DNA of 63,635 nucleotides, the filler included, from Vermamoeba vermiformis (taxonomy: Eukaryota), in the NCBI GenBank assembly GCA_045837725.1. It is 11 parts of 11 records of this genome, joined end to end, with 100 filler letters (N's around TTAATTAATTAA, not from the genome) between each part and the next. Parts side by side here need not be neighbours in the genome. Positions count along the whole stretch, not along the records: positions 49,587 to 56,009 come from JBEWZL010000015.1; positions 56,110 to 59,880 come from JBEWZL010000016.1; positions 59,981 to 61,093 come from JBEWZL010000034.1; positions 61,194 to 63,635 come from JBEWZL010000052.1; 7 more parts are not named here. One strand, 5' to 3'. Both the position numbers and the translations under genes were made by a program. Positions 1-63,635 of this stretch are shown piece by piece (the stretch's first letter is position 1; every line of letters starts with the position of its first letter). The notes under the pieces were generated by a model that was not told the DNA's origin, searched no databases, and saw nothing but the letters and a program-made list of their open reading frames with translations.

Positions 1-92
1 ACATTTTTTCCTTCCGTATCTTGTCTAGCGGGGAGATTTAATTAATCGGGTCGCCTTTTTTAGTTATTTCAGTTTTTGCACCAGACAACACT

Positions 93-1858
93 ATGCAACT
101 GACCGCTTATTCTTTGTGCTTCATATATATAATTGCAGCACGTTGCGTTTTTTCAAGCGCAACCGCCGTTGAACCCATCTGGCTTTCTCCAACTAATGTG
201 AACTTAACAAGTAAGTTTGCTCCCGTAAATACTTAAAAATTAAGGTTATTATTTAAAAATTACTACTATTAATTACCTGCCCATTCAATACAAAATACTA
301 AAAAAAATTAACATTAATTTTTCTTCTTACAGTTCCCGATGAAACTGATTTCAACAACTTAGCCGAAATCTATATCGTTGAAAAAGGTGTTTGGGCTAAT
401 CTCACTAATGGTGCTGGTTCTCGTGGTAATGGTAACTTGGTTGCGATGGATTCGAAAGGAATTTTGTGGATCTTGTTTGGTTCGCGATACTACTTTACCA
501 GTTCTGTGGATGTGTATCTTTACAACGTATGGAACTACAACCCCAAAACGGACCTATATCGATATGTGTGGGGAAATAACGATACTGCTTTTGTAAATCC
601 ACGCAACCCTGGCGAATTGCAAGTGCCTGCTGAAACGAACCATCCTGGTGGGGTCACGTACACCGCCATGACAATAGACAATAACGATAATCTATGGTTC
701 ACTAGCGAAGAAAAATCAGGCGAGTTGTGGATGTTCAACACGACTTCTCTCATGTTTACGAGAATGCAAGGCCTATATGGTGAGACTGACGAGCCAAGTA
801 TCGGAGCTAATCCTGGTGAGCCTGGCCTGGACGTGTGGCCTGGAGAAAGTACAGGCCAGTGCATGGTCACTGACTCCAACAACGACATCTGGATGTTGTC
901 CGGGAGAAACTACAACGGCTACACCAACGCAGTTTGGCACTTCAATACTACGTCATTGTTATGGACGTTCATTGCAGGCAGTGTTAAGCAGCAGGTCGGC
1001 AATGCTACATTCTACGGGGGTGCATGGATGGCATCGTGTTTTATCGATGAAAATGATCGTGTTTGGTTGTACGGTGGCTACGGAGAACTCAATTTTTCAT
1101 ACGACGACTACCCTAGTATTTTCACATTTGATACTCGTGGCAAGCGAGAGTACGAGCTTGAGTTCGGTCCTGCCAATTATAGCGAAAAAACAATCTTGCC
1201 CCAGTCCGTCTCTGCTGACTATCATCCTGACAATCATCCTGGGGCCAGTGAAGGCTCAATATTCATTGACAGACTCGACGGCACGGTGATGCTCGTGTCT
1301 GGTGGTGCGTACATAGCTGATGGAGGATGGGGTGCTACGAACCAAGTGTGGTTGTACAGCAAGAGTTTGAAGCAGTGGAAGCTCGTGCACGGCGACATTA
1401 ATGTGAGAAATGAAGATGGCGTCTATTCTAACTACCGCCAGCCTGGTTCTCAGTTCCCTGCCAGCTTCATCTACGGTGGCCGCGTCAACGGCAAAAACTT
1501 CAATGGTGATGCGTATATTGTCGGTGGCGGCATACCACTAGACGCAGGTCCATATGCGCCAAACTACAAAGACATCTGGTTCATTCCCAACGACCAGTGC
1601 GCTTCTGTCAGTGCCAACAAGTGTTCAGTGAACGCGCAGTGCATCGACGAGATGTTCGGATACTCGTGTGTGTGCAATGAAGGCTTCACTGGCGATGGAT
1701 TCACGTGCAATGGTCCTCCTGGTGCAGTACCCGCAGCTGCCCCTGGTGCTGATGCTCCTAACTCCGGTGTTGCAGCACCGAAGAAACAAACCAGCAGTGC
1801 TTCGGTTGTAGGTGCCACTTCTCTCATTGTCGTCGCGCTAGCTGTTCTTGGTCTTTAA
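93..1858 (+). CDS. Secreted, probably GPI-anchored surface protein: kelch/beta-propeller repeats plus one EGF-like domain (2 exons, intron 211-332)
   Basis: ATG at 93 with hydrophobic leader MQLTAYSLCFIYIIAARCVFSSATA. The GTAAGT..TACAG intron joins in frame to ORF 437-1858. Repeated W-x-Y/F-GG motifs, EGF pattern CSVNAQCIDEMFGYSCVCNEGFTGDGFTC, Ala/Pro linker and hydrophobic C-terminal tail. Confidence 0.8.
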
Positions 1859-2080
1859 GAGTGTTTTTTTTTGATTAGTGCTAGCTTACACATATTAAAT
1901 AAAGAGCGGTACTAGTACTTCGTTATTGCTTTGTAAGTGCATCAGAGTAGTCGCTTTGCTTCTTGTCATATATTCAATTAATTAAGCTATTCGTTAAGAT
2001 TACCGAATAGGTAATTCAGATACTGCTTGCATTCCGAAAGGATTGAGGATCTTGACCGCATCCACAAAGATTCTTCTTGA

Positions 2081-2180
2081 NNNNNNNNNNNNNNNNNNNN
2101 NNNNNNNNNNNNNNNNNNNNNNNNTTAATTAATTAANNNNNNNNNNNNNNNNNNNNNNNNNNNNNNNNNNNNNNNNNNNN
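2081..2180. other. Artificial contig spacer N44-TTAATTAATTAA-N44. Identical spacers at 10983-11082, 13593-13692, 16122-16221, 39542-39641, 45110-45209, 49487-49586, 56010-56109, 59881-59980 and 61094-61193
   Basis: Ten identical 100-nt blocks. TTAATTAATTAA gives stop codons in all six frames, a typical scaffolding linker. Confidence 0.99.
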
Positions 2181-5100
2181 TGCCGCTCACGTCGTCCACG
2201 TCGACCGGAAGCTTGGCCAGGGACAAAAGAGTGCCTGCCTGAATGATGGCCGATGCAGCCACGGCAGGGAAGGTGGCCTTTGCTTCCTCTCCCGGTTGCT
2301 GGAGGAGGATGCAATGTCTCAAGCACCAAAGGAAAGGTCTCGCCGCCCAGAGAAGGTCCTGATCCTTTCCTGCCGAAGGCAAGCACCATAAGGTGCTCGA
2401 GTCCTTGGTGTCCACGAAAGTCGAAAGGCAGGCGAAAAAGTCGGCGGACAGGGTCGGGTTGGTCTCTTCTTCGTCGACCGTTCCGGGGGGAGGAGATGAG
2501 TAAAAGCAGTAGTGGGCTGGGGAGAACTCCACTTTGGGCAGGACCGTAAAGCTTTGGGTAGAAGAGAACTTGGGTAGTTCCCCAGTCTTGAGGCAAGCCA
2601 GCAGGACGAAGCAGCCCGTTCCTCCTTGGACGTCTTGGGGATCTTGCTTGTATCCATGGTGTTTGATGACATTGAACAGCAAGGTCGTCAGCACACGGCT
2701 GGACATGATGGATGTGCAGGCTGCCCCCAGGGTGCGAGTGTTGAGCAGCAGCACGGTGGAGAAGCCCAAAATCGCCGCCTCCTTGGCCTTCTCGATCCTG
2801 ACGCTCGCCTGCTCGTCGGTTTGGACTTTTCCTCCCCTGGCATCCACCAAAAACAGGTGCTCCACCTGAACCAGGAGGTGAGAACTCGAAAAGACGGACG
2901 AAGGCAATCTCGCTTACCTGGTCTTCGGCCGAGAGGTCGACCTTCACGGGCAACAGAGGCTGGATTCCCGGTAATATGTCCTCAATCTTGTGCTTTTCGT
3001 CGAAAGCAAACACGTGGGCCCAGTCTCTCAATCTGGTCTTCGATTTCGGCTTTCCTGCCACCTGCAACGACTTGATGATGGCTCCCGCCACGTGCTCCTT
3101 GTCTTTTTCGTTGCAGAGGGATAGGACGTCGGTGGGAGAGCAAGGTTCGTCGAAACAAGCCTTCCATTTTTTCCTTTCGTCTGTCGCCTCCTGGCTCTCT
3201 GGGCTTGAATTGTGAAGCTTCAGGTAACTGGCGACCACGCTCTCGTTGAACCATTTTTGAACTTCGTCCTTGTCTTTAACTATCTGGCATAAAGTTTTGA
3301 AGCTGGGACCCTTGAGCTGTTGGGATGCCGCGAACATCATCAGGGCGTAACGTTTCCGAGGATCAGGAATTCCCTGGAGGCCGCTCAAGCTTTCGACCGA
3401 GTAAGGTTTCGATTTGTTCTGCATCCTGGACAGGTGCTCGTACCAGACGGGCCAGACGAAGAAGGGATAGGCATGAGGAGGGACCTGGTACGCCCACTTG
3501 ATCTTGTAGTGGTTGCTCTGGATGATTTTGACCACGGCCTCCATCGCCTTGTCTCGAGTCTCCCGGTTGGCTTCAGCAAGCCTCTTGGCCTCTTCCGCCT
3601 TGATCGAGTTGGTGGCGGCGGCAATGTTGAAGTTGAACTCGGACATTATGCTCCTGTCTGCTTCTGCGGGGTCCGTGTTCTTGTCGAACACTTTGACGAT
3701 CCATCTGGATCTCAGCATCCTCAGCAGGTTGACCAGAGTCGGTTTCTCTTGCTGAGATTGCATGTAGAACAGGTTGTTGGTGATGGTGACCTTCTCGTCC
3801 TCGTCCAGGTCCACGTAAAGTTGGAGCAAGACCTTGGGGGCCGGCACCTTCCCCGAAGCTTGGAGTTTCTTCGCGGCCTCTCTCCTGTGTTGACCGTCGA
3901 GGGTCTCCACCTTCGCTGCCGGCAAGGCTCTGGGATCCTTGACCTCCTTCATCCAGTGCTCCAGCTCCTCCCAGGCAGATGAATCGACGCAGCCCACCAC
4001 CAGGGTGAAGTTGTCCCATTCCTCTCCGATCGTCTCGACCTTCTCCTGCACCAGCTTCTGGTTGAGCTCCCTGAGGACGTTGCTGGCCTGGTGGTCGTCC
4101 AGCACCTCGTAGGGAACTTCCCCAAAGGTTCCCACGCACTTGGCCTTGGTGATCTTGGAGGCTTCTTGCTGGAGGGTCTTGAGCATTGCTGGGTTCTCTT
4201 TGATCCCTTCCAACAAGCTTTTGGCATCCTTGGGCATGTCCTTGCTTTTGCTGGCCTCTTCCACCGCCTTGCTGACCATGCTGGCTCTCCTGTTCTTTTT
4301 GTCGTTTGCTTCTGCCTTGCTCTGGGCCAGTGCCTTGCTGGTGGCTAATTCGTCCCTGATCCTCTTCCTGGCCGACTCGGACACCTCTTTGGTGGCAACG
4401 ACCTGTTGGAAGGTCAGAGTTAATCCTTTCTTGGCTCAAGAATAGATTTTTACACTTACCTTTTGAGGAGTCATCTCCAGCACCTTGGTCTTGCTGACGA
4501 CCGGGAACGTGTCGGGATCTCCGAACGGCTCTTCCTCTTTGGCCTTCTCCGATTGCACTCGAATCGCCTTGGGAACCAGGCTCTCTTCAATCTCGGCCCT
4601 GGCAGCCTCTTCGGTCAGCTCGTTGGTGTTGGAGGGCTCCCTTGCTCCCGCTTTCACTGCCAACTTGTACTCCACCTTCCAGTCATCCATGACTTTCTGG
4701 AAGGTATAGTCTCCTTTTTCGGTGCGAGTCAGGTTCCAGGTCTGCAACTGGGCGTTCACCTTGTCGGGGTTCCAGTGGGACTTGATCTCCAGGCAGGCTC
4801 TTTCTTCCAGCTCCGGAGCCTTTGCCAGGGCCAGCCAGCATTGGCTTCCACCCTTGACCAAGTGGACAACCACCCATTGGTCGTCGCCTCGGTTGATCTC
4901 CTGGACGGCCTTCTGGTTCTTGCCCATGATCGGCCCCTTGTACAGAAGGCACTTTCTATCTTGGTCGGCCTCGATCCACCAGCTTCCAGAGGGCACCCCG
5001 CTCACGTAGCTCCTGGGACGTTCGTCAGTTTCCTGCTTGAGTTTGCCTTGCTCTCTTACCTGTCGGACCACTTGCTCTTTGCGTTGGGCTTGAGCTCTCC

Positions 5101-5262
5101 CATCAGCTTTTCCAACTCCTTTTGTAACTTCTTGGCCGCTCTTTCTTCTTTTCGTTGCTTTCCTTCTTCCTTTCTCGTCTCTCCTTGCTTTAACAAGTTC
5201 AAGATCTGGGTAGCTTGGGTAGATTGCCTGTAAACTCGAGTTAGAATCTCTTCTTGGGTCAA
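2181..5262 (-). CDS. Large GC-rich spliced protein (about 970 aa visible, 3' end lost in the gap, 5' end uncertain) with a ParB/Srx-like DGQHR domain
   Basis: Three short GT-AG introns (5059-5013, 4459-4403, 2917-2866) join ORFs 5056-5262, 4436-5071, 2129-4384 and 2125-2907 into one frame. Motif VLRELNQKLVQEKVETI...VETLDGQHRREAAKKL...VLLQLYVDL. Confidence 0.7.
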
Positions 5263-5662
5263 GAAAGGATTATCTCACTGCAACTTTAATCTTTTCCCTC
5301 CGACTCAGGAAGGGATTTTCCCTCTCTGACTCAGGAAGGGATTCTTCATTTCGAATAAAACTTAGAAATTTACTATTCCCTTCCCTGTCTGCAAATATTG
5401 TACTTACGACATCTTTGCAGATTTTCCTTTTCTTGGGTAGCAGGTTTTCTGCTTTGTTGTTGTCGAGTGTGGTGTTGTGTTTGTGAGGGTGAGTAAAATG
5501 AAATTTTTTTGTTTCCAAACATTACTATTGAATTTCCTCCCTTTTTATTTAGGGAGGATATTTTTTCCCTCCCTGTCTCAGAAAGGGAAAGTTTTCTGCA
5601 AATTATAATGTTGCTTCTCGAGTTGAAAATCCCTTACTGCTTAGCAGTTTGTCTTGGAGGAA

Positions 5663-5840
5663 TTGGGGGGGAAACCCCCCACACCCCCCAGCAACATTTT
5701 TTTCCTTTCATAGCCCAGGATGTTTTGATCTGCGCTTCGTTTCCTGATGCAATTTGTCCAAATTCAAGTCTCTAGAACATTTTCCATGATTGGAGACATT
5801 GGGGGGGAAACCCCCCCACACCCCCCAGCAACATTTTTTC
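5663..5840. repeat. Two direct copies of a GC hairpin module TTG7-AAA-C6/7-ACAC6AGCAACATTTTTT
   Basis: Copies at about 5663-5703 and 5799-5839. The G-run/GAAA/C-run forms a perfect stem-loop. Confidence 0.85.
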
Positions 5841-6799
5841 TCATTTTTTCTTTGCTTTTGCCTTGCCGAAACCCCTTCAATCTCTGATTTTGTCCTGATT
5901 TTTCCTGATTTTCTGTTGTTTTTGCCTGATTTTCCCTCAATTTTGGAATTTTCGCCTCAATTTCCTTCATTTTTCCCTTTGTTCTTTCAAAATCCCTTCC
6001 TGTCTCAGGGAGGGATTGCCTTGTAGGGAAGGGATTTTCATCACTGCCTGTCTTTCTTCTTGAATTCCCTTCTTGAGCCAAAGAAGGATTGTCTTTCGAA
6101 AACGGCTTTCACAACCCTAACCCCGATGTTTTTTGATATTTCTCATATAAATGTTATTATTGGAAACCAAACATTAAGATTTCTGAAATTGTCGACAACT
6201 ATCCAAATCGTGAGACAGCCATCGAACATTTTACTACAGCACTATGTACCCAAGCTTAAACGGAGTGTTAATGCAATATTTTCCTAATGCGTTAGCCGCT
6301 GCCAGAGAAATTGCAATCGTATGCTAGATCTGTGCATCATTCAGCCAGATTGGTTGCATCGATTTCATGTCATGCTTTGCAACGTCAATTAATCATTAAA
6401 TTATTTTGATTGTTCAACAAATAATTAATTATTAACACCAATAATTAGCAGTAATGATAAGAACTGTCAGCAAAATTAGTGCCCTATATTTGGCAATTTT
6501 TGTTGCGTAATTTGACAGCTTCTACGCTGCAACAAAATGTGTGAATTTAAGTTGTGTGTAGAAAAAAAAATCTGTGTAACAACCTGAATTTTATCAGCTA
6601 TATTGATAAATGCACCAAGTTTAAACTTTTAGTAAAGAGATTAGACAAGTATTTTAGAATTGTTGAGTATGATAGTAGTACGTCGTCGTTGGGCTGTGCC
6701 AACGACAAAATTTAATCATTTGTATCATTTATTCATGTGACTCAAAGGCAAGTGGCACATGTGGCAGCTAAAAATCGTTTTTTCCTAAATTGCCGCATG

Positions 6800-9700
6800 G
6801 TACCCGTGTCATTTATGTATCTAGTGTGGTGTAGCGTGACCCACATCTTGAGTAGTGTGGGAATGCCAAACAGTTGAAAGGTCACCTAGTTCGACACTGA
6901 GTTGCCTGGCAGTTACCATATTTGGACAAGATAGGTTGAATGAAATCCCCATCAGTACAAGTGACATGTGCAAACAGTGACCAGCACGCACTTCAATCAC
7001 GTGCTGTTCAAGGTCTTCAGGCTTGTCCGAAGCAATAGCCAGATCCACTGCTTGTACCAAGATTGAGACCGTTTATCGCAGCCAATAACATCGCTCTAAC
7101 TGATATTCCGATCTGCTGGACCCAACGACATTGCCTGCGCTGAACAGTGTTAGCGAGAGTAGTGGTCAAATAAGGCACTCTTACTTGATGTCAGAACCAA
7201 CAGCTCCAATGTTTTGTAGGCTTGCTTGTTGCTTTCAAAATTTTGCCGCGATCTGCCTGTTCTCGGTATTGATGAGCACTGTGTCTTTAACCTGCGAAGA
7301 TCAGCACGGATTATTACTAAACTAGGCAAGTACCTGAATAACAGAATTCGCTCCTGGCGGCGCTGGCGCTCCAGTCGTGATCGTAGCCACGTGACCAGAT
7401 GTGACGGACTTGACCAGCTGCAATGAGGCCGAGGATTGGGTACTCGCCAACACCGTCCTGCACACCATCAGTGAGTTATTGTTGAAGCCTATAATGCACT
7501 GTTACCTCTGCGACAACGAGCGTATCCGTTCTTGTTGCGTTCTTGATTGGGCCGGGAAAGGCGGGAGTGGATCTGCAGCGGACATTTTGACCCAAAACAC
7601 GTCCTAGTGCTTGCTAAACTGGCGTGTGCCTGGCAGCATTGGATACGGTGAAGCTTGTGGAGCTCTTGTGCTGTCATGTTTCTGATCAGAAAATAATTAA
7701 AAGGAATTTTATTGTTGGATTTTTTTTCGGTTAGACGGAGGGAAGTACGTACGTATCAGCGAATGCTTTACCGCAGCCTTCGGCGTTATAAATGAGGCGA
7801 AAATGCTTTGTTGCACCTTCTGTATCGCATTAGAAGGTCTCTGAAAGAATTAAAAAATTAAAATAGCAAATTAGAACGGCGAATCCACGATCTTGATCAA
7901 AAAAATTCAAGATTACCTTTACAATTTGCGATATAATATACTGCTCGAGCTTAGCAGCTTTTGGGCAGCGCTTGTTGCATCCTTCGTAAGGGAGATGAGA
8001 CCAGAGAGACTTGTACTAAAGAAGAGTTGATAGATCGTAGTGAAGTAGCCCGTGCCTGGTGAAAAAAACAAATTCGCTCAGCTTGGAAAGTATTAATATT
8101 AAACGGTACCATAATTTTAGAAAATTGTTGATCTTTCTTGGTCTCTTGATCGGATTTTAGACCAACACTACCCTAAGGTGATGCACCGTTCGGTAATCAA
8201 CCATAGTTGGCAGCAAGACGACTTCCCTCGGAGCTTGAGGTAGATACTCACATGTAGTAGAATAAGTTGGCATCCAAATTAGCTTCGGCACGTTAGTTTC
8301 GGCATAATGATCACGTGATTTGTTTCACGAACCACACACCGCTTTTTTTGTCTCGTTCGTGCAGTTCACGTACATCAAAAACGTGCAGTGGAGCTTTTAG
8401 CGCTAGATCTTTGCTAAATTGAGCGGACAACACCCAATGGCAGTATTGAGCCGATCAACTAGTACTGTATACGTGTGAAGCCAGCATTGGTTTAGTAATG
8501 ATTTTTTAATACATATATATTAGAATTGAGTTCTTGCACAAACCTTGATATTTGTGCGCATTCTTTTAAGTTCGTTCGATTTACTTACCTTCCCAACGCT
8601 AAAATTGGCCCAAAATCTCAGAAAAAAATTGGAATCGCGGTAAGGCAAGGCTATTTCGTCGTTCTAATGCATCTGTGGCAACAAATAGCATGTAATTCTA
8701 TTGTACGTACCGCAGTGCATCGTTGAGGCCCAACCAATGGCAAGTGCGAGCACAAGGAACTTTGTTTAAGCTTCAACTTTGCCAACTAACCCAGAGCCCG
8801 GTGGAACACATCACAAACATCATAACAAAAGAAAACTGGTTGTTTTGAGAGGCCGTACAAAGCGAGCCAAGACCGATTTACTAAAAGAAATTTCCGCCGA
8901 ATACTGCTTCTTTGACCGGAGTTTGACCTCGTTCATGAAGAAAAGACCATTTTTTGCCCGAGCTTCTCGTCTTTCTTCGTAGCAACCCAAGAAAATTCCA
9001 AAAGAAGCGTTCCTACTCCTCGTATTTTAAAATGACGAATTACCCAATAGAAGAGGTGATAGGCAGGTACAAGAGCGAGTTTCCCTCGAACGTTGCCACT
9101 GTTGGATGACTATGTCTGTTTACTGTCTGTCTCAGCACGGCGTGAGAACAATTATAACGTGACGCGAAGGAATCGCCTAAGTCTGTTAGTAAGAGAGCAA
9201 AACTACTTCCAAATGCTTTTGGGAAACGTTCCGTTTTCTTTCCGAATGAATTAATAAAAAATAATTGGAACACACCAAGTCTACCTCTTTACCTGCTTTC
9301 CTACGGTCTAGCAAGCACTCAAATAAGCCAGCTGCTCGCAGATATGGTTGCACAAAACGTAAACACTTGCAATTCGTTGCCGAACGCAGTTTGTACCGCC
9401 CAGCCCGAGGTCACTTAATTTAAAAAGCAAAAATACGGTACAATTCAAGGTAATAATTACGCAAGATTTGCTCTCCGAAGTAAATAAAGCATGCGTCAAC
9501 GCAACGATATCGTTCAGAACAAGAACAGAAAGCTAAAAAAGGAAGGTGTTTCATGAAAAAAACCGCTAACAATTCGTTCTTTATTCGAATGATTTAATAC
9601 TATGTTCGAACATTGCCTCCTTCGAGAAGCGAATATAATCACCGAAGTTGTTCAAGTCTCCAGAGGCGAAACTTTTTGCATCTGGTCCGCGGAAGGACAA

Positions 9701-10560
9701 CCGCGAGAAAGGATGAGATCACCTTCGTCAATCCGCCGAGAACTTCAGTCTTGCTCAAGGCAGGACACGCATGAAACCGCTGGTGGCAGATACGTAATCA
9801 GCGGGAGTTGAGCCTTGAACCATCTTGACGAGGCCACCGAAACTGAACAATCCAGATGCGTAAGGATCGTTCTCAGTATCTGTGATGCGACCAAGTACTC
9901 CAGTAGTGGCTGGCATTTGTGCGTGGACATTTTGCACGATGTTATGGGCGAACAAGAAAGGAGGCAAGCGAATAGTTGTTGTCGCAGGCTCAACTGACGC
10001 ACCAGCGTTAGCAACGAATAGCGCGTCACCATCCTTGTAGAGTTGCGTCAGTTTGCCCATCACGCTGATCGTAGAAGCGAGTCATAGGGTGATTAGTGGG
10101 GAACTTAATCCTGGTCGACCCATTTAGTGATGGGGTTAGGGCTATTTAAATTAAACCGTTAGACGTCTGCGATAATCTTTCTCTTGTGTGAATTACTTAC
10201 TTTCCACCTGCCATAGCGTCCTTGTTACCATCGTGAAATCACGAACACTTTGAGGTCGGGATGGACGTGTTGAAAGCACTCTTCGGCAGCATCGATGAAA
10301 GCACCAATGGTAGGTAGTAGGCGAGCAGTTAGCACCTGTCAAGGTGATATCTCGCAAATAAGGGTTGGCATCAGAGGACGCGTCCTCTTGGCAAGAGCTT
10401 TGATCTTGTTCGCGCAAAGCCGGCCACCTAATTAAAACAATCAATAAATAAAATATTAAACAGTAAAATAAATATCAACAAGGTGGAGACGTCTATAATA
10501 CTTTAAACAACATTCGAACTTGGAAATGATTTTAGATTTAACATCAGTCAACTTTGCCGA
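6800..10560 (-). pseudogene. Decayed multi-exon coding sequence(s) of unknown family
   Basis: Exon-like blocks bounded by GT/AG read as plausible protein but contain in-frame stops (e.g. IKNATRTDTLVVAEVTVHYRLQQ*LTDGVQ; VLINTENRQIAAKF*KQQ; ANLFYYM*VSTSSSEG). No family recognised. Confidence 0.35.
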
Positions 10561-11770
10561 AATTCTCTTCTTGCTAATATCGTACGTCAGAATTTACGCG
10601 GATTATAAATCCTAAAATAATATTTTGATGCTTAATATTACCGTAGTTGCCTTTTGTCTGGGTTAATGCGTGCAATAAATATTTTACTAATACGAAGTCA
10701 GATTCGCAGTAAAAACTGCGACTCACTAATAAGCACGACAAGTGCGGTGCCTTCCATTAGATAATTAAGTGGAGGACTGAAACAACTATGAAAGAACGGT
10801 CGACAAAGGCAAAAAAAAGCCAAATTTTTTTGGCCAAACGGTCGCAAAAAATAAACGTGTGTGTGTGTGTGCACAAACTCACCATGGATACCACACAGGA
10901 AGCAGTTAAATATATAAAAAGGATGCCAAGCAGCTCAGCAAGTTCAAGGAAGACAAGATCTGTCAATTGAAGAAAGAAATTCNNNNNNNNNNNNNNNNNN
11001 NNNNNNNNNNNNNNNNNNNNNNNNNNTTAATTAATTAANNNNNNNNNNNNNNNNNNNNNNNNNNNNNNNNNNNNNNNNNNNNAATACTCCCTGTCATATT
11101 TAAAATGGATAAGAAACAACTGTGCAGAACCCAGATTCACTTGTTGAAACTCTAAAATCCAAGATAGAAAGTACGAGGATGAATCTGAAACTTTGAAAAG
11201 ATAACATTGTTTTTCTGCTTCCTTCCACTTAGTACTCTTGTGGAAGTTGTAGACTCTTCATGGTTGCAATCAAAATTGTGTTAATAGGGTTGCTTCTTCC
11301 TTGACTTGACCAACAGGTCTTCATAATCTTCTTTATCATCTTGATGGGTGCACTTTTGTTTGTTTTTGTGGTGAGAGGATGAGCTGGAGTTGTCTTCCAT
11401 TGCCTTGTCATTGCTATCATTTTCATTGCTGTCCTCACTATCCTCACTGCTGTCCTAGGTTTCATACTCATAGTTGTCATTTTCATATCTGTCAGCTTCT
11501 TTCATTATCTGTAGCTGGTAAGTGTATCTGAATATGTCCTCTTGCTGAATAATGTAATTCTGTGTGAAACCAGTAGCAATTTCATTCACTTGAGTAAGAT
11601 CTTGCACTAGATTGAAATCAAGTCCATTGTCATGAACACCTTGTTGTGTCAGCGTAGTGATTGTTCACATTAAGCCCAATAAAGTCTGAACTTTTATTGT
11701 AGACCATAGAGGTTTGATTATTCTACTTAAAAGGCTAGGGCTGGGATGGTAGTACCCTAAAACTTTTGAA

Positions 11771-12130
11771 GAATTCTAGGCCTTTCGTCCGAAGATCGGA
11801 CGATCCCAGACCAATTTCCGAGAATTCTTGACCATTCGTCTGAAGATCGGACGATCCCTGACCAATTTCAAGAATTCTTGACCATTCGTCCGAAGATCAG
11901 ACGATCCCAGGCAATTTTCAAGAATTCCTGACCATTCGTCTGAAGATCAGACGATCCCAGACCAATTTCTGAGAATTCTTGACCATTCGTCTGAAGATCG
12001 GACGATCCCTGACCATTTTCAAGAATTCTTGACCATTCGTCCGAAGATCAGACGATCCCAGACCAATTTCCGAGAATTCTTGACCATTCGTCCGAAGATC
12101 GGACGATCCCTGACCATTTTCAAGAATTCT
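11771..12130. repeat. Minisatellite: 7 tandem units of 50-51 bp plus a partial eighth, each with an internal hairpin CGTCCGA-AGA-TCGGACG
   Basis: Units begin GAATTC at 11771, 11822, 11872, 11922, 11973, 12023 and 12074; partial unit at 12124. Confidence 0.97.
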
Positions 12131-12418
12131 CGATCATTGTTTGACAATTCCAAATAAAAGTGGCAATACACCTCAATTTATGTAAAAACAGGTTGAATTT
12201 GCAGTGTTCAACGAGTTATTTACTTTGAATTCAATCATGACTGTCTTCCATCTCAATTCATGACAGCTGACATAGCTTATTCTAAATTTCATGTAAAACA
12301 GGTTGAATTCGGTGTATTCAACCAGATTTTCGTATTAACTAGTACGTACTAATAAAACGGTAAATTTAAACTTGGTTCGAGTACAGAGTGCTAACGGATC
12401 TAGTTTATTTTAAATTGA

Positions 12419-13371
12419 TCAATCAAAATCAATTGCAGGGTACTTTTCAAAGTGTTGATAATCGGTGCCTTCCTCTCCCGTAAAGAAGGATTCCGCGTCG
12501 TGAAGCTCTTCTAGTATTTCCAAGTCGAAATCATCAAAATAACGCTTGAGTACCTTCATTTCCACGGAATTTCCAAAACGACGGGCAATGTAGAGAAGTT
12601 CCTTATTGCGTCGATACGAGGCAGCCAACCACAAGTGATCCCCATCTTCTGCGGTGCTGATGTCAAAGCCATACCATTCGAAGCTCTCATACACCACGCA
12701 TACTCCGTTTATGAAGTCGTTGAGAAAGCCAGCAGCAAGACCAAGGCCAAAGCCGTACCTGGGAAGCCCAAGATGGAACGCTCTGAGTGCAAAATGAACT
12801 CCGTTCATACTTCGAGCTACCATCGCAAGTTCGAACAAGTTGCGATTCGGGCGATAACGGTGCACACTCCATGCCTTGAGAATTCCTCGGTACGTGCAGC
12901 CAAGCGTCATGAGCGACACTAAAAAGTGCCCTGCGAGAATTGGAGACGAGTAAAAGGATTGACAGGCCAATCGTAGATTGAGAACCGACCTGGCAAACTC
13001 TGGGTCGTACTCTACGTAGCAACTATCTCGGTCAGATCGTCGACGTCGACGTCGACGAGCACTAGTTATTGCGACTTGGTAGGCAGCCCGGATTGCATCG
13101 GAGCCAACGTTGCTCCATTCGTCATAATAAATTTGTTCTATTACGAACAAAAGCTGTAAATAATAAATTTGTCAGTAAACTAATTAATAAAAATAATTTG
13201 TTTGTGAAAAATTTATAGACGAATTTAATTATTAATTTTTATTTAGCTTTAAAGTGGTGTAAAAATTAGTTAATAAATATCCTTAATTAAAATACTTACG
13301 GCATCCTGACTCGGGTATAAATCTGGGTCGTCGCCGTTTAAATCGATGATTATATCTTCGTTGTGCTCCAT
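12419..13371 (-). CDS. Hypothetical protein of about 268 aa (2 coding exons, intron 13299-13154)
   Basis: Exon MEHNEDIIIDLNGDDPDLYPSQDA splices in phase 0 to ORF 12419-13150. Contains an Arg-rich stretch (ARRRRRRRS). No family recognised. Confidence 0.6.
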
Positions 13372-13726
13372 CCTACGATTAAATATCTTAATAGAGCTAC
13401 TATATGTTAAGAAAAGGTACTTACGCTTCAATTGTTGTTATTATTGTTCGTTTTTAAAATGTAATCAACGATTTTTAAAACAATTTTGTTCGTCAGATTC
13501 TCCGCTTTTGATTGATTAAAAAAAAAGCTGGTATAAAGCCCCAATTTATGTAAAAACAGGTTGAATTTGATTCATTCAACAAGATTTTCGCANNNNNNNN
13601 NNNNNNNNNNNNNNNNNNNNNNNNNNNNNNNNNNNNTTAATTAATTAANNNNNNNNNNNNNNNNNNNNNNNNNNNNNNNNNNNNNNNNNNNNCCGACCGT
13701 ACATAATATAGCGGAAGATTTTAAAT

Positions 13727-14369
13727 GGCGGACGTCTTGTCCAAGCCAAATTGGACATCCGCCATGGACCGCACGTCCGCCGACCATACATTATATAGTA
13801 CAAAGTTTTTAATAGGATTTCTATATGCCATGTATGTGGTTAAGAATATTCCTTCCATATAAAAAGGTTTTCCATCATGCTGGACAAAGTTACAACATAA
13901 AAAAGTATGAATAATGCAAAAAAAATTGGACAGTTAGGTGACAATGAATTGTAGCCAAAGTTCAGTGGTGCATAAAATACGTATAGTTGTGTTGTGCCAA
14001 GTAAGTGCTGATGGATGGGTTCATACTTAATGCTGAAAATTAACAAATTGCCGTCACTACAATATCTTTGACGATTACTTATATTTTCTTGTTATATAGT
14101 GATAGTTCTATGTATTTCCAAAGTTTAAATGGTTTTGCAGCATATAGAACAAAGTTCTAGTACTTAAGTTCTTTGCAGAACAATGACATTTTCAGCCTCC
14201 AGCGGTTAGCCCAAAGCCTCCTGATGCCAATAGTAGTCCTTCTTGGGCCGCTGGTGCTAAAGGCAAAGTTAGGTATAAATTGGTCAATTACTAACATCAG
14301 CGGATGCAGCGACCCCGGACGGACGCAATGTCCACGGATGAAAAATTTTTGGCGGACGGGACGTCCGCC
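13727..14369. mobile_element. Non-autonomous TIR element (MITE) of the GGCGGACGTC family, PIF/Harbinger-related
   Basis: Starts GGCGGACGTCTTGTCC and ends GGACGGGACGTCCGCC. Flanks AAT/AAC are an imperfect 3-bp duplication. A long inverted copy lies at about 15318-15935; fragments at 47633-48013 and 49097-49265. Confidence 0.75.
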
Positions 14370-14962
14370 AACCTGATTACTCATCTGATGAGGATGAAGA
14401 GATTGACGCATGGGAAGCAGAAGCTGATGGATTATCTGAAGAAGAAGAGGCTAGTTATGAAGAAGAAGATTACCTTATGAGCGAAGAAGAAAAGAGCAGA
14501 AGTGAGAATTTGCGTAAAAGAACAACTGCATTGATTGAACGTGATGCAGCAGTGAAAGAAAAGTTCAAGGAGTATTTCGAATTGTACAACCAGCTCTTCA
14601 AGACTTCAAAGGCACATGACAGTTATGTGGCTCAGAAAAGACGTAATGTGAACTTTGTAGTCGGCAAAATTGATGCAACTGAGAGGTCTTTGATGAAGAA
14701 GATCATGGCGTTAAATGAAGAAATCCAGAAGTTGGATACAGGCTACTACTTTGGCTGTTTAGAAGAAGGAGATTTGGAAAGCATCAAACGCAACCTTGAC
14801 AGAATGCAGGAGCAAATCCAAAACAATAACAACACCCCAATTAACTCTGAAGAAGCTCCAGCCTCACAAAACTCAGAGGAGAGCGGCCCTACATCACAAC
14901 CAACATCAAAGAAGCGAAAGAGAGCTACCCCAGAGGAAGAAACCCCCACCAAAAGACATTAG
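14370..14962 (+). CDS. Acidic, coiled-coil protein fragment with an NLS-like tail, 5'-truncated by the MITE; probably transposon cargo
   Basis: The frame stays open upstream of the annotated ATG back to the MITE end (PDYSSDEDEEIDAWEAE...). Coiled-coil-like middle, KKRKR tail. Followed by a right TIR of the same family at 15076-15170. Confidence 0.5.
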
Positions 14963-15231
14963 TTCTACACAGAACATCAACTTTTTTTCTTTGCTCCAGC
15001 TTCGTAAGCAGGACCTGCTAAGTATCTATCCATATTTTAATCATATAATAAACATATACACAGAATTTTAACTAAATTGGTCAATTACTAATGTCGGCGG
15101 ACGGACTGTCCCCGGACGGACGCAACGTCCCCGGACGGACGAAAAATTTTTCGCGGACGGGACGTCCGCCATAGCACATAATTGTCGTGGATACCTATAT
15201 TTTGGATGAGTTTGATGATTCCAAGCTCTAG

Positions 15232-16035
15232 GGCGGACGTCCCATCAGCCAAAAATTGGACGTCCACAATGGACCGCACGTCCGCCGACCACATTATATG
15301 GTACTAAGTTTTTGATAGGCGGATGTCCTGTCCGCCAAAAATTTTTCTTCCATCTGTGGATATTGCGTCCATCCGGGGCACTGTGTCCGCTGATGTTAGT
15401 AATTGACCAACTTATACCAAACTCGGCTATTAGCATTGGTGGACCCAAGAAACACTACTGTTGGCGTCAGAGGCTTTGGGCTAAACGCCAGAGGCTGAAA
15501 ATGGCAATGTTCTGCAAAGAACTTAAGTACCAGAACTTTGTTCTATTGGCTGCAATACCATTGAAACATTGGAAACTCCTAGACATATCACTATCTAACA
15601 AGAAAATATAAGTAGTCATCAAAGATATTGTAGTGGCAGCAAATTTACTTTTCAGCATTAAGTATGAACCCACCCACCAGCACATGTATGGTACAACACA
15701 ATTATACGTATTTTATGCAACCCTGAACTTTGGCTACAATACATCCTAGCTATGAAAATTATTTTGAATCATATATGTTGTAACTTTGTCCAGTATGGTG
15801 GCAAACCTTGTTATAATGAAGGGATATGCTTAATCATATACATTGCACATAGAAATCTTGTTAAAATCTTCATACTATTTGATGTATGGTCAGCGGATGC
15901 GCGGTCTGTGGCGGATGTCCAATTTTTGGCGGATGGGCTAAGTTGGTCTATTACTAAAATCAGCGGATGCAGCAACCCCGGATGGGCACAATGTCCACCA
16001 ACGGACGAAAAATTTTTGGCGGACAGGACGCCACC
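15232..16035. mobile_element. Composite MITE of the GGCGG family with 3-bp target duplication TAG
   Basis: TAG|GGCGGACGTCCC ... GGACAGGACGCCACC|TAG. Contains an inverted copy of the 13727-14369 element. Confidence 0.7.
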
Positions 16036-16221
16036 TAGGGATTGGGATGAGGAAAGTTCCCAGTTTTTGAAATCAAGCTCCAAATGGCCCTCCGGTTCAA
16101 GTTAACTTGAATTATACAAAGNNNNNNNNNNNNNNNNNNNNNNNNNNNNNNNNNNNNNNNNNNNNTTAATTAATTAANNNNNNNNNNNNNNNNNNNNNNN
16201 NNNNNNNNNNNNNNNNNNNNN

Positions 16222-16927
16222 TTACGATTCGTCAATCTCGCAGCAACAACGACTAGGACTCAATCACATTGCAGTATTTGCGGCGAATATGGCTATCGGA
16301 GGTACTTCCGAGATCCATCCGGCGAGAAAAATCGATTGATTTTTTATTTCGCAGAACGAGTGCGCAATTCAAATCTGAAATACCGCGTGTTTGTAGTGCT
16401 ACGGCTGATAAGAAATTTCAATCCTGTGGTCACAGTAGCAGAGGCTGAGTTCAATGTGGGATACGCGTGCGAAAATCCCAAGATTTATTTGCCAATCATT
16501 GAGACAGATATGATCGATGTGCAAAGATTTGGTGCATATGTTATGGCTTGCATGAGTACGTCAGGTAAGTATAAAAAAACTATATCAGTGCAAAAACAAC
16601 GAATTACTATGTTTTTGCAAACATTTTAACTTTTATTCATTTTAATAAATTGTGTCCAAAACAGGCAAGTCTTTCACGAGCCAGCTCATGTTTGCGGAAT
16701 ATACTAGATCAAGGATGATCGAACAAAACCTTGTCGAAAGAATTCGACTGTTGACATTCTCTAAGGACCCAGAAACGCAATCTTATGCGCTACAAGCATT
16801 GAGGGAGTTTAACACAACTGTTCTTAATGTTCCATCACTGAAAATGACGTGTTATTGGCACTTGATGATGTCACGTGGTGGTGAAACTTGTCGAAAGATT
16901 TTGCAAGAGAATAACATCAACTATTAG
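16222..16927 (+). CDS. 3' part of an armadillo/HEAT-like repeat protein with a SOCS/BC-box-like tail
   Basis: Helical segments (MIEQNLVERIRLLTFSKDPETQSYALQALREF) and C-terminal VPSLKMTCYWHL. GT-AG introns. 5' end lost in the gap. Confidence 0.5.
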
Positions 16928-17317
16928 TGCCACGTTACCAGCAAGTAATTAATGGACCACAATCTAAGAGGTTCTCCGGCACCATATGACAACTACAACT
17001 TCACTCAAGTACTCCGTGGGGAGCTTTTGCTCTCAGAAGACAACCAGACAATCTTGGAAGTTTGCGACCAAATTCGTACAATCACTCACAATTGCGGAGA
17101 TGTGTTTAAATAAATCAACTTTTAATTTATGGCACAATACTCTTATGACCCGACATAAAAATCAATAATTCATGCATAGTACAGTCTCAAACGAGGGAAG
17201 ATGAATTTGTCGATCTCAAACACTTTAGAAAGACCAGAAATAATCCGTATTATGTGATGCAAAGACCGCTAAAGATTATTAATAATTAAAGAGCGATTTA
17301 CTAAAAATACATGCCAT

Positions 17318-19043
17318 TTATTGTTCGTCAGCAGTAAGATCTCCAACGAATACAACTCTGAACGGAAATTTGGCCTGAAGTCCCCTATTGTAGCCATTCC
17401 AATAGGATAACTCCATCAACTGCGTTAGTTTAGCCAAGTCTTCAATTGAATTAGCTGGAATATCTCTGCAGCTCAAGAAAACCAGATTCGGTAGTTTTTC
17501 AAGCGCTCGGATCAACTCTACTAAAGAATTAGAATTCAATAATAATACACTAATGAATTAAATATTACCCTGAGGGATACTAGGTACCATAGTTATGTCA
17601 GTAAGGTGAGTTAATCGCGTGATCCAGTGCGCCATAATTCCTGGATTGAATTCCACGTATCTAAATTTTAGCTCCTTCAATTTTTCCAAGCTACAGATCT
17701 CTTGAATAGCATTTTCACCCACAAATAGGCGATTTATGCTGAATGTTTCCAAGTTTGGTGGCAGATTCGACATTCTTGGTTGTGTACCACGATTTTGCCA
17801 GATCAGCTTGGTTAACTTTGTAAAAGTTGCAAAATTGGCTGCTGTAGTAGCACATTCTATGTCTAATTCTAACAGGTTTGTTAGCCCTGTTAGTAAGTTG
17901 AAATCAAGGTGCTGACGGGATGAAAAAAGATCGATCCGGAGACTCGTGAGGCTGTATAGCTGTCCAATTACAGAGACTAATGGCAAACCCATGGAACCAT
18001 ACATTAATGATTTTAAACTAGGTAATTTCAATAGGGGAGTCAAACTGGGGATGCCAGCATCGCAATTAATATCTAATTCCTCTAATTCGGTCAATTTTGT
18101 AATTTTTGTAAATGATTCGTCCGATATAAGTTTGCGGAGCCTAACATCGAGAGTTTTGAGGTGCGGTAGTTCCACGACTTCTGAAAAACTTGCATCGTCC
18201 ATTTGTCCAGAGAAAGAGCAATCCAAACGCTTCAATTGCGTCAATTCATTAAATCCACGTACTGCAAACGAGAGTGCGGGTCAGTTTCAGTGAATTATTA
18301 TTATTGTTTGCTTTTGGAAATGAAGAAATGGATTGAAAAATTGAATTTTAATTCGCTTTCTTTTCCTTTTCGAAAAAATAATTCAATGGATTTTATAGAC
18401 AAGTACTTACGTCTTTTCGTTGTCTCGATAGTTAATGAAGTTAATCTCGTATAGTTCTTGAAAAATTGACCCACGTTGAAATCTTCTTCGACCTCCGCTG
18501 AGTACCAAACCAACGATTGGAGATGAGTATGAGTGCGTATAAGTTCGTTTACGGCGGTCATATTGTCGCAAATGGTGCTTGGAAAAATCAGATCTATTTT
18601 CAACGATCGAAGATTTGGTAGACTTGTTGCTGCCACCAGATCGTAAAGTTGCAATATTTTTTGCCTATCTTTTTCGAGTCTTCTATCATTGGGAGCATAG
18701 AATAGTTCGAGTTCGCGAATATGAGACAGATCCTGCGAGAGAACGAAAATATCGACGCCGATCGGCCAATCCCTTTCCGTTTGCAAAATTTGGTAGTAAG
18801 GCCACGTTGAATCAAACATATTTTTGGCGGTCATGCCGAACCTAAATAATAATTAAATAAAGAGAATCAACTTGGTTTAATTTGCACTATAAATAAATAC
18901 AACAAAGCGTTAAATAGTCCTTTTTTTTAGTATTTATACTAGATTTTAAAAATATTTACTAACCTAATTACATCAGGCAGAGATAAGTAATGCCAAATAT
19001 CGCGCAGCACATCCTTGGGCAGCTCCAACACACTTCGCTCCAT
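17318..19043 (-). CDS. F-box/LRR-repeat protein (multi-exon)
   Basis: First exon MERSVLELPKDVLRDIWHYLSLPDVIR (F-box). LxxLxxLxL repeats in ORFs 18301-18834, 17558-18244 and 17318-17539. Confidence 0.85.
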
Positions 19044-19291
19044 TATTGAAAAGAGAAAAAAATACCAGGCACTGTGGTGTATACGGCTAGTATTGCATTA
19101 TCTGCATAATAATACACGTGTGTTGTGGTCGATCTACGTGTAAAATCAAAAATGGAAAAGAATCAAACTTTGTTTATTACCGCTTGTGGAAACAACAACT
19201 TTACTATTATTTATTTATGTAAATATAAAACTGGCACGTGCAAGTATCGCCTTCAGACCTGTTGAAAGAATTTTTGTCATCTCATCTAAAA

Positions 19292-22134
19292 ATGGATGCT
19301 GAAGGTAATGTTCGAATTACCTTATTAAAAATATCGCAAATATTTTAAAATTAATTATGGCATATTTAATTATATGCTCGGTATTGACTTTTAACAATAA
19401 TGGAAAATAAATCTGAAAAAATTTTCTAATCAATTGCAATCATTAGACTTGGCCGATGGTCTTCAAGATAGACCAATATCTAGTGAAGACGATGACTTCC
19501 CTCCGATGTCAAAGCATTCCAAGCTCGATCCATGGCAGGTAATGTCTTGACGAAAAATTAATATCTTATAATTGAACACTGTAGAGTAATAATTATACTG
19601 AGGATTTTAATATTTATAGAGATATTTTTGCCATATTTAATTTAGCTTAAAGTAGTCATATAAATTTCATGAATATTTAATCGACCTTTATTCCGATTGA
19701 CCTAAATCGTTGAATAAATTAAATAATTATTTTTATTTATTTATAGGAAGATAATAGTCGTAAAGATGCGACGGAAGTAATCATGTGGAACTACGAATCG
19801 AAACAGCCTTTGTTAGTTTTGAAAGAAATGGATCCGCCCATGACAAACGTACCACCCGAAATAGGACTATTAACGCATTTACAAGTCCTTAACCTATGGA
19901 AAAATTCATTAAGCAGCTTGCCCGAGGAATTTTCAAGGTTGATCCAGCTTCAGACGTGTTTATTACACTTCAATTACTTTGCAAATTTTCCACGGCAAAT
20001 GTTACATTGCACAAATTTACACGAATTGACATTACGAGCCAATAATTTGACGACAGTACCCGATGACATATCAAAATTGGTGTCCCTATCTTTCTTATCA
20101 CTACGACAGAACAACCTTAGTGTTATCACGCCTATAATGAATTTGACCAAGCTGCAAACTTTATTGGTGGGAAGAAACAAATTAACGCAATTACCGCGCG
20201 AAATTTCGCAATTGACAAATTTGCGAGAGCTATTTTTAAGTGGAAACGAGTTGAAAGAGTTGCCCGAAGAGTTATTCACGTTATCAAAGTTAGAAACGAT
20301 ATTAATTAGCAGAAATCATTTGACAAACGTGTCGGACAGTATTTCAGCCTTGACCAAATTGAAAGCATTTTACGGATCTTACAACAACATTACCAAAATA
20401 CCCGAAGGTACGTCTTAAACGATAGAATTATACTTATAATTGACGTAAATAATTTTTGTTTCGTTAAATATTATTTTAGGGATTTTTGGAAATTTTTTTG
20501 TGTAGATCGCGATCTGGATATTTTTGCAATTTCGAATGATACTTAGCTAATGAGCTAAATTAAATAGGAGTAAGCAACTTGTTAGAATTGGATACGTTGC
20601 AGATGGGCTTTAACGCCATTGAATCAATACCACGAGAAATTTGGAAAGCGACGGGATTGGAGTCGTTGGATCTGCAACAAAATCGAGTCCACGAAATGGC
20701 CGTATCCGAAGAAGATATGCATCACTTGACTAGATTCACTGGCCTATTATTACATTCAAATAGCTTGACTTCGTTGCCGTCAGAAATTTCAGCGTTAATG
20801 CAGCTACGAGTCTTGACGCTGAATTCGAATCAAATCACAGAAATTCCGCCAGAATTAATGAAATTGACCAATCTTATGGAGCTATCTTTCTCGAGGAATC
20901 CATGTAGCGTACCTGCTGATGTATTTACTTTGGAAAAGTTGACGAGACTCGGATGTGGCGGATGTGGTGTAGCTCTGACGCAAATTTCAACGTCTATAGG
21001 TAATTATACTACTAAGTCGCATATACGAATATTAACTTTATTTAATTATTATTACGAGGTTTAGTAGGAATTTTTTTTGTTTGGATCGCATCCGTTACAA
21101 TTTGTTTTAATGCTTTATTATATAGGAGTCATGACAGAATTGCGAACACTAGAATTAAACGACAATAATATCGCCGAATTACCAGTTGAAATGTCACGGC
21201 TAACGAAGCTACAAAAATTCTTCCTGCAAAATAATTGGCTTGCTTCAGCACCGGAATTTTTCTCCAATTTTGTTCATTTAAAGAAGGTACGTAATAATAT
21301 CAATCTAGATATTTACTAAGTAGCTTCTTGTTCATAACCTAATCCGGATGTGGTCTACACGAAAAATTTATCGTTTGCTACGTTCAAATAGATTGTGATA
21401 ATTAACGAATTTTATTATAGTTTTCCATAAAAGGAAATTCTTTAACATCGGTGCCGATGCACATGATCACAGCGTGCACGCAGCTCGAAGCGATGGATCT
21501 AGGCAGCAACAGAATCACTTCATTGCCTTCAGAAATTGGCTTATTAACCAAACTACTCGAGCTCTACGCACCGTTCAATTCGATCCAGGAGATACCAAAC
21601 GAGATTCAAAATTTACAGCTATTGACCAAATTAAGCTTGATCCAAAACCGGATTCGCGAGATCCCCGATGGCATCTTCAAATTGACGAGTTTATTGCGGC
21701 TTGTTATTCCTGGCAATCTACTTAGCGTAGTGCCCAAGGATATATCAAGATTACATAACTTGTCAGTGCTCAACCTCACCGCCAACGAGATCAAGGTGAT
21801 ACCGAAAGAGATCTGCCAGTTAACGAGCTTAAATAAGCTGATTTTATCTAATAATCAAATAAGCATAATACCGACGGAAATAGGCCTGATGAGTAGTTTA
21901 GAATGTTTCCATATTTCTAGGAATCGATTGCAATTTATTCCGAGCGATATTGGAAACTTAACTAATCTATTCTCGTTACGCTTGTTTCATAATCCGTTGG
22001 TTATGGTGCCTAAAGAGCTACTGAAAATAAGCAAAGCTAATATTATATTACCAACTCTAAAAAAGTTGAAGTTGAACGCTACCGATGAGATCGACGAAGT
22101 TTTGCAAGTCTACGAAGATCTCGAGCAATTGTAG
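19292..22134 (+). CDS. Leucine-rich repeat protein (typical LRR, SHOC2/LAP-like), multi-exon
   Basis: About 20 or more LxxLxLxxNxLxxLPxEI repeats across ORFs 19783-20418, 20579-21064, 21077-21319 and 21451-22134, joined by GT-AG introns. Confidence 0.9.
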
Positions 22135-22595
22135 CATAAATGTACAGAATGACCTCCAATATCATGTATTAAATATCATTACGTTCGAAGTTGCTTTACC
22201 TAAGAACGTCCCGCAGAGACAAAAACCGACAGATTGACTTTTGGGATTGGTATGTATGCTAACAACAAAATTTTTTTTTCTCTTCTCGCCTTCCGTTGGT
22301 AACCACAGCCCACAGCATAGCTTTTTAGTGACCGGGTAATATTGCCTAAATGTATTTGTGTAAACATCACCGTCGATCGACGAGCTTCTGTTTAGTGCAA
22401 GTCGTATCCGCTCAGCGCACCCCAAGTCCTGACAAATGGTATGAATATTACCACGAAAATTGTTACAAAATTATGCAAAGTCGAAAAGCTATTAAATAGA
22501 CATTCGGTAAAAAATCGCAAAACGCTAGTGCGCGAAATAATTTGGTTTACAAAAATCTTGTGGCCACCAAATGTTTTCACATTTACAATAACCAA

Positions 22596-23642
22596 ATGGA
22601 AGGCATCGTTGGGCAGTTAGTATGATCATTTAATTTTTTCTCAATTTTCTAACAATTATTCTTAGGCTGAAACTCGATTGGAGACCAAACCTTGGTCCAA
22701 TGTCGTTCAATTGACAAAAGAAACAGATCAAACTGTTTTGAACCAAGTAAGGAGACCTTATCATCATATAAATCGATGCTAATAACGATATTTTAGTATG
22801 TTGCAGATCTCGAAGTTCTGTTCACTGAAGCGAATGCTCATGACGGCATAAACCACAGCTACCGATTTCATTTGCCTTCGCTTGCCGAGTATAGTCGCTT
22901 AGATAGTGATATGGTCTTTGTGGCACTCAATGAAGGCAAAGTCATTGGTCTAATGATTGGCTTCAACGATGACGATGGTATCGACGTCACGAGCATTGTT
23001 CATCCTACATATCGCCGTCAAGGTGTGTTCAAAGCACTGTTGGATGCATTGCGAGTAGTTGCTGAAGGATCAAAGCAGTTCATGCTCGAAATCTGCGACC
23101 AATCTAAATCCGGGATCGCTTGTGCTCATCATCTTGGCTTAATATCCGAGCCAAAGATTGACTACTACATGGCATGCAAAAAATTAACGCCTCCTAGCAA
23201 ACCTTTGCCCAGCATCACTTTCAAAATTGGAACAGAAGCGGATGCGCATCTCGTTGCTCTCGTGTACGAAGAAGATGCAAAGGCTAGCGAGGATGAAGAA
23301 TATAATTCTGAAGCAGCGATGAAAGATTATCTCGACGACTTGAAGCAAGGGCGAGAATACAGGTTTTATTATAACGAAGAAAACGAATACGTAGGAATGA
23401 TCGAGTACGTCTCAAGAAACGAGACTGAGCCGCCATATATCATGAACTTCTTCGTCAGACCTAAGTACAGAGGAAAGAGTTATGGAGAAGCAATTTTACG
23501 CAACGCTGTTTCGTACTGGCTCGATGATAGGAAGAGATCTCCCGTTGAATTGGAAACTCCTCGCGAGATTGCCTCTCATTTGTACAAAAAGTGTGGATTT
23601 GAAGTAACTCAATCATACAATACTTGGTACTTCAAGAAATAA
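22596..23642 (+). CDS. Tandem GNAT-domain acetyltransferase
   Basis: Two acetyl-CoA motif A copies (VHPTYRRQGVF and VRPKYRGKSYG) plus LYKKCGF. Two short 5' introns. Confidence 0.88.
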
Positions 23643-23704
23643 ACTGCAGTGATTGTTGAATTCCCGAAACCAAATGTCCAAGTTGTATTTCTTTATTTTT
23701 GGAG

Positions 23705-25640
23705 ATGAGCGACACATTCCCCAATGACGTTTGGCGATTGATTTGCTCGGAGTTTGCTGCGAGTGATATACGCACTCTCGCTAAGTTACAGAGGGTAAGA
23801 TCCGTACTGTTTCTGCATGTTGCTCACGTCACATGCTCAAATAATTTTAACAAAATTCAATATCAATATTTTTATGCCTAACTGGTAATTCGTGCCTATT
23901 TAGGCGCGATAATTAATTAATGATTTTTTTTCTTTCGACCAAACCAACGAGATCAAGCTATGAATACCATAACTAATTATTTTCTTTAGTGCTGCAAAAG
24001 ATTTAAATTTATTTTTGCCGGTTTGACCAAGATCAGCTTGACATCTTTAAAAGATCTTCGTGGTCTTGGCAACAAAGTCGCTGTTAATATTGTCTCGCAA
24101 TTGGCGCGTCTTCAGTCGCTCTCTTTAGCAAAGTGCAGCAATGTAAGTCTAATTACCTAGCATTCTAGCGAAGCTAATCTCGTGCACATCCAGATCAATC
24201 TTTCATTTTTGATTGCTATTGGGTCTTTATTAACAGAACTCGATGTCTCGGTAAGTTTAGCATCAATATAATATTTAATGCTGCGTTATTGACTCGATTA
24301 ATACAGAACAATCTCAAAATTAATCGCGCCTCGCTAGTTCTCATTGGACAGGCCTGTCCTCGCTTGCAAATTTTAAATTTCAACGTAAGAATTATTATAT
24401 TACTTTACGTAATTAATATTTCGATAGGGATGCCGAAAAATAGATGATTTAGCATTCGCCAACTTTTGCGCGCCAAATCTGCTGTTCGATCCTGAAGTCA
24501 GCGATGTGTCGCAGCTGAAACTACAAATAGATCCGTATACTTCTTTACATACACTAGGCATTAGAGGCTGTTTCTTATTGACCAAAGAAGCCGTTGATTT
24601 ACTAAGCAAACGATTTGTTGGGCTGACTTCGCTGGATATGGGTGGACTTCCTAATATAGGAAATGCCTCATTTACATATCTATCCCGCCTAACGAAACTA
24701 AAGGACTTGAATCTACGAGTAAGAATTAATTTAATGGACTTCGAGCGGATCTAACATTTTGGATCGTAGAGCGCGAAGCAAATAATGAAGGATATAACGG
24801 ACGAGATGTTTAATCCTACCATGAGTGCACTCAAATTGGAGAGTTTGAATCTAATTGACTCGCCTTCAAGTTTGCTTAACTTTAACTTTTCTGAATCCTC
24901 TTCGCTTCGCGTACTGGATCTTCAAGTACGTACCTTACTCGCATTACTTAGTTAACATTATTATTTAAGAACTCTGACATAACAGACGTGCAACTAACCA
25001 ACATTTGCACGGCGTGTCCGGCCTTGGAAGAACTGAATATTATGTCTTGTGCGAGGATCACGGATCAAGGAATGATGTTCGTCAGCCACTTGCCCCGACT
25101 AAAAAGATTAGAAGTAAAAGAACTACCACTCGTCACCGCCAATACATTTACGCAAGTTTTTCAATCGCTGAAGCACTTGCAGGTCGTAAATGTTTCGCGT
25201 AACGCGAGCATTAGCGACGATGCTGTGGAACAACTGTGCATGAATTCAGGGCATTCTTTGGTCACTTTAAATCTTCAACAGTGCATACAAGTGACGGACA
25301 AGGGCTTAGCGGTAAGAGTACTATTATGAAAATTAGCCTCGTTCTTACATCGTACCGGATTCAGATCGTAGCCAAAAATTGTACAAGATTGTCAATTATC
25401 AACTTGGACGAAGTTAATGTTAGTGATGAATTCATTTTGAAGTTAATTGAAGCTAGAAAACAAACGCTGCAGCACTTGAATATTGCCGGATCACGCACTA
25501 GAAATACTAAGCTGATTATGGAAGCTATGGACCGACATTGCCCTTTCATATTCAAGTTAGTGGTGCCCGTTATCGATGCTAACGTGAGTTCCTTTAAGAA
25601 AGATCATCCGTTCAGCATTGTAAAAGCTGGATCTCAATAA
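23705..25640 (+). CDS. F-box/LRR (FBXL-type, cysteine-containing LRR) protein
   Basis: N-terminal FPNDVWRLICSEF...LAKLQR then CCKRF. Repeats such as CPALEELNIMSCARITDQGM. Many short introns. Confidence 0.85.
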
Positions 25641-25735
25641 GGCAAGTAAAAATATTCGGTTTTTCGAGCAACTCTTTGAAATCAACAATTTTATAATTAA
25701 TCAATCTTCCTGTAATAATATACACACTTGTAAAT

Positions 25736-27141
25736 ATGTTTTTAAGAGTAGCTATTATCTATTCTTTATTTGTACTGATAACGGGCATCACTGCTGGTAC
25801 GAATTTTTTTAGTAGCTTTTCAACCATTAAACATTAGCCAAAAATTAGAAAAAAATTCCTATAATATAATATGAATAATACTAATGATTTTAATGCTTAT
25901 AGCGCCGAATAGCTTCGAGATCTCCAGGACAGCCGATAGTTTCGAACCAAAGCAGGTGCCTTGGAGCTTCACGCCAATCATTCATGACTCATTATCGAAG
26001 AACGGCACGCAGAACTTTATATTTATTCCCTCTATTACTCAAACACAACCAAGCGGTCTTTGTTCGGCAACCTTCGATCTGGCCTTCCAAACCTCAGCAG
26101 GACTCATTCCTATTTACTCTAGGAACTTTGAAATAGCTTTTCCCTTCACCGCAGTAGGTGCAGACGTGGTGAAGTTTTCTGGCTGCGATTTGCGTGAGAT
26201 CTTCGAGTCTCATCCGGATTGGACTTTGGATTCGCTCAGCCTCGCTATGAATCTTGCAACCGGAAACAACAGCATCCTTAATTATGACATTATAGTTCGT
26301 AAGTGCCCACAACATTTGTAATTATGCATTGCTCTCGATTTCTAATTATGAAATTATTCGTTCAGAGGATGCGACCTTGCCGTTGAAGACAGAGATGTAT
26401 TTGGACCCACAATTTTTCTTTGGAACATACATATTTGAATTGCCGAGTCAAAGTCGCGAAATTGCTTACGTACTCACCGTGAATACGAACAAGAACGGAA
26501 ATTCTGCGTTGGATCTAGACGACCTCATTAGTTCCATTTCATTATCGCCAGGTAAAATATTCATTATGATAGTGAAGCTTCTTTACTTTATATTGCGTCT
26601 AATTAAAGTGTATTAATTTTTTTTTAATTTTGCGGATGTAGTGGACGATTGTCAACACGGTGAAACAATCTCGCTCAGTTTCAATACGACAATTACTTTC
26701 AAATACATAAGACCTGGCAAGTGGTACATTAACTTTGTGCCTGAACGACATTTGACGTCAGATCCAAAGTTCATTTCTTTTAGCGTGGCAGGTTAGTACA
26801 AATTACTTATTTTTTATTAACCCGAAATTTCGCCGAATTAATCCTTTGAATTCGTTTTAGCGGCCGATGTTCCCGCCACAATACTCGATTGTCGTAACTC
26901 GCAGTACTATTGCAAAGACGTTGACACGGATATCAATAACTGGTCTACAGCTGAAAAAGTTGGGTTTGGGATCGGCCTGTCTATTGCAGGCATTACTTTG
27001 TGCGCTGCTATTGTCGTGATTTACGCTGCATTTAGAAGAAGAATATTAACTCGATCTAGATCGAGCGTTTCTAACGGCACGACCAATAACGAATTAACTC
27101 CTAGTTACGATTATAAACTACTAGAAGATAGTGCGCAATAA
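25736..27141 (+). CDS. Type I membrane glycoprotein of unknown family (5 exons)
   Basis: Signal peptide MFLRVAIIYSLFVLITGITA. TM segment GFGIGLSIAGITLCAAIVVIYAAF followed by RRR. Tail YDYKLL resembles a sorting signal. Confidence 0.7.
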
Positions 27142-27327
27142 ATTATACGAGTTTGGCCGGTTGAAACTGTTACGGCCAGATCTGCCAGCGTAGGTGTTAC
27201 AATGCTGGTTTTTCTTTATGGAGATAGTACCTGGGTTATGGAGATTTCCAACTAGACTGCACTACGCATGAATTATTGATTTTTATGTCCCTTTGCTGTA
27301 TGCCAATTTATTGTTTAAAAATGAGAA

Positions 27328-29874
27328 TTATTTGAGTCCTAATTGCTGCTTGATGAATGTCCAATGATCGAGCGGTGCAGCTCGTTGCCACGCACCATTC
27401 ACTTTGGTCTCGTACATGATCCAACACGGTCCACGCGCCATTGGTCGTGTTGAGTGAGGCGTGATGAAGACTTCTTTCTGTCTATCAAAGTGCACGAGTT
27501 GAAATATGGATGCTTTGTGGTACTCAACTTGGTCTTTGTTGCGCCAATCACGTGCATTGTCTACGTACTTGTTGTATCTATTATTTTCATCTTCTTTGTT
27601 GGTAAAAGAGAATATGACGCAATATCTAGGATATATATTAGCATGACGGCATTATAATGTCGAAGACAAAATTCGTACCTGGAACTCCGAATCTGATCTT
27701 CGAACACGATCTGCGATGAGACTAAAGTTGGACTGTATTCTGCAACCTTCTTATTTAAGTCACCTTGTTGTATATGCAAGATCTATTATATTAAGCTCAA
27801 TAAATGCTGATTCGAATATTAAGCTCTAGTATGTACCTCGTTATCGCCGTTTGGCTCGATCTGCAAGACTTGAATAGGCAACTCAATGTCTTCATCCATG
27901 AAGCTTAATATATGCGCATACAAGCTTGACATACATGAAACTGCACCATTAGGTAACTATAAAGCGTTAGAATATGTGTGATTTACATGTACCGCGGATG
28001 TGACCATAACATTTTAATGACTAAGGTTATAAACAATCGATATTGCATAAAGGATATTAATAATAATAATATAACAACTTTGTAGGGTATTTTAATGAAT
28101 TTGTCGCTTACTTGAGAGAATTTGGGTTTGCTCCAGCCAGGTAACGAAATCCACTTTAAGACTTTACAAGTAGTCGCTGAACAAATTTCGATTAAGGCTA
28201 TATGTGTTCCATGGGTATAGAGCCATATTATTCCGTCGAAGATAGCCATATCATTAGCGTTCTAACTTTTACGTCAGATCGCATTTCGTTTATGAGTTTC
28301 TGGCCAAACAAACTTACGCTGATATCCTCAATAATATCATATTTTTGTCTCTTCATGGTATTGATATTGTATTTAAAGAGGCATTTGTTCTTTGCGCTCG
28401 CCATCCACAACTAAAATCGAGCATTAAATTTGTTGAATACATTAAACTGAATAGAGGACTTACTTCGTCACCTGAGAGTGTTGCGCATGATATTTGCGAC
28501 TCTTTGATCGATATTTCTTTGTCTTGAAGCACATCGAGAATGAGAATGTACTCTTCCTAAATCCAACAGTCAGATCCCGAAATCAAAGACTTGAAGAACG
28601 TACATCGCGATTTTGAATAACTAATTTGTTGTCATAGAATTGGGGGATATTCAAGTGCGTCTTATCGTCGAAGTTTTTTTCGAGTATTTTTGCTCCAGTA
28701 CGCAGATCGTAAACCTGAATGAATTTCCTCCTAAACATTGTTAAATACATGTAGGTAATTTGGAATATATACGCACCTTAACTCCCAATTACTCCATGTT
28801 AAAGCAATGAGCGAGCTACTTTTACTTCCATTCCGAATCCAAGACACAACTACAACGTAATTTTAATGAAAGTAAGGAGAAACATGTAATTAATCGTATC
28901 TTACATCCGGAGTTGAGGTTTCTAACAGTTATTTTGTTGCTAAGCTTCGGTTCGTCGTTCAGATTTGTGGGATCGAGCTTAACGTAGTCTGTTTCATTCG
29001 AGTCGTCGTCATAATTAGGATCGTGCTACAAGAAATATTATAAATATTATATACAGCATGTTAGATCATGCTTACATGTTCCACAAAATAGTCGTTCATC
29101 AGCTCTAAGTTTCCTGAGGAATATTTCTAAATTCAACGGATCAGAATCAACTAAATTATGCCGTAATAACTTCTGTATTATTACCGCTATTATAGTACGT
29201 GTTTCGAGGTCCCACAACTCTGTTACAAGATGATCATGTGACGAGTATGAGTAGCTGAAAAAAACGACACTCGCGTTAGAGACCATGTTTTCGAGCATGA
29301 AATATCGTCTCATACCCGTGTGACTCCATCACCTCCCATACTAATAGGCAGTACTTGCCGCTGACTGATTGATAGCGTAAGACTATCTCGGCACGTGGAT
29401 TTGACGTCGGGCAACGAACGCCTAAAGTGTGCTGCACGCATCTGACAAAAAACCGTTTAGTCACAACAACATTAATTATTTAGGGTTTAATTACCGCGCA
29501 TTAATAATATTTCTCTTCACTTGGAAGTGCTTTTGAACGATTTTACGCCAAGGAACATCTTTTTGTGAGTAAGAGAACGGATGTGGAAATGACTCGTTGA
29601 ATATTGCTTCCTGAGTAATTAAAAATTATTTAAATATAACTAATTACAATCTAATTCCTAAATATGCCTAGGAAATTTTCGTGACGTATTAACAATAATT
29701 AATTATTTTGGATGTGTCAACCGTAATATTGTTGTAACTCACCTTCCAAATACTGTCATACTTTACTAGATTGTTCCATGTTCGATTAACACAAACAGCG
29801 CTCATCAGCGATTTGCAATTCAAAAACGAGAAGATCGTTGCTAAAAGTTCTGTCGGTAGCGTTGCCCAGTCCAT
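27328..29874 (-). CDS. F-box protein, multi-exon (the 3' part could be a separate gene)
   Basis: F-box MDWATLPTELLATIFSFLNCKSLMSAVCVNRTWNNLVKYDSIWK. Last exon reads DNARDWRNKDQVEYHK...FIKQQLGLK*. Confidence 0.65.
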
Positions 29875-30383
29875 AACGATTATTACAGATGACAATTTCA
29901 ATAGGTGTCAACGAGTATAAATAATTAAACTTCAAGATGTCAATAGGCGGATCGTTAAGAAGAGTGAAGGTCTTGTGTTGATTCTGAGATCTTGATTATT
30001 TTTCGCGTTAAAAAACGAATTAGTTGGCCGGGAATATTCTAGAAGAATTCTCGTGCTACGTGAACTCATAGCGCAGAGAAGTATGTTCCAGAAGGACGTG
30101 GGTAAGGAACAGTATAAATAACGATTGATTCTGAGTAGTAATCGAGCTTTCCTTTCCATACCACGCACGGTACAAGTGAGATTACTATTGTATAACTCCC
30201 AACGGTACGTAAAAGCAGATTTTTTTACCTCTGAAATGACGAGAAAAAAGACATTTCGCGATCTGTTTTTTACCGTTTTTTTGATCTCGCGAACACGCCA
30301 CACTCAAGCGGAAAAATGGACTAATCAAAGCGGCATTTAGTAGATTCATTTAGCGTATCTATCTGGTACCACAATAGTTACGA

Positions 30384-32438
30384 ATGTAAGGCCACTAACC
30401 TGATCAAATTTGAGATCGAATCTGATCGAGCGTTTTCTGATAGGCAAGCGCGGGTGATTATTTATTTAATATCAGTCAACCTACTAGGAGGATTGATCTT
30501 CGGCTACAACACAGGTATGAATTTTAACTAATTTTTTTAATATCAAAATATTAATTATCAATTACTAGGCGTTATTGCACTGACTTTAGGCACGATTTCA
30601 GATGAATGTGGATTAAGTACTATATTGCAAGGAGTATTAACGACGAGTATTTTGGTTGGAGCATTTGTCGGATCTGCAACAGGCAAAGTCTCGCGAGAAA
30701 TTTTCTTTAACGCAATGCTAATATATGAAATATTATTATAGGCATATTAGCGGATAAAATAGGCCGTAAAAAGGCCGTGATAATATTCAGTGCCGTTTCA
30801 TTTGGTGGCGCCATCTTTTCAATGGTCTCACCTGTCTTTTGGGTCCTTTGTATCGCTCGTGCAATCCTAGGTTATGGTAATTAATATGAATATAATCTTA
30901 TTCATAGATTTCCTCGCTAAGCGCTGTAACAAGCAGATTCACATCCGATCTAAACTTTATCCTTCCATTTCTTGAATGACTAATCGTTTGAATTTAATAC
31001 TAATATTATATAAATGATTAATATATGTTATTTTAGGCGTTGGATTGGCGACGAGCGTTTGTCCGTTGTACGTGGGAGAAATGTCGAGTGTCAAATTGCG
31101 AGGCCGATTGGGCAGTTTGTTCGAGCTTGGCTTGACTTTAGGCATATTCATCAGTTACATAGTGTGCTATTTATTACTGTTACGTGATCCTAACGATTAC
31201 ATTGCCCGAGGTACGAGTAGATCGTGGATCTGGATCTATGTTTTCAGATCCAGATCCAGCGTTTGAAAGTAATCTGAACTTAATACTAATATTAAATTAG
31301 GGTGGAATTGGTATTGGAGAATAGCCTTTGGTATAGGAGGAGTGTTTGGAGTGATAGGGGTTATAATTGGAATTTTCATGCCCGAATCTACCTTTTGGAT
31401 CGAGAAACAAAAACAAAGCATGACAAAGAAATCCAATGATAATGATTATAAGAGTAATAGAGGCGATAATAATAACGAAGATGAGCCTAAAAAAGGCATG
31501 CAAATGTGGAAAGAGTTTTTCAAGCCGAAGAATGCCAAGTACGTGATCTTAGGCGTCATGTTAGCTGTGTCGTATCAACTTACAGGTATTAATTTCCACG
31601 AAAAATATGTAAATTTAATTGATTTTATTGTTGTAGGAGTCAACGCAATTAATTTTTACACGCCTACCATTTTGGAGAGTGCTGGGCTTACGGATACGAA
31701 TCTATTCACTTTAGTAGGTTTATATAATTACATTAAAGCATATTATATAATATCAGCGGTATTTACGGCTCGTCTTTTGGTCAGATCTAACCATTTTTTT
31801 GTCGCTAGATTATTGGTGCTTGGAATTTCTTAGTAACAATCCCACCGATCTTTTTTGTGGATAAATATGGAAGAAAACCATTAATGCTCGTAGGACTATC
31901 GACTATAGTGGCTGGATTGGTCATGATTGCTTCATCGTACTACGCATCCGTAAGTCAAAACCTGGATCTGTTTTAAGTTCCGTGCTAACCACGCGTTAAT
32001 AGGATTTATTGACTAATGGCATAGTAGCTATGGTTGGAATTGGAATATTCATGATTGGTTTTGAAGCTGGACCAGGGTAAGTTCTCGATCGGATTTGACG
32101 ATTTTTTTTTATTTGTCGTCTAACTCCAGTACAATTATAGAATAGTATTTTGGATCTTAGTAGGCGAAATATTTCCAAATTCAATGCGCGATGCCGCACC
32201 GAGTTTCATCAACGCATTCGAACAGCTCTTAATCATCGCTCTGACGCTAGCGTTCCCTTCGTTAGTCGTCGCTATTGGTGCTGCAAATATATTTTGGATA
32301 TTTGCAGGCATAGGAGTGTTATGCACGATTTATATTGGCGTTATGTTGTCTGAGAGTAATGGCGCCGAGATCGGACAAACTGAACTAGCTTCACCTGGCA
32401 ACAATGCTCGCGATACAAAGAGCGAAGAAGTACCTTGA
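30384..32438 (+). CDS. MFS sugar porter family transporter, multi-exon; the start codon is split by an intron
   Basis: LGGLIFGYNTG, ADKIGRKK, YVGEMSSVKLRGRLG, MPES, QLTGVNAINFY, VDKYGRKP and EIFPNSMR motifs. Confidence 0.92.
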
Positions 32439-32603
32439 TATATACAGATACATGTGTGGGCAAGAAATGTTTGCTATGAACAAGAAGACGCCCTCGGATC
32501 TGAGATCGACAAACTCGAACAACAATTCCTAGAAAAAGTAAGTCGGAAATTTGTGCGCAATTATTCTTGATCTTTATTGCTACCTTCATTAGTGACTGAT
32601 TAT

Positions 32604-33317
32604 TTATTTTCGGAGTACGCCACATCCGCTAACTACTAATTCGGAGTTAGCAGAGAGCCAGTAATGATACACCTGGATTAAATCGCCTTCAACACTTATC
32701 AAGCCAAAGCTAGGAGTTATGAAGGGCTCATCAGGACTTCTCACCGCTGAAAGACTTGCACCGGTGGCGGATCCAGGATCAATAAAGAACTTTCCGTCGT
32801 GTTTATACGCCTTGAACTCGTGTGTTCCACCTGTAATTAATACATCGCAATCTAAGCGACGTTGAATTACTGCGAGATCTTCTTTGTCGCTGGCAAGGAA
32901 TGGATTCGTATGTACCAGCCCAAACTTGAACGATCCGACCGTTAAAACTGTTTCTTTTGGAAGCGTAGTGTCCTATTATATTTAGATAAATACAGAAATA
33001 TTATTGATACATACCTCATCGCTAACACCTTGCACAATGTGAACGTTTGGCGCTATCGTCTTTAAATAATCATGCGTTTCTTTTGTAGTTAAATTTCCCG
33101 TGCATAAAATGTGGTGAATTATGTTAGGCCCCTGTAAAAATAAATTAAATAATTATTCTATAATTATTTTAATATTTACCAAGGGACGTTTAAATTCGTT
33201 CGGTACATCCAACGCTCGTTGTGGAATGTGGAAGTCCCCGATCACCAAAACCAATATACCATTACTCTGTTGAATACGTAGTTAGATTAAACAATTACAA
33301 GCTTGAATTGTTACCAT
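32604..33317 (-). CDS. VPS29: VPS29-like retromer subunit (metallophosphoesterase fold), divergent
   Basis: Spliced translation [23 protein letters not shown]...HILCTGNL...[33 protein letters not shown]. Absent from the ORF track. Confidence 0.88.
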
Positions 33318-33446
33318 TTGCCACGAATTAATAACGAAGTTTAATGTAATTCCGTTTTCCCTACACAATAAGATCTTATAGCGCTAATATAGCGCTAAGC
33401 TAATTATCTAGTAGTATCGCATTGCTAGCAATCAAATATATTTTAA

Positions 33447-34589
33447 TTAAGCTGCAGGGAATAACAATCCCAAACCTCGCATCTGCAACAAGGCGTTTTT
33501 GAACGACGTTCCTTCGTGTCCGGTGATTTCTTTAAAATCATTGGTGGGCTTGGCGAATACATTTGATTTGCCTGCTAGTTCATACAGCTCGATTAAGCCT
33601 TCCGCCTGAAAGATCAACTTTAGATCCTTGCGTACGTTAAATAAATTTAGTAACTGTACCATATACTCGGGAGACGATTTCTTTATCATTTCTAAGAGTT
33701 CGTTTGGTTGCATATCTTTTAATTTAAGCTTCTTTTGCAATACTTCCTCGTAGATCTGGTTTCCATAATTAAATACTAATTTAACCTGGAGAATATTTAT
33801 TCCGCTTACCTTAGCTTGTTCTTCATTAGCTAATGGCTCAGGTCCAGATAATAAATACTCCTTATTCAGAAATCTGTCAGGGCTCAGTAAAATAGTGCTG
33901 GATGCGTCGCCAATGTCATGCGTTGAAAGAGGACAAGACACAGCACTACGATCGATCATAGGAATCATGTAATTGTCAAGTGTTTGGTCCTTGATTGACA
34001 TAGTAACACCATCATCCTATACAGAAAATTTAGTTTTGAGATCCAAAAGTACATCCGTGACACTAAACTTACGATTATAGGCACGGTACGAAGGAAACAA
34101 TAAGGTATTCCCGAAGCCTTAATATGTTTTTCAGCTTTACTAGCTTCTTTGCCAATTATAGTAAATTCCTTGTCCGCACCAAAGGCCGACACGAAGACGA
34201 TCATTTTGACACTTTTGACACTTTGACACTCGTCGACAAAGCTCGTGACTAAATTAGTTCGATCGTACACTTTCATATCTTTCTCTGGCTTAGGTGATAT
34301 CACCCAAACTCTTTCGACATTCTGAAAATTGTGAGATCTAGCGAATGCAATACTAACAATTTAAACGTACCTGAATAGCCTTTCGAACAGACTCTTTGTC
34401 CTTCAAATCCAAATCAACAATTTCTACGTTATTTATAGCTTCAAATTGCTTCAATTTCTTGTAGTCTTGGAATGGACCACCAACGCGAATGATAGCAGAT
34501 CCGTCATTCTTGGAAATGATCTGTCGAATAACAGCTGCTGCGGTATTACCCGTAGCATTAGTAATTAAAATAATAGGCTTGTTGCTCAT
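33447..34589 (-). CDS. NmrA-like NAD(P)-binding atypical SDR protein
   Basis: ILITNATGNTA Rossmann start, AEKHIKASGIPYCFLR, DIGDASSTILLSP and YLLSGPEPL. Four short introns. Confidence 0.85.
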
Positions 34590-34671
34590 TATCCTGAGTC
34601 TTAAAAATAAAGGCGAAGAAATTTTCTTTACTTGCACGAAAAATCACGTGCTTCATTTTCTATTCTGGATA

Positions 34672-34949
34672 TGCTCCAACCAGAATACTCGTCGTTATAC
34701 TCCTTGTAATATAGTGCTTAATCCATATTCATCTGAAATCGTGCCTAAAGTCAGTGCAATAACGCCTAGTAATTGATAATTAATAATTAAAAATAATAAT
34801 AATTAATTTAAAATCACACCTGTGTTATATCCAAAGATCAATCCTCCTAATAGATTGACTGATATTAAGTAAATAATTAGCCGAGTTTGCCTACAAAAAT
34901 CTTGATGAGAGTTCGATCTTCAACGATCTCACAATCGTTAAACTTACAT
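34672..34949 (-). pseudogene. Truncated duplicate of the 5' exons of the sugar transporter at 30384
   Basis: Near-identical exons (LISVNLLGGLIFGYNTG; VIALTLGTISDE). A 1-nt deletion (GGAGTATAACG versus GGAGTATTAACG) creates TAA, and similarity ends shortly afterwards. Confidence 0.85.
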
Positions 34950-35056
34950 TCGCGGCTATTTTGATGTGTAAAATAATATATTATTTAATCCATATTCTTT
35001 TAGTTAAAGTTGTATTAAATAAATTGAGAGGTATCTCATTTTTTATTTGTTTGACT

Positions 35057-37508
35057 TCAATCGTCATATCGCTTGTTTGGTTTTTTGTTTCGCTTTGTTC
35101 TTCCATAGTCAGTTGTGTTTATATTTCGGTATTCACGTGCAATCCACTCAGTACTTGTCACTGGCTGTATCAACACTGGGGCATCATAGTCATTTTCATC
35201 TAATTCATCTTCATCTGGATAAGTCTCTGGTATGACAGCATCAACATCAGGGTGCACTGCCTCGTGCACCACTTTCACTGAGGTTGTGGACTGGTCATGG
35301 TGACGCTGCTGTGGTGGCAAGAACATCAATTCATAATTTGTTGTTGGGCTGTCAAACTCAATATCTAGTAGATCAATTGCAGTTGTGTCGTCTTCTGCAG
35401 GCTGATCGGCATTGAATAATTCTTCAAAGTATTGTTGCTGTTCCTCAGATAGTTTGTCGTAAGTTTTTCTGGTCGCTTCAATCACTTTGTCGTCAATTGG
35501 CTTTGGTTCAATCTTGATTGGTTTGTCCGCTGGAATATTGTGAAGGATAACAATATCGTCACCATCTGCACCCCCTTTCCACTCCTCATCTGTTGCCGTG
35601 TAATTGCGCCAATGCATTACAACGCTTCCTTGTGCATTGACAGTGAATCGAAAAACATGGGGCTTTGTGTGCCCAGTGAGCTTTGGTAGATATGGGGCAA
35701 GCCAGCCACGATAATCATAGATAGTTTTTACCAATCGCACTTCTGGCGGCGAATTGTAGCAACTCTTAATGTACTCTTTGACATCTTCATCGTCGCCCGT
35801 AAGGAGATTATGTGACTTGAGTCCAATAGCCACTGGCACGTTCTCTTGGTCAATGTCTGTATGAGTGTGTCCTTGAGGAAGGCAAATGAAATAGATGGTA
35901 TTGGTAAACTTTTTGAGCAGCAAAACCGCAAAAAAGCCAAAAACGTAGGTATTTTTGTTCTCTCGCCAGCAGTTGTCGCTTTGAAATACCATTGTTGGTG
36001 GCAGAGCCTGACCATCTCTGATTTGCGAAACTATGTGAATGGCTAGTAGATTGATGCTGTAATTGCTGTCGTGACTATACTGTTGTGCAATTGAGACAAA
36101 CAGAGTACGTCGCTTGGTGTTGTGGTTGATAAGTCCGGATATTTGCAATCGCAAACGTGCAAGACGGAGCCAAGATTTTGGGAACTGAGACCAGGCAATG
36201 TGCGGAATCAAAATCCCTGAATAGCCATCCCATATCATTTGCCAAATCAAAAAGCTAGCGATTAGCTTTCGGTTAGAATATGTCAGCCGTTCTAACTTTT
36301 GCAATGCGTTGTGCTTTGCCACTTGCTTTTGAACGTTGGTAACTTGAGTTTGGGACACTGCAGCAGCTTGTTGCAACTTCCTACGCAAGATTAGCTTCAC
36401 TGTGAGTATGGAAGAAACTTACATTCTGAGCTCCACACATTCGTCACATTTGCCCAACCGCGTAGTCTTTGGGAATTTGATCCATGCGTACTGAGAAATT
36501 GTCGTATAGAAAGTACTCAGCGATGCTATGCGATGCGTTTCCTCAAATTCTGAAGCATATTGAGCGTAAAGAAGCTTTTTGTTAAGCGCAATAGGGCAGT
36601 GCCATTGATCACTATCAGGTTGTTCATCGAAAAATATGGACATCAAGCTGAGCACAAAACTTTGCACCGACTGTAATTGAGCTGATGAATACAATCTGAG
36701 GGCATTACCATGTGGAATGACAGAGCAACTAGACTCTTGTTTGATTTGTTGTAGCAGAGGTGCAAGCTTGTTTGTACTGATTCCAAGCAGTTTGATGAAA
36801 GCGCGTTGACAGACTTCAAGACCGTCAAGCTTGTAACAAATCGTCGGAGGCTTGTCACTTCCTTGATCAACTTTCATCGCATTAAGGGAATCAAGTAGCC
36901 ATCTTGACCTGCCATCGTGTCAGGCATTTAGCAGAAACATGAGGTACGTACCTTTCGCGCTCAGATTTCTCAGAGTATGGCAGTCGTAAGCGTTCAATCT
37001 TCTGGACATTAAATTGCCTCATACACAGTTGTTTGCAGCACTTGTATTGCAACAGCTTTTCATTGAAATTACATAGCTTAAGCTGCTTTCGTGATGGTGA
37101 CGCGACGCGCAACTTTCGAGTCTCGGATTTGTAAGTGCGTTTTGGGGAGGGGTCATAGATTGAGGATACTCGTCTATTAATATCTATTATGTGTAAGCAA
37201 TGCAGCTAATTGTAGAACGATACGTACCGTCAAAAATTTTATTGCTATCAACCTCGTAAATCCACGACCGCCGATCATCGCTCGTGCTTGTTGTCTCATC
37301 TTCATCTACATATATTAATGAAATGCAGATAGATATAAATGCCCATACCCTTATTGAAGACTTTTGTTGTGTCAAAATCGCAGATCCAGTCCATTCGACA
37401 ATTATTAAATTAATTATTGCGTTATCGGCACGTGACGGCTTCAGCAATTTATCTACAATGATGGGTGTTATTGCACATATTATTACTGTTACTATTGTAA
37501 TTATTCAT
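35057..37508 (-). CDS. Sola-like (DUF7869-type) DDD transposase, spliced; 5' exons uncertain
   Basis: CCKQLC, VCQRAFIKLLGIS, KFPKTTRLGKCDEC, HNALQKLERLTY, WDG, FQSDNCWRENKN and LPQGHTHTDIDQ. A short intron near 36422-36380 removes the apparent stop. Confidence 0.82.
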
Positions 37509-37735
37509 AATACAATCACTCGATTAAATAGCCAAACACATCTGGTCGCTTGGATTTAAAAAAAAATTAACCAAACTGATTACCTTCAAAGTGAGATAGC
37601 TGCGACCCTATATAGTGCCTATTGTGGTGCTTATATCATGTTATATATTGTAAATACGATAAAATTCGAGTTGGTTTTCTCAGGGTCTGAAACTCTGTTT
37701 TTAGTTTATTTTATTTTTGTTATTGAACACCACAC

Positions 37736-39482
37736 ATGTCGGCAGCCACTCTGGACCCTGTTCTTATACGAATTTATCAAGGGGAGTCTATTGATAATAT
37801 TACATTGCAAGTACGAGATATTGTCCCGCCATCCACTCCCGGATCGAAGCTCAAACATTATTGGTAAATATTATTAATTAACTACGAGATAATTATATCT
37901 ATTGTTCTCATTCATAAATCAACCTTGTAAATAATATTTAATAATTATTACTGGTAATTAATTTATTGCAACGTATGAAAATTAAATCTCCGTTATTGGC
38001 GGGTCGTTACGTAAATTACTTCACTACTTCGACACTTGATAATTTGCATTTGTTTACTGCTTTCATTTATTATTTTAACTGATGATTCATAGTTTGTTAT
38101 TATCTGACGCGCATGTGATGATACCGTGCATTTTGCACGAGTCGCTGAATGACAAGATTGCAAATGGTGCAATCAAAACGGGATCAATACTACGTCTTTC
38201 GAAATGGAGCTGGCATAACCATAATGATCGGTACGCCCCTCAGCATCAATTTACATGATCTAACTACTTGCAATAGTCGTGTGCTCTCTGTCGTTGCATC
38301 GGGGCTTACCGTTACTGGGCACATGAAGCAGATCAATTTTAGTGCTGTGCGTGACATCTATGAAGCAGTGAATGATTTTGAAGGTGAGTGTTATCGATGC
38401 CACGCTGTTCTTATAAATTGCTAGATGACGGACTTGACATGCCCACACCTACACACGCTACACAAGCCACTGAACGTGAAGCCGATGAAAGAACTCTGCG
38501 TAGGTGACCAACTGTACACAGCATAATTGTCTTGATTGCTGATCATAATTTAGAATTGTGGATAGACAAAGGCATGAAGCTCATTGATGAAGGCATCGAT
38601 CACAAATTTTACGACCACGATCAAGGACTGCAAATCAAGTACAAGAGTCGCTTATACGTTGAATTTGATGCTCTCATCTACAAAGAGGCGTTCCACGAGA
38701 AGGGCGATGATTGCTTTGCAAAGAAATACGGTGTGTGTACAATTGCCGCATGTTTAAAGGCAAAATCCACCTCAAAACCGTTAATCGCCCTGCATATCAA
38801 CAGTGATGGTGAAGATCATTTTGCTTTGGTTCAACCAGGATCAGTAACCAATAATGGGTATAAAAACAACGACGATGAGCCTATGCACATTGAACAATTG
38901 TGGAGAGAGCACGTGACCAACAACGGAACTACTGCACGCCCAAAGAAACAAAGACCAGCCAGTGATGACTCGGAACTGCCATCAAAAAGCACTCGATCTC
39001 GTACACGCGAGGACTCTGATAGTGAAGATGACCGCGCCCGTAAGCGTCATAAATCAGACAACAATCTGTCGAATCAGGTCTCACCACAGCTCACCGAATT
39101 GCTTGCTGATGTTGCAAGCATTGGACAGAATATCTCTGCTTTATCAGCAACCATCAGTTCACAGCATGATAAAACATCTCGTCAGCTCGTACTCTTGAAC
39201 AACACAACCAACGCAAAGCATACTGCCATCGAAGAACGATTGAAGTCTTTGTCTGACGAGATAAAGGCAGTCAATAGTTCAATCAAGACATTGGATGAAG
39301 TTGTGCAACGCATATTGTCGCACGTGAAAGCTGACGCGAAAGAGAAGGAAAAGGTTGTTGTCGTACAAGCACCAATACCTCAGATGCGCCAAGAGCCTCA
39401 CTATGTTGTGCCACCAAACTACTACTCGGGAACACCCTCATACAATGGCCCATACAATAGTCCTTCATCACGTTTTTTCTAA
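37736..39482 (+). CDS. 5-exon protein: RPA70 N-terminal (Rep-A_N)-like OB domain, uncharacterised middle, basic NLS region and coiled coil
   Basis: Exons 37736-37863, 38093-38230, 38277-38383, 38425-38499 and 38554-39482 splice in frame. N-terminus MSAATLDPVLIRIYQGESIDNITLQVRDIVPPSTPGSKLKHYCLLLSDAHVMIPCILHESLNDKIANGAIKTGSILRLSKW...DRRVLSV. Confidence 0.75.
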
Positions 39483-39978
39483 GACGATTTGTCATAGCAA
39501 ATTTCAATAAAACGAGAGATATCTCATTTTATCTAATTTAANNNNNNNNNNNNNNNNNNNNNNNNNNNNNNNNNNNNNNNNNNNNTTAATTAATTAANNN
39601 NNNNNNNNNNNNNNNNNNNNNNNNNNNNNNNNNNNNNNNNNATTATTTCCTCAAAGTATTTGTGATTGACAGCCACTACCGCCTTAAAAATAAAGAGCTC
39701 GCTGCAGCTACCTTCATAGTTAATTGATGCTAGTATTCTAACTTTAGGATTAAATCCTCCCTAACACCATCCGGATTCCGTTTCGCGTCAGTTTGGAACT
39801 GGGCCGACATAAGCCCGTGCTCCTGACTTAAATTAATTCAATGTTCAAACCAAATGCTAAGAATATTCAGAGCAGCGGACTAAAAATCTGGGTCGCGTGC
39901 TTCGATCGAACTGTCTAGAAACTTCGACAAGATTAAATTTTATCGCAAATCGTACAATAATACCACAAGACAAAAGTC

Positions 39979-40881
39979 ATGGCTGCATCAACGCGAAAGA
40001 AAGTTCAATTAGAACCCGGTCACACGTTGGCTGATTGGTACCGCCTCGTGCAATCTGGTGAAGATCTCGGTGGAGCTCCTCGTACACTTCGAGTTCCAAT
40101 CGATGAGGTAAATTTAATTACAATTTTATTGGTACATATTAAAATATGCAAAAGCTGTTTTGCCGCTTGAAAAGACCGATGAAAATTAAGATCTCCTTTC
40201 GCCCGTTTACTTTAATTTAAAATAATATGTATTTATGTTGCCCTATTAATATTAATCATATTGGTAGTGTTATTTTGATTTTCTAAATTGACTATAATTT
40301 TTAAACGGAATTATAACAGTTCACTTTCGAACAGGTCAAAAAACACAATACGAAAGAAGATTGCTGGATTATATTAAAGGGCAAAGTATACAATATTACT
40401 AAGTACCTCGCTTTTCATCCTGGTGGCATTCCTAAAGTGATGGTCGTCGCTGGAAAAGACGCCACGCGACTATTTGGTATGTTAAACTAATCTAAGCAAA
40501 TATTAGTGCGTATAATAACGAGTAAATTATTAAGTGCGTATAATTAAGATAGATAACCTTAAATAGTACTTCGAGAGCGGATTTGACGGCAATTTAAGAT
40601 CTTCTCGCGCTATAGAAGCTAATATGTTTTGTATAGATCTAACGCATGCTTGGGTTAATTATGAAACATTACTACAACGATGTTTTGTTGGCTACGCTAT
40701 TATTGGCGAAAAACCGAAAGACGAAAATAATGAAGAGAAGATCGAACAAAAAAAAGAGAAAAATGACGAAGAGGAATTAGATAAGGAGACTATTAAACAA
40801 ATTACTATGTTTCCTGCCCCTGAAGGACATCAAATCACCAGCGGAACGAAGAAAAATTTGTTGAATAATGAGGACGAGTGA
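39979..40881 (+). CDS. Cytochrome b5-like heme-binding protein (resembles the CYB5R4/NCB5OR N-terminus), 3 exons
   Basis: RKKVQLEPGHTLADW, VKKHNTKEDCWIILKGKVYNITKYLAFHPGG, GKDATRLF and HAWVN. Confidence 0.9.
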
Positions 40882-41109
40882 CCTAGAGCGAGAAACACGT
40901 AATTATGTTGAAAATATTGTAAATAGTATTAAATAATAGCGAATTAGAGGATAGAAAATAAGTTTGCACGAGCCATAAATGAGATCCATAAGATCGACAT
41001 CTGAATCTGCCAACGTCAGCAATATTTTTCGCAATTTCCGATTCATTGTATCATTACCAACTTGGGTCATCATAATTTTGCTATCAATATTTTTCTTAAT
41101 ATTCGTGTT

Positions 41110-41626
41110 GGGACCCGTTTATGTAAATCGGGCCGGACTGAATAACCGACGTCCGATTTCAAAGCCGACCTTTTGCCGGTTTGCCGGACTAGCACCAAAT
41201 CACCTATCTCCAGTTGGTATATGCTGGCGACACTAAGGGCTACATGACTGGAAGGTGATTTTAAAAGACAATGCTTTGGAACGAATCTCGCAGATCCCAC
41301 CATTCAATCTCATCATGATAGCACTTATGCCTTGTAAGATAGGATGCCTTACATAGATTATGATGTCTTATGGCAGAAATTATTTGATCTTTGGCTTCTA
41401 TCGTGGAGATCTGGAAATCGATGCAATCTGCTATGGGAGGGGTACTGTCACCATTCGTGGCCGCATCGAAATTGTTACGGTAGAGTAGGCCCAAGGTATC
41501 ATAAAAAATAGGTGGGTAAGTACGGTATCGTGGGGTAAAGGATATCTCAACTTAAGCCGGCCTAATGTCGGGTCGGTTTTTGTACGTCCGTTTTCCAGTC
41601 CGGCCCGATTTACATAAACGGGCCCC
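41110..41626. mobile_element. 517-bp MITE with about 30-bp near-perfect TIRs and 8-bp target duplication TTCGTGTT
   Basis: TTCGTGTT|GGGACCCGTTTATGTAAATCGGGCCGGACTG ... CAGTCCGGCCCGATTTACATAAACGGGCCCC|TTCGTGTT. Confidence 0.93.
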
Positions 41627-41701
41627 TTCGTGTTGTTGGACGTTTTTCCGTTACGCAAATAAATTTCATTTTGGAAATATTTTTTGATTAGCAGCAACAC
41701 C

Positions 41702-43018
41702 ATGGACCCACAAGCGAATACTACAACTATACCTATGACTGATATGTCACAGTCTCCGCCGTCAGTGCAATCACCGCCCGTTGCATCTGCATCTCGAATG
41801 GATTTTGCGACGTCAGTGGCCACAAGTTATCTTAAGAATACTTTTTCATCGTGGAAAGACGAACGATTCAAGAGTTTAAGACCAGTCAGCTCATTTTTCA
41901 GCAAAGAAAGCTATTCTCTACCCAAAGTAACCGCAATCCCGAAGCGGCTATTAACCAACCTGAAATATTATCAAACAAATTATTTGGTGATCTTCTTTTT
42001 ATTATCACTTTATGGAGCGTAAGTAATTATAGAAAATTCTATTATTGTAATTTTTTGAAGATTTTTCTGACCGAGATCGTTTTCATAATTTTTGAAATAC
42101 AGCTTTAATGCTTGAAATTAAGCGGAATACTTGCACATATATTATTAACACGCATATTTATCAATATTGATTCGGGTTGCAAATGAAAGTTTGCTTTGCT
42201 TTTACAGATTTGGTTCATGAATTTTGTTTTAACGAGATCTGCTTTCATTCAATTCTTAACCAATTCATTTTACTATAGACTATCGAGCCCAATGTTCTTA
42301 TTAATTCTCGTCGGTATGACTGCCCTCTGGTACTACGCCATTAAAATGCGCAAAGAACCCGTCAAGCTCGGTCAATATTCTGTGCCCGAGAAAGTTACCT
42401 TAGCTGTCGTTATTTTGAGTAAGTTTCATCATATAGATGTATAGTACTGACGTATTATGCGTTAAATGTTACTATTGAAGCCTACATTAGCGAGATCCAT
42501 AGTGCGTGTCACGCGATCTGGATCTTGCTTTAAAATAATGCTATCGATTGATTACACGATTATAGTTATAATATCAGTTGATTAATTCTAATACATTATT
42601 CTTTACACAGTTACGTTGCTCTCATTCTATTTGGCCTCTGCCGGCACTGTTTTGTTCTGGATCTTCTCTGCAACTTCTATTGGTAAGCTATTATCTTTAT
42701 ATTATTATACATTCATATGATTTAGTCACGTTTTCGTTAAAATTAATACTATAGCTTATTTTGTTGAGGTTAATTAAGGTGCATCCGCACGTACTATAAA
42801 TCGTTCGTTACACGAGGCTAGTACAGCAAATTTAAGGATACAAATAGGATCAAAGTATAATACTAGGCACCTGCTAACTATATACCCTAGTTGTATTCAT
42901 TCACGCTCTGTTCTGCACTCCACCAGAGATCGACGAGTACGGATTCGGCACTGTTTTGCCCACAACTATGCCTCCACAGCCTCAAAGCCCCCCTACTGCT
43001 GCCTACACATCTTCTTAA
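41702..43018 (+). CDS. PRA1 (prenylated Rab acceptor) family protein, 4 exons
   Basis: LRPVSSFF...RLLTNLKYYQTNY, hydrophobic hairpins and FIHALF. Confidence 0.88.
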
Positions 43019-43272
43019 GCGGTATTACCGTGCGCGTGAGCTACGTAAGCTCTTTTAATTTTCTTTTGTTTGATATAAATAAATTTTTAGCCGATCGAAT
43101 AATTTATATCGATCCTCCGTTCGTTATCTTCCGTTATCGAACGATAAAATTATATATTTATTAAGAAGTTCAATTTAAACGGTTCGGTGTACCGATTTTT
43201 CGTTTAGTACTAAAAATAGAAAAGGCAATTCAATTTTTCATTCTTTACACTGTAACTGATAAAAGACCACAA

Positions 43273-45080
43273 ATGAAAATTATAGTCTTGCTATCAGTCG
43301 CTATTAGTGTTTTTTTTACGAGCGCGGGTGCAATATGTAACTCTACCAATGTTTATTTTTCATATGAATCCGCCTACGTTAAATCCAATTACACGATTAC
43401 CTTTGACGACCAAGGCTGGAATACCGAGGTACCAACGACGCTTAGTACTCCATTAGTACTCAGCCCTGGCCCAATCACGATCCGGATCTCTGGCACTAAC
43501 TGCGAGATTCGAAATTCCCTTTCCTGGTTGGATGGAACGGTCGGAGAAGGTGCCTATTGGAATGGAAGTGCTCTTTGGGATACAAGCAATTCCTTTGAAG
43601 TTACCGGCCCAGGCTATTATATGACCACGACTGCTGCTGATTCAGTTTGTACATTTGAGTTCGATCCGCCGGTCTCGCAGATTCAGGTGCGGACAATGTG
43701 CGGCAAATACGTCTTTGGAAGCCTTAAAATATATGATAAGGATAACATAGAAATGGGATGCCTACCTCAATATAACGCTCCTGGAGAAAACGTTAACTTT
43801 CAATTATGGTACACTGGATTAAGCAAGCAGATCGCCAAGCTAGAGTATACTGGAGGCCTGTTCGCTATTGATGAAATTGATTTACGATCGGGTTGCAAAG
43901 AAGGAGAATTTTGGAACATCACTAGGTGCTCTGGTAAGTTAACCGCCGAAATAATTAATTTTTTGTTAGATTTGCTTTTTTTAAATCTTAAATTTTACTA
44001 ATTAGGCTAATTTATTCTATTAGATTATGATGAATGCCTTTTTGGCTACTGCAACGAGAACGCTAACTGCATAAGTCCAAATAACATCCCGCAATGCACT
44101 TGCAAGCCTGGATTCGTCGGCGATGGAGTTGGGCAATTTGGATGTGACGGTAATTTACTCAATATATAATAGCATTTATGCCTGGAATGAGTTTGCTTTC
44201 GGATCCGAAAAACGTATTTTTTTATAATAATTATTAACTTTTGTTGCGCAGATCTGCAGGAGTGTTTGGGACCTGTAGATACGTGTCCTAACGGCACTTT
44301 ATGTTCTAATGAAGTCGGTGGATTCTTATGCTATTGCGATACCTACTATTTCGAATATGGTGTTGGTACACCTGAAAACGTGACTTGCATTGGTAAGATC
44401 CCGTTAAAACTATTTTCACTGAACGAGATCCGATTCTAAATTTTTCTTTTCTAAATCTAGACATCGACGAGTGCGCACGAACAGAGGGAGCAGGTGGTTA
44501 CCCGTGCGATTCTAACGCCACGTGCACGAATAAGTACGGTGGTTATCAATGCACTTGCAACGCTGGCTATGAAGGTGATGGATTAAACGAGTATTTCGGC
44601 ACTGGCTGCAAGAGTAAGTAATAATATCGATCACGTGATTCGATTTATATGCCAAGTTTGGCGCTCAAATTGCCCATTAATTTCTTTCGTTTGAAGCTTA
44701 AAAAAAAATAGTAATTAACTTCCATCGATTGGTACGACTTAATATAGAATTAGTTAGATTGATACTTATTAGTATCGTTTACGGTGATTAAGTACTAACT
44801 TCTCGAAGTGATTGACCTGTGCACAAATCCCGATGCATGCAGCCCATTGTCAACTAGCTGCGAGAGCTACAACGGCGTGACACTGAACTGCACGTGCCCA
44901 GCTGGTTACGAAGGCGATGGTGTGGGCAAGGATGGCTGCAGCATGATCATTCCCACTGCACCGCAAAGCACTAATGTACCAATAACAACTAAAGTGTCTG
45001 GCGCTAGCTTGCTCGGTGGATCTGTACAATGGTTGCTGTGGATCTGCTTCGTTCTATCGGTAGCGTTTAACATGTATTAA
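43273..45080 (+). CDS. Secreted, probably GPI-anchored protein with four EGF/Ca-EGF domains
   Basis: Signal peptide, beta-rich N-domain, and one EGF per exon (YDECLFGYCNENANC; DLQECLG; DIDECAR; IDLCTNPDAC). Hydrophobic C-terminus. Confidence 0.85.
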
Positions 45081-45370
45081 ATTACAATAATTATTAAATG
45101 TCCAACTCGNNNNNNNNNNNNNNNNNNNNNNNNNNNNNNNNNNNNNNNNNNNNTTAATTAATTAANNNNNNNNNNNNNNNNNNNNNNNNNNNNNNNNNNN
45201 NNNNNNNNNGCAGTGCATGGCCAAACATTGCAAGGCTGCAGCGTACGAGCCCATGGACACCATGCCAAGATAACAAAGGGCAGTCTTATGAAGGGTGAGT
45301 TTTACAGCGGCCAATAACCTGAATTCTGAGCCAATTTCTAGAAGAATCAATATTGTATATCTTTTCGTCT

Positions 45371-47632
45371 GGAGGACGTCCTGCCCAAATTAGACAGGGT
45401 GTCCGTCCATGGACAGGGTGTCCGTCCATAGACAGGGTGTCCGTCCGTGGACATGGTGTCCGTCCGTGGACAGGGTGTCCGGTCCCGGACGGGGTGTCCG
45501 CCGTGATTGGTAATTGACAAAACAGACCGGGGTTTTTTGCTAAATATAGTTTATATATGATTTACTTATGGTTGTAAGTGAGTTGAGTTAAAATATTGCA
45601 TAGGAATTATAAAAAGTACAAAAAGTGGTAAAAGTTCTATGAAGAACAACAGAGCATTCCTGATCACTCATTTCTGTGGCTATTACCTGCATTGGGAAGT
45701 TGTGTTGGTCCACTGGCCTCAGATTCGACTTCTGAGTGGTTTTCATCAAGTTGTTCTAAGTCAAAGCTCTCATCCAAGTAGTGTCCTTCATTAGGTGCAA
45801 TTGCATTCAAGCTATCTTTGATATGTTCAATGTCTGCAGCGTTAAGGGCTCCAAATGGGTAGTCAAGTTCTATCTCCTTGATACGATCATGTGCAATTTG
45901 TTGAAGGTGATAAAGTCGGTCACCTTCTGGATCTTCACCAAAGTCATATGAAGTCTCCAATTGTGAATTGCGGAAAGCGTTGTGGTCTCGGTACTTTTGA
46001 CTTGCACTGGTGAACTCCTTCCAATAATCGTAGTACCGCAAGAATGGTGCCACATATTGGACATCCGACAAGACAAGGCGAATAATTTTCGTACGGGAGT
46101 TGTTCATTTCTTCAGCTTCTTCAACCTCCATTTCATACTCTGGTGCCTCATCTTCAACTTCTGGAGCGAGTCTTCTCTTCTTTCTTGGTGGCTCCGGACT
46201 TGCAACAGAATCTGATTCATTTGTAGCAGGTCCAGATACTGGCGAAGGAATAGAAGACATATCTATTTCATTTCTGGTAACCTGGCGGCCTTTGAATCTG
46301 GCAAGCTTCTCAACAGTAGATCTGAAAGGCTGGCGGGCCAATGGCACAGGGGGAAGATCATTCTCTGGTATTCCATCATAGGCAAACAATGAATGGTTGG
46401 TGTCAAATCTTTCATTGTTTTTCTTTGCTCTGATGTTGATGTTATGCATAGCAGCACACAGGCGGAGAAGTAGGTTGAATTCCTTGATAGCAAACTCGTA
46501 TGTAGACTGGAAGATTGTAAACATGTTTTTTAAGGCTCCAAGGGCATTTTCCACTGCTCCACGGACACTTGAAATTGCTTTGTTCTCCATCTCAGCAAAT
46601 GAAGATAAAGGCAGGTTTCTGGGTTTTCTATGTGGTGCTATCCAAGTAAAGTTAGACAAGTTCTTCATAGAACTATTTAAACTTACTGACTGTTTTTCTT
46701 TCATCCGAGTCTTTTGTAAATGCTCCATCGGCAATAGACACATCATCAGCAGTCAAACTATCACAATAGGCATCGCCATATCTGCTCCACAGTTCTTGAT
46801 CATTAAATGTGCCAGCAGGATGTGAAGGGGAGATGTAGAAAATGATGTGGTCAAATCCAGTCCCAACCAATTGGTTCACTGCATCACATTTCAACTTGAA
46901 TGAATGCCAGCTATGCTCTCCTCTGACATCAGCAGGAACCTTGACAGCCATGTGAGTTCCATCCACAAGGGCAGTAATTTCTTGCCAAACACCACGGTTT
47001 CTTCTCTCAGAGCTTTCTTTTCTTTCAGCATGAGTCGATGTAATGTTTTCATCGACTTTGTCTTGAATAAGCCGAATTAAAGAAACCATTCCTTTAATGA
47101 ATTCAGACATTGAGCTTCTTGCAATACCATAGAATTTTTCGTATGTTCTAGTGGAATAATGTTGCATTAACCAGTTCAAAAAGAGGGTGACAGCGTGTTC
47201 CAATGTATAGCCCATTCTATTAAGAATTAGAAATTTCCGAATAATTTTCCAATAATTAATTAATATTTAAAAAATTAATTACACTTACGGAATACTTGGG
47301 AACTTTGTTTTACCCGGCAAGGGCTCATTCAAAACCTTTTTTAATGCATTATATAGCCATATTTGTGCCTTTGAATGCAATCTCTTATTGAAGTGGTTGA
47401 TATTCTCCCAAGTTTCCTTACTTAAGCGACGATCAGCACGAGTTCTACCAAGCTATTAGTATGAGAGGTATTTGAGTAATATTATAGGGGAATACTTTTG
47501 AGGCTTATTAGGCTCCATTTGTGCTATTTTTATCAAACTGCTAGAAATACTATGGACGGCGGACGCCCCGTCCGGCTCCGGACGCCCTGTCCGAATCCGG
47601 ACGTCCTGCTCAAATTGGGCAAGACGACCTCC
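45371..47632. mobile_element. PIF/Harbinger-superfamily transposon (2262 bp) with GGAGG TIRs, subterminal repeats and 3-bp target duplication TCT
   Basis: TCT|GGAGGACGTCCTGCCCAAATT ... AATTGGGCAAGACGACCTCC|TCT. Tandem GGACAGGGTGTCCGTCC(A/G)T subterminal units at 45390-45500. Contains a DDE_Tnp_4-type transposase. Confidence 0.85.
45664..47453 (-). CDS. PIF/Harbinger (DDE_Tnp_4/HARBI1-like) transposase with a long acidic C-terminal extension; first exon uncertain
   Basis: ALVDGTH, HSFKLKCDAVNQL, PAGTFND, IADGAF, TPHRKP and RGAVENALGALK. Introns 47288-47217 and 46686-46638 restore one frame. Confidence 0.9.
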
Positions 47633-48013
47633 TCTGTCCGTGGACATTGTGTCCGTCGGGGTCGCTGCATCCGCTGAAGTTAGTAATTGACCAACGAATA
47701 CCAAACTTTGCCATTATCACCAGCGGACCCAAGAAGGACTACTATTGGCATCAGGAGGCTTTGGGCTAGCTGCTGGAGGATGAAAATGTCATTGTTCTGC
47801 AAAGAACTTAAGTACTAGAACTTTGTTCTATATGCTGCAAAACCATTTAAACTTTGGAGAAACATAGAACTATCACTATATATAGGGTCCGCTGGTGCTA
47901 ATGGCAAAGTTAGGTATAAGTTGGTCAATTACTACATCAGCGGACGCACCGACCTCGGACGGATGCAATGTCCACGGACGGACGAAAAATTTTTGGCGGA
48001 CGGGACGTCCGCC
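47633..48013. mobile_element. Rearranged fragments of the GGCGG MITE family in inverted orientation
   Basis: 47633-47880 is the reverse complement of about 14095-14340. 47886-48013 is a direct copy of about 14245-14369. Confidence 0.8.
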
Positions 48014-48281
48014 TACATATCTTATGCACCACGAACTTTAGCTACACCACATCCTCAAACCTAGCTACACCACTACATTTCATATTTCATATAATAAAAC
48101 AAACTGGAACATTTCTGTTAGCTACTAACTTATGGGGACGCCCCGTTTTTTGGAGGACCCCTCTTCCATGCAAGGGTGCCCTGGATGCACCACAAAAATA
48201 GGGATCGACCCATTATCTGCTGTACGTCACATAATGCTGCGCCCTAATCTGTGAATACTTAATCTGCATTTTGTATAGTGC

Positions 48282-48979
48282 GGAGGTCGTCCTGCACATG
48301 GTGAGCAAGGTGTCCGTCCATGGTCAGGGTGTCCGTCCATGGACAGGGTGTCCACCGTGGACAGGGCATCCACCGACCTTAGTAATTGACCAATTCAAAT
48401 GCGCCTTGTTTCAGCATGTAGAACATGAATATAATATGGGTGGATTTTGCTTTCTGGCTGCTGAGGAGTGCTGTAGAACAGAGATTAGGAGGGGATGAAG
48501 TTGCCATACATTGGTGATTTCAGCAAACTCCATTTAAGTACTAGCACAGAGCTTAACCACCCGTATAAAGATTGATTATGAATTTTCTGGCCATTTTGTT
48601 GCTTACATATGAAGAACTCCCATTGAAGTTGGTTGCAAAAAAAAGTGTTACTTACACAGAACCAACCTCGTGCATCAATAGTTCTGTATAGAACTTGGTG
48701 TATTTTCAATTCTCTACAAATTTAATGTTGTTGAAAGGGTGTGCATGTCAACTTTTTTGTATCAGCTTTGATTTAAGTGCACGCATAGATTAGGAAGCTG
48801 CTTACTATAGCTATTGAAACTGTAAACATTTGGAGCCAAGTGAGGTATGCAGAAGACTAGTTCTGTTCTAAGCAATTGCTGCAACTGTCAGAGAAAACCT
48901 AAGGTCAGCGGACGCCCTGTCCATGGTGGACGCCCTGCCCATGGTGGACGTCCAGCTCACAGTATGCAAGCCGACCTCC
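48282..48979. mobile_element. 698-bp MITE related to the adjacent Harbinger element, 3-bp target duplication TGC
   Basis: TGC|GGAGGTCGTCCTGCAC ... TGCAAGCCGACCTCC|TGC. Same GGACAGGGTGTCC subterminal repeats at both ends. Confidence 0.88.
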
Positions 48980-49658
48980 TGCTAGTACGCTACTGCAAAG
49001 TTAAACTGGTATTAGGCAAAAAGGACAAAGTTCTTTTACGGGCTCAGACGTAGGATTGTTGTCCTGTCTGGCCGATGTGTGGTCATATTGCAGCAATTAG
49101 AACAAAGTTCTGGTGCTTAAGTTCTTTCCGGAATTTGCCATTTTCTGCCTCCAGCGCTTGGCCTGAACGCTCCTGATGCAACAGTAGTACTTGTTGATCC
49201 TGCTGGTACTAATGGCAAAGTTTGGTCTAAGTTGGTCAATTACTAACATCAAGACACAGCGACCCGAGATATCATAGTTGCATTTGGTTGGATGGTGCAG
49301 AAGTGTTCTGTGTTCAGTCTGCATTATTTCATCATTAAAATCAGGGGAGAATCACTCTTTTTTTCTCACCACAACTAACACTTAGATTTGCTGGCACAAG
49401 ATGTCAGAGGTGGTGACAACAGCTTGTACTGGCTCAAAAGCAAAAGAGGTTTAGATACAGGGCCTTATGCAAGCTCTACAACATTTNNNNNNNNNNNNNN
49501 NNNNNNNNNNNNNNNNNNNNNNNNNNNNNNTTAATTAATTAANNNNNNNNNNNNNNNNNNNNNNNNNNNNNNNNNNNNNNNNNNNNTAAGACCCTAAATC
49601 AAATTTTGTCTCCTGATCGCAAAAACATTTTGTTGTATCTGTCGACAAATTGAAGACA

Positions 49659-52600
49659 ATGTACCCACTTTTTTCGAGTTATAATTATAATAGACCGAGG
49701 TTTCAAGAAGACGACGACAGGGAGAGCCGATCCAAGGTTCTTTTGGATTTGTGGGAGGTAGTGTCGGGTTTAGATGCACCGGGCACGTTTGCGTGTGGTG
49801 GACAGCTTAGTGCTATTGTCCCAGGTATTTTCAAGCTTCACACAGATTTATTTTTAAATTAAATTTAAATTATTTTTGAAATTTGGCGGGATCGGCTTGA
49901 TTATTTCGACGTTTTACGATTACATGTTAATTTTAATATAATATATTGGTACAATATTTTTTTGGTTTAAGTTCTTATTTTTCTCCTTTGCATTCAGGCC
50001 TGCACATTGACGGCTTTGGAGATGTCGGTCTTCCGCTACGAGAGCGCGATGCCAAAGAAATTATAACTCTTTGTCAACGAGCTCCGTTTGGTCGTGGCGA
50101 ACAAACGATTGTTGATACCAATGTTCGAAACACTTGGCAATTAAGTACGTTAGGCAAATACTCTTACGACGAAAATATTTATGTTCCTAATGTTCGGGTA
50201 GGTCCTTCGGAGGTTAAATTGAAAAACAAAGAGTTTGTGCAGCAGATCAACTCCCTCGTCAAGACTGTTGCCAACGAGTTAGGCTTGGGCAACAAAGCGA
50301 ACGTAGTCGCTCGATTATACAAGCTGTTATTATACGAGCCTGGAGGCTTCTTCGTGCCACACAAAGACACCGAGAAGGAAAAAGGAATGTTCGCGTCGTT
50401 GGTAGTGACATTGCCGAGCACATTTGAAGGCGGTGAATTGATTGTGACACACAACGGCATGAGCAAGAAGTTCAAGCCCGAGAACCCGTCATTTTCAACC
50501 TCTTGGGTCTCCTTCTACGCAGATTGCAAACACGAGATCAAGCCTGTAACATCTGGTTATCGCTTAGCCCTTGTCTACAACGTTGTCAGCCTCGACAAGG
50601 GTCCTTTGCCTGGCCCTTCAACGAGTTCTGCGACATCTCGAGCCACGGAGTGCATTCAAAAGTGGGCCGCTGCAAACGATGGACCTTCTAAGGTACCTAC
50701 AAAGCACTTGCGTTCCATGATTTATTAAATTAATGAATTTTATCGTAGGCTGTCTTCGTATTACAACACGAGTACACACCAGCCGGTTTATCGGTTCAAG
50801 TGTTGAAAAACAAAGACAGAGCCATGGCACAAGTGCTGCAAGAAGCGATCAAAGGTCGAGATTTTGACATGTATTTAGCGTTATTGAATTACACCAAGTA
50901 CGGTCCTGCTGAAGAAGGCTGTAGACAGCAGTACACCTTAATAGAAGTGTCCAACGAAAAATCCCAGCTTCACTCCTTAGTGAACATGAACGGCGACAGA
51001 GTGGACTTGGCCGTCTCCATCAATAGTTCAGGTAATTATTCCGAAATTTCATTGTTGTGTATTTTTAACGTTTTTTGTTAGACGTTTATCCGCCTGGAGT
51101 CTTTGACAACGACAAAGCCGATTCTGAGTCAGTTGAAGAGGCCACGGAAATGAAGGCGCTAGTATATCGCTTCGTTATCATAAGGCCGTGATACTGTTAT
51201 GGCCAAAGAACAAGTGGATCGATATTGTTTGTCAGGGAGATAAGAACGATGCGGTGAAATACATGGTCGATTTAATTTCGAAATGTCAGAACGAGCCGCG
51301 TGACTCCACTAACTGGAAGACCGTCGAAAAAATCGCTACGTCTTTGTTGCCTCGCGTGAGAGTCAACTTACAGTACTTTAAAGCACTGCTCAATATTGGA
51401 GACATCAAATTAGTGCTAAAATATCTTCAGCGTTTGGCTAGTGAACGAGAACTCTATCTCCACGGTCATGAAAGTTCTCAGCAGTTCTGGTTAGTATTGC
51501 AGAAGTGCATCGCGAAATTTGGTTGGGACCAGCTTGACGAAACCATACGCCACTTTGTAGAAGGTAATTGAATTGATTCTCCTAGTAGTACCCGTAGCAT
51601 CGGCATACTTAACTTTTTGCAATAGCCTTGACGTGGGATTCAGCCATGAGCTTTATGTTGCAATTTTGTTCGGCAGTAATCAATAACGCCAAAGCAAAAG
51701 AGACACTCAAACTGCTTGCCCGCAACGTAATAACTGTTAAATACACATCGGCGTATCACTATGGCTCTCATAGCATGGAACCACTCAGCAATCTTGTTAA
51801 AATTGCCAGTGCATTGGATCCTCAATCAATACCTTTCGTAAGTTTGTCAAATGTCATAATGTTTAGCGTTGACTGGTTGATTAGGTCTTCAAATTAGTAC
51901 AAAAGCTGAAAGATGTCGATAAGGAGCTTATTCCGACACTTCAAAAGATTCATGAACAAGTTCCCAGTATTTCTACAAATGACGAGTTCGTCAAGCTCAC
52001 CAAGCAATGTGTTGCCATGTTCGAAAGACGCGTTGACGCTGCTAAGTCGGCTACGGATGATTGGGTGGTTCGTACTCCATTGACATGTGATTGCGATGAT
52101 TGCAAACCAGTAAGAAACTCTCGACACCTGCATCAAATATTACCTTATTAGGCATAGGGCCATTGCTAATATTAATATTAATTGTACATAGGTTACTGCG
52201 TTCTTACTAAGCCCAAAGCAAATGGAATACAGATTCAAAGCCGGATTAGGCAGACGATTGCACGTTGAACGTGAATCAATGGGCGTTGGTCAACGCAAGG
52301 CTGAAAATCGATACGCAGGCATTCTTAAGACCACTACTGATACGAGCCGCTCGCCACATACCTTGGTCATTACAAAAGTTGGTAAAGAAATGGCCGTTGC
52401 GAAGAAGAATTCCAAAAGAGATGAAAAAATGATTACGACCTTGAATAATATGATAGGTGTTGCTACAGTCAAAGAGCCAAAAAAGCAAACGAAAAAACAA
52501 CAGCCAAAGCAACAACAACCGATCGCACAACCAGTCAGTCAACCGCCACAACCAAAGCCACAACAACATGTATCAACTCATGTTACTACTACTCCCCAAG

Positions 52601-53011
52601 CACAATCTGTGCCACAACAACAGCAACAAAAAGTTTCGTCGGCGATCGAATCTGATCCAAGCGCTGGATCAGCCAAGCGACCAAGAGTATGTAAAGTCAA
52701 AATTGGAATTATGCCTAATTTAGTTATTAATAGGAGGGTGATAATGAAGTGGGTCCCAAGCCAAAGAGACAAAAACGAGACGGCAGTGCTGCCGCTACAC
52801 GAGATTGGAAACAACTGGTCGCGAGCGGTAATGTATGTCCTTTATTAGTCTTCTCGTGGTTATAGTCCAATATTTTGGTAAACAGATATCCTCGCTGAAG
52901 CTCGACGACTTAAAAGATTACATTGCGTGGAAGGGAATCAAAGGCAAGTCAGCGCTGAAGAAAGACGAGCTCATTGAAGTGATTAAAAATCACGTCAATG
53001 AAAATAAATAA
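49659..53011 (+). CDS. 2OG-Fe(II) dioxygenase-domain protein with a C-terminal SAP/HeH-like domain; one apparent 1-nt frameshift near 51146
   Basis: LYKLLLYEPGGFFVPHKDTEKEKGMFASLVVTLPS.FEGGEL...FYADCKHEIKPVTSGYRLALVYN (HxD...H...R intact). Last exon ISSLKLDDLKDYIAWKGIKGKSALKKDELIEVI. Confidence 0.85.
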
Positions 53012-53125
53012 TACAAATGGTTGATGTCATTTTGTTAATATGCTATTTTGTTGGTTTTACGACCTGGTCACAAACAAAAAGCTTCTCAAAAATTCAGATC
53101 GACAAAATACGTAATCCAGGAACAC

Positions 53126-55827
53126 ATGGACGACGAAGAGCAACCTGAAATATTGTTAGATTTGTGGAGCGTACTTTCGGAGTTACGAACCCCGAGTACA
53201 TTTGCTTGTGGTGGAGAGATCCCCATTGTTCTTCCGGGTACCAACCAAATCTTTCTTCCTTTATTTTTAAAAAATTATACTCCATTTCTAAACTAACACA
53301 TCCGTTAATTATACGCTACGGAGAGGATTTTTCGATTATTTAAATATTTTGGGAAAAAAAATAATTGTTTTGCGTTGGATCTATAATTAATTTTTTCCTC
53401 AAGCTTTGCCTCGAGTGCCGGAGCACCAAAACTGACATTTAATTCGTTAGGTCTTAATATTAAAGGCTACGGAGACGTAGCACTTCCATTAAGAGAGCGG
53501 GATGCGAAAGAGATATTAGCTCAATATCAACCAGCTGAGAAAGGTCTCTTGCAGCTTGGTATGAATTCGACGCAATGTGTTTTATCTAGCTAGCTATAAT
53601 TGATTTTTATTTGATACAATAGATGCTTCAAACGTCCAACTTTTGAACCAAAAATTCATCGACCAAATCAATTCGCTCGTAGTGGACACTGTTGCTGTTG
53701 AATTAGGTTTAGGTTATAATGCCAACGTGGAAGTCCAATTGCACAAGCTATTGTTATACGAGCCTGGTGGCATCTGGCAAGACAGTACGGAGAAACTGAA
53801 GGGAGCGTTTGCTTCATTGGTTGTCACTTTGCCGAGCACTTTTGAAGGCGGCGAGGTGATTGTAACTAATGACGGACTTGAAATGAAGTTTAAGCCAGCA
53901 GAGCCAACATGTACTACAACGTACACCGCGTTTTATAATGACTGCAAACATGATATTCGGCCAATAACATCAGGCTATCGGTTGGCCTTACTCTTCAACA
54001 TCGTCAGCCGACAAGAAGGTCCTTTCAGTGTGCCAAATAACGAAGCGATATTCAGAACAAAAGCAATTCTGAAAGAATGGAGCACGTCCGATCTTCCAAG
54101 AACAAAGGTACGTTAGCTGTATAGACAATACACGTTGAATTGAATTGATTGTTCTTATAGGCCGTGATTCTGTTGAAACACACTGGCGAATATACCTCAG
54201 AACTCGCTTTTCAAACGCTGAGAGCAGAAGACAGAGCGATGGCACAAGTGCTGCAACAGGCTATTCAAGGAGAAGACTTCGAGCTGTATCTAGGAATGCT
54301 CGACTACACCAAGGCAAGTAACTTGGATTCTTTCTTCGACAATGACGTGGAAGAAGCGTACGACCTCACCCAAGTGATCGACGCAAACGGAGATAAAGCA
54401 CAGTTTAGCATCACTGTCGAAAGCAAAGGTACGACGATTAGGTTATACCAACATTATCTAATGCAACTTTCAGATTTTTACCCGTCCAGTGCCATTGATG
54501 ATGCAAGGGCCGATTCTAAGAACATCGACAAAGCCAACAAAATACAAAAGTTGAATTACCGAAGAGCAGTGTTAATCTTGTTTCCGAAGCACAAGTTGAT
54601 TGATATTGTCTGCGAAGGACCTAAGCCTGAGTCAGTGGCGTACTTGGCCGAATTACTCAAACAATGTGCAGGAAGTGAGTCAAGAGACACTCCTGATTGG
54701 CAAAATGCTACACGAATGTCTTCGATATTAGCTAGAAAACACTGGCCAGAGATCAATATCGGCTTCTTGGATTCTCTATGCACAATTGGTGATGTTCAAT
54801 TAGTTCAAGAACATCTCGAAACTAAGACGTCAAGGCATTTCCGCTCGACGGACATTGCTCAACTTGGCACAGTGCTGCATAAGTGTTTAACGAAGTTTGG
54901 CTGGGACAGCCTGGCAACGTCAATACTGAAATTGGAGCAAGGTAATTGCTAACGAATAGCATCAATAATCACCAGGGCTTATTTTCAATTCTCAGATTTT
55001 AATGCGGTTGCATGTATTATATTTTTGGCTCAATTCTACTCGGCAAATATTGAAGGAAAACAAGAGCGAGAAGTTTTGGGAGCGATTGCACGTCATTTAG
55101 TCATACGAGAATCCCTGGAACAAGACTGGCTGAGCCACCTGACTGTAGAATATTTGAGCAAAGCAGTACTCATCGTTAAAACAATTGACCCAAGCTTGTT
55201 ACCAGAGGTACGTAACTTCATTCAAAATTCAATTGGACTTAACTAACAGCAATTCTAGCTTTTTTCGTTGGTTGAAAGAATATTACTTGCCAAAAGTGAC
55301 TTAATTCCGACGTTAACAAAGCTTCGAGAACTAGACTCAAGCGTCGTTGAGTTGCCCGAGTACATTCAATTGATTAAAACGTGCATTAATTTCCTTCAAT
55401 CACGCATTGATGCTGCAAATGCACGAGAAGATGACTGGAGCATATTGATTCCACTCAATTGTAGCTGTTCAAAGTGTCAGGGGGTACGAGACAGTACATT
55501 TCATTATGTTGTAACCTTGTTTTTACATAGATTGCAAATTTCTTGACGAGCCCGACGGAAACAATCTTCAGGCACGGAATGAAGTACTTCCACCTGCAAC
55601 GCACTATTGGTCTCCATTTTAGCGACCAGTCAAAGCATAAGTTCGCAGGCTTGATCGAACTTTCTGATGACAACGGAACTCTCAAGAAGATTGCGAAGGA
55701 AGTAGATGGCATTAAGAATAATGCATTGATTGACGAAGAGAAAATCAAAGAGCTGAGCGTTATTTTGAGCGAAGTTGAGGCCACAGAACCGGCACCGAAA
55801 AGACGAAAATTGACGCACCAGAAGTGA
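53126..55827 (+). CDS. Tandem paralogue of the 2OG-Fe(II) dioxygenase with a degenerate iron-binding motif
   Basis: Same intron positions and motifs, but EPGGIWQDSTEK replaces EPGGFFVPHKDTEK. No SAP-like tail. Confidence 0.82.
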
Positions 55828-56110
55828 TGTTCGCTAATCTTATATTTGTAGGTCATATAAAGCGACCTAATTTCAGCGATTGGTTTGATCTGGATCTGGA
55901 TTCAAATCCACCAAAAATTTTGTTGTTGGATCGCAAACCTGTCATTTTGCTCCACCGTTGTCTGACGAGAACATGTACTCCAGTTCATCTAACGAAAGCA
56001 ATAGTGATGNNNNNNNNNNNNNNNNNNNNNNNNNNNNNNNNNNNNNNNNNNNNTTAATTAATTAANNNNNNNNNNNNNNNNNNNNNNNNNNNNNNNNNNN
56101 NNNNNNNNNG

Positions 56111-56297
56111 CCCTAACCCTAACCCTAACCCTAACCCTAACCCTAACCCTAACCCTAACCCTAACCCTAACCCTAACCCTAACCCTAACCCTAACCCTAA
56201 CCCTAACCCTAACCCTAACCCTAACCCTAACCCTAACCCTAACCCTAAACCCTAAACCCTAAACCCTAACCCTAACCCTAACCCTAACCCTAACCCT
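56111..56297 (+). repeat. Telomeric repeat tract (CCCTAA)22 (CCCTAAA)3 (CCCTAA)5 CCCT
   Basis: Read directly at the contig start. C-rich strand at the 5' end, as expected for a chromosome end. Confidence 0.98.
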
Positions 56298-56455
56298 CGC
56301 TCGAACTTAGCCCTAACGAAAAACTTAACCCTAAGGGTTTGCACTTCTTCAAACAACTCAAAACTTGGTTCAAACTTAAGTTTAAACCTAGCACCGTTAT
56401 TTTTTATTAACTACAAGTTAGTTGTCTTTGTTTAAACTTGCTTTTTCTTTTTACA

Positions 56456-59400
56456 CTACTTACAGAAGTAGCAGTTGTCACTTAGCCATTCTCCTCCTCC
56501 AAAGCCATTCAAAGCCAATGGATCAACAGTGCCCAATGCTCCGTAGCAGTACTTGTAGCGTTTGCCTGACTTCTCCAGCCACTTGACATTGACTCGTGAC
56601 TTGTTCACCACTGTAACCACCTCAGCAAGCCAAAACTCGTCCTTTGAGCACTCTGGGTTGACAGAAACAACATCTCCTGGCTTGAGCACACAACCATTGA
56701 GGGAGATTTCTTTGTCTTTGTACGTGATGAGCGTGCGCTTTTTGGATGGCTTGTCTTTTGAAGTTGAGGCTCTCTTGCGTTTGCGTGAGTTGGTCTGGAT
56801 TGCAGATGAAACCAATTCCATGCCAACACCTTCACTACTGATTGAAGTCGGCTCAGCAGGAGTATTCTCCATTGACATGGGCTCAAGCTCTGCTTCACTT
56901 GACGAGTCTAGCTCAGGCACGCCTTCATCGAAGCTCTCAGACTCGCTGTCCGAGTCGCTGTCCAAGTCACTGTCTGAGTCGCATGAGTCTTCATCATTGT
57001 GACAGCGATCGCAACCAGCTCCTGCGCAGCACTCGTACGCGTCCATCTCCTCGTCGGTTAGGGTTGGTAGCTGCAGTTGTGGGTTGTTCTTTCTCAGTGC
57101 AAGAGCTTTCTTTTTCAAGAACTCGATGACCAAGGCCACAGCACCGGAGAGAGTCATGTAGTTCTTCCATTGCTTGGAGCCGTCTTCGAGCTTACACAAG
57201 TACTGGCGTATGTTGTTCCAGTAGCGCATGTCAACAACTTCCTTGACAACCTCGCCCTCTTTCTGCAAGTACGTGGCTTCGGCAGCACGCTCGTTGATTG
57301 CATTGCGGATGCCCGACAGTGGCTCAAGAGACAGAGTCGTGTTGATGGTCTGCAGGGTTTCAGCGGACAGCTTATTTTGGTTCGCTCTGTTGTAGTTCTG
57401 CATGAGAACTTTGTCTGATGTATTGATGAGCGTCGCGTGCTTTGATGCCCAAGCGAAAAAGTCGTTAGGTCGCTCTGCCATAGCAACTGCCATCTCAGTC
57501 ACCATAATGCGTCGTATAGTGATGGGAGTGATGATGCGACCAGGAAACACCTTTTGTACTCGGGTCTTCACAAATTCAGTGATGCGTTGTGGACCTGCAA
57601 TAACATTAGAACAATCGTGTGCAAGCATAATTCAATACTCACGTAAAGGTTTTCCCTCTTTGCTGACAAAACAAGCAAGAACCTTGCTGTCCTTGCCCAC
57701 GAGCCTCGGTCTGAACTCGTCGATCCAGATACGCAGGAGGTTGCCGAGAGTCTCCGGCAAAGCCAGGCGATCAGTCCTGCGCTTCTGTACTTTCTCGTCC
57801 AAAGTGAAATGAACGAGCTGACCATCAATAATAGCAAAGTTCTAATAATAACGTCAATAAATATTGAATGTGTTCGAGTAACAAAACTACTTACATCGAT
57901 GGCAAAGTTGATGAACACTTCACGGCGTTGTCCACCAGTTTGTAACAGTGCAAACAAGATTATTATCTTTTGAAACTGATAAACCTCGAGTTTGGACTGC
58001 TTTCGTTTCTTTGACGCCTTAAGAAACAAGACAATTTGAATGCTGACATATTTGTTCAGCTTGGACAGCTCTGCTGGCTAAATAAACACTTGTAAGACAA
58101 CGAATAATAACGGGATAATCAAAATTACCTCGAGCCATTGACCTTTCAGTAACAAATTAATATTAAGGCAATGTTGACTGTGGTGAAGCGCGTTCTGAGC
58201 CTTTTTCCGATTGACGTACGCGTGAAGTAGTTTGAATATTGTTTCAATGCGTGCTGCGTACTCTCTGAATCGCTCAATGGTCTATCACACGTGTTAGTAC
58301 ATTGTATCTTTAGTAAGAGCAATTAACTTACCGTCATGTGCTTGTACAGACTGACCAAGAACTTGGCTTTGTTGCCCGCCGAGTTTGGAGAACCAGCGTG
58401 TTGCCCATAAAACTCGAGGAACGCACTGACTGTTATGTTCGACAGTAAGTGATCCTCGCTGGGCACGAAGGTCTTGTGATCCTCGTCGTGAGTGATAGCA
58501 ATGAATTTGAAGAATTGAGAAATTGCTGTACGCGCGTTGCTGCCACGATCACTCGCCTTCTTAGCCATTATTCCTTCGTCGACTCTCTCACGGCTGTGGG
58601 CAGGTTGCTTCTCCAACAAGGCCTTGCGCTCTGAAATGATCCACGTGGCGACAAACGGGAGGTTCTTCTCGATATTGAACGAGTAATCTGCAGCCCTGAA
58701 CCTTGGTCGGTCACCAGTCTTCTCCGACTGCGGCTTAAGGTAAGCGCTGTAGTCGTTACTCTGGTAACATGGAGGGTGTTTGTCGTACGAGTCTTCTTTG
58801 AGCTCCAACGCGCCGGCCTTAACTAAATCCAATGTTAGCCGTACTCGTATTTATAATAAAACAATACTTACCCATGTACGTCTCCTTGCATTGCCTCTCG
58901 TGCTTGACTTCCTCTTTGAGTTGATTGTTCGTGGCCATCAACTCAGCATTCAGTCGCCGAAGGTTTGCTACTTCTACAATAACGATTAGAACGAGTATAA
59001 CTATTTAAAGATTGTTTACCTTGTACTAATGCTTCTTTGTTCAATTTGCGCACCGCGTCTTTACCACGAACCAGCGGGAGCTTAATGAAGCGAACAGCGT
59101 TGTTGGCACGTGCTCGACCGCTGCGATCCAGAATTTCAACGCAAGGATCCTGTAATCGAGTTATTAACATAAAATAACTATTTAAATAATACTAGTACTT
59201 ACTGGCTCCTTGGCCATTGTCTCGAGCGCCGCGTACAAAGTATCCATGAGCTTGACCTTCGCCTCCTTCGCCTTGACGGTCCATTTTGAGCTTCGTATCG
59301 CCTTGAGTTGTTTGCAAACGAACTATTCATAATGTATTAGTACAGCAGTAAATTAATTTTAATATAGCGCGATGATACTTACCTCTTTCGTCTCGAATCT

Positions 59401-59531
59401 ATTCGCGATCCGCTCCAATAAATCGATGTATGTAATATCAAACACCGCAGATATATTTGCGGAGTACTAATATAATATTTAGTAATTATATATAGTCATA
59501 TTAAATTAAAATAACGTTAACTTACGTCCAT
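56456..59531 (-). CDS. Intron-rich (10-exon) tyrosine recombinase with C-terminal chromo-like and BAH/Tudor-like domains; Crypton-like mobile-element protein
   Basis: All exons splice in frame from ATG 59531. Motifs LLQTGGQRREV (R), LDEKVQK (K), RIWIDEFRP, ITPITIRRIMVT (R) and ATLINTSDKVLMQNYNR (Y). Then VKEVVDMRYWNNIRQYLCKLEDGSKQW, an acidic linker, an NLS, and LKPGDVVSVNPECSKDEFWLAEVVTVVNKSRVNVKWL. Confidence 0.8.
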
Positions 59532-61362
59532 AATTGCGAAATTGCCAGCAAAATTGCCTGAAGCGGATGCAGACTGGTCAACAGTACAAGCCAGCGAAAC
59601 AGTTAAAAGTACGTTGCCTTTGTGTTGCTACGTACTCGGAGGAAAGGCAAAATGAACAAAACTGAAACGCAAGAAATTAGAAGAAAAATTCGTTCGCGGA
59701 AGCGACGAACAATTTATTAATAAACGTGAGCATTTTAATACAAATTGATAACGTCTTACGTGTATATTAACGTTGAATAGCCATAAATGGTGTCAAACTT
59801 GGCACCAGTTACTCGTTGGACTGAGATCCGATAAAGAGAGCAACGGATCCACCACCAGCCGACCCCTTCGCCCTAACCAANNNNNNNNNNNNNNNNNNNN
59901 NNNNNNNNNNNNNNNNNNNNNNNNTTAATTAATTAANNNNNNNNNNNNNNNNNNNNNNNNNNNNNNNNNNNNNNNNNNNNGGGGATCAACGAGGGGCCTG
60001 GATCGGCAATGACAGCGAACGTGCATTAATTCTAACAATACAATTCTATTAATAATTGGTTAAATAAGATATTTAAACAATAAATTAACTTACACATCAC
60101 TCACCGGGCAAAGTCCAAGATCGCGCATCCGGGCAAGTTACGGATCACGCCTTTCAATCGTATTGCCATTTTCAACCGATCTATTAATAAAAATATTAGC
60201 AATTGCATTATATAATCATATAGTAATACTTACGAGCTATATTGGAAATGCCAATCAGAATTTTGACCACTCAGATTGTGTTATCCACACATCCGTTATT
60301 TCTCTAGTGCACACTAAACAAAATAAAAATACTATTAATACGTTATAATTAGTTATAAATATTGAGTTGGACTTGCGTTTGACCTAGTCGAGGGCCATTT
60401 AATGAATACGATCCGTTGTTGGATCGCGCGCTTGACTCTTCAATGATTTCATTCGTGCAGCCTATTCAATAATATGTTAGCACGAATTATTTAGAATAAA
60501 ATAACTTACATTTAAAAGAGCATTCTTCGCTGTGTTCGAGTTGAAAAGTGATCTGATCGCACGCTGTAACTCAACATAAAGATTCGCAAGCACTTCTACG
60601 CACAAATAATGTTATATTATATTATAATATTAATATAAGATGATGTAATACTTACTTGTGGCTTAGTTTATCGCTCCACGAGTAACTTTGATTGATTGAT
60701 CCACGCGTGGTGAACGATGACCATGTGGCTTTGTTCGTGGATTTAATTGAATTCTGCAATACAAATGGTTAGCACTGGCCAAATAGTACGCGGATATATA
60801 TGTAATCTTGTTAACTTACAGTCCTAAGCAAATTTTTGTTCGCGTGAAGATCGCGCAGGAGATCCGTGTCTCCGACTTTGCTAGACCTAAAATTAAGTGA
60901 TTAGATTATCATATGCATATAAAATAACAATACTAATGTACTTACGTGTATATCAACGTCGATCACTGTCCGACCGACTTTATGCTCGATCTGATCAAGC
61001 ACCAATATTTACGCATCAATCGCCTGTAAATTTGCGATTAGATAATTGTTTTAATTATAATAAATACGTTAATTTAATTTTTATTCGAGCACANNNNNNN
61101 NNNNNNNNNNNNNNNNNNNNNNNNNNNNNNNNNNNNNTTAATTAATTAANNNNNNNNNNNNNNNNNNNNNNNNNNNNNNNNNNNNNNNNNNNNATCATTT
61201 ACATATCGAATTAGAGCGGATGTGACCGAAACAATGGATTAAGTACAGAAAATTTCTCGTACTTTTTGCGGTCTCAAAATCAAATTTTGAACGCTTAAAA
61301 TTAGCATTTATTTATAGGTTCAATACTAGTGTAGGCTTTGATCGTGCTAGCAAGTTCTCAAT

Positions 61363-61760
61363 AGAGCTCCTCGTGCTGCATCTGCTTGATCTGCTGTCGC
61401 ACTGTTTTCTTCTTAAGAATTCCGACAGCAAGACCAACAATCCAGCCAACAGATCCAACACTCGCCAAGACTCCAATGATGATGGAGTCCCTTGTCAATC
61501 GTTCAGCGTATGCAGCGTCATTTGGACTAGCACCGTCGTTGTCCCAGTACTTAATTACGATTTGATTGGTCGAGTAACTGATTTGATATTAATCTGCTAT
61601 GTCATCTACAGCAACAACAGGTACGGCACATCCGTCTTTGAAGGTGATTGTGAATGCACAATACGACGAATCAACACTATTGATCTGATCGCCAACTGGA
61701 TCGTCTTTACCGACTACTACAATGAAGCAACAATCATCGTCGATGGCTGCGTTAATCCAT
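61363..61760 (-). pseudogene. Last exon of a single-pass membrane protein gene with an in-frame TAA
   Basis: WINAAIDDDCCFIVVV...DDIAD*YQISYS...IIIGVLASVGSVGWIVGLAVGILKKK...EELY*. A TIR element sits about 30 bp upstream of the splice acceptor. Confidence 0.5.
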
Positions 61761-61792
61761 CTATGTGGTTAATTATAATGGCAACGACACCA

Positions 61793-63635
61793 CCCTGGAA
61801 AAAATAATTCGTCCTTGCCTTGCCCACGGAGCGAGGCAAGGCTCCATACATTGTGTATACAGGGAAACCGCGAGGCAAGGCTCCTTGCTCCAAGACCAAG
61901 GCAAGGACAATGAACCGACCGTGACGCAGAATAGCCCTACAGGTATTTTCATGAAAATAACAATATATTCGGATAATAGAGATTTATTAACTTAAATACA
62001 AAGTACAAACGCAGATGTAGGTGGCGATCAACGGATGAGGGTGGCTAACGCAATTATGGACCCTAAAATGAATATTAGAATGTAATTTTTGCACGGATTT
62101 TCCTTACGCGACATTGCAGTGGGACATCCGTACTTGAATTCGCTCTTTCTGCTTGAATCCGCTCTAAAAAAATAAAATCAATTTTCTTGTACAACATACA
62201 TAATATACTTACAAAATATACGGCCACAGCTGCGTAAATATTTTCGGTAACGAGATGCAAATTAGATTTGATCAAGTCAAATCGTTTCTTGTGTCGGCTG
62301 CTAACTAACAAGCTATGGAATATGATTATTATTATATAGATTATAAATAATATTTTTATCGTACCATTTGGCATTGCTGTGTTTGGCTGATCCGCACGCG
62401 CACGAACTTGAAACTATCTAGTGCAGTTAGAGCTTGATATACTATCATTACTTTAATATTAAACTTTCCATTGAAGTGTTGTTTACATTCAGATTACTCG
62501 AACAAAACTGCGCAATCCGCCAAAGACTATTTTTTGAATGGGCTCTTGGTTCAAATTAGGTGTTGATTGCTTTATAATTGCATCAACTTAAATCAAATAG
62601 ATTAATCTGAGCTGATTATGTGTTATATTCTCGGTCTAGCAGGTTTGAGTGTTGCATTCCGTGATCCAGTTGTCTGTATTGATGCTTAAATTGAAAATTG
62701 CATCGATACCATTTTAATATTTTACAATCGTAAATCCAAATTTACCAAACAATGAGTAACTCAGCGAGCGGGTTCAAATCTGCGAGATCTGAACCTTCTA
62801 TCTCAATCAATGGATTCCGTCATCAGTGTTTATATTATAGAGTTAAATCCTAATATTTCTTATTCATGTTTATTGCGTTAATTGCCTTGAATACTGATTC
62901 CGTAATCAACATCCGCCACTGCTTTTTCCGACCTGGATCAAGTTGCCATTTTTATGTCCGATACCTTCTAAAGGCAAACAAGTCAGTATAGTATGCATAA
63001 ATTTACAACATTCAAAGAGAAAACTGAAGTTGTAACCGGGTATTGCCCCTGGACTTTTTCGATCCGTATCGGTTTCTGCTAGAACAACGATGGGGAGTCA
63101 TATTACATTTTTCTGTCACTGAATAACGAATTTTAGAGTCAAAGATGCCAAAATCTTTTGTTATCGCTGATAAGATCCGCCGTTCTGGATCAAATCTTAA
63201 AAAGCTGCAGAATCAGCGACTTTTCATCATAAATAAAATGTAATGTGTGGATATGTGTCATTTTTATTTTGAAATTATTGATTAAAAGCCTACAAAGGGA
63301 TCGTCATTCGGATCTTGCTCTCGATCAGCATCAAACTCGCGTTCTGCCAACAATCAATCAACTTGCTCGCCATACGTTACATCTAATGCACTATTGTATG
63401 ATATTATTGCAATAAAATTACCTACCTCCGTGCCTTGCCTTGTTCGTAGCGCAAGGCAAGCAATCATTATCCGCCTTGCCTTGTTCGTAGCACGAGGCGA
63501 GCAATCATTTTTTGCCTTGCCTTGTTCGTAGCACAAGGCGAGGGACGATTTTTGCCTTGCCTTGCTCCAACTCCAAGGCAAGGCTGCCTTGCCTCGCTCC
63601 ATGCGCGAGGCAAGAACGAATTATTTTCTGCAGGG
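61793..63635. mobile_element. Non-autonomous TIR DNA transposon (about 1.84 kb) with CCCTG termini and GCAAGGCAAG-type subterminal repeats
   Basis: Left end CCCTGGAAAAAATAATTCGTCCTTGCCTTGCCCACGGAGCGAGGCAAGGC versus right end (reverse complement) CCCTGCAGAAAATAATTCGTTCTTGCCTCGCGCATGGAGCGAGGCAAGGC. Tandem GCCTTGCCTTGTTCGTAGC units at 63432-63540. Confidence 0.85.

Follow-up and report, generated by a model that had tools for sequence, protein, structure and literature searches.

The window analysed here is a stretch of 63,635 nucleotides of Vermamoeba vermiformis DNA, in which successive contigs are separated by linkers made up of 44 N, TTAATTAATTAA and a further 44 N. Two genes are arranged head to head in one of these contigs, with both stop codons facing outward and a terminal repeat region on either side. 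The contig, which derives from a collapsed repeat, stops at position 39541, leaving 16 nt after the right end as proposed. The features of the locus are as follows:

35014–35068, no strand: left terminal repeat region, with the core GAGAGGTATCTC at 35026–35037
35057–37394, minus strand: transposase gene, 721 aa, exons 37394–37349, 37305–37228, 37183–36952, 36908–36423 and 36380–35057
35597–36163, minus strand: transposase domain DUF7869 (PF25273), scoring 161.9 bits in Pfam (E 1.8e-47; cut-off 26)
36227–36229, 35975–35977 and 35849–35857, minus strand: transposase Asp motifs located by alignment, namely the WDG codon (just upstream of DUF7869), SDNC and HTDID
37395–37735, no strand: spacer of 341 nt separating the two start codons, defined by position only
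37736–37863, 38093–38230 and 38277–38383, plus strand: accessory gene exons 1–3, encoding the RPA70N-like (Rep-A_N) domain of about 125 aa
38425–38499 (alternative donor 38475) and 38554–39482, plus strand: accessory gene exons 4–5, given in splice combinations that keep a single reading frame open
38643–38858, plus strand: small conserved beta-rich domain, with invariant columns common to proteins P0004 and P0005
38934–39056, plus strand: basic/acidic stretch with NLS-like runs, read from the translation
39084–39356, plus strand: long helix in the AlphaFold2 model (exon-5 residues 177–267, pLDDT about 90–96)
39480–39541, no strand: right terminal repeat region, with the core GAGAGATATCTC at 39514–39525

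The original prediction of an intact spliced transposase and a divergent five-exon gene was confirmed, both genes reading as single open frames after splicing. The spacer between them is presumed to act as a divergent promoter common to both. The transposase frame runs from the ATG at 37394 to the stop at 35057 and is open once four GT..AG introns of 42–44 nt (37348–37306, 37227–37184, 36951–36909 and 36422–36381) are removed. Its large exon (453 aa) matched positions 6–190 of the 192 in the PF25273 profile with a score above the curated cut-off, thus assigning the protein to DUF7869, which is also the precomputed family of proteins P0001–P0003. The predicted motifs WDG, SDNC..ENKN and GHTHTDID were all present and invariant in the four aligned homologues; the Asp residues of WDG, SDNC and HTDID, unchanged in 4 of 4 aligned sequences, constitute a putative DDD triad as judged from the alignment. 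A DDD catalytic triad is the defining feature of the Sola superfamily. The protein may be a Sola-type transposase, its sole curated match being Pfam DUF7869; PMC5751038 states that Sola is not represented by a model in Pfam. The AlphaFold model of the transposase was poor, with a mean pLDDT of 42, too low to place the Asp residues in an RNase H-like active site, and a sequence search returned no solved relative. An acidic C-terminal tail motif is common to the transposase of the window and P0001.

The two genes had been predicted to be bounded by imperfect 5'-GAG inverted ends. GAG cores are indeed present at both sites, but as inverted repeats (35026–35037 versus 39514–39525) they match at only 9 of 12 positions, against 16 of 17 for the direct repeat 35026–35042/39514–39530 and 24 of 28 for a longer direct repeat at 35015–35042/39503–39530. 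Simple inverted GAG ends are a poor description of these sites, which are better viewed as a direct repeat of 28 nt whose core is near-palindromic. When gaps were allowed, an inverted alignment spanning about 58 nt (35014–35068 versus 39537–39480) scored 35, compared with 36 for the direct one and a shuffle maximum of 28, the two values being about equal because the repeat core is near-palindromic. The 17-nt terminal motif occurs twice in the window, with 0.03 occurrences expected by chance. The 4-nt flanks of the GAG cores, AATT and ATTT, are alike at three of four positions and non-identical. On the left side, depth climbs inside the bin 34971–35189 and one contig diverges from the window at 35005, placing the true terminus at about 35006–35026.

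The five-exon splicing proposed for the plus-strand gene was recovered, with a translation in agreement with the hand-spliced string, giving a product of 458 aa, or 450 aa with the alternative exon 4 donor. From each of two RNA runs labelled as this species, 2 partial reads fell on 6.5 kb, flank included, and none of these reads backed the introns or expression. Exon 5 has homologues in P0004 (E 5.6e-14) and P0005 (E 2.8e-11), and showed no Pfam family above its own cut-off and weak Pfam matches of the coiled-coil type. The AlphaFold model of this exon was confident within the long helix, which is likely a coiled coil, as had been proposed, and poor outside it (mean pLDDT 54). The beta-rich domain displayed four predicted strands with a pLDDT of only 40–54, and yielded no Pfam family and no lead in the protein language-model feature atlas. 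The NLS-like runs suggest nuclear import. The RPA DNA-binding families PF01336, PF16900 and PF08646 were absent from all accessory exons in Pfam scans at E up to 1–10. As the gene is without the DNA-binding OB domains A, B and C, a full-length RPA1 orthologue was discarded.

A single related locus, L001, was found on a public contig in the metagenome collection, where 1 of 117 pattern matches was confirmed. One strand of L001 encodes a transposase with 51–65% identity over three main segments (residues 119–452) and 38% over residues 39–122, and two introns of the window's gene (residues 119 and 281/282) coincide with the borders of the tblastn segments. Upstream, the other strand contains collinear matches to exons 1 and 2 of the accessory gene (E 0.028 for exon 1; E 8e-6 and 46% identity for exon 2), the collinear match to exon 3 being at chance level (E 3.7). 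The accessory intron phases, 2, 2 and 1, are identical at the two loci, and the spliced N-terminal domains share 34% identity over 105 aa (54.7 bits).

Three exons, lying in three frames, encode the N-terminal domain of the accessory protein; they were scanned singly against Pfam, in which Rep-A_N (PF04057) has a cut-off of 26.7 bits. Exon 2 of the window matched PF04057 as its sole Pfam family (23.1/22.9 bits, E 8e-5, positions 42–80 of 101), and exon 2 of L001 matched it as its best family (25.5 bits, E 1.3e-5). Both peptides fall on the same profile positions, 41/42–79/80, covering 39 of 101, while exons 1 and 3 showed no Pfam match even at E 10. The expected PF04057 assignment was thus obtained as the best family of exon 2, but every single exon stayed under the cut-off. 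A two-sequence exon-2 profile was then used in a word-filtered search among longer proteins, with E scaled to 5.8e9 proteins, and gave 3 matches from 61 scored candidates, all plant RPA1 proteins with E of about 2e-3 and all carrying PF04057, PF16900, PF01336 and PF08646. The closest proteins in this search are thus RPA1, aligned largely within the N-terminal domain. In one of them, P0008 (955 aa), Rep-A_N lies at residues 6–108 and is followed by three further OB/C-terminal domains. The spliced domain of the window aligns to residues 1–102 of P0008 (34.7 bits) and that of L001 to residues 31–134 (47 bits, 35% identity), 26 residues past the end of Rep-A_N, pairwise E-values against P0008 being flattering because the RPA1 matches were chosen by their exon 2 match. 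Protein language-model features likewise returned Rep-A_N as the best cluster (score 0.93, with 204 of 256 features in common and 13 of 30 matches). When exons 1 and 3 were aligned alone to RPA1, 338–937 of 3000 shuffles scored as high or higher, and the Rep-A_N assignment therefore rests on about 40 residues. Taken together, the sequence comparisons suggest that the N-terminal domain resembles an RPA70N-like OB fold, with the likeness coming mainly from exon 2, and support the original view of a gene that starts with an RPA70N-like segment and does not carry the RPA DNA-binding domains.

In replication protein A, the N-terminal domain of RPA70 is a protein-docking module that recruits other proteins. 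The accessory protein would combine a docking domain of this type with the beta-rich domain, the basic NLS-like linker and the long coiled-coil helix. According to the mechanism we propose, it would enter the nucleus, multimerise through the coiled coil and serve as a transposition cofactor, much as PIF/Harbinger elements have a second protein that partners the transposase. Its RPA70N-like cleft would dock an acidic peptide, provided either by the conserved acidic C-terminal tail of the transposase or by host repair and checkpoint proteins. We speculate that the accessory protein has a recruit-or-decoy function. As a tentative extension, a family of cut-and-paste transposons might have taken over the RPA70 docking domain and fused it to a coiled coil as a mimic of host RPA, gathering acidic-motif repair and checkpoint proteins at broken donor or target sites, or soaking them up and thus blunting checkpoint signalling; the acidic tail of the transposase may then be a built-in ligand.

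It is also conceivable, although we do not favour it, that the accessory protein binds the terminal near-palindromes or single-stranded intermediates and brings in the transposase as a DNA-binding or targeting cofactor, with no docking of host repair proteins. The near-palindromic motif at each end of the element could be recognised by a dimer, a dimeric protein is suggested by the coiled coil, and the conserved beta-rich domain, which has no assigned family, might be what contacts DNA; moreover, two-gene cut-and-paste elements typically use their second protein in this manner. However, no DNA-binding family was detected by Pfam in any accessory exon, and RPA70N binds single-stranded DNA only weakly.

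We consider it improbable that the N-terminal domain adopts some other OB fold, generic or for example TPP1/TEBP-beta-like or BRCA2 OB1-like, or no OB fold, with the Rep-A_N matches reflecting one short motif shared around LLLSD. In favour of this reading, besides the PF04057 scores below cut-off and the non-significant exons 1 and 3, exon 2 of L001 gave a weaker match to BRCA-2_OB1 (E 0.017), lower language-model clusters included TEBP_beta (0.86) and BRCA-2_OB1 (0.81), and Protein Data Bank sequence searches with exon 2 or the two-sequence profile retrieved no RPA70N chain. Against this, two proteins with 40% identity in exon 2 both select Rep-A_N best at the same profile positions, the sole matches of the word-filtered search are full RPA1 proteins, and the alignments are collinear from N-terminus to N-terminus over 73–104 residues, largely inside the Rep-A_N domain of RPA1.

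The preferred RPA70N-like reading is accompanied by evidence of mobility. In the DNA contigs of run X2, obtained from the same organism, word depth was 505–933 in the flank bins 33000–34970 and 4,022–12,831 in the element bins 34971–39541. In window-identical contigs it was 3,870–4,299 for the transposase, 4,273–4,784 for the accessory gene and 177–424 for the flank, so that both genes have about 10 times the depth of the flank and are roughly equal to each other. At least 99% likeness was shown by 215 of the 279 contigs mapped to the region, and two internal-deletion joints were detected, both within the transposase (35875>36042 and 35977>36417). Active DNA transposons typically show both near-identical copies and derivatives with internal deletions. 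The two-gene mobile unit originally predicted is thus borne out by the equal depth of two genes lying inside the terminal repeats, by the deleted derivatives and by the pair being kept in L001, one relative's locus. These data make it probable that the locus is a young, multi-copy, two-gene cut-and-paste DNA transposon with short introns, carrying a transposase and an RPA70N-like accessory gene.

It appears quite unlikely that the unit is a gene pair that arose by segmental duplication or was domesticated, or an internal portion of some larger element, in place of an autonomous 4.5-kb transposon. The direct rather than clean inverted repeats would fit such an origin, as would the contig departing at 35005, which is 21 nt further out than the GAG core, and no empty site or target-site duplication was seen, the right flank spanning 16 nt only. 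However, near the proposed left end the depth jumps about 10-fold over a distance of some 200 nt, the contig breaks directly after the right repeat, the near-identical copies are accompanied by internally deleted derivatives, and the genes in the left flank are host-like and low in depth. Finally, the view that the accessory gene is a normal gene of the host, or a piece of its RPA1, adjoining the transposase outside the element, a reading left some room by ends that are not fixed and by a pair seen at one other locus only, is very improbable, as the accessory gene lies inside the terminal repeats at a depth matching that of the transposase, and the head-to-head pair recurs with the same intron phases in L001 at only 34–65% identity.

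The accessory genes of a transposon reveal its requirements towards the host. Those of known cut-and-paste elements encode DNA-binding partners, as in PIF/Harbinger, or nuclease-like passengers such as Fanzor, and full-text literature searches returned no report of a cut-and-paste transposon carrying only the protein-recruitment module of RPA. If the domain docks repair or checkpoint factors, the element would offer a natural tool for studying the handover of transposase double-strand breaks to host repair, and a compact, naturally evolved RPA70N competitor. In addition, the uncharacterised Pfam family DUF7869 is given a clear context, namely the transposase in an element that looks active.

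Compared with cellular RPA1 (P0008), the N-terminal 100 residues or so are collinear, with 27–35% identity. The accessory protein differs in its length (458 versus 955 aa), in the absence of domains A–C, in a C-terminal half made of the beta-rich domain, the NLS-like linker and the coiled coil, and in being encoded in about 10 copies inside a transposon. Helitrons, which are rolling-circle elements, also bear derivatives of the large RPA subunit; their RPA70-like genes carry ssDNA-binding OB domains, whereas the present cut-and-paste element has the N-terminal docking domain only, without PF16900, PF01336 and PF08646. PIF/Harbinger elements are two-gene transposons encoding a transposase and a Myb-like ORF1 protein, and resemble the present one in carrying a second protein gene whose product is presumed to localise or recruit the transposase. 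Their transposase family is unrelated, however, and the partner has a Myb/SANT DNA-binding domain in place of an RPA70N-type OB fold and a coiled coil. As for Sola elements, the original statement that they normally have a single gene was overstated, since two-gene Sola2 elements with Fanzor1 have been published from dictyostelids (Bao and Jurka 2013, PMC3627910), that paper giving 4-bp target-site flanks of AWWT, ATAT, AAAT and ATTT. In these elements, as in ours, the transposase is large and has three invariant Asp motifs, the terminal repeats are short and imperfect, the 4-nt flanks are AT-rich and of AWWT form (AATT and ATTT here) and there is a second, unrelated gene. The repeats here read better as direct than as inverted, and the second gene is RPA70N-like instead of Fanzor1/TnpB-like.

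The original prediction described an intact spliced transposase lying back to back with a five-exon gene, here called the accessory gene. Once four predicted GT..AG introns were removed, the transposase indeed read as one uninterrupted frame, its translation containing the WDG, SDNC and HTDID motifs quoted for it, and the translation of the accessory gene agreed with the string earlier spliced by hand. The two genes diverge, with their start codons 341 nt apart, and are arranged as follows.

37394 (ATG) to 35057 (end of stop), minus strand: transposase gene, 721 codons, a single open frame once spliced
37348-37306, 37227-37184, 36951-36909 and 36422-36381, minus strand: four transposase introns, GT..AG, 42-44 nt
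37736-37863, 38093-38230, 38277-38383, 38425-38499 and 38554-39482, plus strand: five exons of the accessory gene, ATG at 37736, 458 aa

An alternative exon 4 donor at 38475 would shorten the accessory protein to 450 aa. Two RNA runs bearing the same species label each gave 2 partial reads, all less than 95% alike; as the flanking host-like genes had no RNA coverage either, these reads are uninformative on silence or splicing.

The last, large transposase exon (453 aa) matched DUF7869 (PF25273) in Pfam with an E-value of 1.8e-47 and 161.9 bits (cut-off 26 bits), and the Asp residues of the three motifs were unchanged in all four aligned transposase sequences. Judged from its sequence, DUF7869 is the sole curated family assignment made for the transposase; no mention of DUF7869 or PF25273 was found in the literature searched. 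A Protein Data Bank sequence search with the transposase profile returned no relevant chain, and the AlphaFold2 model of the large exon, calculated on a 4-sequence alignment, had a mean pLDDT of 42. "Sola-like" is a plausible, putative label. According to one study, Sola had no Pfam model in 2017 and fungal Sola elements were almost confined to one genus (PMC5751038).

Four public runs containing the sequence were compared with region 33000-39541 to assess whether the two genes form a mobile unit. In the DNA contigs of X2, a run with the same organism label, summed word depth rose from 505-933 in the nine flank bins to 4,022-12,831 in the 21 bins of the element, with the step inside bin 34971-35189. 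For contigs identical to the window, depth was 3,870 and 4,299 for the transposase and 4,273-4,784 for the accessory gene, against 177-424 for the flank contigs. Both genes were equally over-represented, by roughly one order of magnitude in word depth, which is not copy number. Furthermore, of 279 X2 contigs placed on the region, 215 were at least 99% alike, indicating that the copies are young, and two joints within the transposase gene skipped 166 and 439 nt, these being internally deleted derivatives as expected of a DNA transposon. The remaining contigs of the window contained no second copy of the element. In X9, a run with a different organism label, two contigs were identical to the 3' part of the transposase (35129-35299 and 35504-35859) at a depth of only 2-2.5; either carry-over or very recent sharing of the element could account for them.

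When the metagenome collection was scanned with the transposase alignment, one of 117 pattern matches, the locus L001, was confirmed. Viral_contigs and genome_contigs (viral and prokaryote), scanned in the same way, yielded no relatives among their 34 and 55 pattern matches, respectively; L001 is the sole independent locus with the gene pair in the metagenome, viral and prokaryote collections scanned. Its transposase, on one strand, was 38-65% identical across residues 39-452 (three main segments: 51-65%), with segment borders at residues 119 and 281/282, the positions of introns in the window. On the opposite strand, upstream, collinear matches occurred to accessory exon 1 (E 0.028) and exon 2 (46% identity, E 8e-6), together with an exon 3 match at chance level (E 3.7). 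Splicing these matches at GT..AG borders returned an open N-domain, the part encoded by exons 1-3, with the same intron phases as in the window (2, 2, 1) and 34% identity to the window N-domain over 105 aa (54.7 bits). The pair has thus been kept together across considerable divergence, which argues against the accessory gene being a chance neighbour. The proposal that the two genes form one unit is borne out both by their equal over-representation in X2 and by the retention of the pair in L001, and the data demonstrate an intact, young, multi-copy element whose two genes are kept together.

The contigs of the window are joined by ten linkers of 44 N + TTAATTAATTAA + 44 N (2081-61193, e.g. 39542-39641), the usual six-frame-stop spacer for concatenated contigs. 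The window is a contig chain and not one molecule, and features across a linker are not genomic neighbours. The element sits in contig 16222-39541; 16 nt separate its proposed right end (39525) from the end of this contig, and the sequence beyond 39541 is not contiguous with it. On the left, a repeat of ~224 nt occurs in two inverted copies, 30441-30664 and 34671-34893 (197 nt at 88% and 27 nt at 96%), bracketing ~4 kb of host-like ORFs that by eye are transporter-like, metallophosphoesterase-like and NmrA-like. Two DNA contigs diverge from the window exactly at 34893, and the repeat is therefore itself dispersed or polymorphic. In the DNA contigs the single-copy flank 33143-34977 also occurs in another form, which differs by numerous substitutions and small indels and has roughly one half to two thirds the depth; this suggests that the sequenced material contained two haplotypes or nuclei types.

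The ends had been described as imperfect inverted GAG repeats. The 12-nt GAG..CTC cores are present at both proposed ends, but as inverted repeats only 9 of 12 positions match, and a 28-nt direct repeat (24/28; 35015-35042 and 39503-39530) describes the ends better. The 17-nt core of the direct repeat occurs exactly twice in the window versus 0.03 expected by chance. This core is near-palindromic, and a gapped inverted alignment of ~58 nt extends to both stop codons; the gapped inverted and direct alignments scored about equally (35 versus 36), the shuffle maximum being 28. The 4-nt flanks of the GAG..CTC cores, AATT and ATTT, both fit AWWT, a pattern reported for Sola2 elements (PMC3627910), but are not identical. 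The right flank lies at a collapsed-repeat contig end. One contig departs from the window sequence at 35005, a point located 21 nt beyond the outer edge of the left core. Within each terminal repeat (35014-35050 and 39503-39537) AATAAA occurs on the strand of the gene ending there, ~25 nt past the stop; the two outward-facing genes may thus also use the repeats as polyadenylation regions.

The N-domain is divided among three exons in three frames, and Pfam scans were made exon by exon, so that the assignment was assessed indirectly. The Rep-A_N family (PF04057), put forward in the original prediction, was the sole Pfam match of window exon 2 (23.1/22.9 bits, E 8e-5, profile positions 42-80 of 101) and also matched L001 exon 2 (25.5 bits, E 1.3e-5, profile positions 41-79), both scores lying slightly below the 26.7-bit cut-off; exons 1 and 3 gave no Pfam match. 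A two-sequence exon-2 profile (window and L001) was searched against longer proteins, with 61 candidates scored and E-values scaled to 5.8 billion sequences. It returned 3 matches, all of them plant RPA1 (E ~2e-3) carrying Rep-A_N and three RPA DNA-binding/C-terminal families. In one of these RPA1 proteins, Rep-A_N corresponds to residues 6-108; the spliced L001 N-domain aligned with its residues 31-134 (47 bits, 35%) and the spliced window N-domain with residues 1-102 (34.7 bits, 27%), the alignments running N-terminus to N-terminus. When L001 exon 2 was used for a language-model search, Rep-A_N clusters came out top (score 0.93, 204 of 256 features in common, 13 of 30 matches). Taken singly, exons 1 and 3 aligned with RPA1 no better than shuffles (338-937 of 3000 scored equally high), and Protein Data Bank sequence searches with exon 2 and the exon-2 profile did not recover RPA70N. 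The N-domain is likely RPA70N-like, an assignment drawn mainly from ~40 residues in two diverged proteins.

Pfam analysis of exon 5 revealed no family above cut-off and no RPA DNA-binding domains, and a word-based homologue search gave zero matches. An exhaustive search of 1.8 billion representatives returned as relatives only P0004 (E 5.6e-14) and P0005 (E 2.8e-11); a repeat protein, P0006, was judged spurious (E 4.5e-5 over 5 short stretches). Exon 5 and its two relatives have in common a long helix, a linker of basic and acidic residues, and a small conserved beta-rich domain, for which an atlas search gave no usable match. The AlphaFold2 model of exon 5 (3-sequence alignment) had a mean pLDDT of 54, its only usable part being the long helix (exon-5 residues 177-267, pLDDT ~90-96).

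At the transposase C-terminus (35060-35350, minus strand), a strongly acidic stretch precedes a short motif, after which comes a basic tail. The window and the transposase relative P0001 share these features, although the region between them is variable; the acidic C-terminal tail as such is partly conserved. The RPA70N-like domain might dock onto the acidic stretch, a candidate peptide ligand.

The accessory protein might act as a transposition cofactor, multimerising via its coiled coil, while its basic stretch would carry it into the nucleus and its RPA70N-like cleft would bind an acidic peptide. The acidic C-terminal tail of the transposase itself is a candidate ligand. Cellular RPA70N docks host repair and checkpoint proteins, which would be the other candidates. 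A serious rival to this cofactor model is a DNA-binding, PIF/Harbinger-like role of the accessory protein.

Second genes are known in Sola-type elements, Fanzor1 being described in Sola2 (PMC3627910). In the element under study, by contrast, the second gene is probably RPA70N-like. No report of a cut-and-paste element with only the RPA70 N-terminal domain was found in the full-text literature searched, mostly open-access main texts. RPA-like genes are known from Helitrons, whereas the cut-and-paste element described here would carry only the RPA70 N-terminal domain.

What the first reader, a model, noticed from the sequence alone, without database searches (positions are those of the whole stretch)
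56110..59880. Telomere-abutting, intron-rich tyrosine recombinase with two chromatin-reader-like domains: candidate telomere-targeting YR element
Seen: ten exons splice into one uninterrupted frame, transcribed toward a (CCCTAA)n tract that ends only about 160 bp from the stop codon. R, K, R and Y catalytic positions are recognisable (GQRRE, EK, TIRR, NYN), while the two His positions appear substituted (TPITIRR, LINTS). A chromo-like and a BAH/Tudor-like domain follow. No reverse transcriptase, capsid or polymerase gene is on the contig. Established: Cryptons are YR-only DNA transposons that can contain introns, chromodomains direct chromovirus integrases to heterochromatin, and most described telomere-specific elements are retrotransposons. 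Inference: a YR DNA element using histone-mark readers to home to telomeric chromatin, or a domesticated recombinase acting at chromosome ends.
Basis: partly seen in the sequence, partly recalled or inferred. Interest (0 to 1): 0.87.

Follow-up and report, generated by a model that had tools for sequence, protein, structure and literature searches.

The report
Telomere-adjacent recombinase gene with chromatin-binding folds
The last gene before a chromosome end encodes a rare, very divergent tyrosine-recombinase-like protein fused to two chromatin-reader-type folds, a new domain combination, but nothing shows that it seeks out telomeres.

Summary
Contig 56110-59880 carries a 10-exon, 868-aa gene on the minus strand. 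Its stop codon lies 158 bp from a (CCCTAA)31 tract that runs to the contig end in true-telomere orientation.

The protein belongs to a very rare, Pfam-less eukaryotic family: 16 hits among 1.84 billion representatives. Profile-profile comparison with XerD supports a tyrosine-recombinase catalytic domain (P about 6-8e-6; shuffled controls far lower). The family's R, K and R align to XerD R148, K172 and R247. The Tyr and an Asn at the second His position are invariant, and both His positions are substituted.

AlphaFold2 and Foldseek on the window's own last exon and on a homologue give a chromodomain fold and a short BAH-like beta domain. The canonical chromodomain aromatic cage is not kept.

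Telomere targeting is not supported. Two independent relatives' loci have no telomere tract where the window has one.

Best reading: a chromatin-tethered, Crypton-like tyrosine recombinase gene, either a low-copy element or its domesticated descendant. I rate it a new variant of a known kind, of moderate to high interest.

The parts
56111..56297 (+). Telomere tract, (CCCTAA) x30.7, reaching the contig end. It contains three CCCTAAA variant units near 56245-56265.
56298..56340 (+). Degenerate telomere-like junction (CCCTCGCTCGAACTTAG CCCTAA CGAAAAACTTAA CCCTAA GGG). Other sequences in the same sample share it and diverge at 56332 and 56334.
   Evidence: loose ends, table 7.
56341..56455 (-). 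3' flank or UTR of the gene, with an AATAAA at 56403-56408. At 56382 a second genomic context joins: 28 loose letters ending in CCCTAACCC.
56456..59531 (-). Coding region of the 868-aa protein. Exons: 59531-59526, 59466-59383, 59322-59203, 59149-59020, 58973-58872, 58822-58332, 58281-58129, 58077-57895, 57841-57643 and 57594-56456 (stop included).
   Evidence: collinear with P0005; intron positions shared with L084.
57323..58077 (-). Tyrosine-recombinase-like catalytic region (exons 8-10, introns 8 and 9 included). Codons: R of GGQRRE 57925-57927; K of VQKR 57782-57784; first R of IRR 57512-57514; invariant N of LINTS 57422-57424; invariant Y of NYNR 57392-57394.
   Evidence: hhalign against XerD; invariant columns; Atlas features.
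57083..57256 (-). Chromodomain-fold module: three strands plus a helix, pLDDT 88-95. The canonical aromatic cage is not kept.
56771..56785 (-). RKRKR basic patch inside an acidic, Ser-rich disordered linker. It is a likely nuclear localisation signal, invariant in the BAH-bearing subfamily.
   Evidence: The NLS function is inference.
56459..56710 (-). C-terminal BAH-like beta domain of about 80 residues (pLDDT 86-95), with invariant FWLA, W-L and G-x-W motifs.
59532..59880 (-). 349-nt upstream flank. The contig ends 2 nt after an isolated CCCTAACC (59871-59878). A contig assembled from a public sequencing run continues 1437 nt beyond this end.
   Evidence: (record 8).

Best explanation
The gene is real and intact. 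It encodes a nuclear protein built from four parts: a long N-terminal region, a divergent tyrosine-recombinase (YR) catalytic domain, a chromodomain-fold module and a short BAH-like module.

Proposed mechanism (inferred). The catalytic domain cuts and rejoins DNA through a 3'-phosphotyrosine on the invariant Tyr of NYNR. The two Arg and the Lys activate the scissile phosphate. An invariant Asn stands where other YRs have His or Trp. The C-terminal modules and the RKRKR patch take the enzyme to the nucleus and hold it on chromatin.

The family behaves like a low-copy, intron-bearing, Crypton-like YR lineage. It may still be selfish or already be domesticated; these data cannot tell.

The position next to the telomere is real for this copy. 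It is best read as residence in a subtelomere, not as demonstrated telomere-specific insertion.
For: Gene model.

YR homology:
- In-script hhalign of the family's catalytic alignment against 79 XerD sequences gave probability 83.9%, P 7.7e-6, score 46.6 over 146 columns. R of QRRE aligns to XerD R148, K of VQKR to K172, and the first R of IRR to R247.
- Controls scored far lower: 2 reversals 13.5-14.0, 30 column shuffles at most 23.1, 30 block shuffles at most 27.7.
- An independent run with tool-built alignments (A3 vs A7) gave probability 85.5%, P 5.8e-6.
- XerD R148, K172, H244, R247, H270 and Y279 are invariant in A7.
- Language-model features: 20 of 30 named nearest clusters carry PF00589 at 0.93.
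- N, T, S, Y and A of HA.LINTS....Y are invariant or nearly so in 17-18 sequences.

Chromo fold:
- Profile search against PDB: 19 of 26 hits are chromodomain proteins, best E 6e-4 (repeated).
- Foldseek on the window's own model: CBX1 TM 0.79-0.82 with rmsd 1.0-1.6; also Rhino, MPP8 and CBX3.

BAH-like fold: EBS, SHL, DNMT1-BAH1, AIPP3 and BAHCC1, at E 3.6e-4 for the homologue and 5.8e-3 for the window.

More than one copy or allele:
- Variant contigs at about half depth, and a second 3' context at 56382.
- A 376/378-identical variant, P0017.
- Two paralogues, L084 and L086, that share 136 nt of upstream DNA at 98.5%.
Against: - Pfam finds no Phage_integrase, DUF3504 or DUF3435 in any exon, in P0005 or in the other relatives scanned.
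- PDB profile searches find no recombinase.
- hhalign against single Cre and lambda Int sequences finds nothing.
- AlphaFold2 models the catalytic part poorly (pLDDT 25-70). No recombinase appears among the listed Foldseek rows.
- The Tyr region aligns to XerD only at low confidence and out of register.
- Both His positions are replaced, so activity is unproven.
- Nine introns conserved between 40-50% identical paralogues look more like a host gene family than a typical transposon.
- No terminal repeats were found.
- The copy census rests on contig depths, which the tool warns are not copy numbers.
Confidence: 0.55

Rival explanations
1. Domesticated host gene. A YR-derived chromatin protein inherited vertically and duplicated like any gene family. 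It would act as a host recombinase or topoisomerase-like enzyme, or as a DNA/chromatin binder in subtelomeric chromatin.
For: - 9 of 9 intron positions, including the 6-nt first exon, are shared with L084 at 47-50% protein identity. Read-through peptides mark the same junctions in P0002, P0008, P0010, P0022, P0023 and P0028.
- Low member and contig counts per cluster.
- An intron-less 849-aa form on about 3.5-kb contigs (P0005, P0021) alongside an intron-bearing genomic form (P0022 and P0023 on one 7093-nt contig) suggests a spliced transcript (inference).
- No terminal repeats.
- Precedent: DUF3504 genes are domesticated Crypton YRs (PMC3212892, abstract and passages).
Against: - Domesticated DUF3504 proteins lost most of the catalytic tetrad. 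This family keeps R, K, R and Y throughout.
- The family is extremely patchy and unnamed in 1.84 billion representatives.
- The 3' end has two different contexts in one sample.
- The variant copy carries 7 non-synonymous against 4 synonymous changes, and 8 of its 16 differences are CpG transitions.
Confidence: 0.3
2. One reading: a YR DNA element that homes specifically to telomeric repeats or telomeric chromatin through its reader domains.
For: - This copy lies directly against the about 37-nt junction that other chromosome ends share (loose ends at 56332 and 56334).
- A second context of the 3' end starts with ...CCCTAACCC at 56382.
- An isolated CCCTAACC sits at the other contig end. Two such 8-mers lie in the 3.6-kb non-telomeric part of the contig, against 0.65 expected for the whole 63.6-kb window.
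- L084 has a TTAGGG about 105 nt after its stop, and L086 has (TTAGGG)2 3.7 kb upstream of its gene.
- One of 30 Atlas neighbours is a ResT/TelK telomere resolvase cluster.
Against: - 0 of 2 independent relatives' loci (L084; L086, which equals L085 and L087) have a telomere tract within 245-290 nt after the stop.
- The chromo-like domain lacks the aromatic cage.
- The public-run contig continues 1437 nt past the upstream end, so the unit is not embedded in a long telomere array.
- The short telomere-like motifs are few and could be chance.
- Only one telomeric copy has been seen.
Confidence: 0.12
3. Catalytically dead YR-fold scaffold. The domain only binds DNA or protein, as proposed for DUF3504, and the protein is a plain chromatin factor.
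For: - Both His positions are replaced. The HxxR His position is variable (I, Q, L, T, A, G), and the second position is Asn.
- No Pfam YR hit.
Against: - R, K, R and the Tyr are conserved across both subfamilies down to about 20% identity.
- Topoisomerase IB and telomere resolvases also work with substitutions at these positions (recalled, not tested).
Confidence: 0.15
4. The telomere-gene junction is an assembly chimera.
For: The contig is short, and the junction region branches in the assembly graph (three loose ends at 56332-56382).
Against: Public-run contigs 56305-56411 (depth 27.3) and 56382-58047 (depth 28.0) in run X1 overlap and have equal depth. These runs may be the window's own source, so this is not independent support. 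I laid only 56280-59880, so the long tract itself was not tested.
Confidence: 0.05

Closest known systems
Crypton DNA transposons (YR-only eukaryotic elements)
   Same: The only enzyme encoded is a YR-type protein, with no reverse transcriptase. The gene can carry introns, no terminal inverted repeats were found, and copy number is low (PMC3212892; PMC13465315 abstract).
   Different: - No match to DUF3504 or any other Pfam YR model.
- The His of the R-H-R-Y tetrad is not kept.
- It carries chromo-fold and BAH-like modules. PMC3212892 says YR is the only recognisable domain of animal Cryptons.
- Termini and mobility are not shown.
DUF3504 genes (ZMYM2/3/4, QRICH1, KCTD1, KIAA1958, WOC): domesticated Crypton YRs
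   Same: A YR-derived domain inside a longer, intron-bearing nuclear protein with other chromatin or DNA modules, and conserved intron positions.
   Different: DUF3504 lacks most of the tetrad. This family keeps R, K, R and Y. There is no Pfam DUF3504 hit.
Chromoviral (Ty3/gypsy) integrase chromodomains
   Same: A chromodomain fold fused C-terminally to a DNA-integrating enzyme, which could bias the enzyme to particular chromatin (recalled: Gao et al. 2008; not read here).
   Different: The enzyme here is a YR, not a DDE integrase. There is no retroelement context. The cage residues are not kept. A BAH-like module is added.
Telomere-specific retroelements (endonuclease-deficient Penelope-like elements, TRAS/SART, MoTeR)
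   Same: Orientation toward the chromosome end, with telomeric repeats at the 3' side (passages in PMC4522978).
   Different: No reverse transcriptase. The gene has nine introns, so it is not a retro-copy. The relatives are not telomeric.
Bacterial XerD/XerC and other PF00589 recombinases; ResT/TelK telomere resolvases
   Same: Collinear profile match that places R, K and R on XerD R148, K172 and R247. Nearest named feature clusters are PF00589 (20 of 30) and one ResT/TelK cluster.
   Different: 13-20% identity. The His residues are replaced. It is eukaryotic and spliced, with extra N- and C-terminal domains.

Membership tests
Tyrosine recombinase superfamily | Sequence-profile similarity to a bona fide YR family over the catalytic domain | tested here: met
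   hhalign against XerD alignments: P 7.7e-6 and 5.8e-6. In 62 control runs (2 reversals, 60 shuffles) the best score was 27.7, against 46.6 for the real comparison. Not seen with Pfam, with PDB profiles, or with single Cre and lambda Int sequences.
Tyrosine recombinase superfamily | Catalytic R, K, R and nucleophile Y | tested here: met
   R, K and R align to XerD R148, K172 and R247. The Y of NYNR is invariant, but its alignment to Y279 is of low confidence.
Tyrosine recombinase superfamily | The two His (or His/Trp) of the catalytic pocket | tested here: not met
   XerD H244 aligns to a variable residue (Ile in the window). The H270 region has an invariant Asn.
Tyrosine recombinase superfamily | Cre/lambda-Int-type fold of the catalytic domain | tested here: inconclusive
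   The AF2 catalytic region has pLDDT 25-70. No YR appears among the listed Foldseek rows. The wide structural library was unavailable.
Crypton transposons | Complete R-H-R-Y tetrad | tested here: not met
   The His position is not conserved.
Crypton transposons | Sequence membership in a known Crypton YR lineage (e.g. DUF3504 = CryptonA) | tested here: not met
   No Pfam hit at E up to 1. No Crypton reference sequences were on hand for a direct comparison.
Crypton transposons | Multiple dispersed copies with defined termini or short flanking direct repeats, and evidence of mobility | not testable with these tools
   No whole genome is held. The evidence is limited to at least 2-3 sequence variants and two 3' contexts. 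No terminal repeats were found on the contig.
Chromodomain (HP1/Polycomb type) | Three-stranded sheet plus C-terminal helix fold | tested here: met
   Window model pLDDT 88-95. Foldseek TM 0.76-0.82 to the Oxpecker, Rhino, CBX1, MPP8 and CBX3 chromodomains. Profile E 3.4e-4 to 1.2e-3.
Chromodomain (HP1/Polycomb type) | Three-residue aromatic cage for methyl-lysine | tested here: not met
   In the CBX5 alignment the Y of EEYVVEK, the W of LLKWKGF and the F of KGF face the family's k, y (Leu in the window) and an invariant G. That these are the cage residues is recalled.
BAH domain | BAH beta-core fold | tested here: met
   Top Foldseek hits are BAH domains of EBS, SHL, polybromo, AIPP3, DNMT1 and BAHCC1, at E 3.6e-4 and 5.8e-3. 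Only about 80 columns align, with TM relative to target 0.3-0.4, so the match covers a BAH core, not a full BAH domain.
BAH domain | Match to the Pfam BAH model / a histone-mark pocket | tested here: not met
   No Pfam hit. Pocket residues could not be aligned, because the single-sequence and profile PDB searches gave no BAH row. The invariant F, W, W, Y and W are only suggestive.

The most novel reading that the evidence does not exclude
A previously undescribed lineage of eukaryotic tyrosine-recombinase elements. It would use a BAH-like module and a cage-less chromo module to dock on subtelomeric or telomeric chromatin and settle as the terminal gene of chromosomes. Short TTAGGG units would mark its recombination junctions. 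This would be the first telomere-homing DNA (non-retro) element.
Probability: 0.12. Interest if true: 0.85.

Novelty: new variant of a known kind. Interest (0 to 1): 0.6.

Why it matters
Eukaryotic tyrosine recombinases are known from Cryptons, Starships, DIRS-like retroelements and domesticated DUF3504 genes.

A lineage that keeps the catalytic R-K-R-Y and has acquired chromodomain-fold and BAH-like modules would be a new architecture. It would be the YR counterpart of chromoviral integrases, and a candidate for chromatin-directed recombination.

No paper in the searched library combines 'tyrosine recombinase' with 'BAH domain' (0 papers). The 6 listed of 8 papers that combine Crypton, tyrosine recombinase and chromodomain are, by title and abstract, on other topics.

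The family is invisible to Pfam. It is therefore probably unannotated or masked in the few genomes that have it.

Tried and rejected
- Whole-genome search: no genome is held, so there is no copy census.
- Protein search for longer relatives: 0 of 7791 candidates. P0005 among proteins of similar length found only itself. Among shorter proteins, 1 hit (P0028) of 1298.
- Other copies in the window: none. tblastn gave only weak chance-level hits.
- Rfam and tRNA scans of the window: nothing.
- RNA evidence: no RNA holder was listed. Two RNA-seq runs labelled with the same species gave 0 reads on the stretch, but no control stretch shows that the organism is in those runs. This is no evidence either way.
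- Structure search that does not depend on Foldseek (pdb_via_wide): the library was not on the machine.
- Alignments A1, A2 and A5 misplaced the short exons 7 and 8. I therefore did not use them for folding, and the R-I helix had almost no alignment depth in the fold.
- Cre and lambda Int relatives from the public viral-contig collection were all 99-100% identical and useless as profiles. hhalign against the two single sequences gave nothing. hhalign in global mode gave a meaningless result.
- Single-sequence PDB searches with the chromo-like and BAH-like stretches: no relevant hit.
- Terminal inverted or direct repeats on the contig: none beyond the telomere tract.
- Family in viral contigs: none.
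- The loose-end motif elsewhere in the window: none.
- Earlier findings of this scan: none.
- Organism: not determined. A sugar-transporter exon's nearest clusters are mostly fungal, and the introns look fungal, but this is weak.
- Supplements of the papers could not be seen. The lists of Crypton families in PMC3212892 and PMC13465315 might hold a relative.

Full report
WHAT THE WINDOW IS

The 63,635-base window is not one locus. It is 11 small eukaryotic contigs joined by N runs around TTAATTAATTAA (10 linkers; segments). The finding is exactly one contig, 56110-59880 (3771 bp). No whole genome is held for it, which limits every question about copy number.

THE OBSERVATION

Tandem Repeats Finder reports (CCCTAA) x30.7 at 56111-56297 with 98% matches. 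A three-unit probe hits only there: 24 hits against 0 expected. The C-rich strand lies at the 5' end of the contig, so the tract has the orientation of a true chromosome end.

On the minus strand I rebuilt the gene. It has ten exons and nine GT..AG introns of 59, 60, 53, 46, 49, 50, 51, 53 and 48 nt, most with a CTAAY-like branch motif. The CDS is 2607 nt and encodes 868 aa. The stop codon is at 56456-56458, 158 bp from the tract.

The model is not a product of chance:
- It is collinear from end to end with an intron-less 849-aa homologue, P0005 (330 identical of 831 aligned, no gaps at exon junctions).
- A relative's genomic locus, L084, has introns at all nine homologous positions, including the 6-nt first exon ATGGAC.

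HOW RARE THE FAMILY IS

- The last exon (378 aa) found 16 proteins at E <= 1e-3 among 1,835,955,588 cluster representatives.
- Word-indexed searches found no longer relative (0 of 7791 candidates), only P0005 itself among proteins of similar length, and one shorter fragment, P0028.
- All are unnamed or 'hypothetical protein'. They come from metagenomes, assemblies of public sequencing runs and a few NCBI contigs.
- Many are single-exon gene calls that read through a short intron at the same junctions as in the window.
- Pfam finds no family above cut-off in the five window exon translations searched, in P0005 or in the four other relatives searched.
- There are two subfamilies. One has the C-terminal beta domain: the window, P0002-P0008 and P0005. 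A more distant one lacks it: P0010-P0016.

IS IT A TYROSINE RECOMBINASE?

Evidence for:
- I aligned the family, including the script-spliced window protein, and compared its core-binding plus catalytic part with an alignment of E. coli XerD and 78 relatives. hhalign gave probability 83.9%, P 7.7e-6, score 46.6 over 146 columns.
- The match is collinear. The first R of GGQRRE faces XerD R148, the K of VQKR faces K172, and the first R of IRR faces R247. XerD H244 faces Ile.
- Controls scored far lower: two reversals 13.5 and 14.0, 30 column shuffles at most 23.1, 30 eight-column block shuffles at most 27.7.
- An independent repeat with tool-built alignments that do not contain the spliced sequence (A3 vs A7) gave probability 85.5%, P 5.8e-6.
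- The six XerD residues named above are invariant in A7. That they are the catalytic residues is recalled knowledge.
- A language-model feature search with P0005 residues 250-625 put PF00589 clusters in 20 of 30 named neighbours at 0.93, and one ResT/TelK cluster at 0.92. This is a lead, not proof.
- Across 17-18 family members, the A, N, T and S of HA.LINTS and the Y ten residues after that N are invariant or nearly so.

Evidence against or missing:
- No Pfam YR hit.
- No recombinase in PDB profile searches.
- No match to single Cre or lambda Int sequences.
- The Tyr region aligns to XerD only at low confidence and three residues out of register.
- AlphaFold2 models the catalytic part poorly (pLDDT 25-70), so the fold test is inconclusive.

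I put the YR assignment at about 0.8.

THE TWO C-TERMINAL DOMAINS

I folded a homologue (P0019) and the window's own last exon.
- In both, a three-strand-plus-helix module is confident (pLDDT 85-95). In the window it spans exon-10 residues about 113-170.
- In both, an about-80-residue beta domain at the C-terminus is also confident (pLDDT 85-95).

Foldseek against PDB:
- Homologue: BAH domains first. EBS 3.6e-4, SHL 5.4e-4, polybromo, AIPP3, DNMT1 BAH1 and BAHCC1. Chromodomains also appear, for example CBX3 with TM 0.77.
- Window model: the same BAH set at E 5.8e-3 to 4e-2. Chromodomains score TM 0.76-0.82 relative to target: Oxpecker, Rhino, CBX1 (rmsd 1.0-1.6 over 50-52 columns), MPP8 and CBX3.

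A sequence profile of the family also finds chromodomain proteins in PDB: 19 of 26 hits, best E 6e-4 (repeated).

The folds are therefore supported.
- In the CBX5 alignment, the three residues I recall as the aromatic cage face a non-aromatic residue, Leu in the window, and an invariant Gly. The canonical cage is absent.
- The beta domain covers only the BAH core (TM relative to target 0.3-0.4) and has no Pfam BAH hit.
- Its invariant F, W, W, Y and W could form a pocket, but that is inference.
- An invariant RKRKR patch in a disordered acidic linker suggests nuclear import (inference).

THE TELOMERE QUESTION

What the public DNA runs show. I laid contigs assembled from two public DNA runs labelled with the same organism onto 56280-59880. 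They cover the whole stretch.
- Pieces 56305-56411 (depth 27.3) and 56382-58047 (depth 28.0) overlap, so the junction between the degenerate telomere-like region and the gene is backed. The runs may be the assembly's own source, so this is not independent support.
- Two other sequences share the junction and diverge at 56332 and 56334. The last about 37 nt are therefore generic chromosome-end sequence, and the gene unit lies directly against it.
- A second context joins at 56382: 28 letters ending in CCCTAACCC.
- Beyond the upstream end, a run-derived contig continues for 1437 nt. The unit is therefore not embedded in a long telomere array, although an isolated CCCTAACC sits 2 nt from the contig end.

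What the relatives show. A metagenome scan returned four loci.
- L084 holds a complete paralogous gene with 245 nt after its stop.
- L086, L085 and L087 are one locus at 99.8-99.9% identity, with up to 290 nt after the stop.
- Neither independent locus has a telomere tract. There is only a single TTAGGG about 105 nt after the L084 stop, and a (TTAGGG)2 3.7 kb upstream of the L086 gene.
- L084 and L086 share 136 nt of upstream DNA at 98.5% identity, so they come from one genome or from close relatives.

Telomere adjacency is thus shown for one copy in one organism, and telomere homing is not supported. I give it 0.12.

MOBILE ELEMENT OR HOST GENE?

For an element:
- The catalytic residues are conserved, whereas domesticated DUF3504 genes lost them (PMC3212892, abstract and passages).
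- The distribution is extremely patchy.
- The 3' end has two contexts in one sample.
- There are at least three sequence variants: the window, a variant at about half depth in run X2, and P0017 at 376/378 identity.
- The X2 variant differs at 16 sites. Eleven are exonic, 7 non-synonymous and 4 synonymous, and 8 of the 16 are C>T or G>A at CpG. This looks like a methylated, decaying copy. Alleles of a diploid or dikaryon would explain much of it too.

For a host gene:
- Nine conserved introns across 40-50% identical paralogues.
- Low counts per cluster.
- A probable spliced transcript of the P0005 gene (inference).
- No terminal repeats.

I cannot decide, and give about 0.4 for an element and 0.3-0.4 for a host gene. 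The mechanism I commit to is the same in both cases: a nuclear, chromatin-tethered enzyme that cuts and rejoins DNA through the invariant Tyr.

COMPARISON WITH WHAT IS KNOWN

The closest kind is Crypton. These are YR-only DNA transposons that may carry introns and lack terminal inverted repeats (PMC3212892; PMC13465315, abstract only). I do not file the gene as a Crypton:
- The R-H-R-Y tetrad is incomplete.
- No known Crypton model matches.
- Termini and mobility are untested.

It works like a YR. It resembles chromoviral integrases in carrying a chromodomain fold behind a DNA-joining enzyme (recalled).

In the literature library, 0 papers hold both 'tyrosine recombinase' and 'BAH domain'. Eight papers hold Crypton, tyrosine recombinase and chromodomain. 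The 6 listed are, by title and abstract, about other topics. The passages on Crypton and telomeric repeats in PMC4522978 are unrelated to each other. Supplementary files could not be read.

VERDICT

YR-like catalytic domain: yes. Chromo and BAH-like folds: yes. Reader function: unproven, with no chromodomain cage. Telomere targeting: not supported by the relatives.
- It is a new variant of a known kind, in a family that current domain libraries do not see.
- Interest: 0.6.

Noticed in passing
window 1-63635: The window is a chain of 11 unrelated small contigs (1.1-23 kb) joined by N...TTAATTAATTAA...N linkers. Neighbouring features across a linker are not neighbours in the genome.
   Followed up: yes
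window 45210-49486: This contig has a DDE_Tnp_4 (Harbinger/PIF-type) transposase ORF at 45664-46752 and several 18-19-nt tandem arrays. Its CpG observed/expected ratio is 0.58, the lowest of the 11 contigs (0.78-1.62 for the rest), which suggests a methylated transposon.
   Followed up: partly
window 35057-36418 (-): A 453-aa ORF matches Pfam DUF7869 strongly (E 1.8e-47). It is probably another mobile-element protein.
   Followed up: no
window 11765-12138: A tandem array of 50-nt units (7.4 copies, 87% matches) with an internal palindrome (GAATTC...).
   Followed up: no
window 63431-63564 and 61800-61900: 41-nt tandem repeats are built on the inverted motif CCTTGCCTTG...CAAGGCAAGG. The same motif recurs about 1.6 kb away in the same contig.
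   Followed up: no
window 56245-56265: Three CCCTAAA (TTTAGGG) variant units lie inside the otherwise pure CCCTAA tract.
   Followed up: no
window 59871-59878 and 57056-57063 (-): There are two isolated CCCTAACC 8-mers in the non-telomeric 3.6 kb of the contig, one of them 2 nt from the contig end. Two more lie elsewhere in the window (6115, 10134). Only 0.65 are expected for the whole window.
   Followed up: partly
window 57561-59193 (variant contigs of run X2): A second copy or allele differs at 16 sites and one 1-nt insertion. Eight differences are CpG transitions, and five of these turn Arg codons into Cys, His or Gln.
   Followed up: partly
L086 1-3960 and L084 1-136: Upstream of the relative's gene lie three copies of an about-400-nt repeat and a 131-nt tandem array. 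A 136-nt segment there is shared at 98.5% with the paralogue's locus L084. In L086 it is followed by TTTTAGGGTTAGGGTT, and it contains the palindrome GGCAATTGCC flanked by GATC.
   Followed up: partly
L087 1-32 vs L086 4925-4956: Two otherwise 99.8% identical metagenome contigs diverge completely upstream of a point inside the gene, after exon 2. This could be a truncated copy, an intron indel or a chimera.
   Followed up: no
window 17558-22134: A cluster of leucine-rich-repeat ORFs on both strands. The first contig carries an EGF plus Kelch ORF at 302-1858. The organism was not identified.
   Followed up: no
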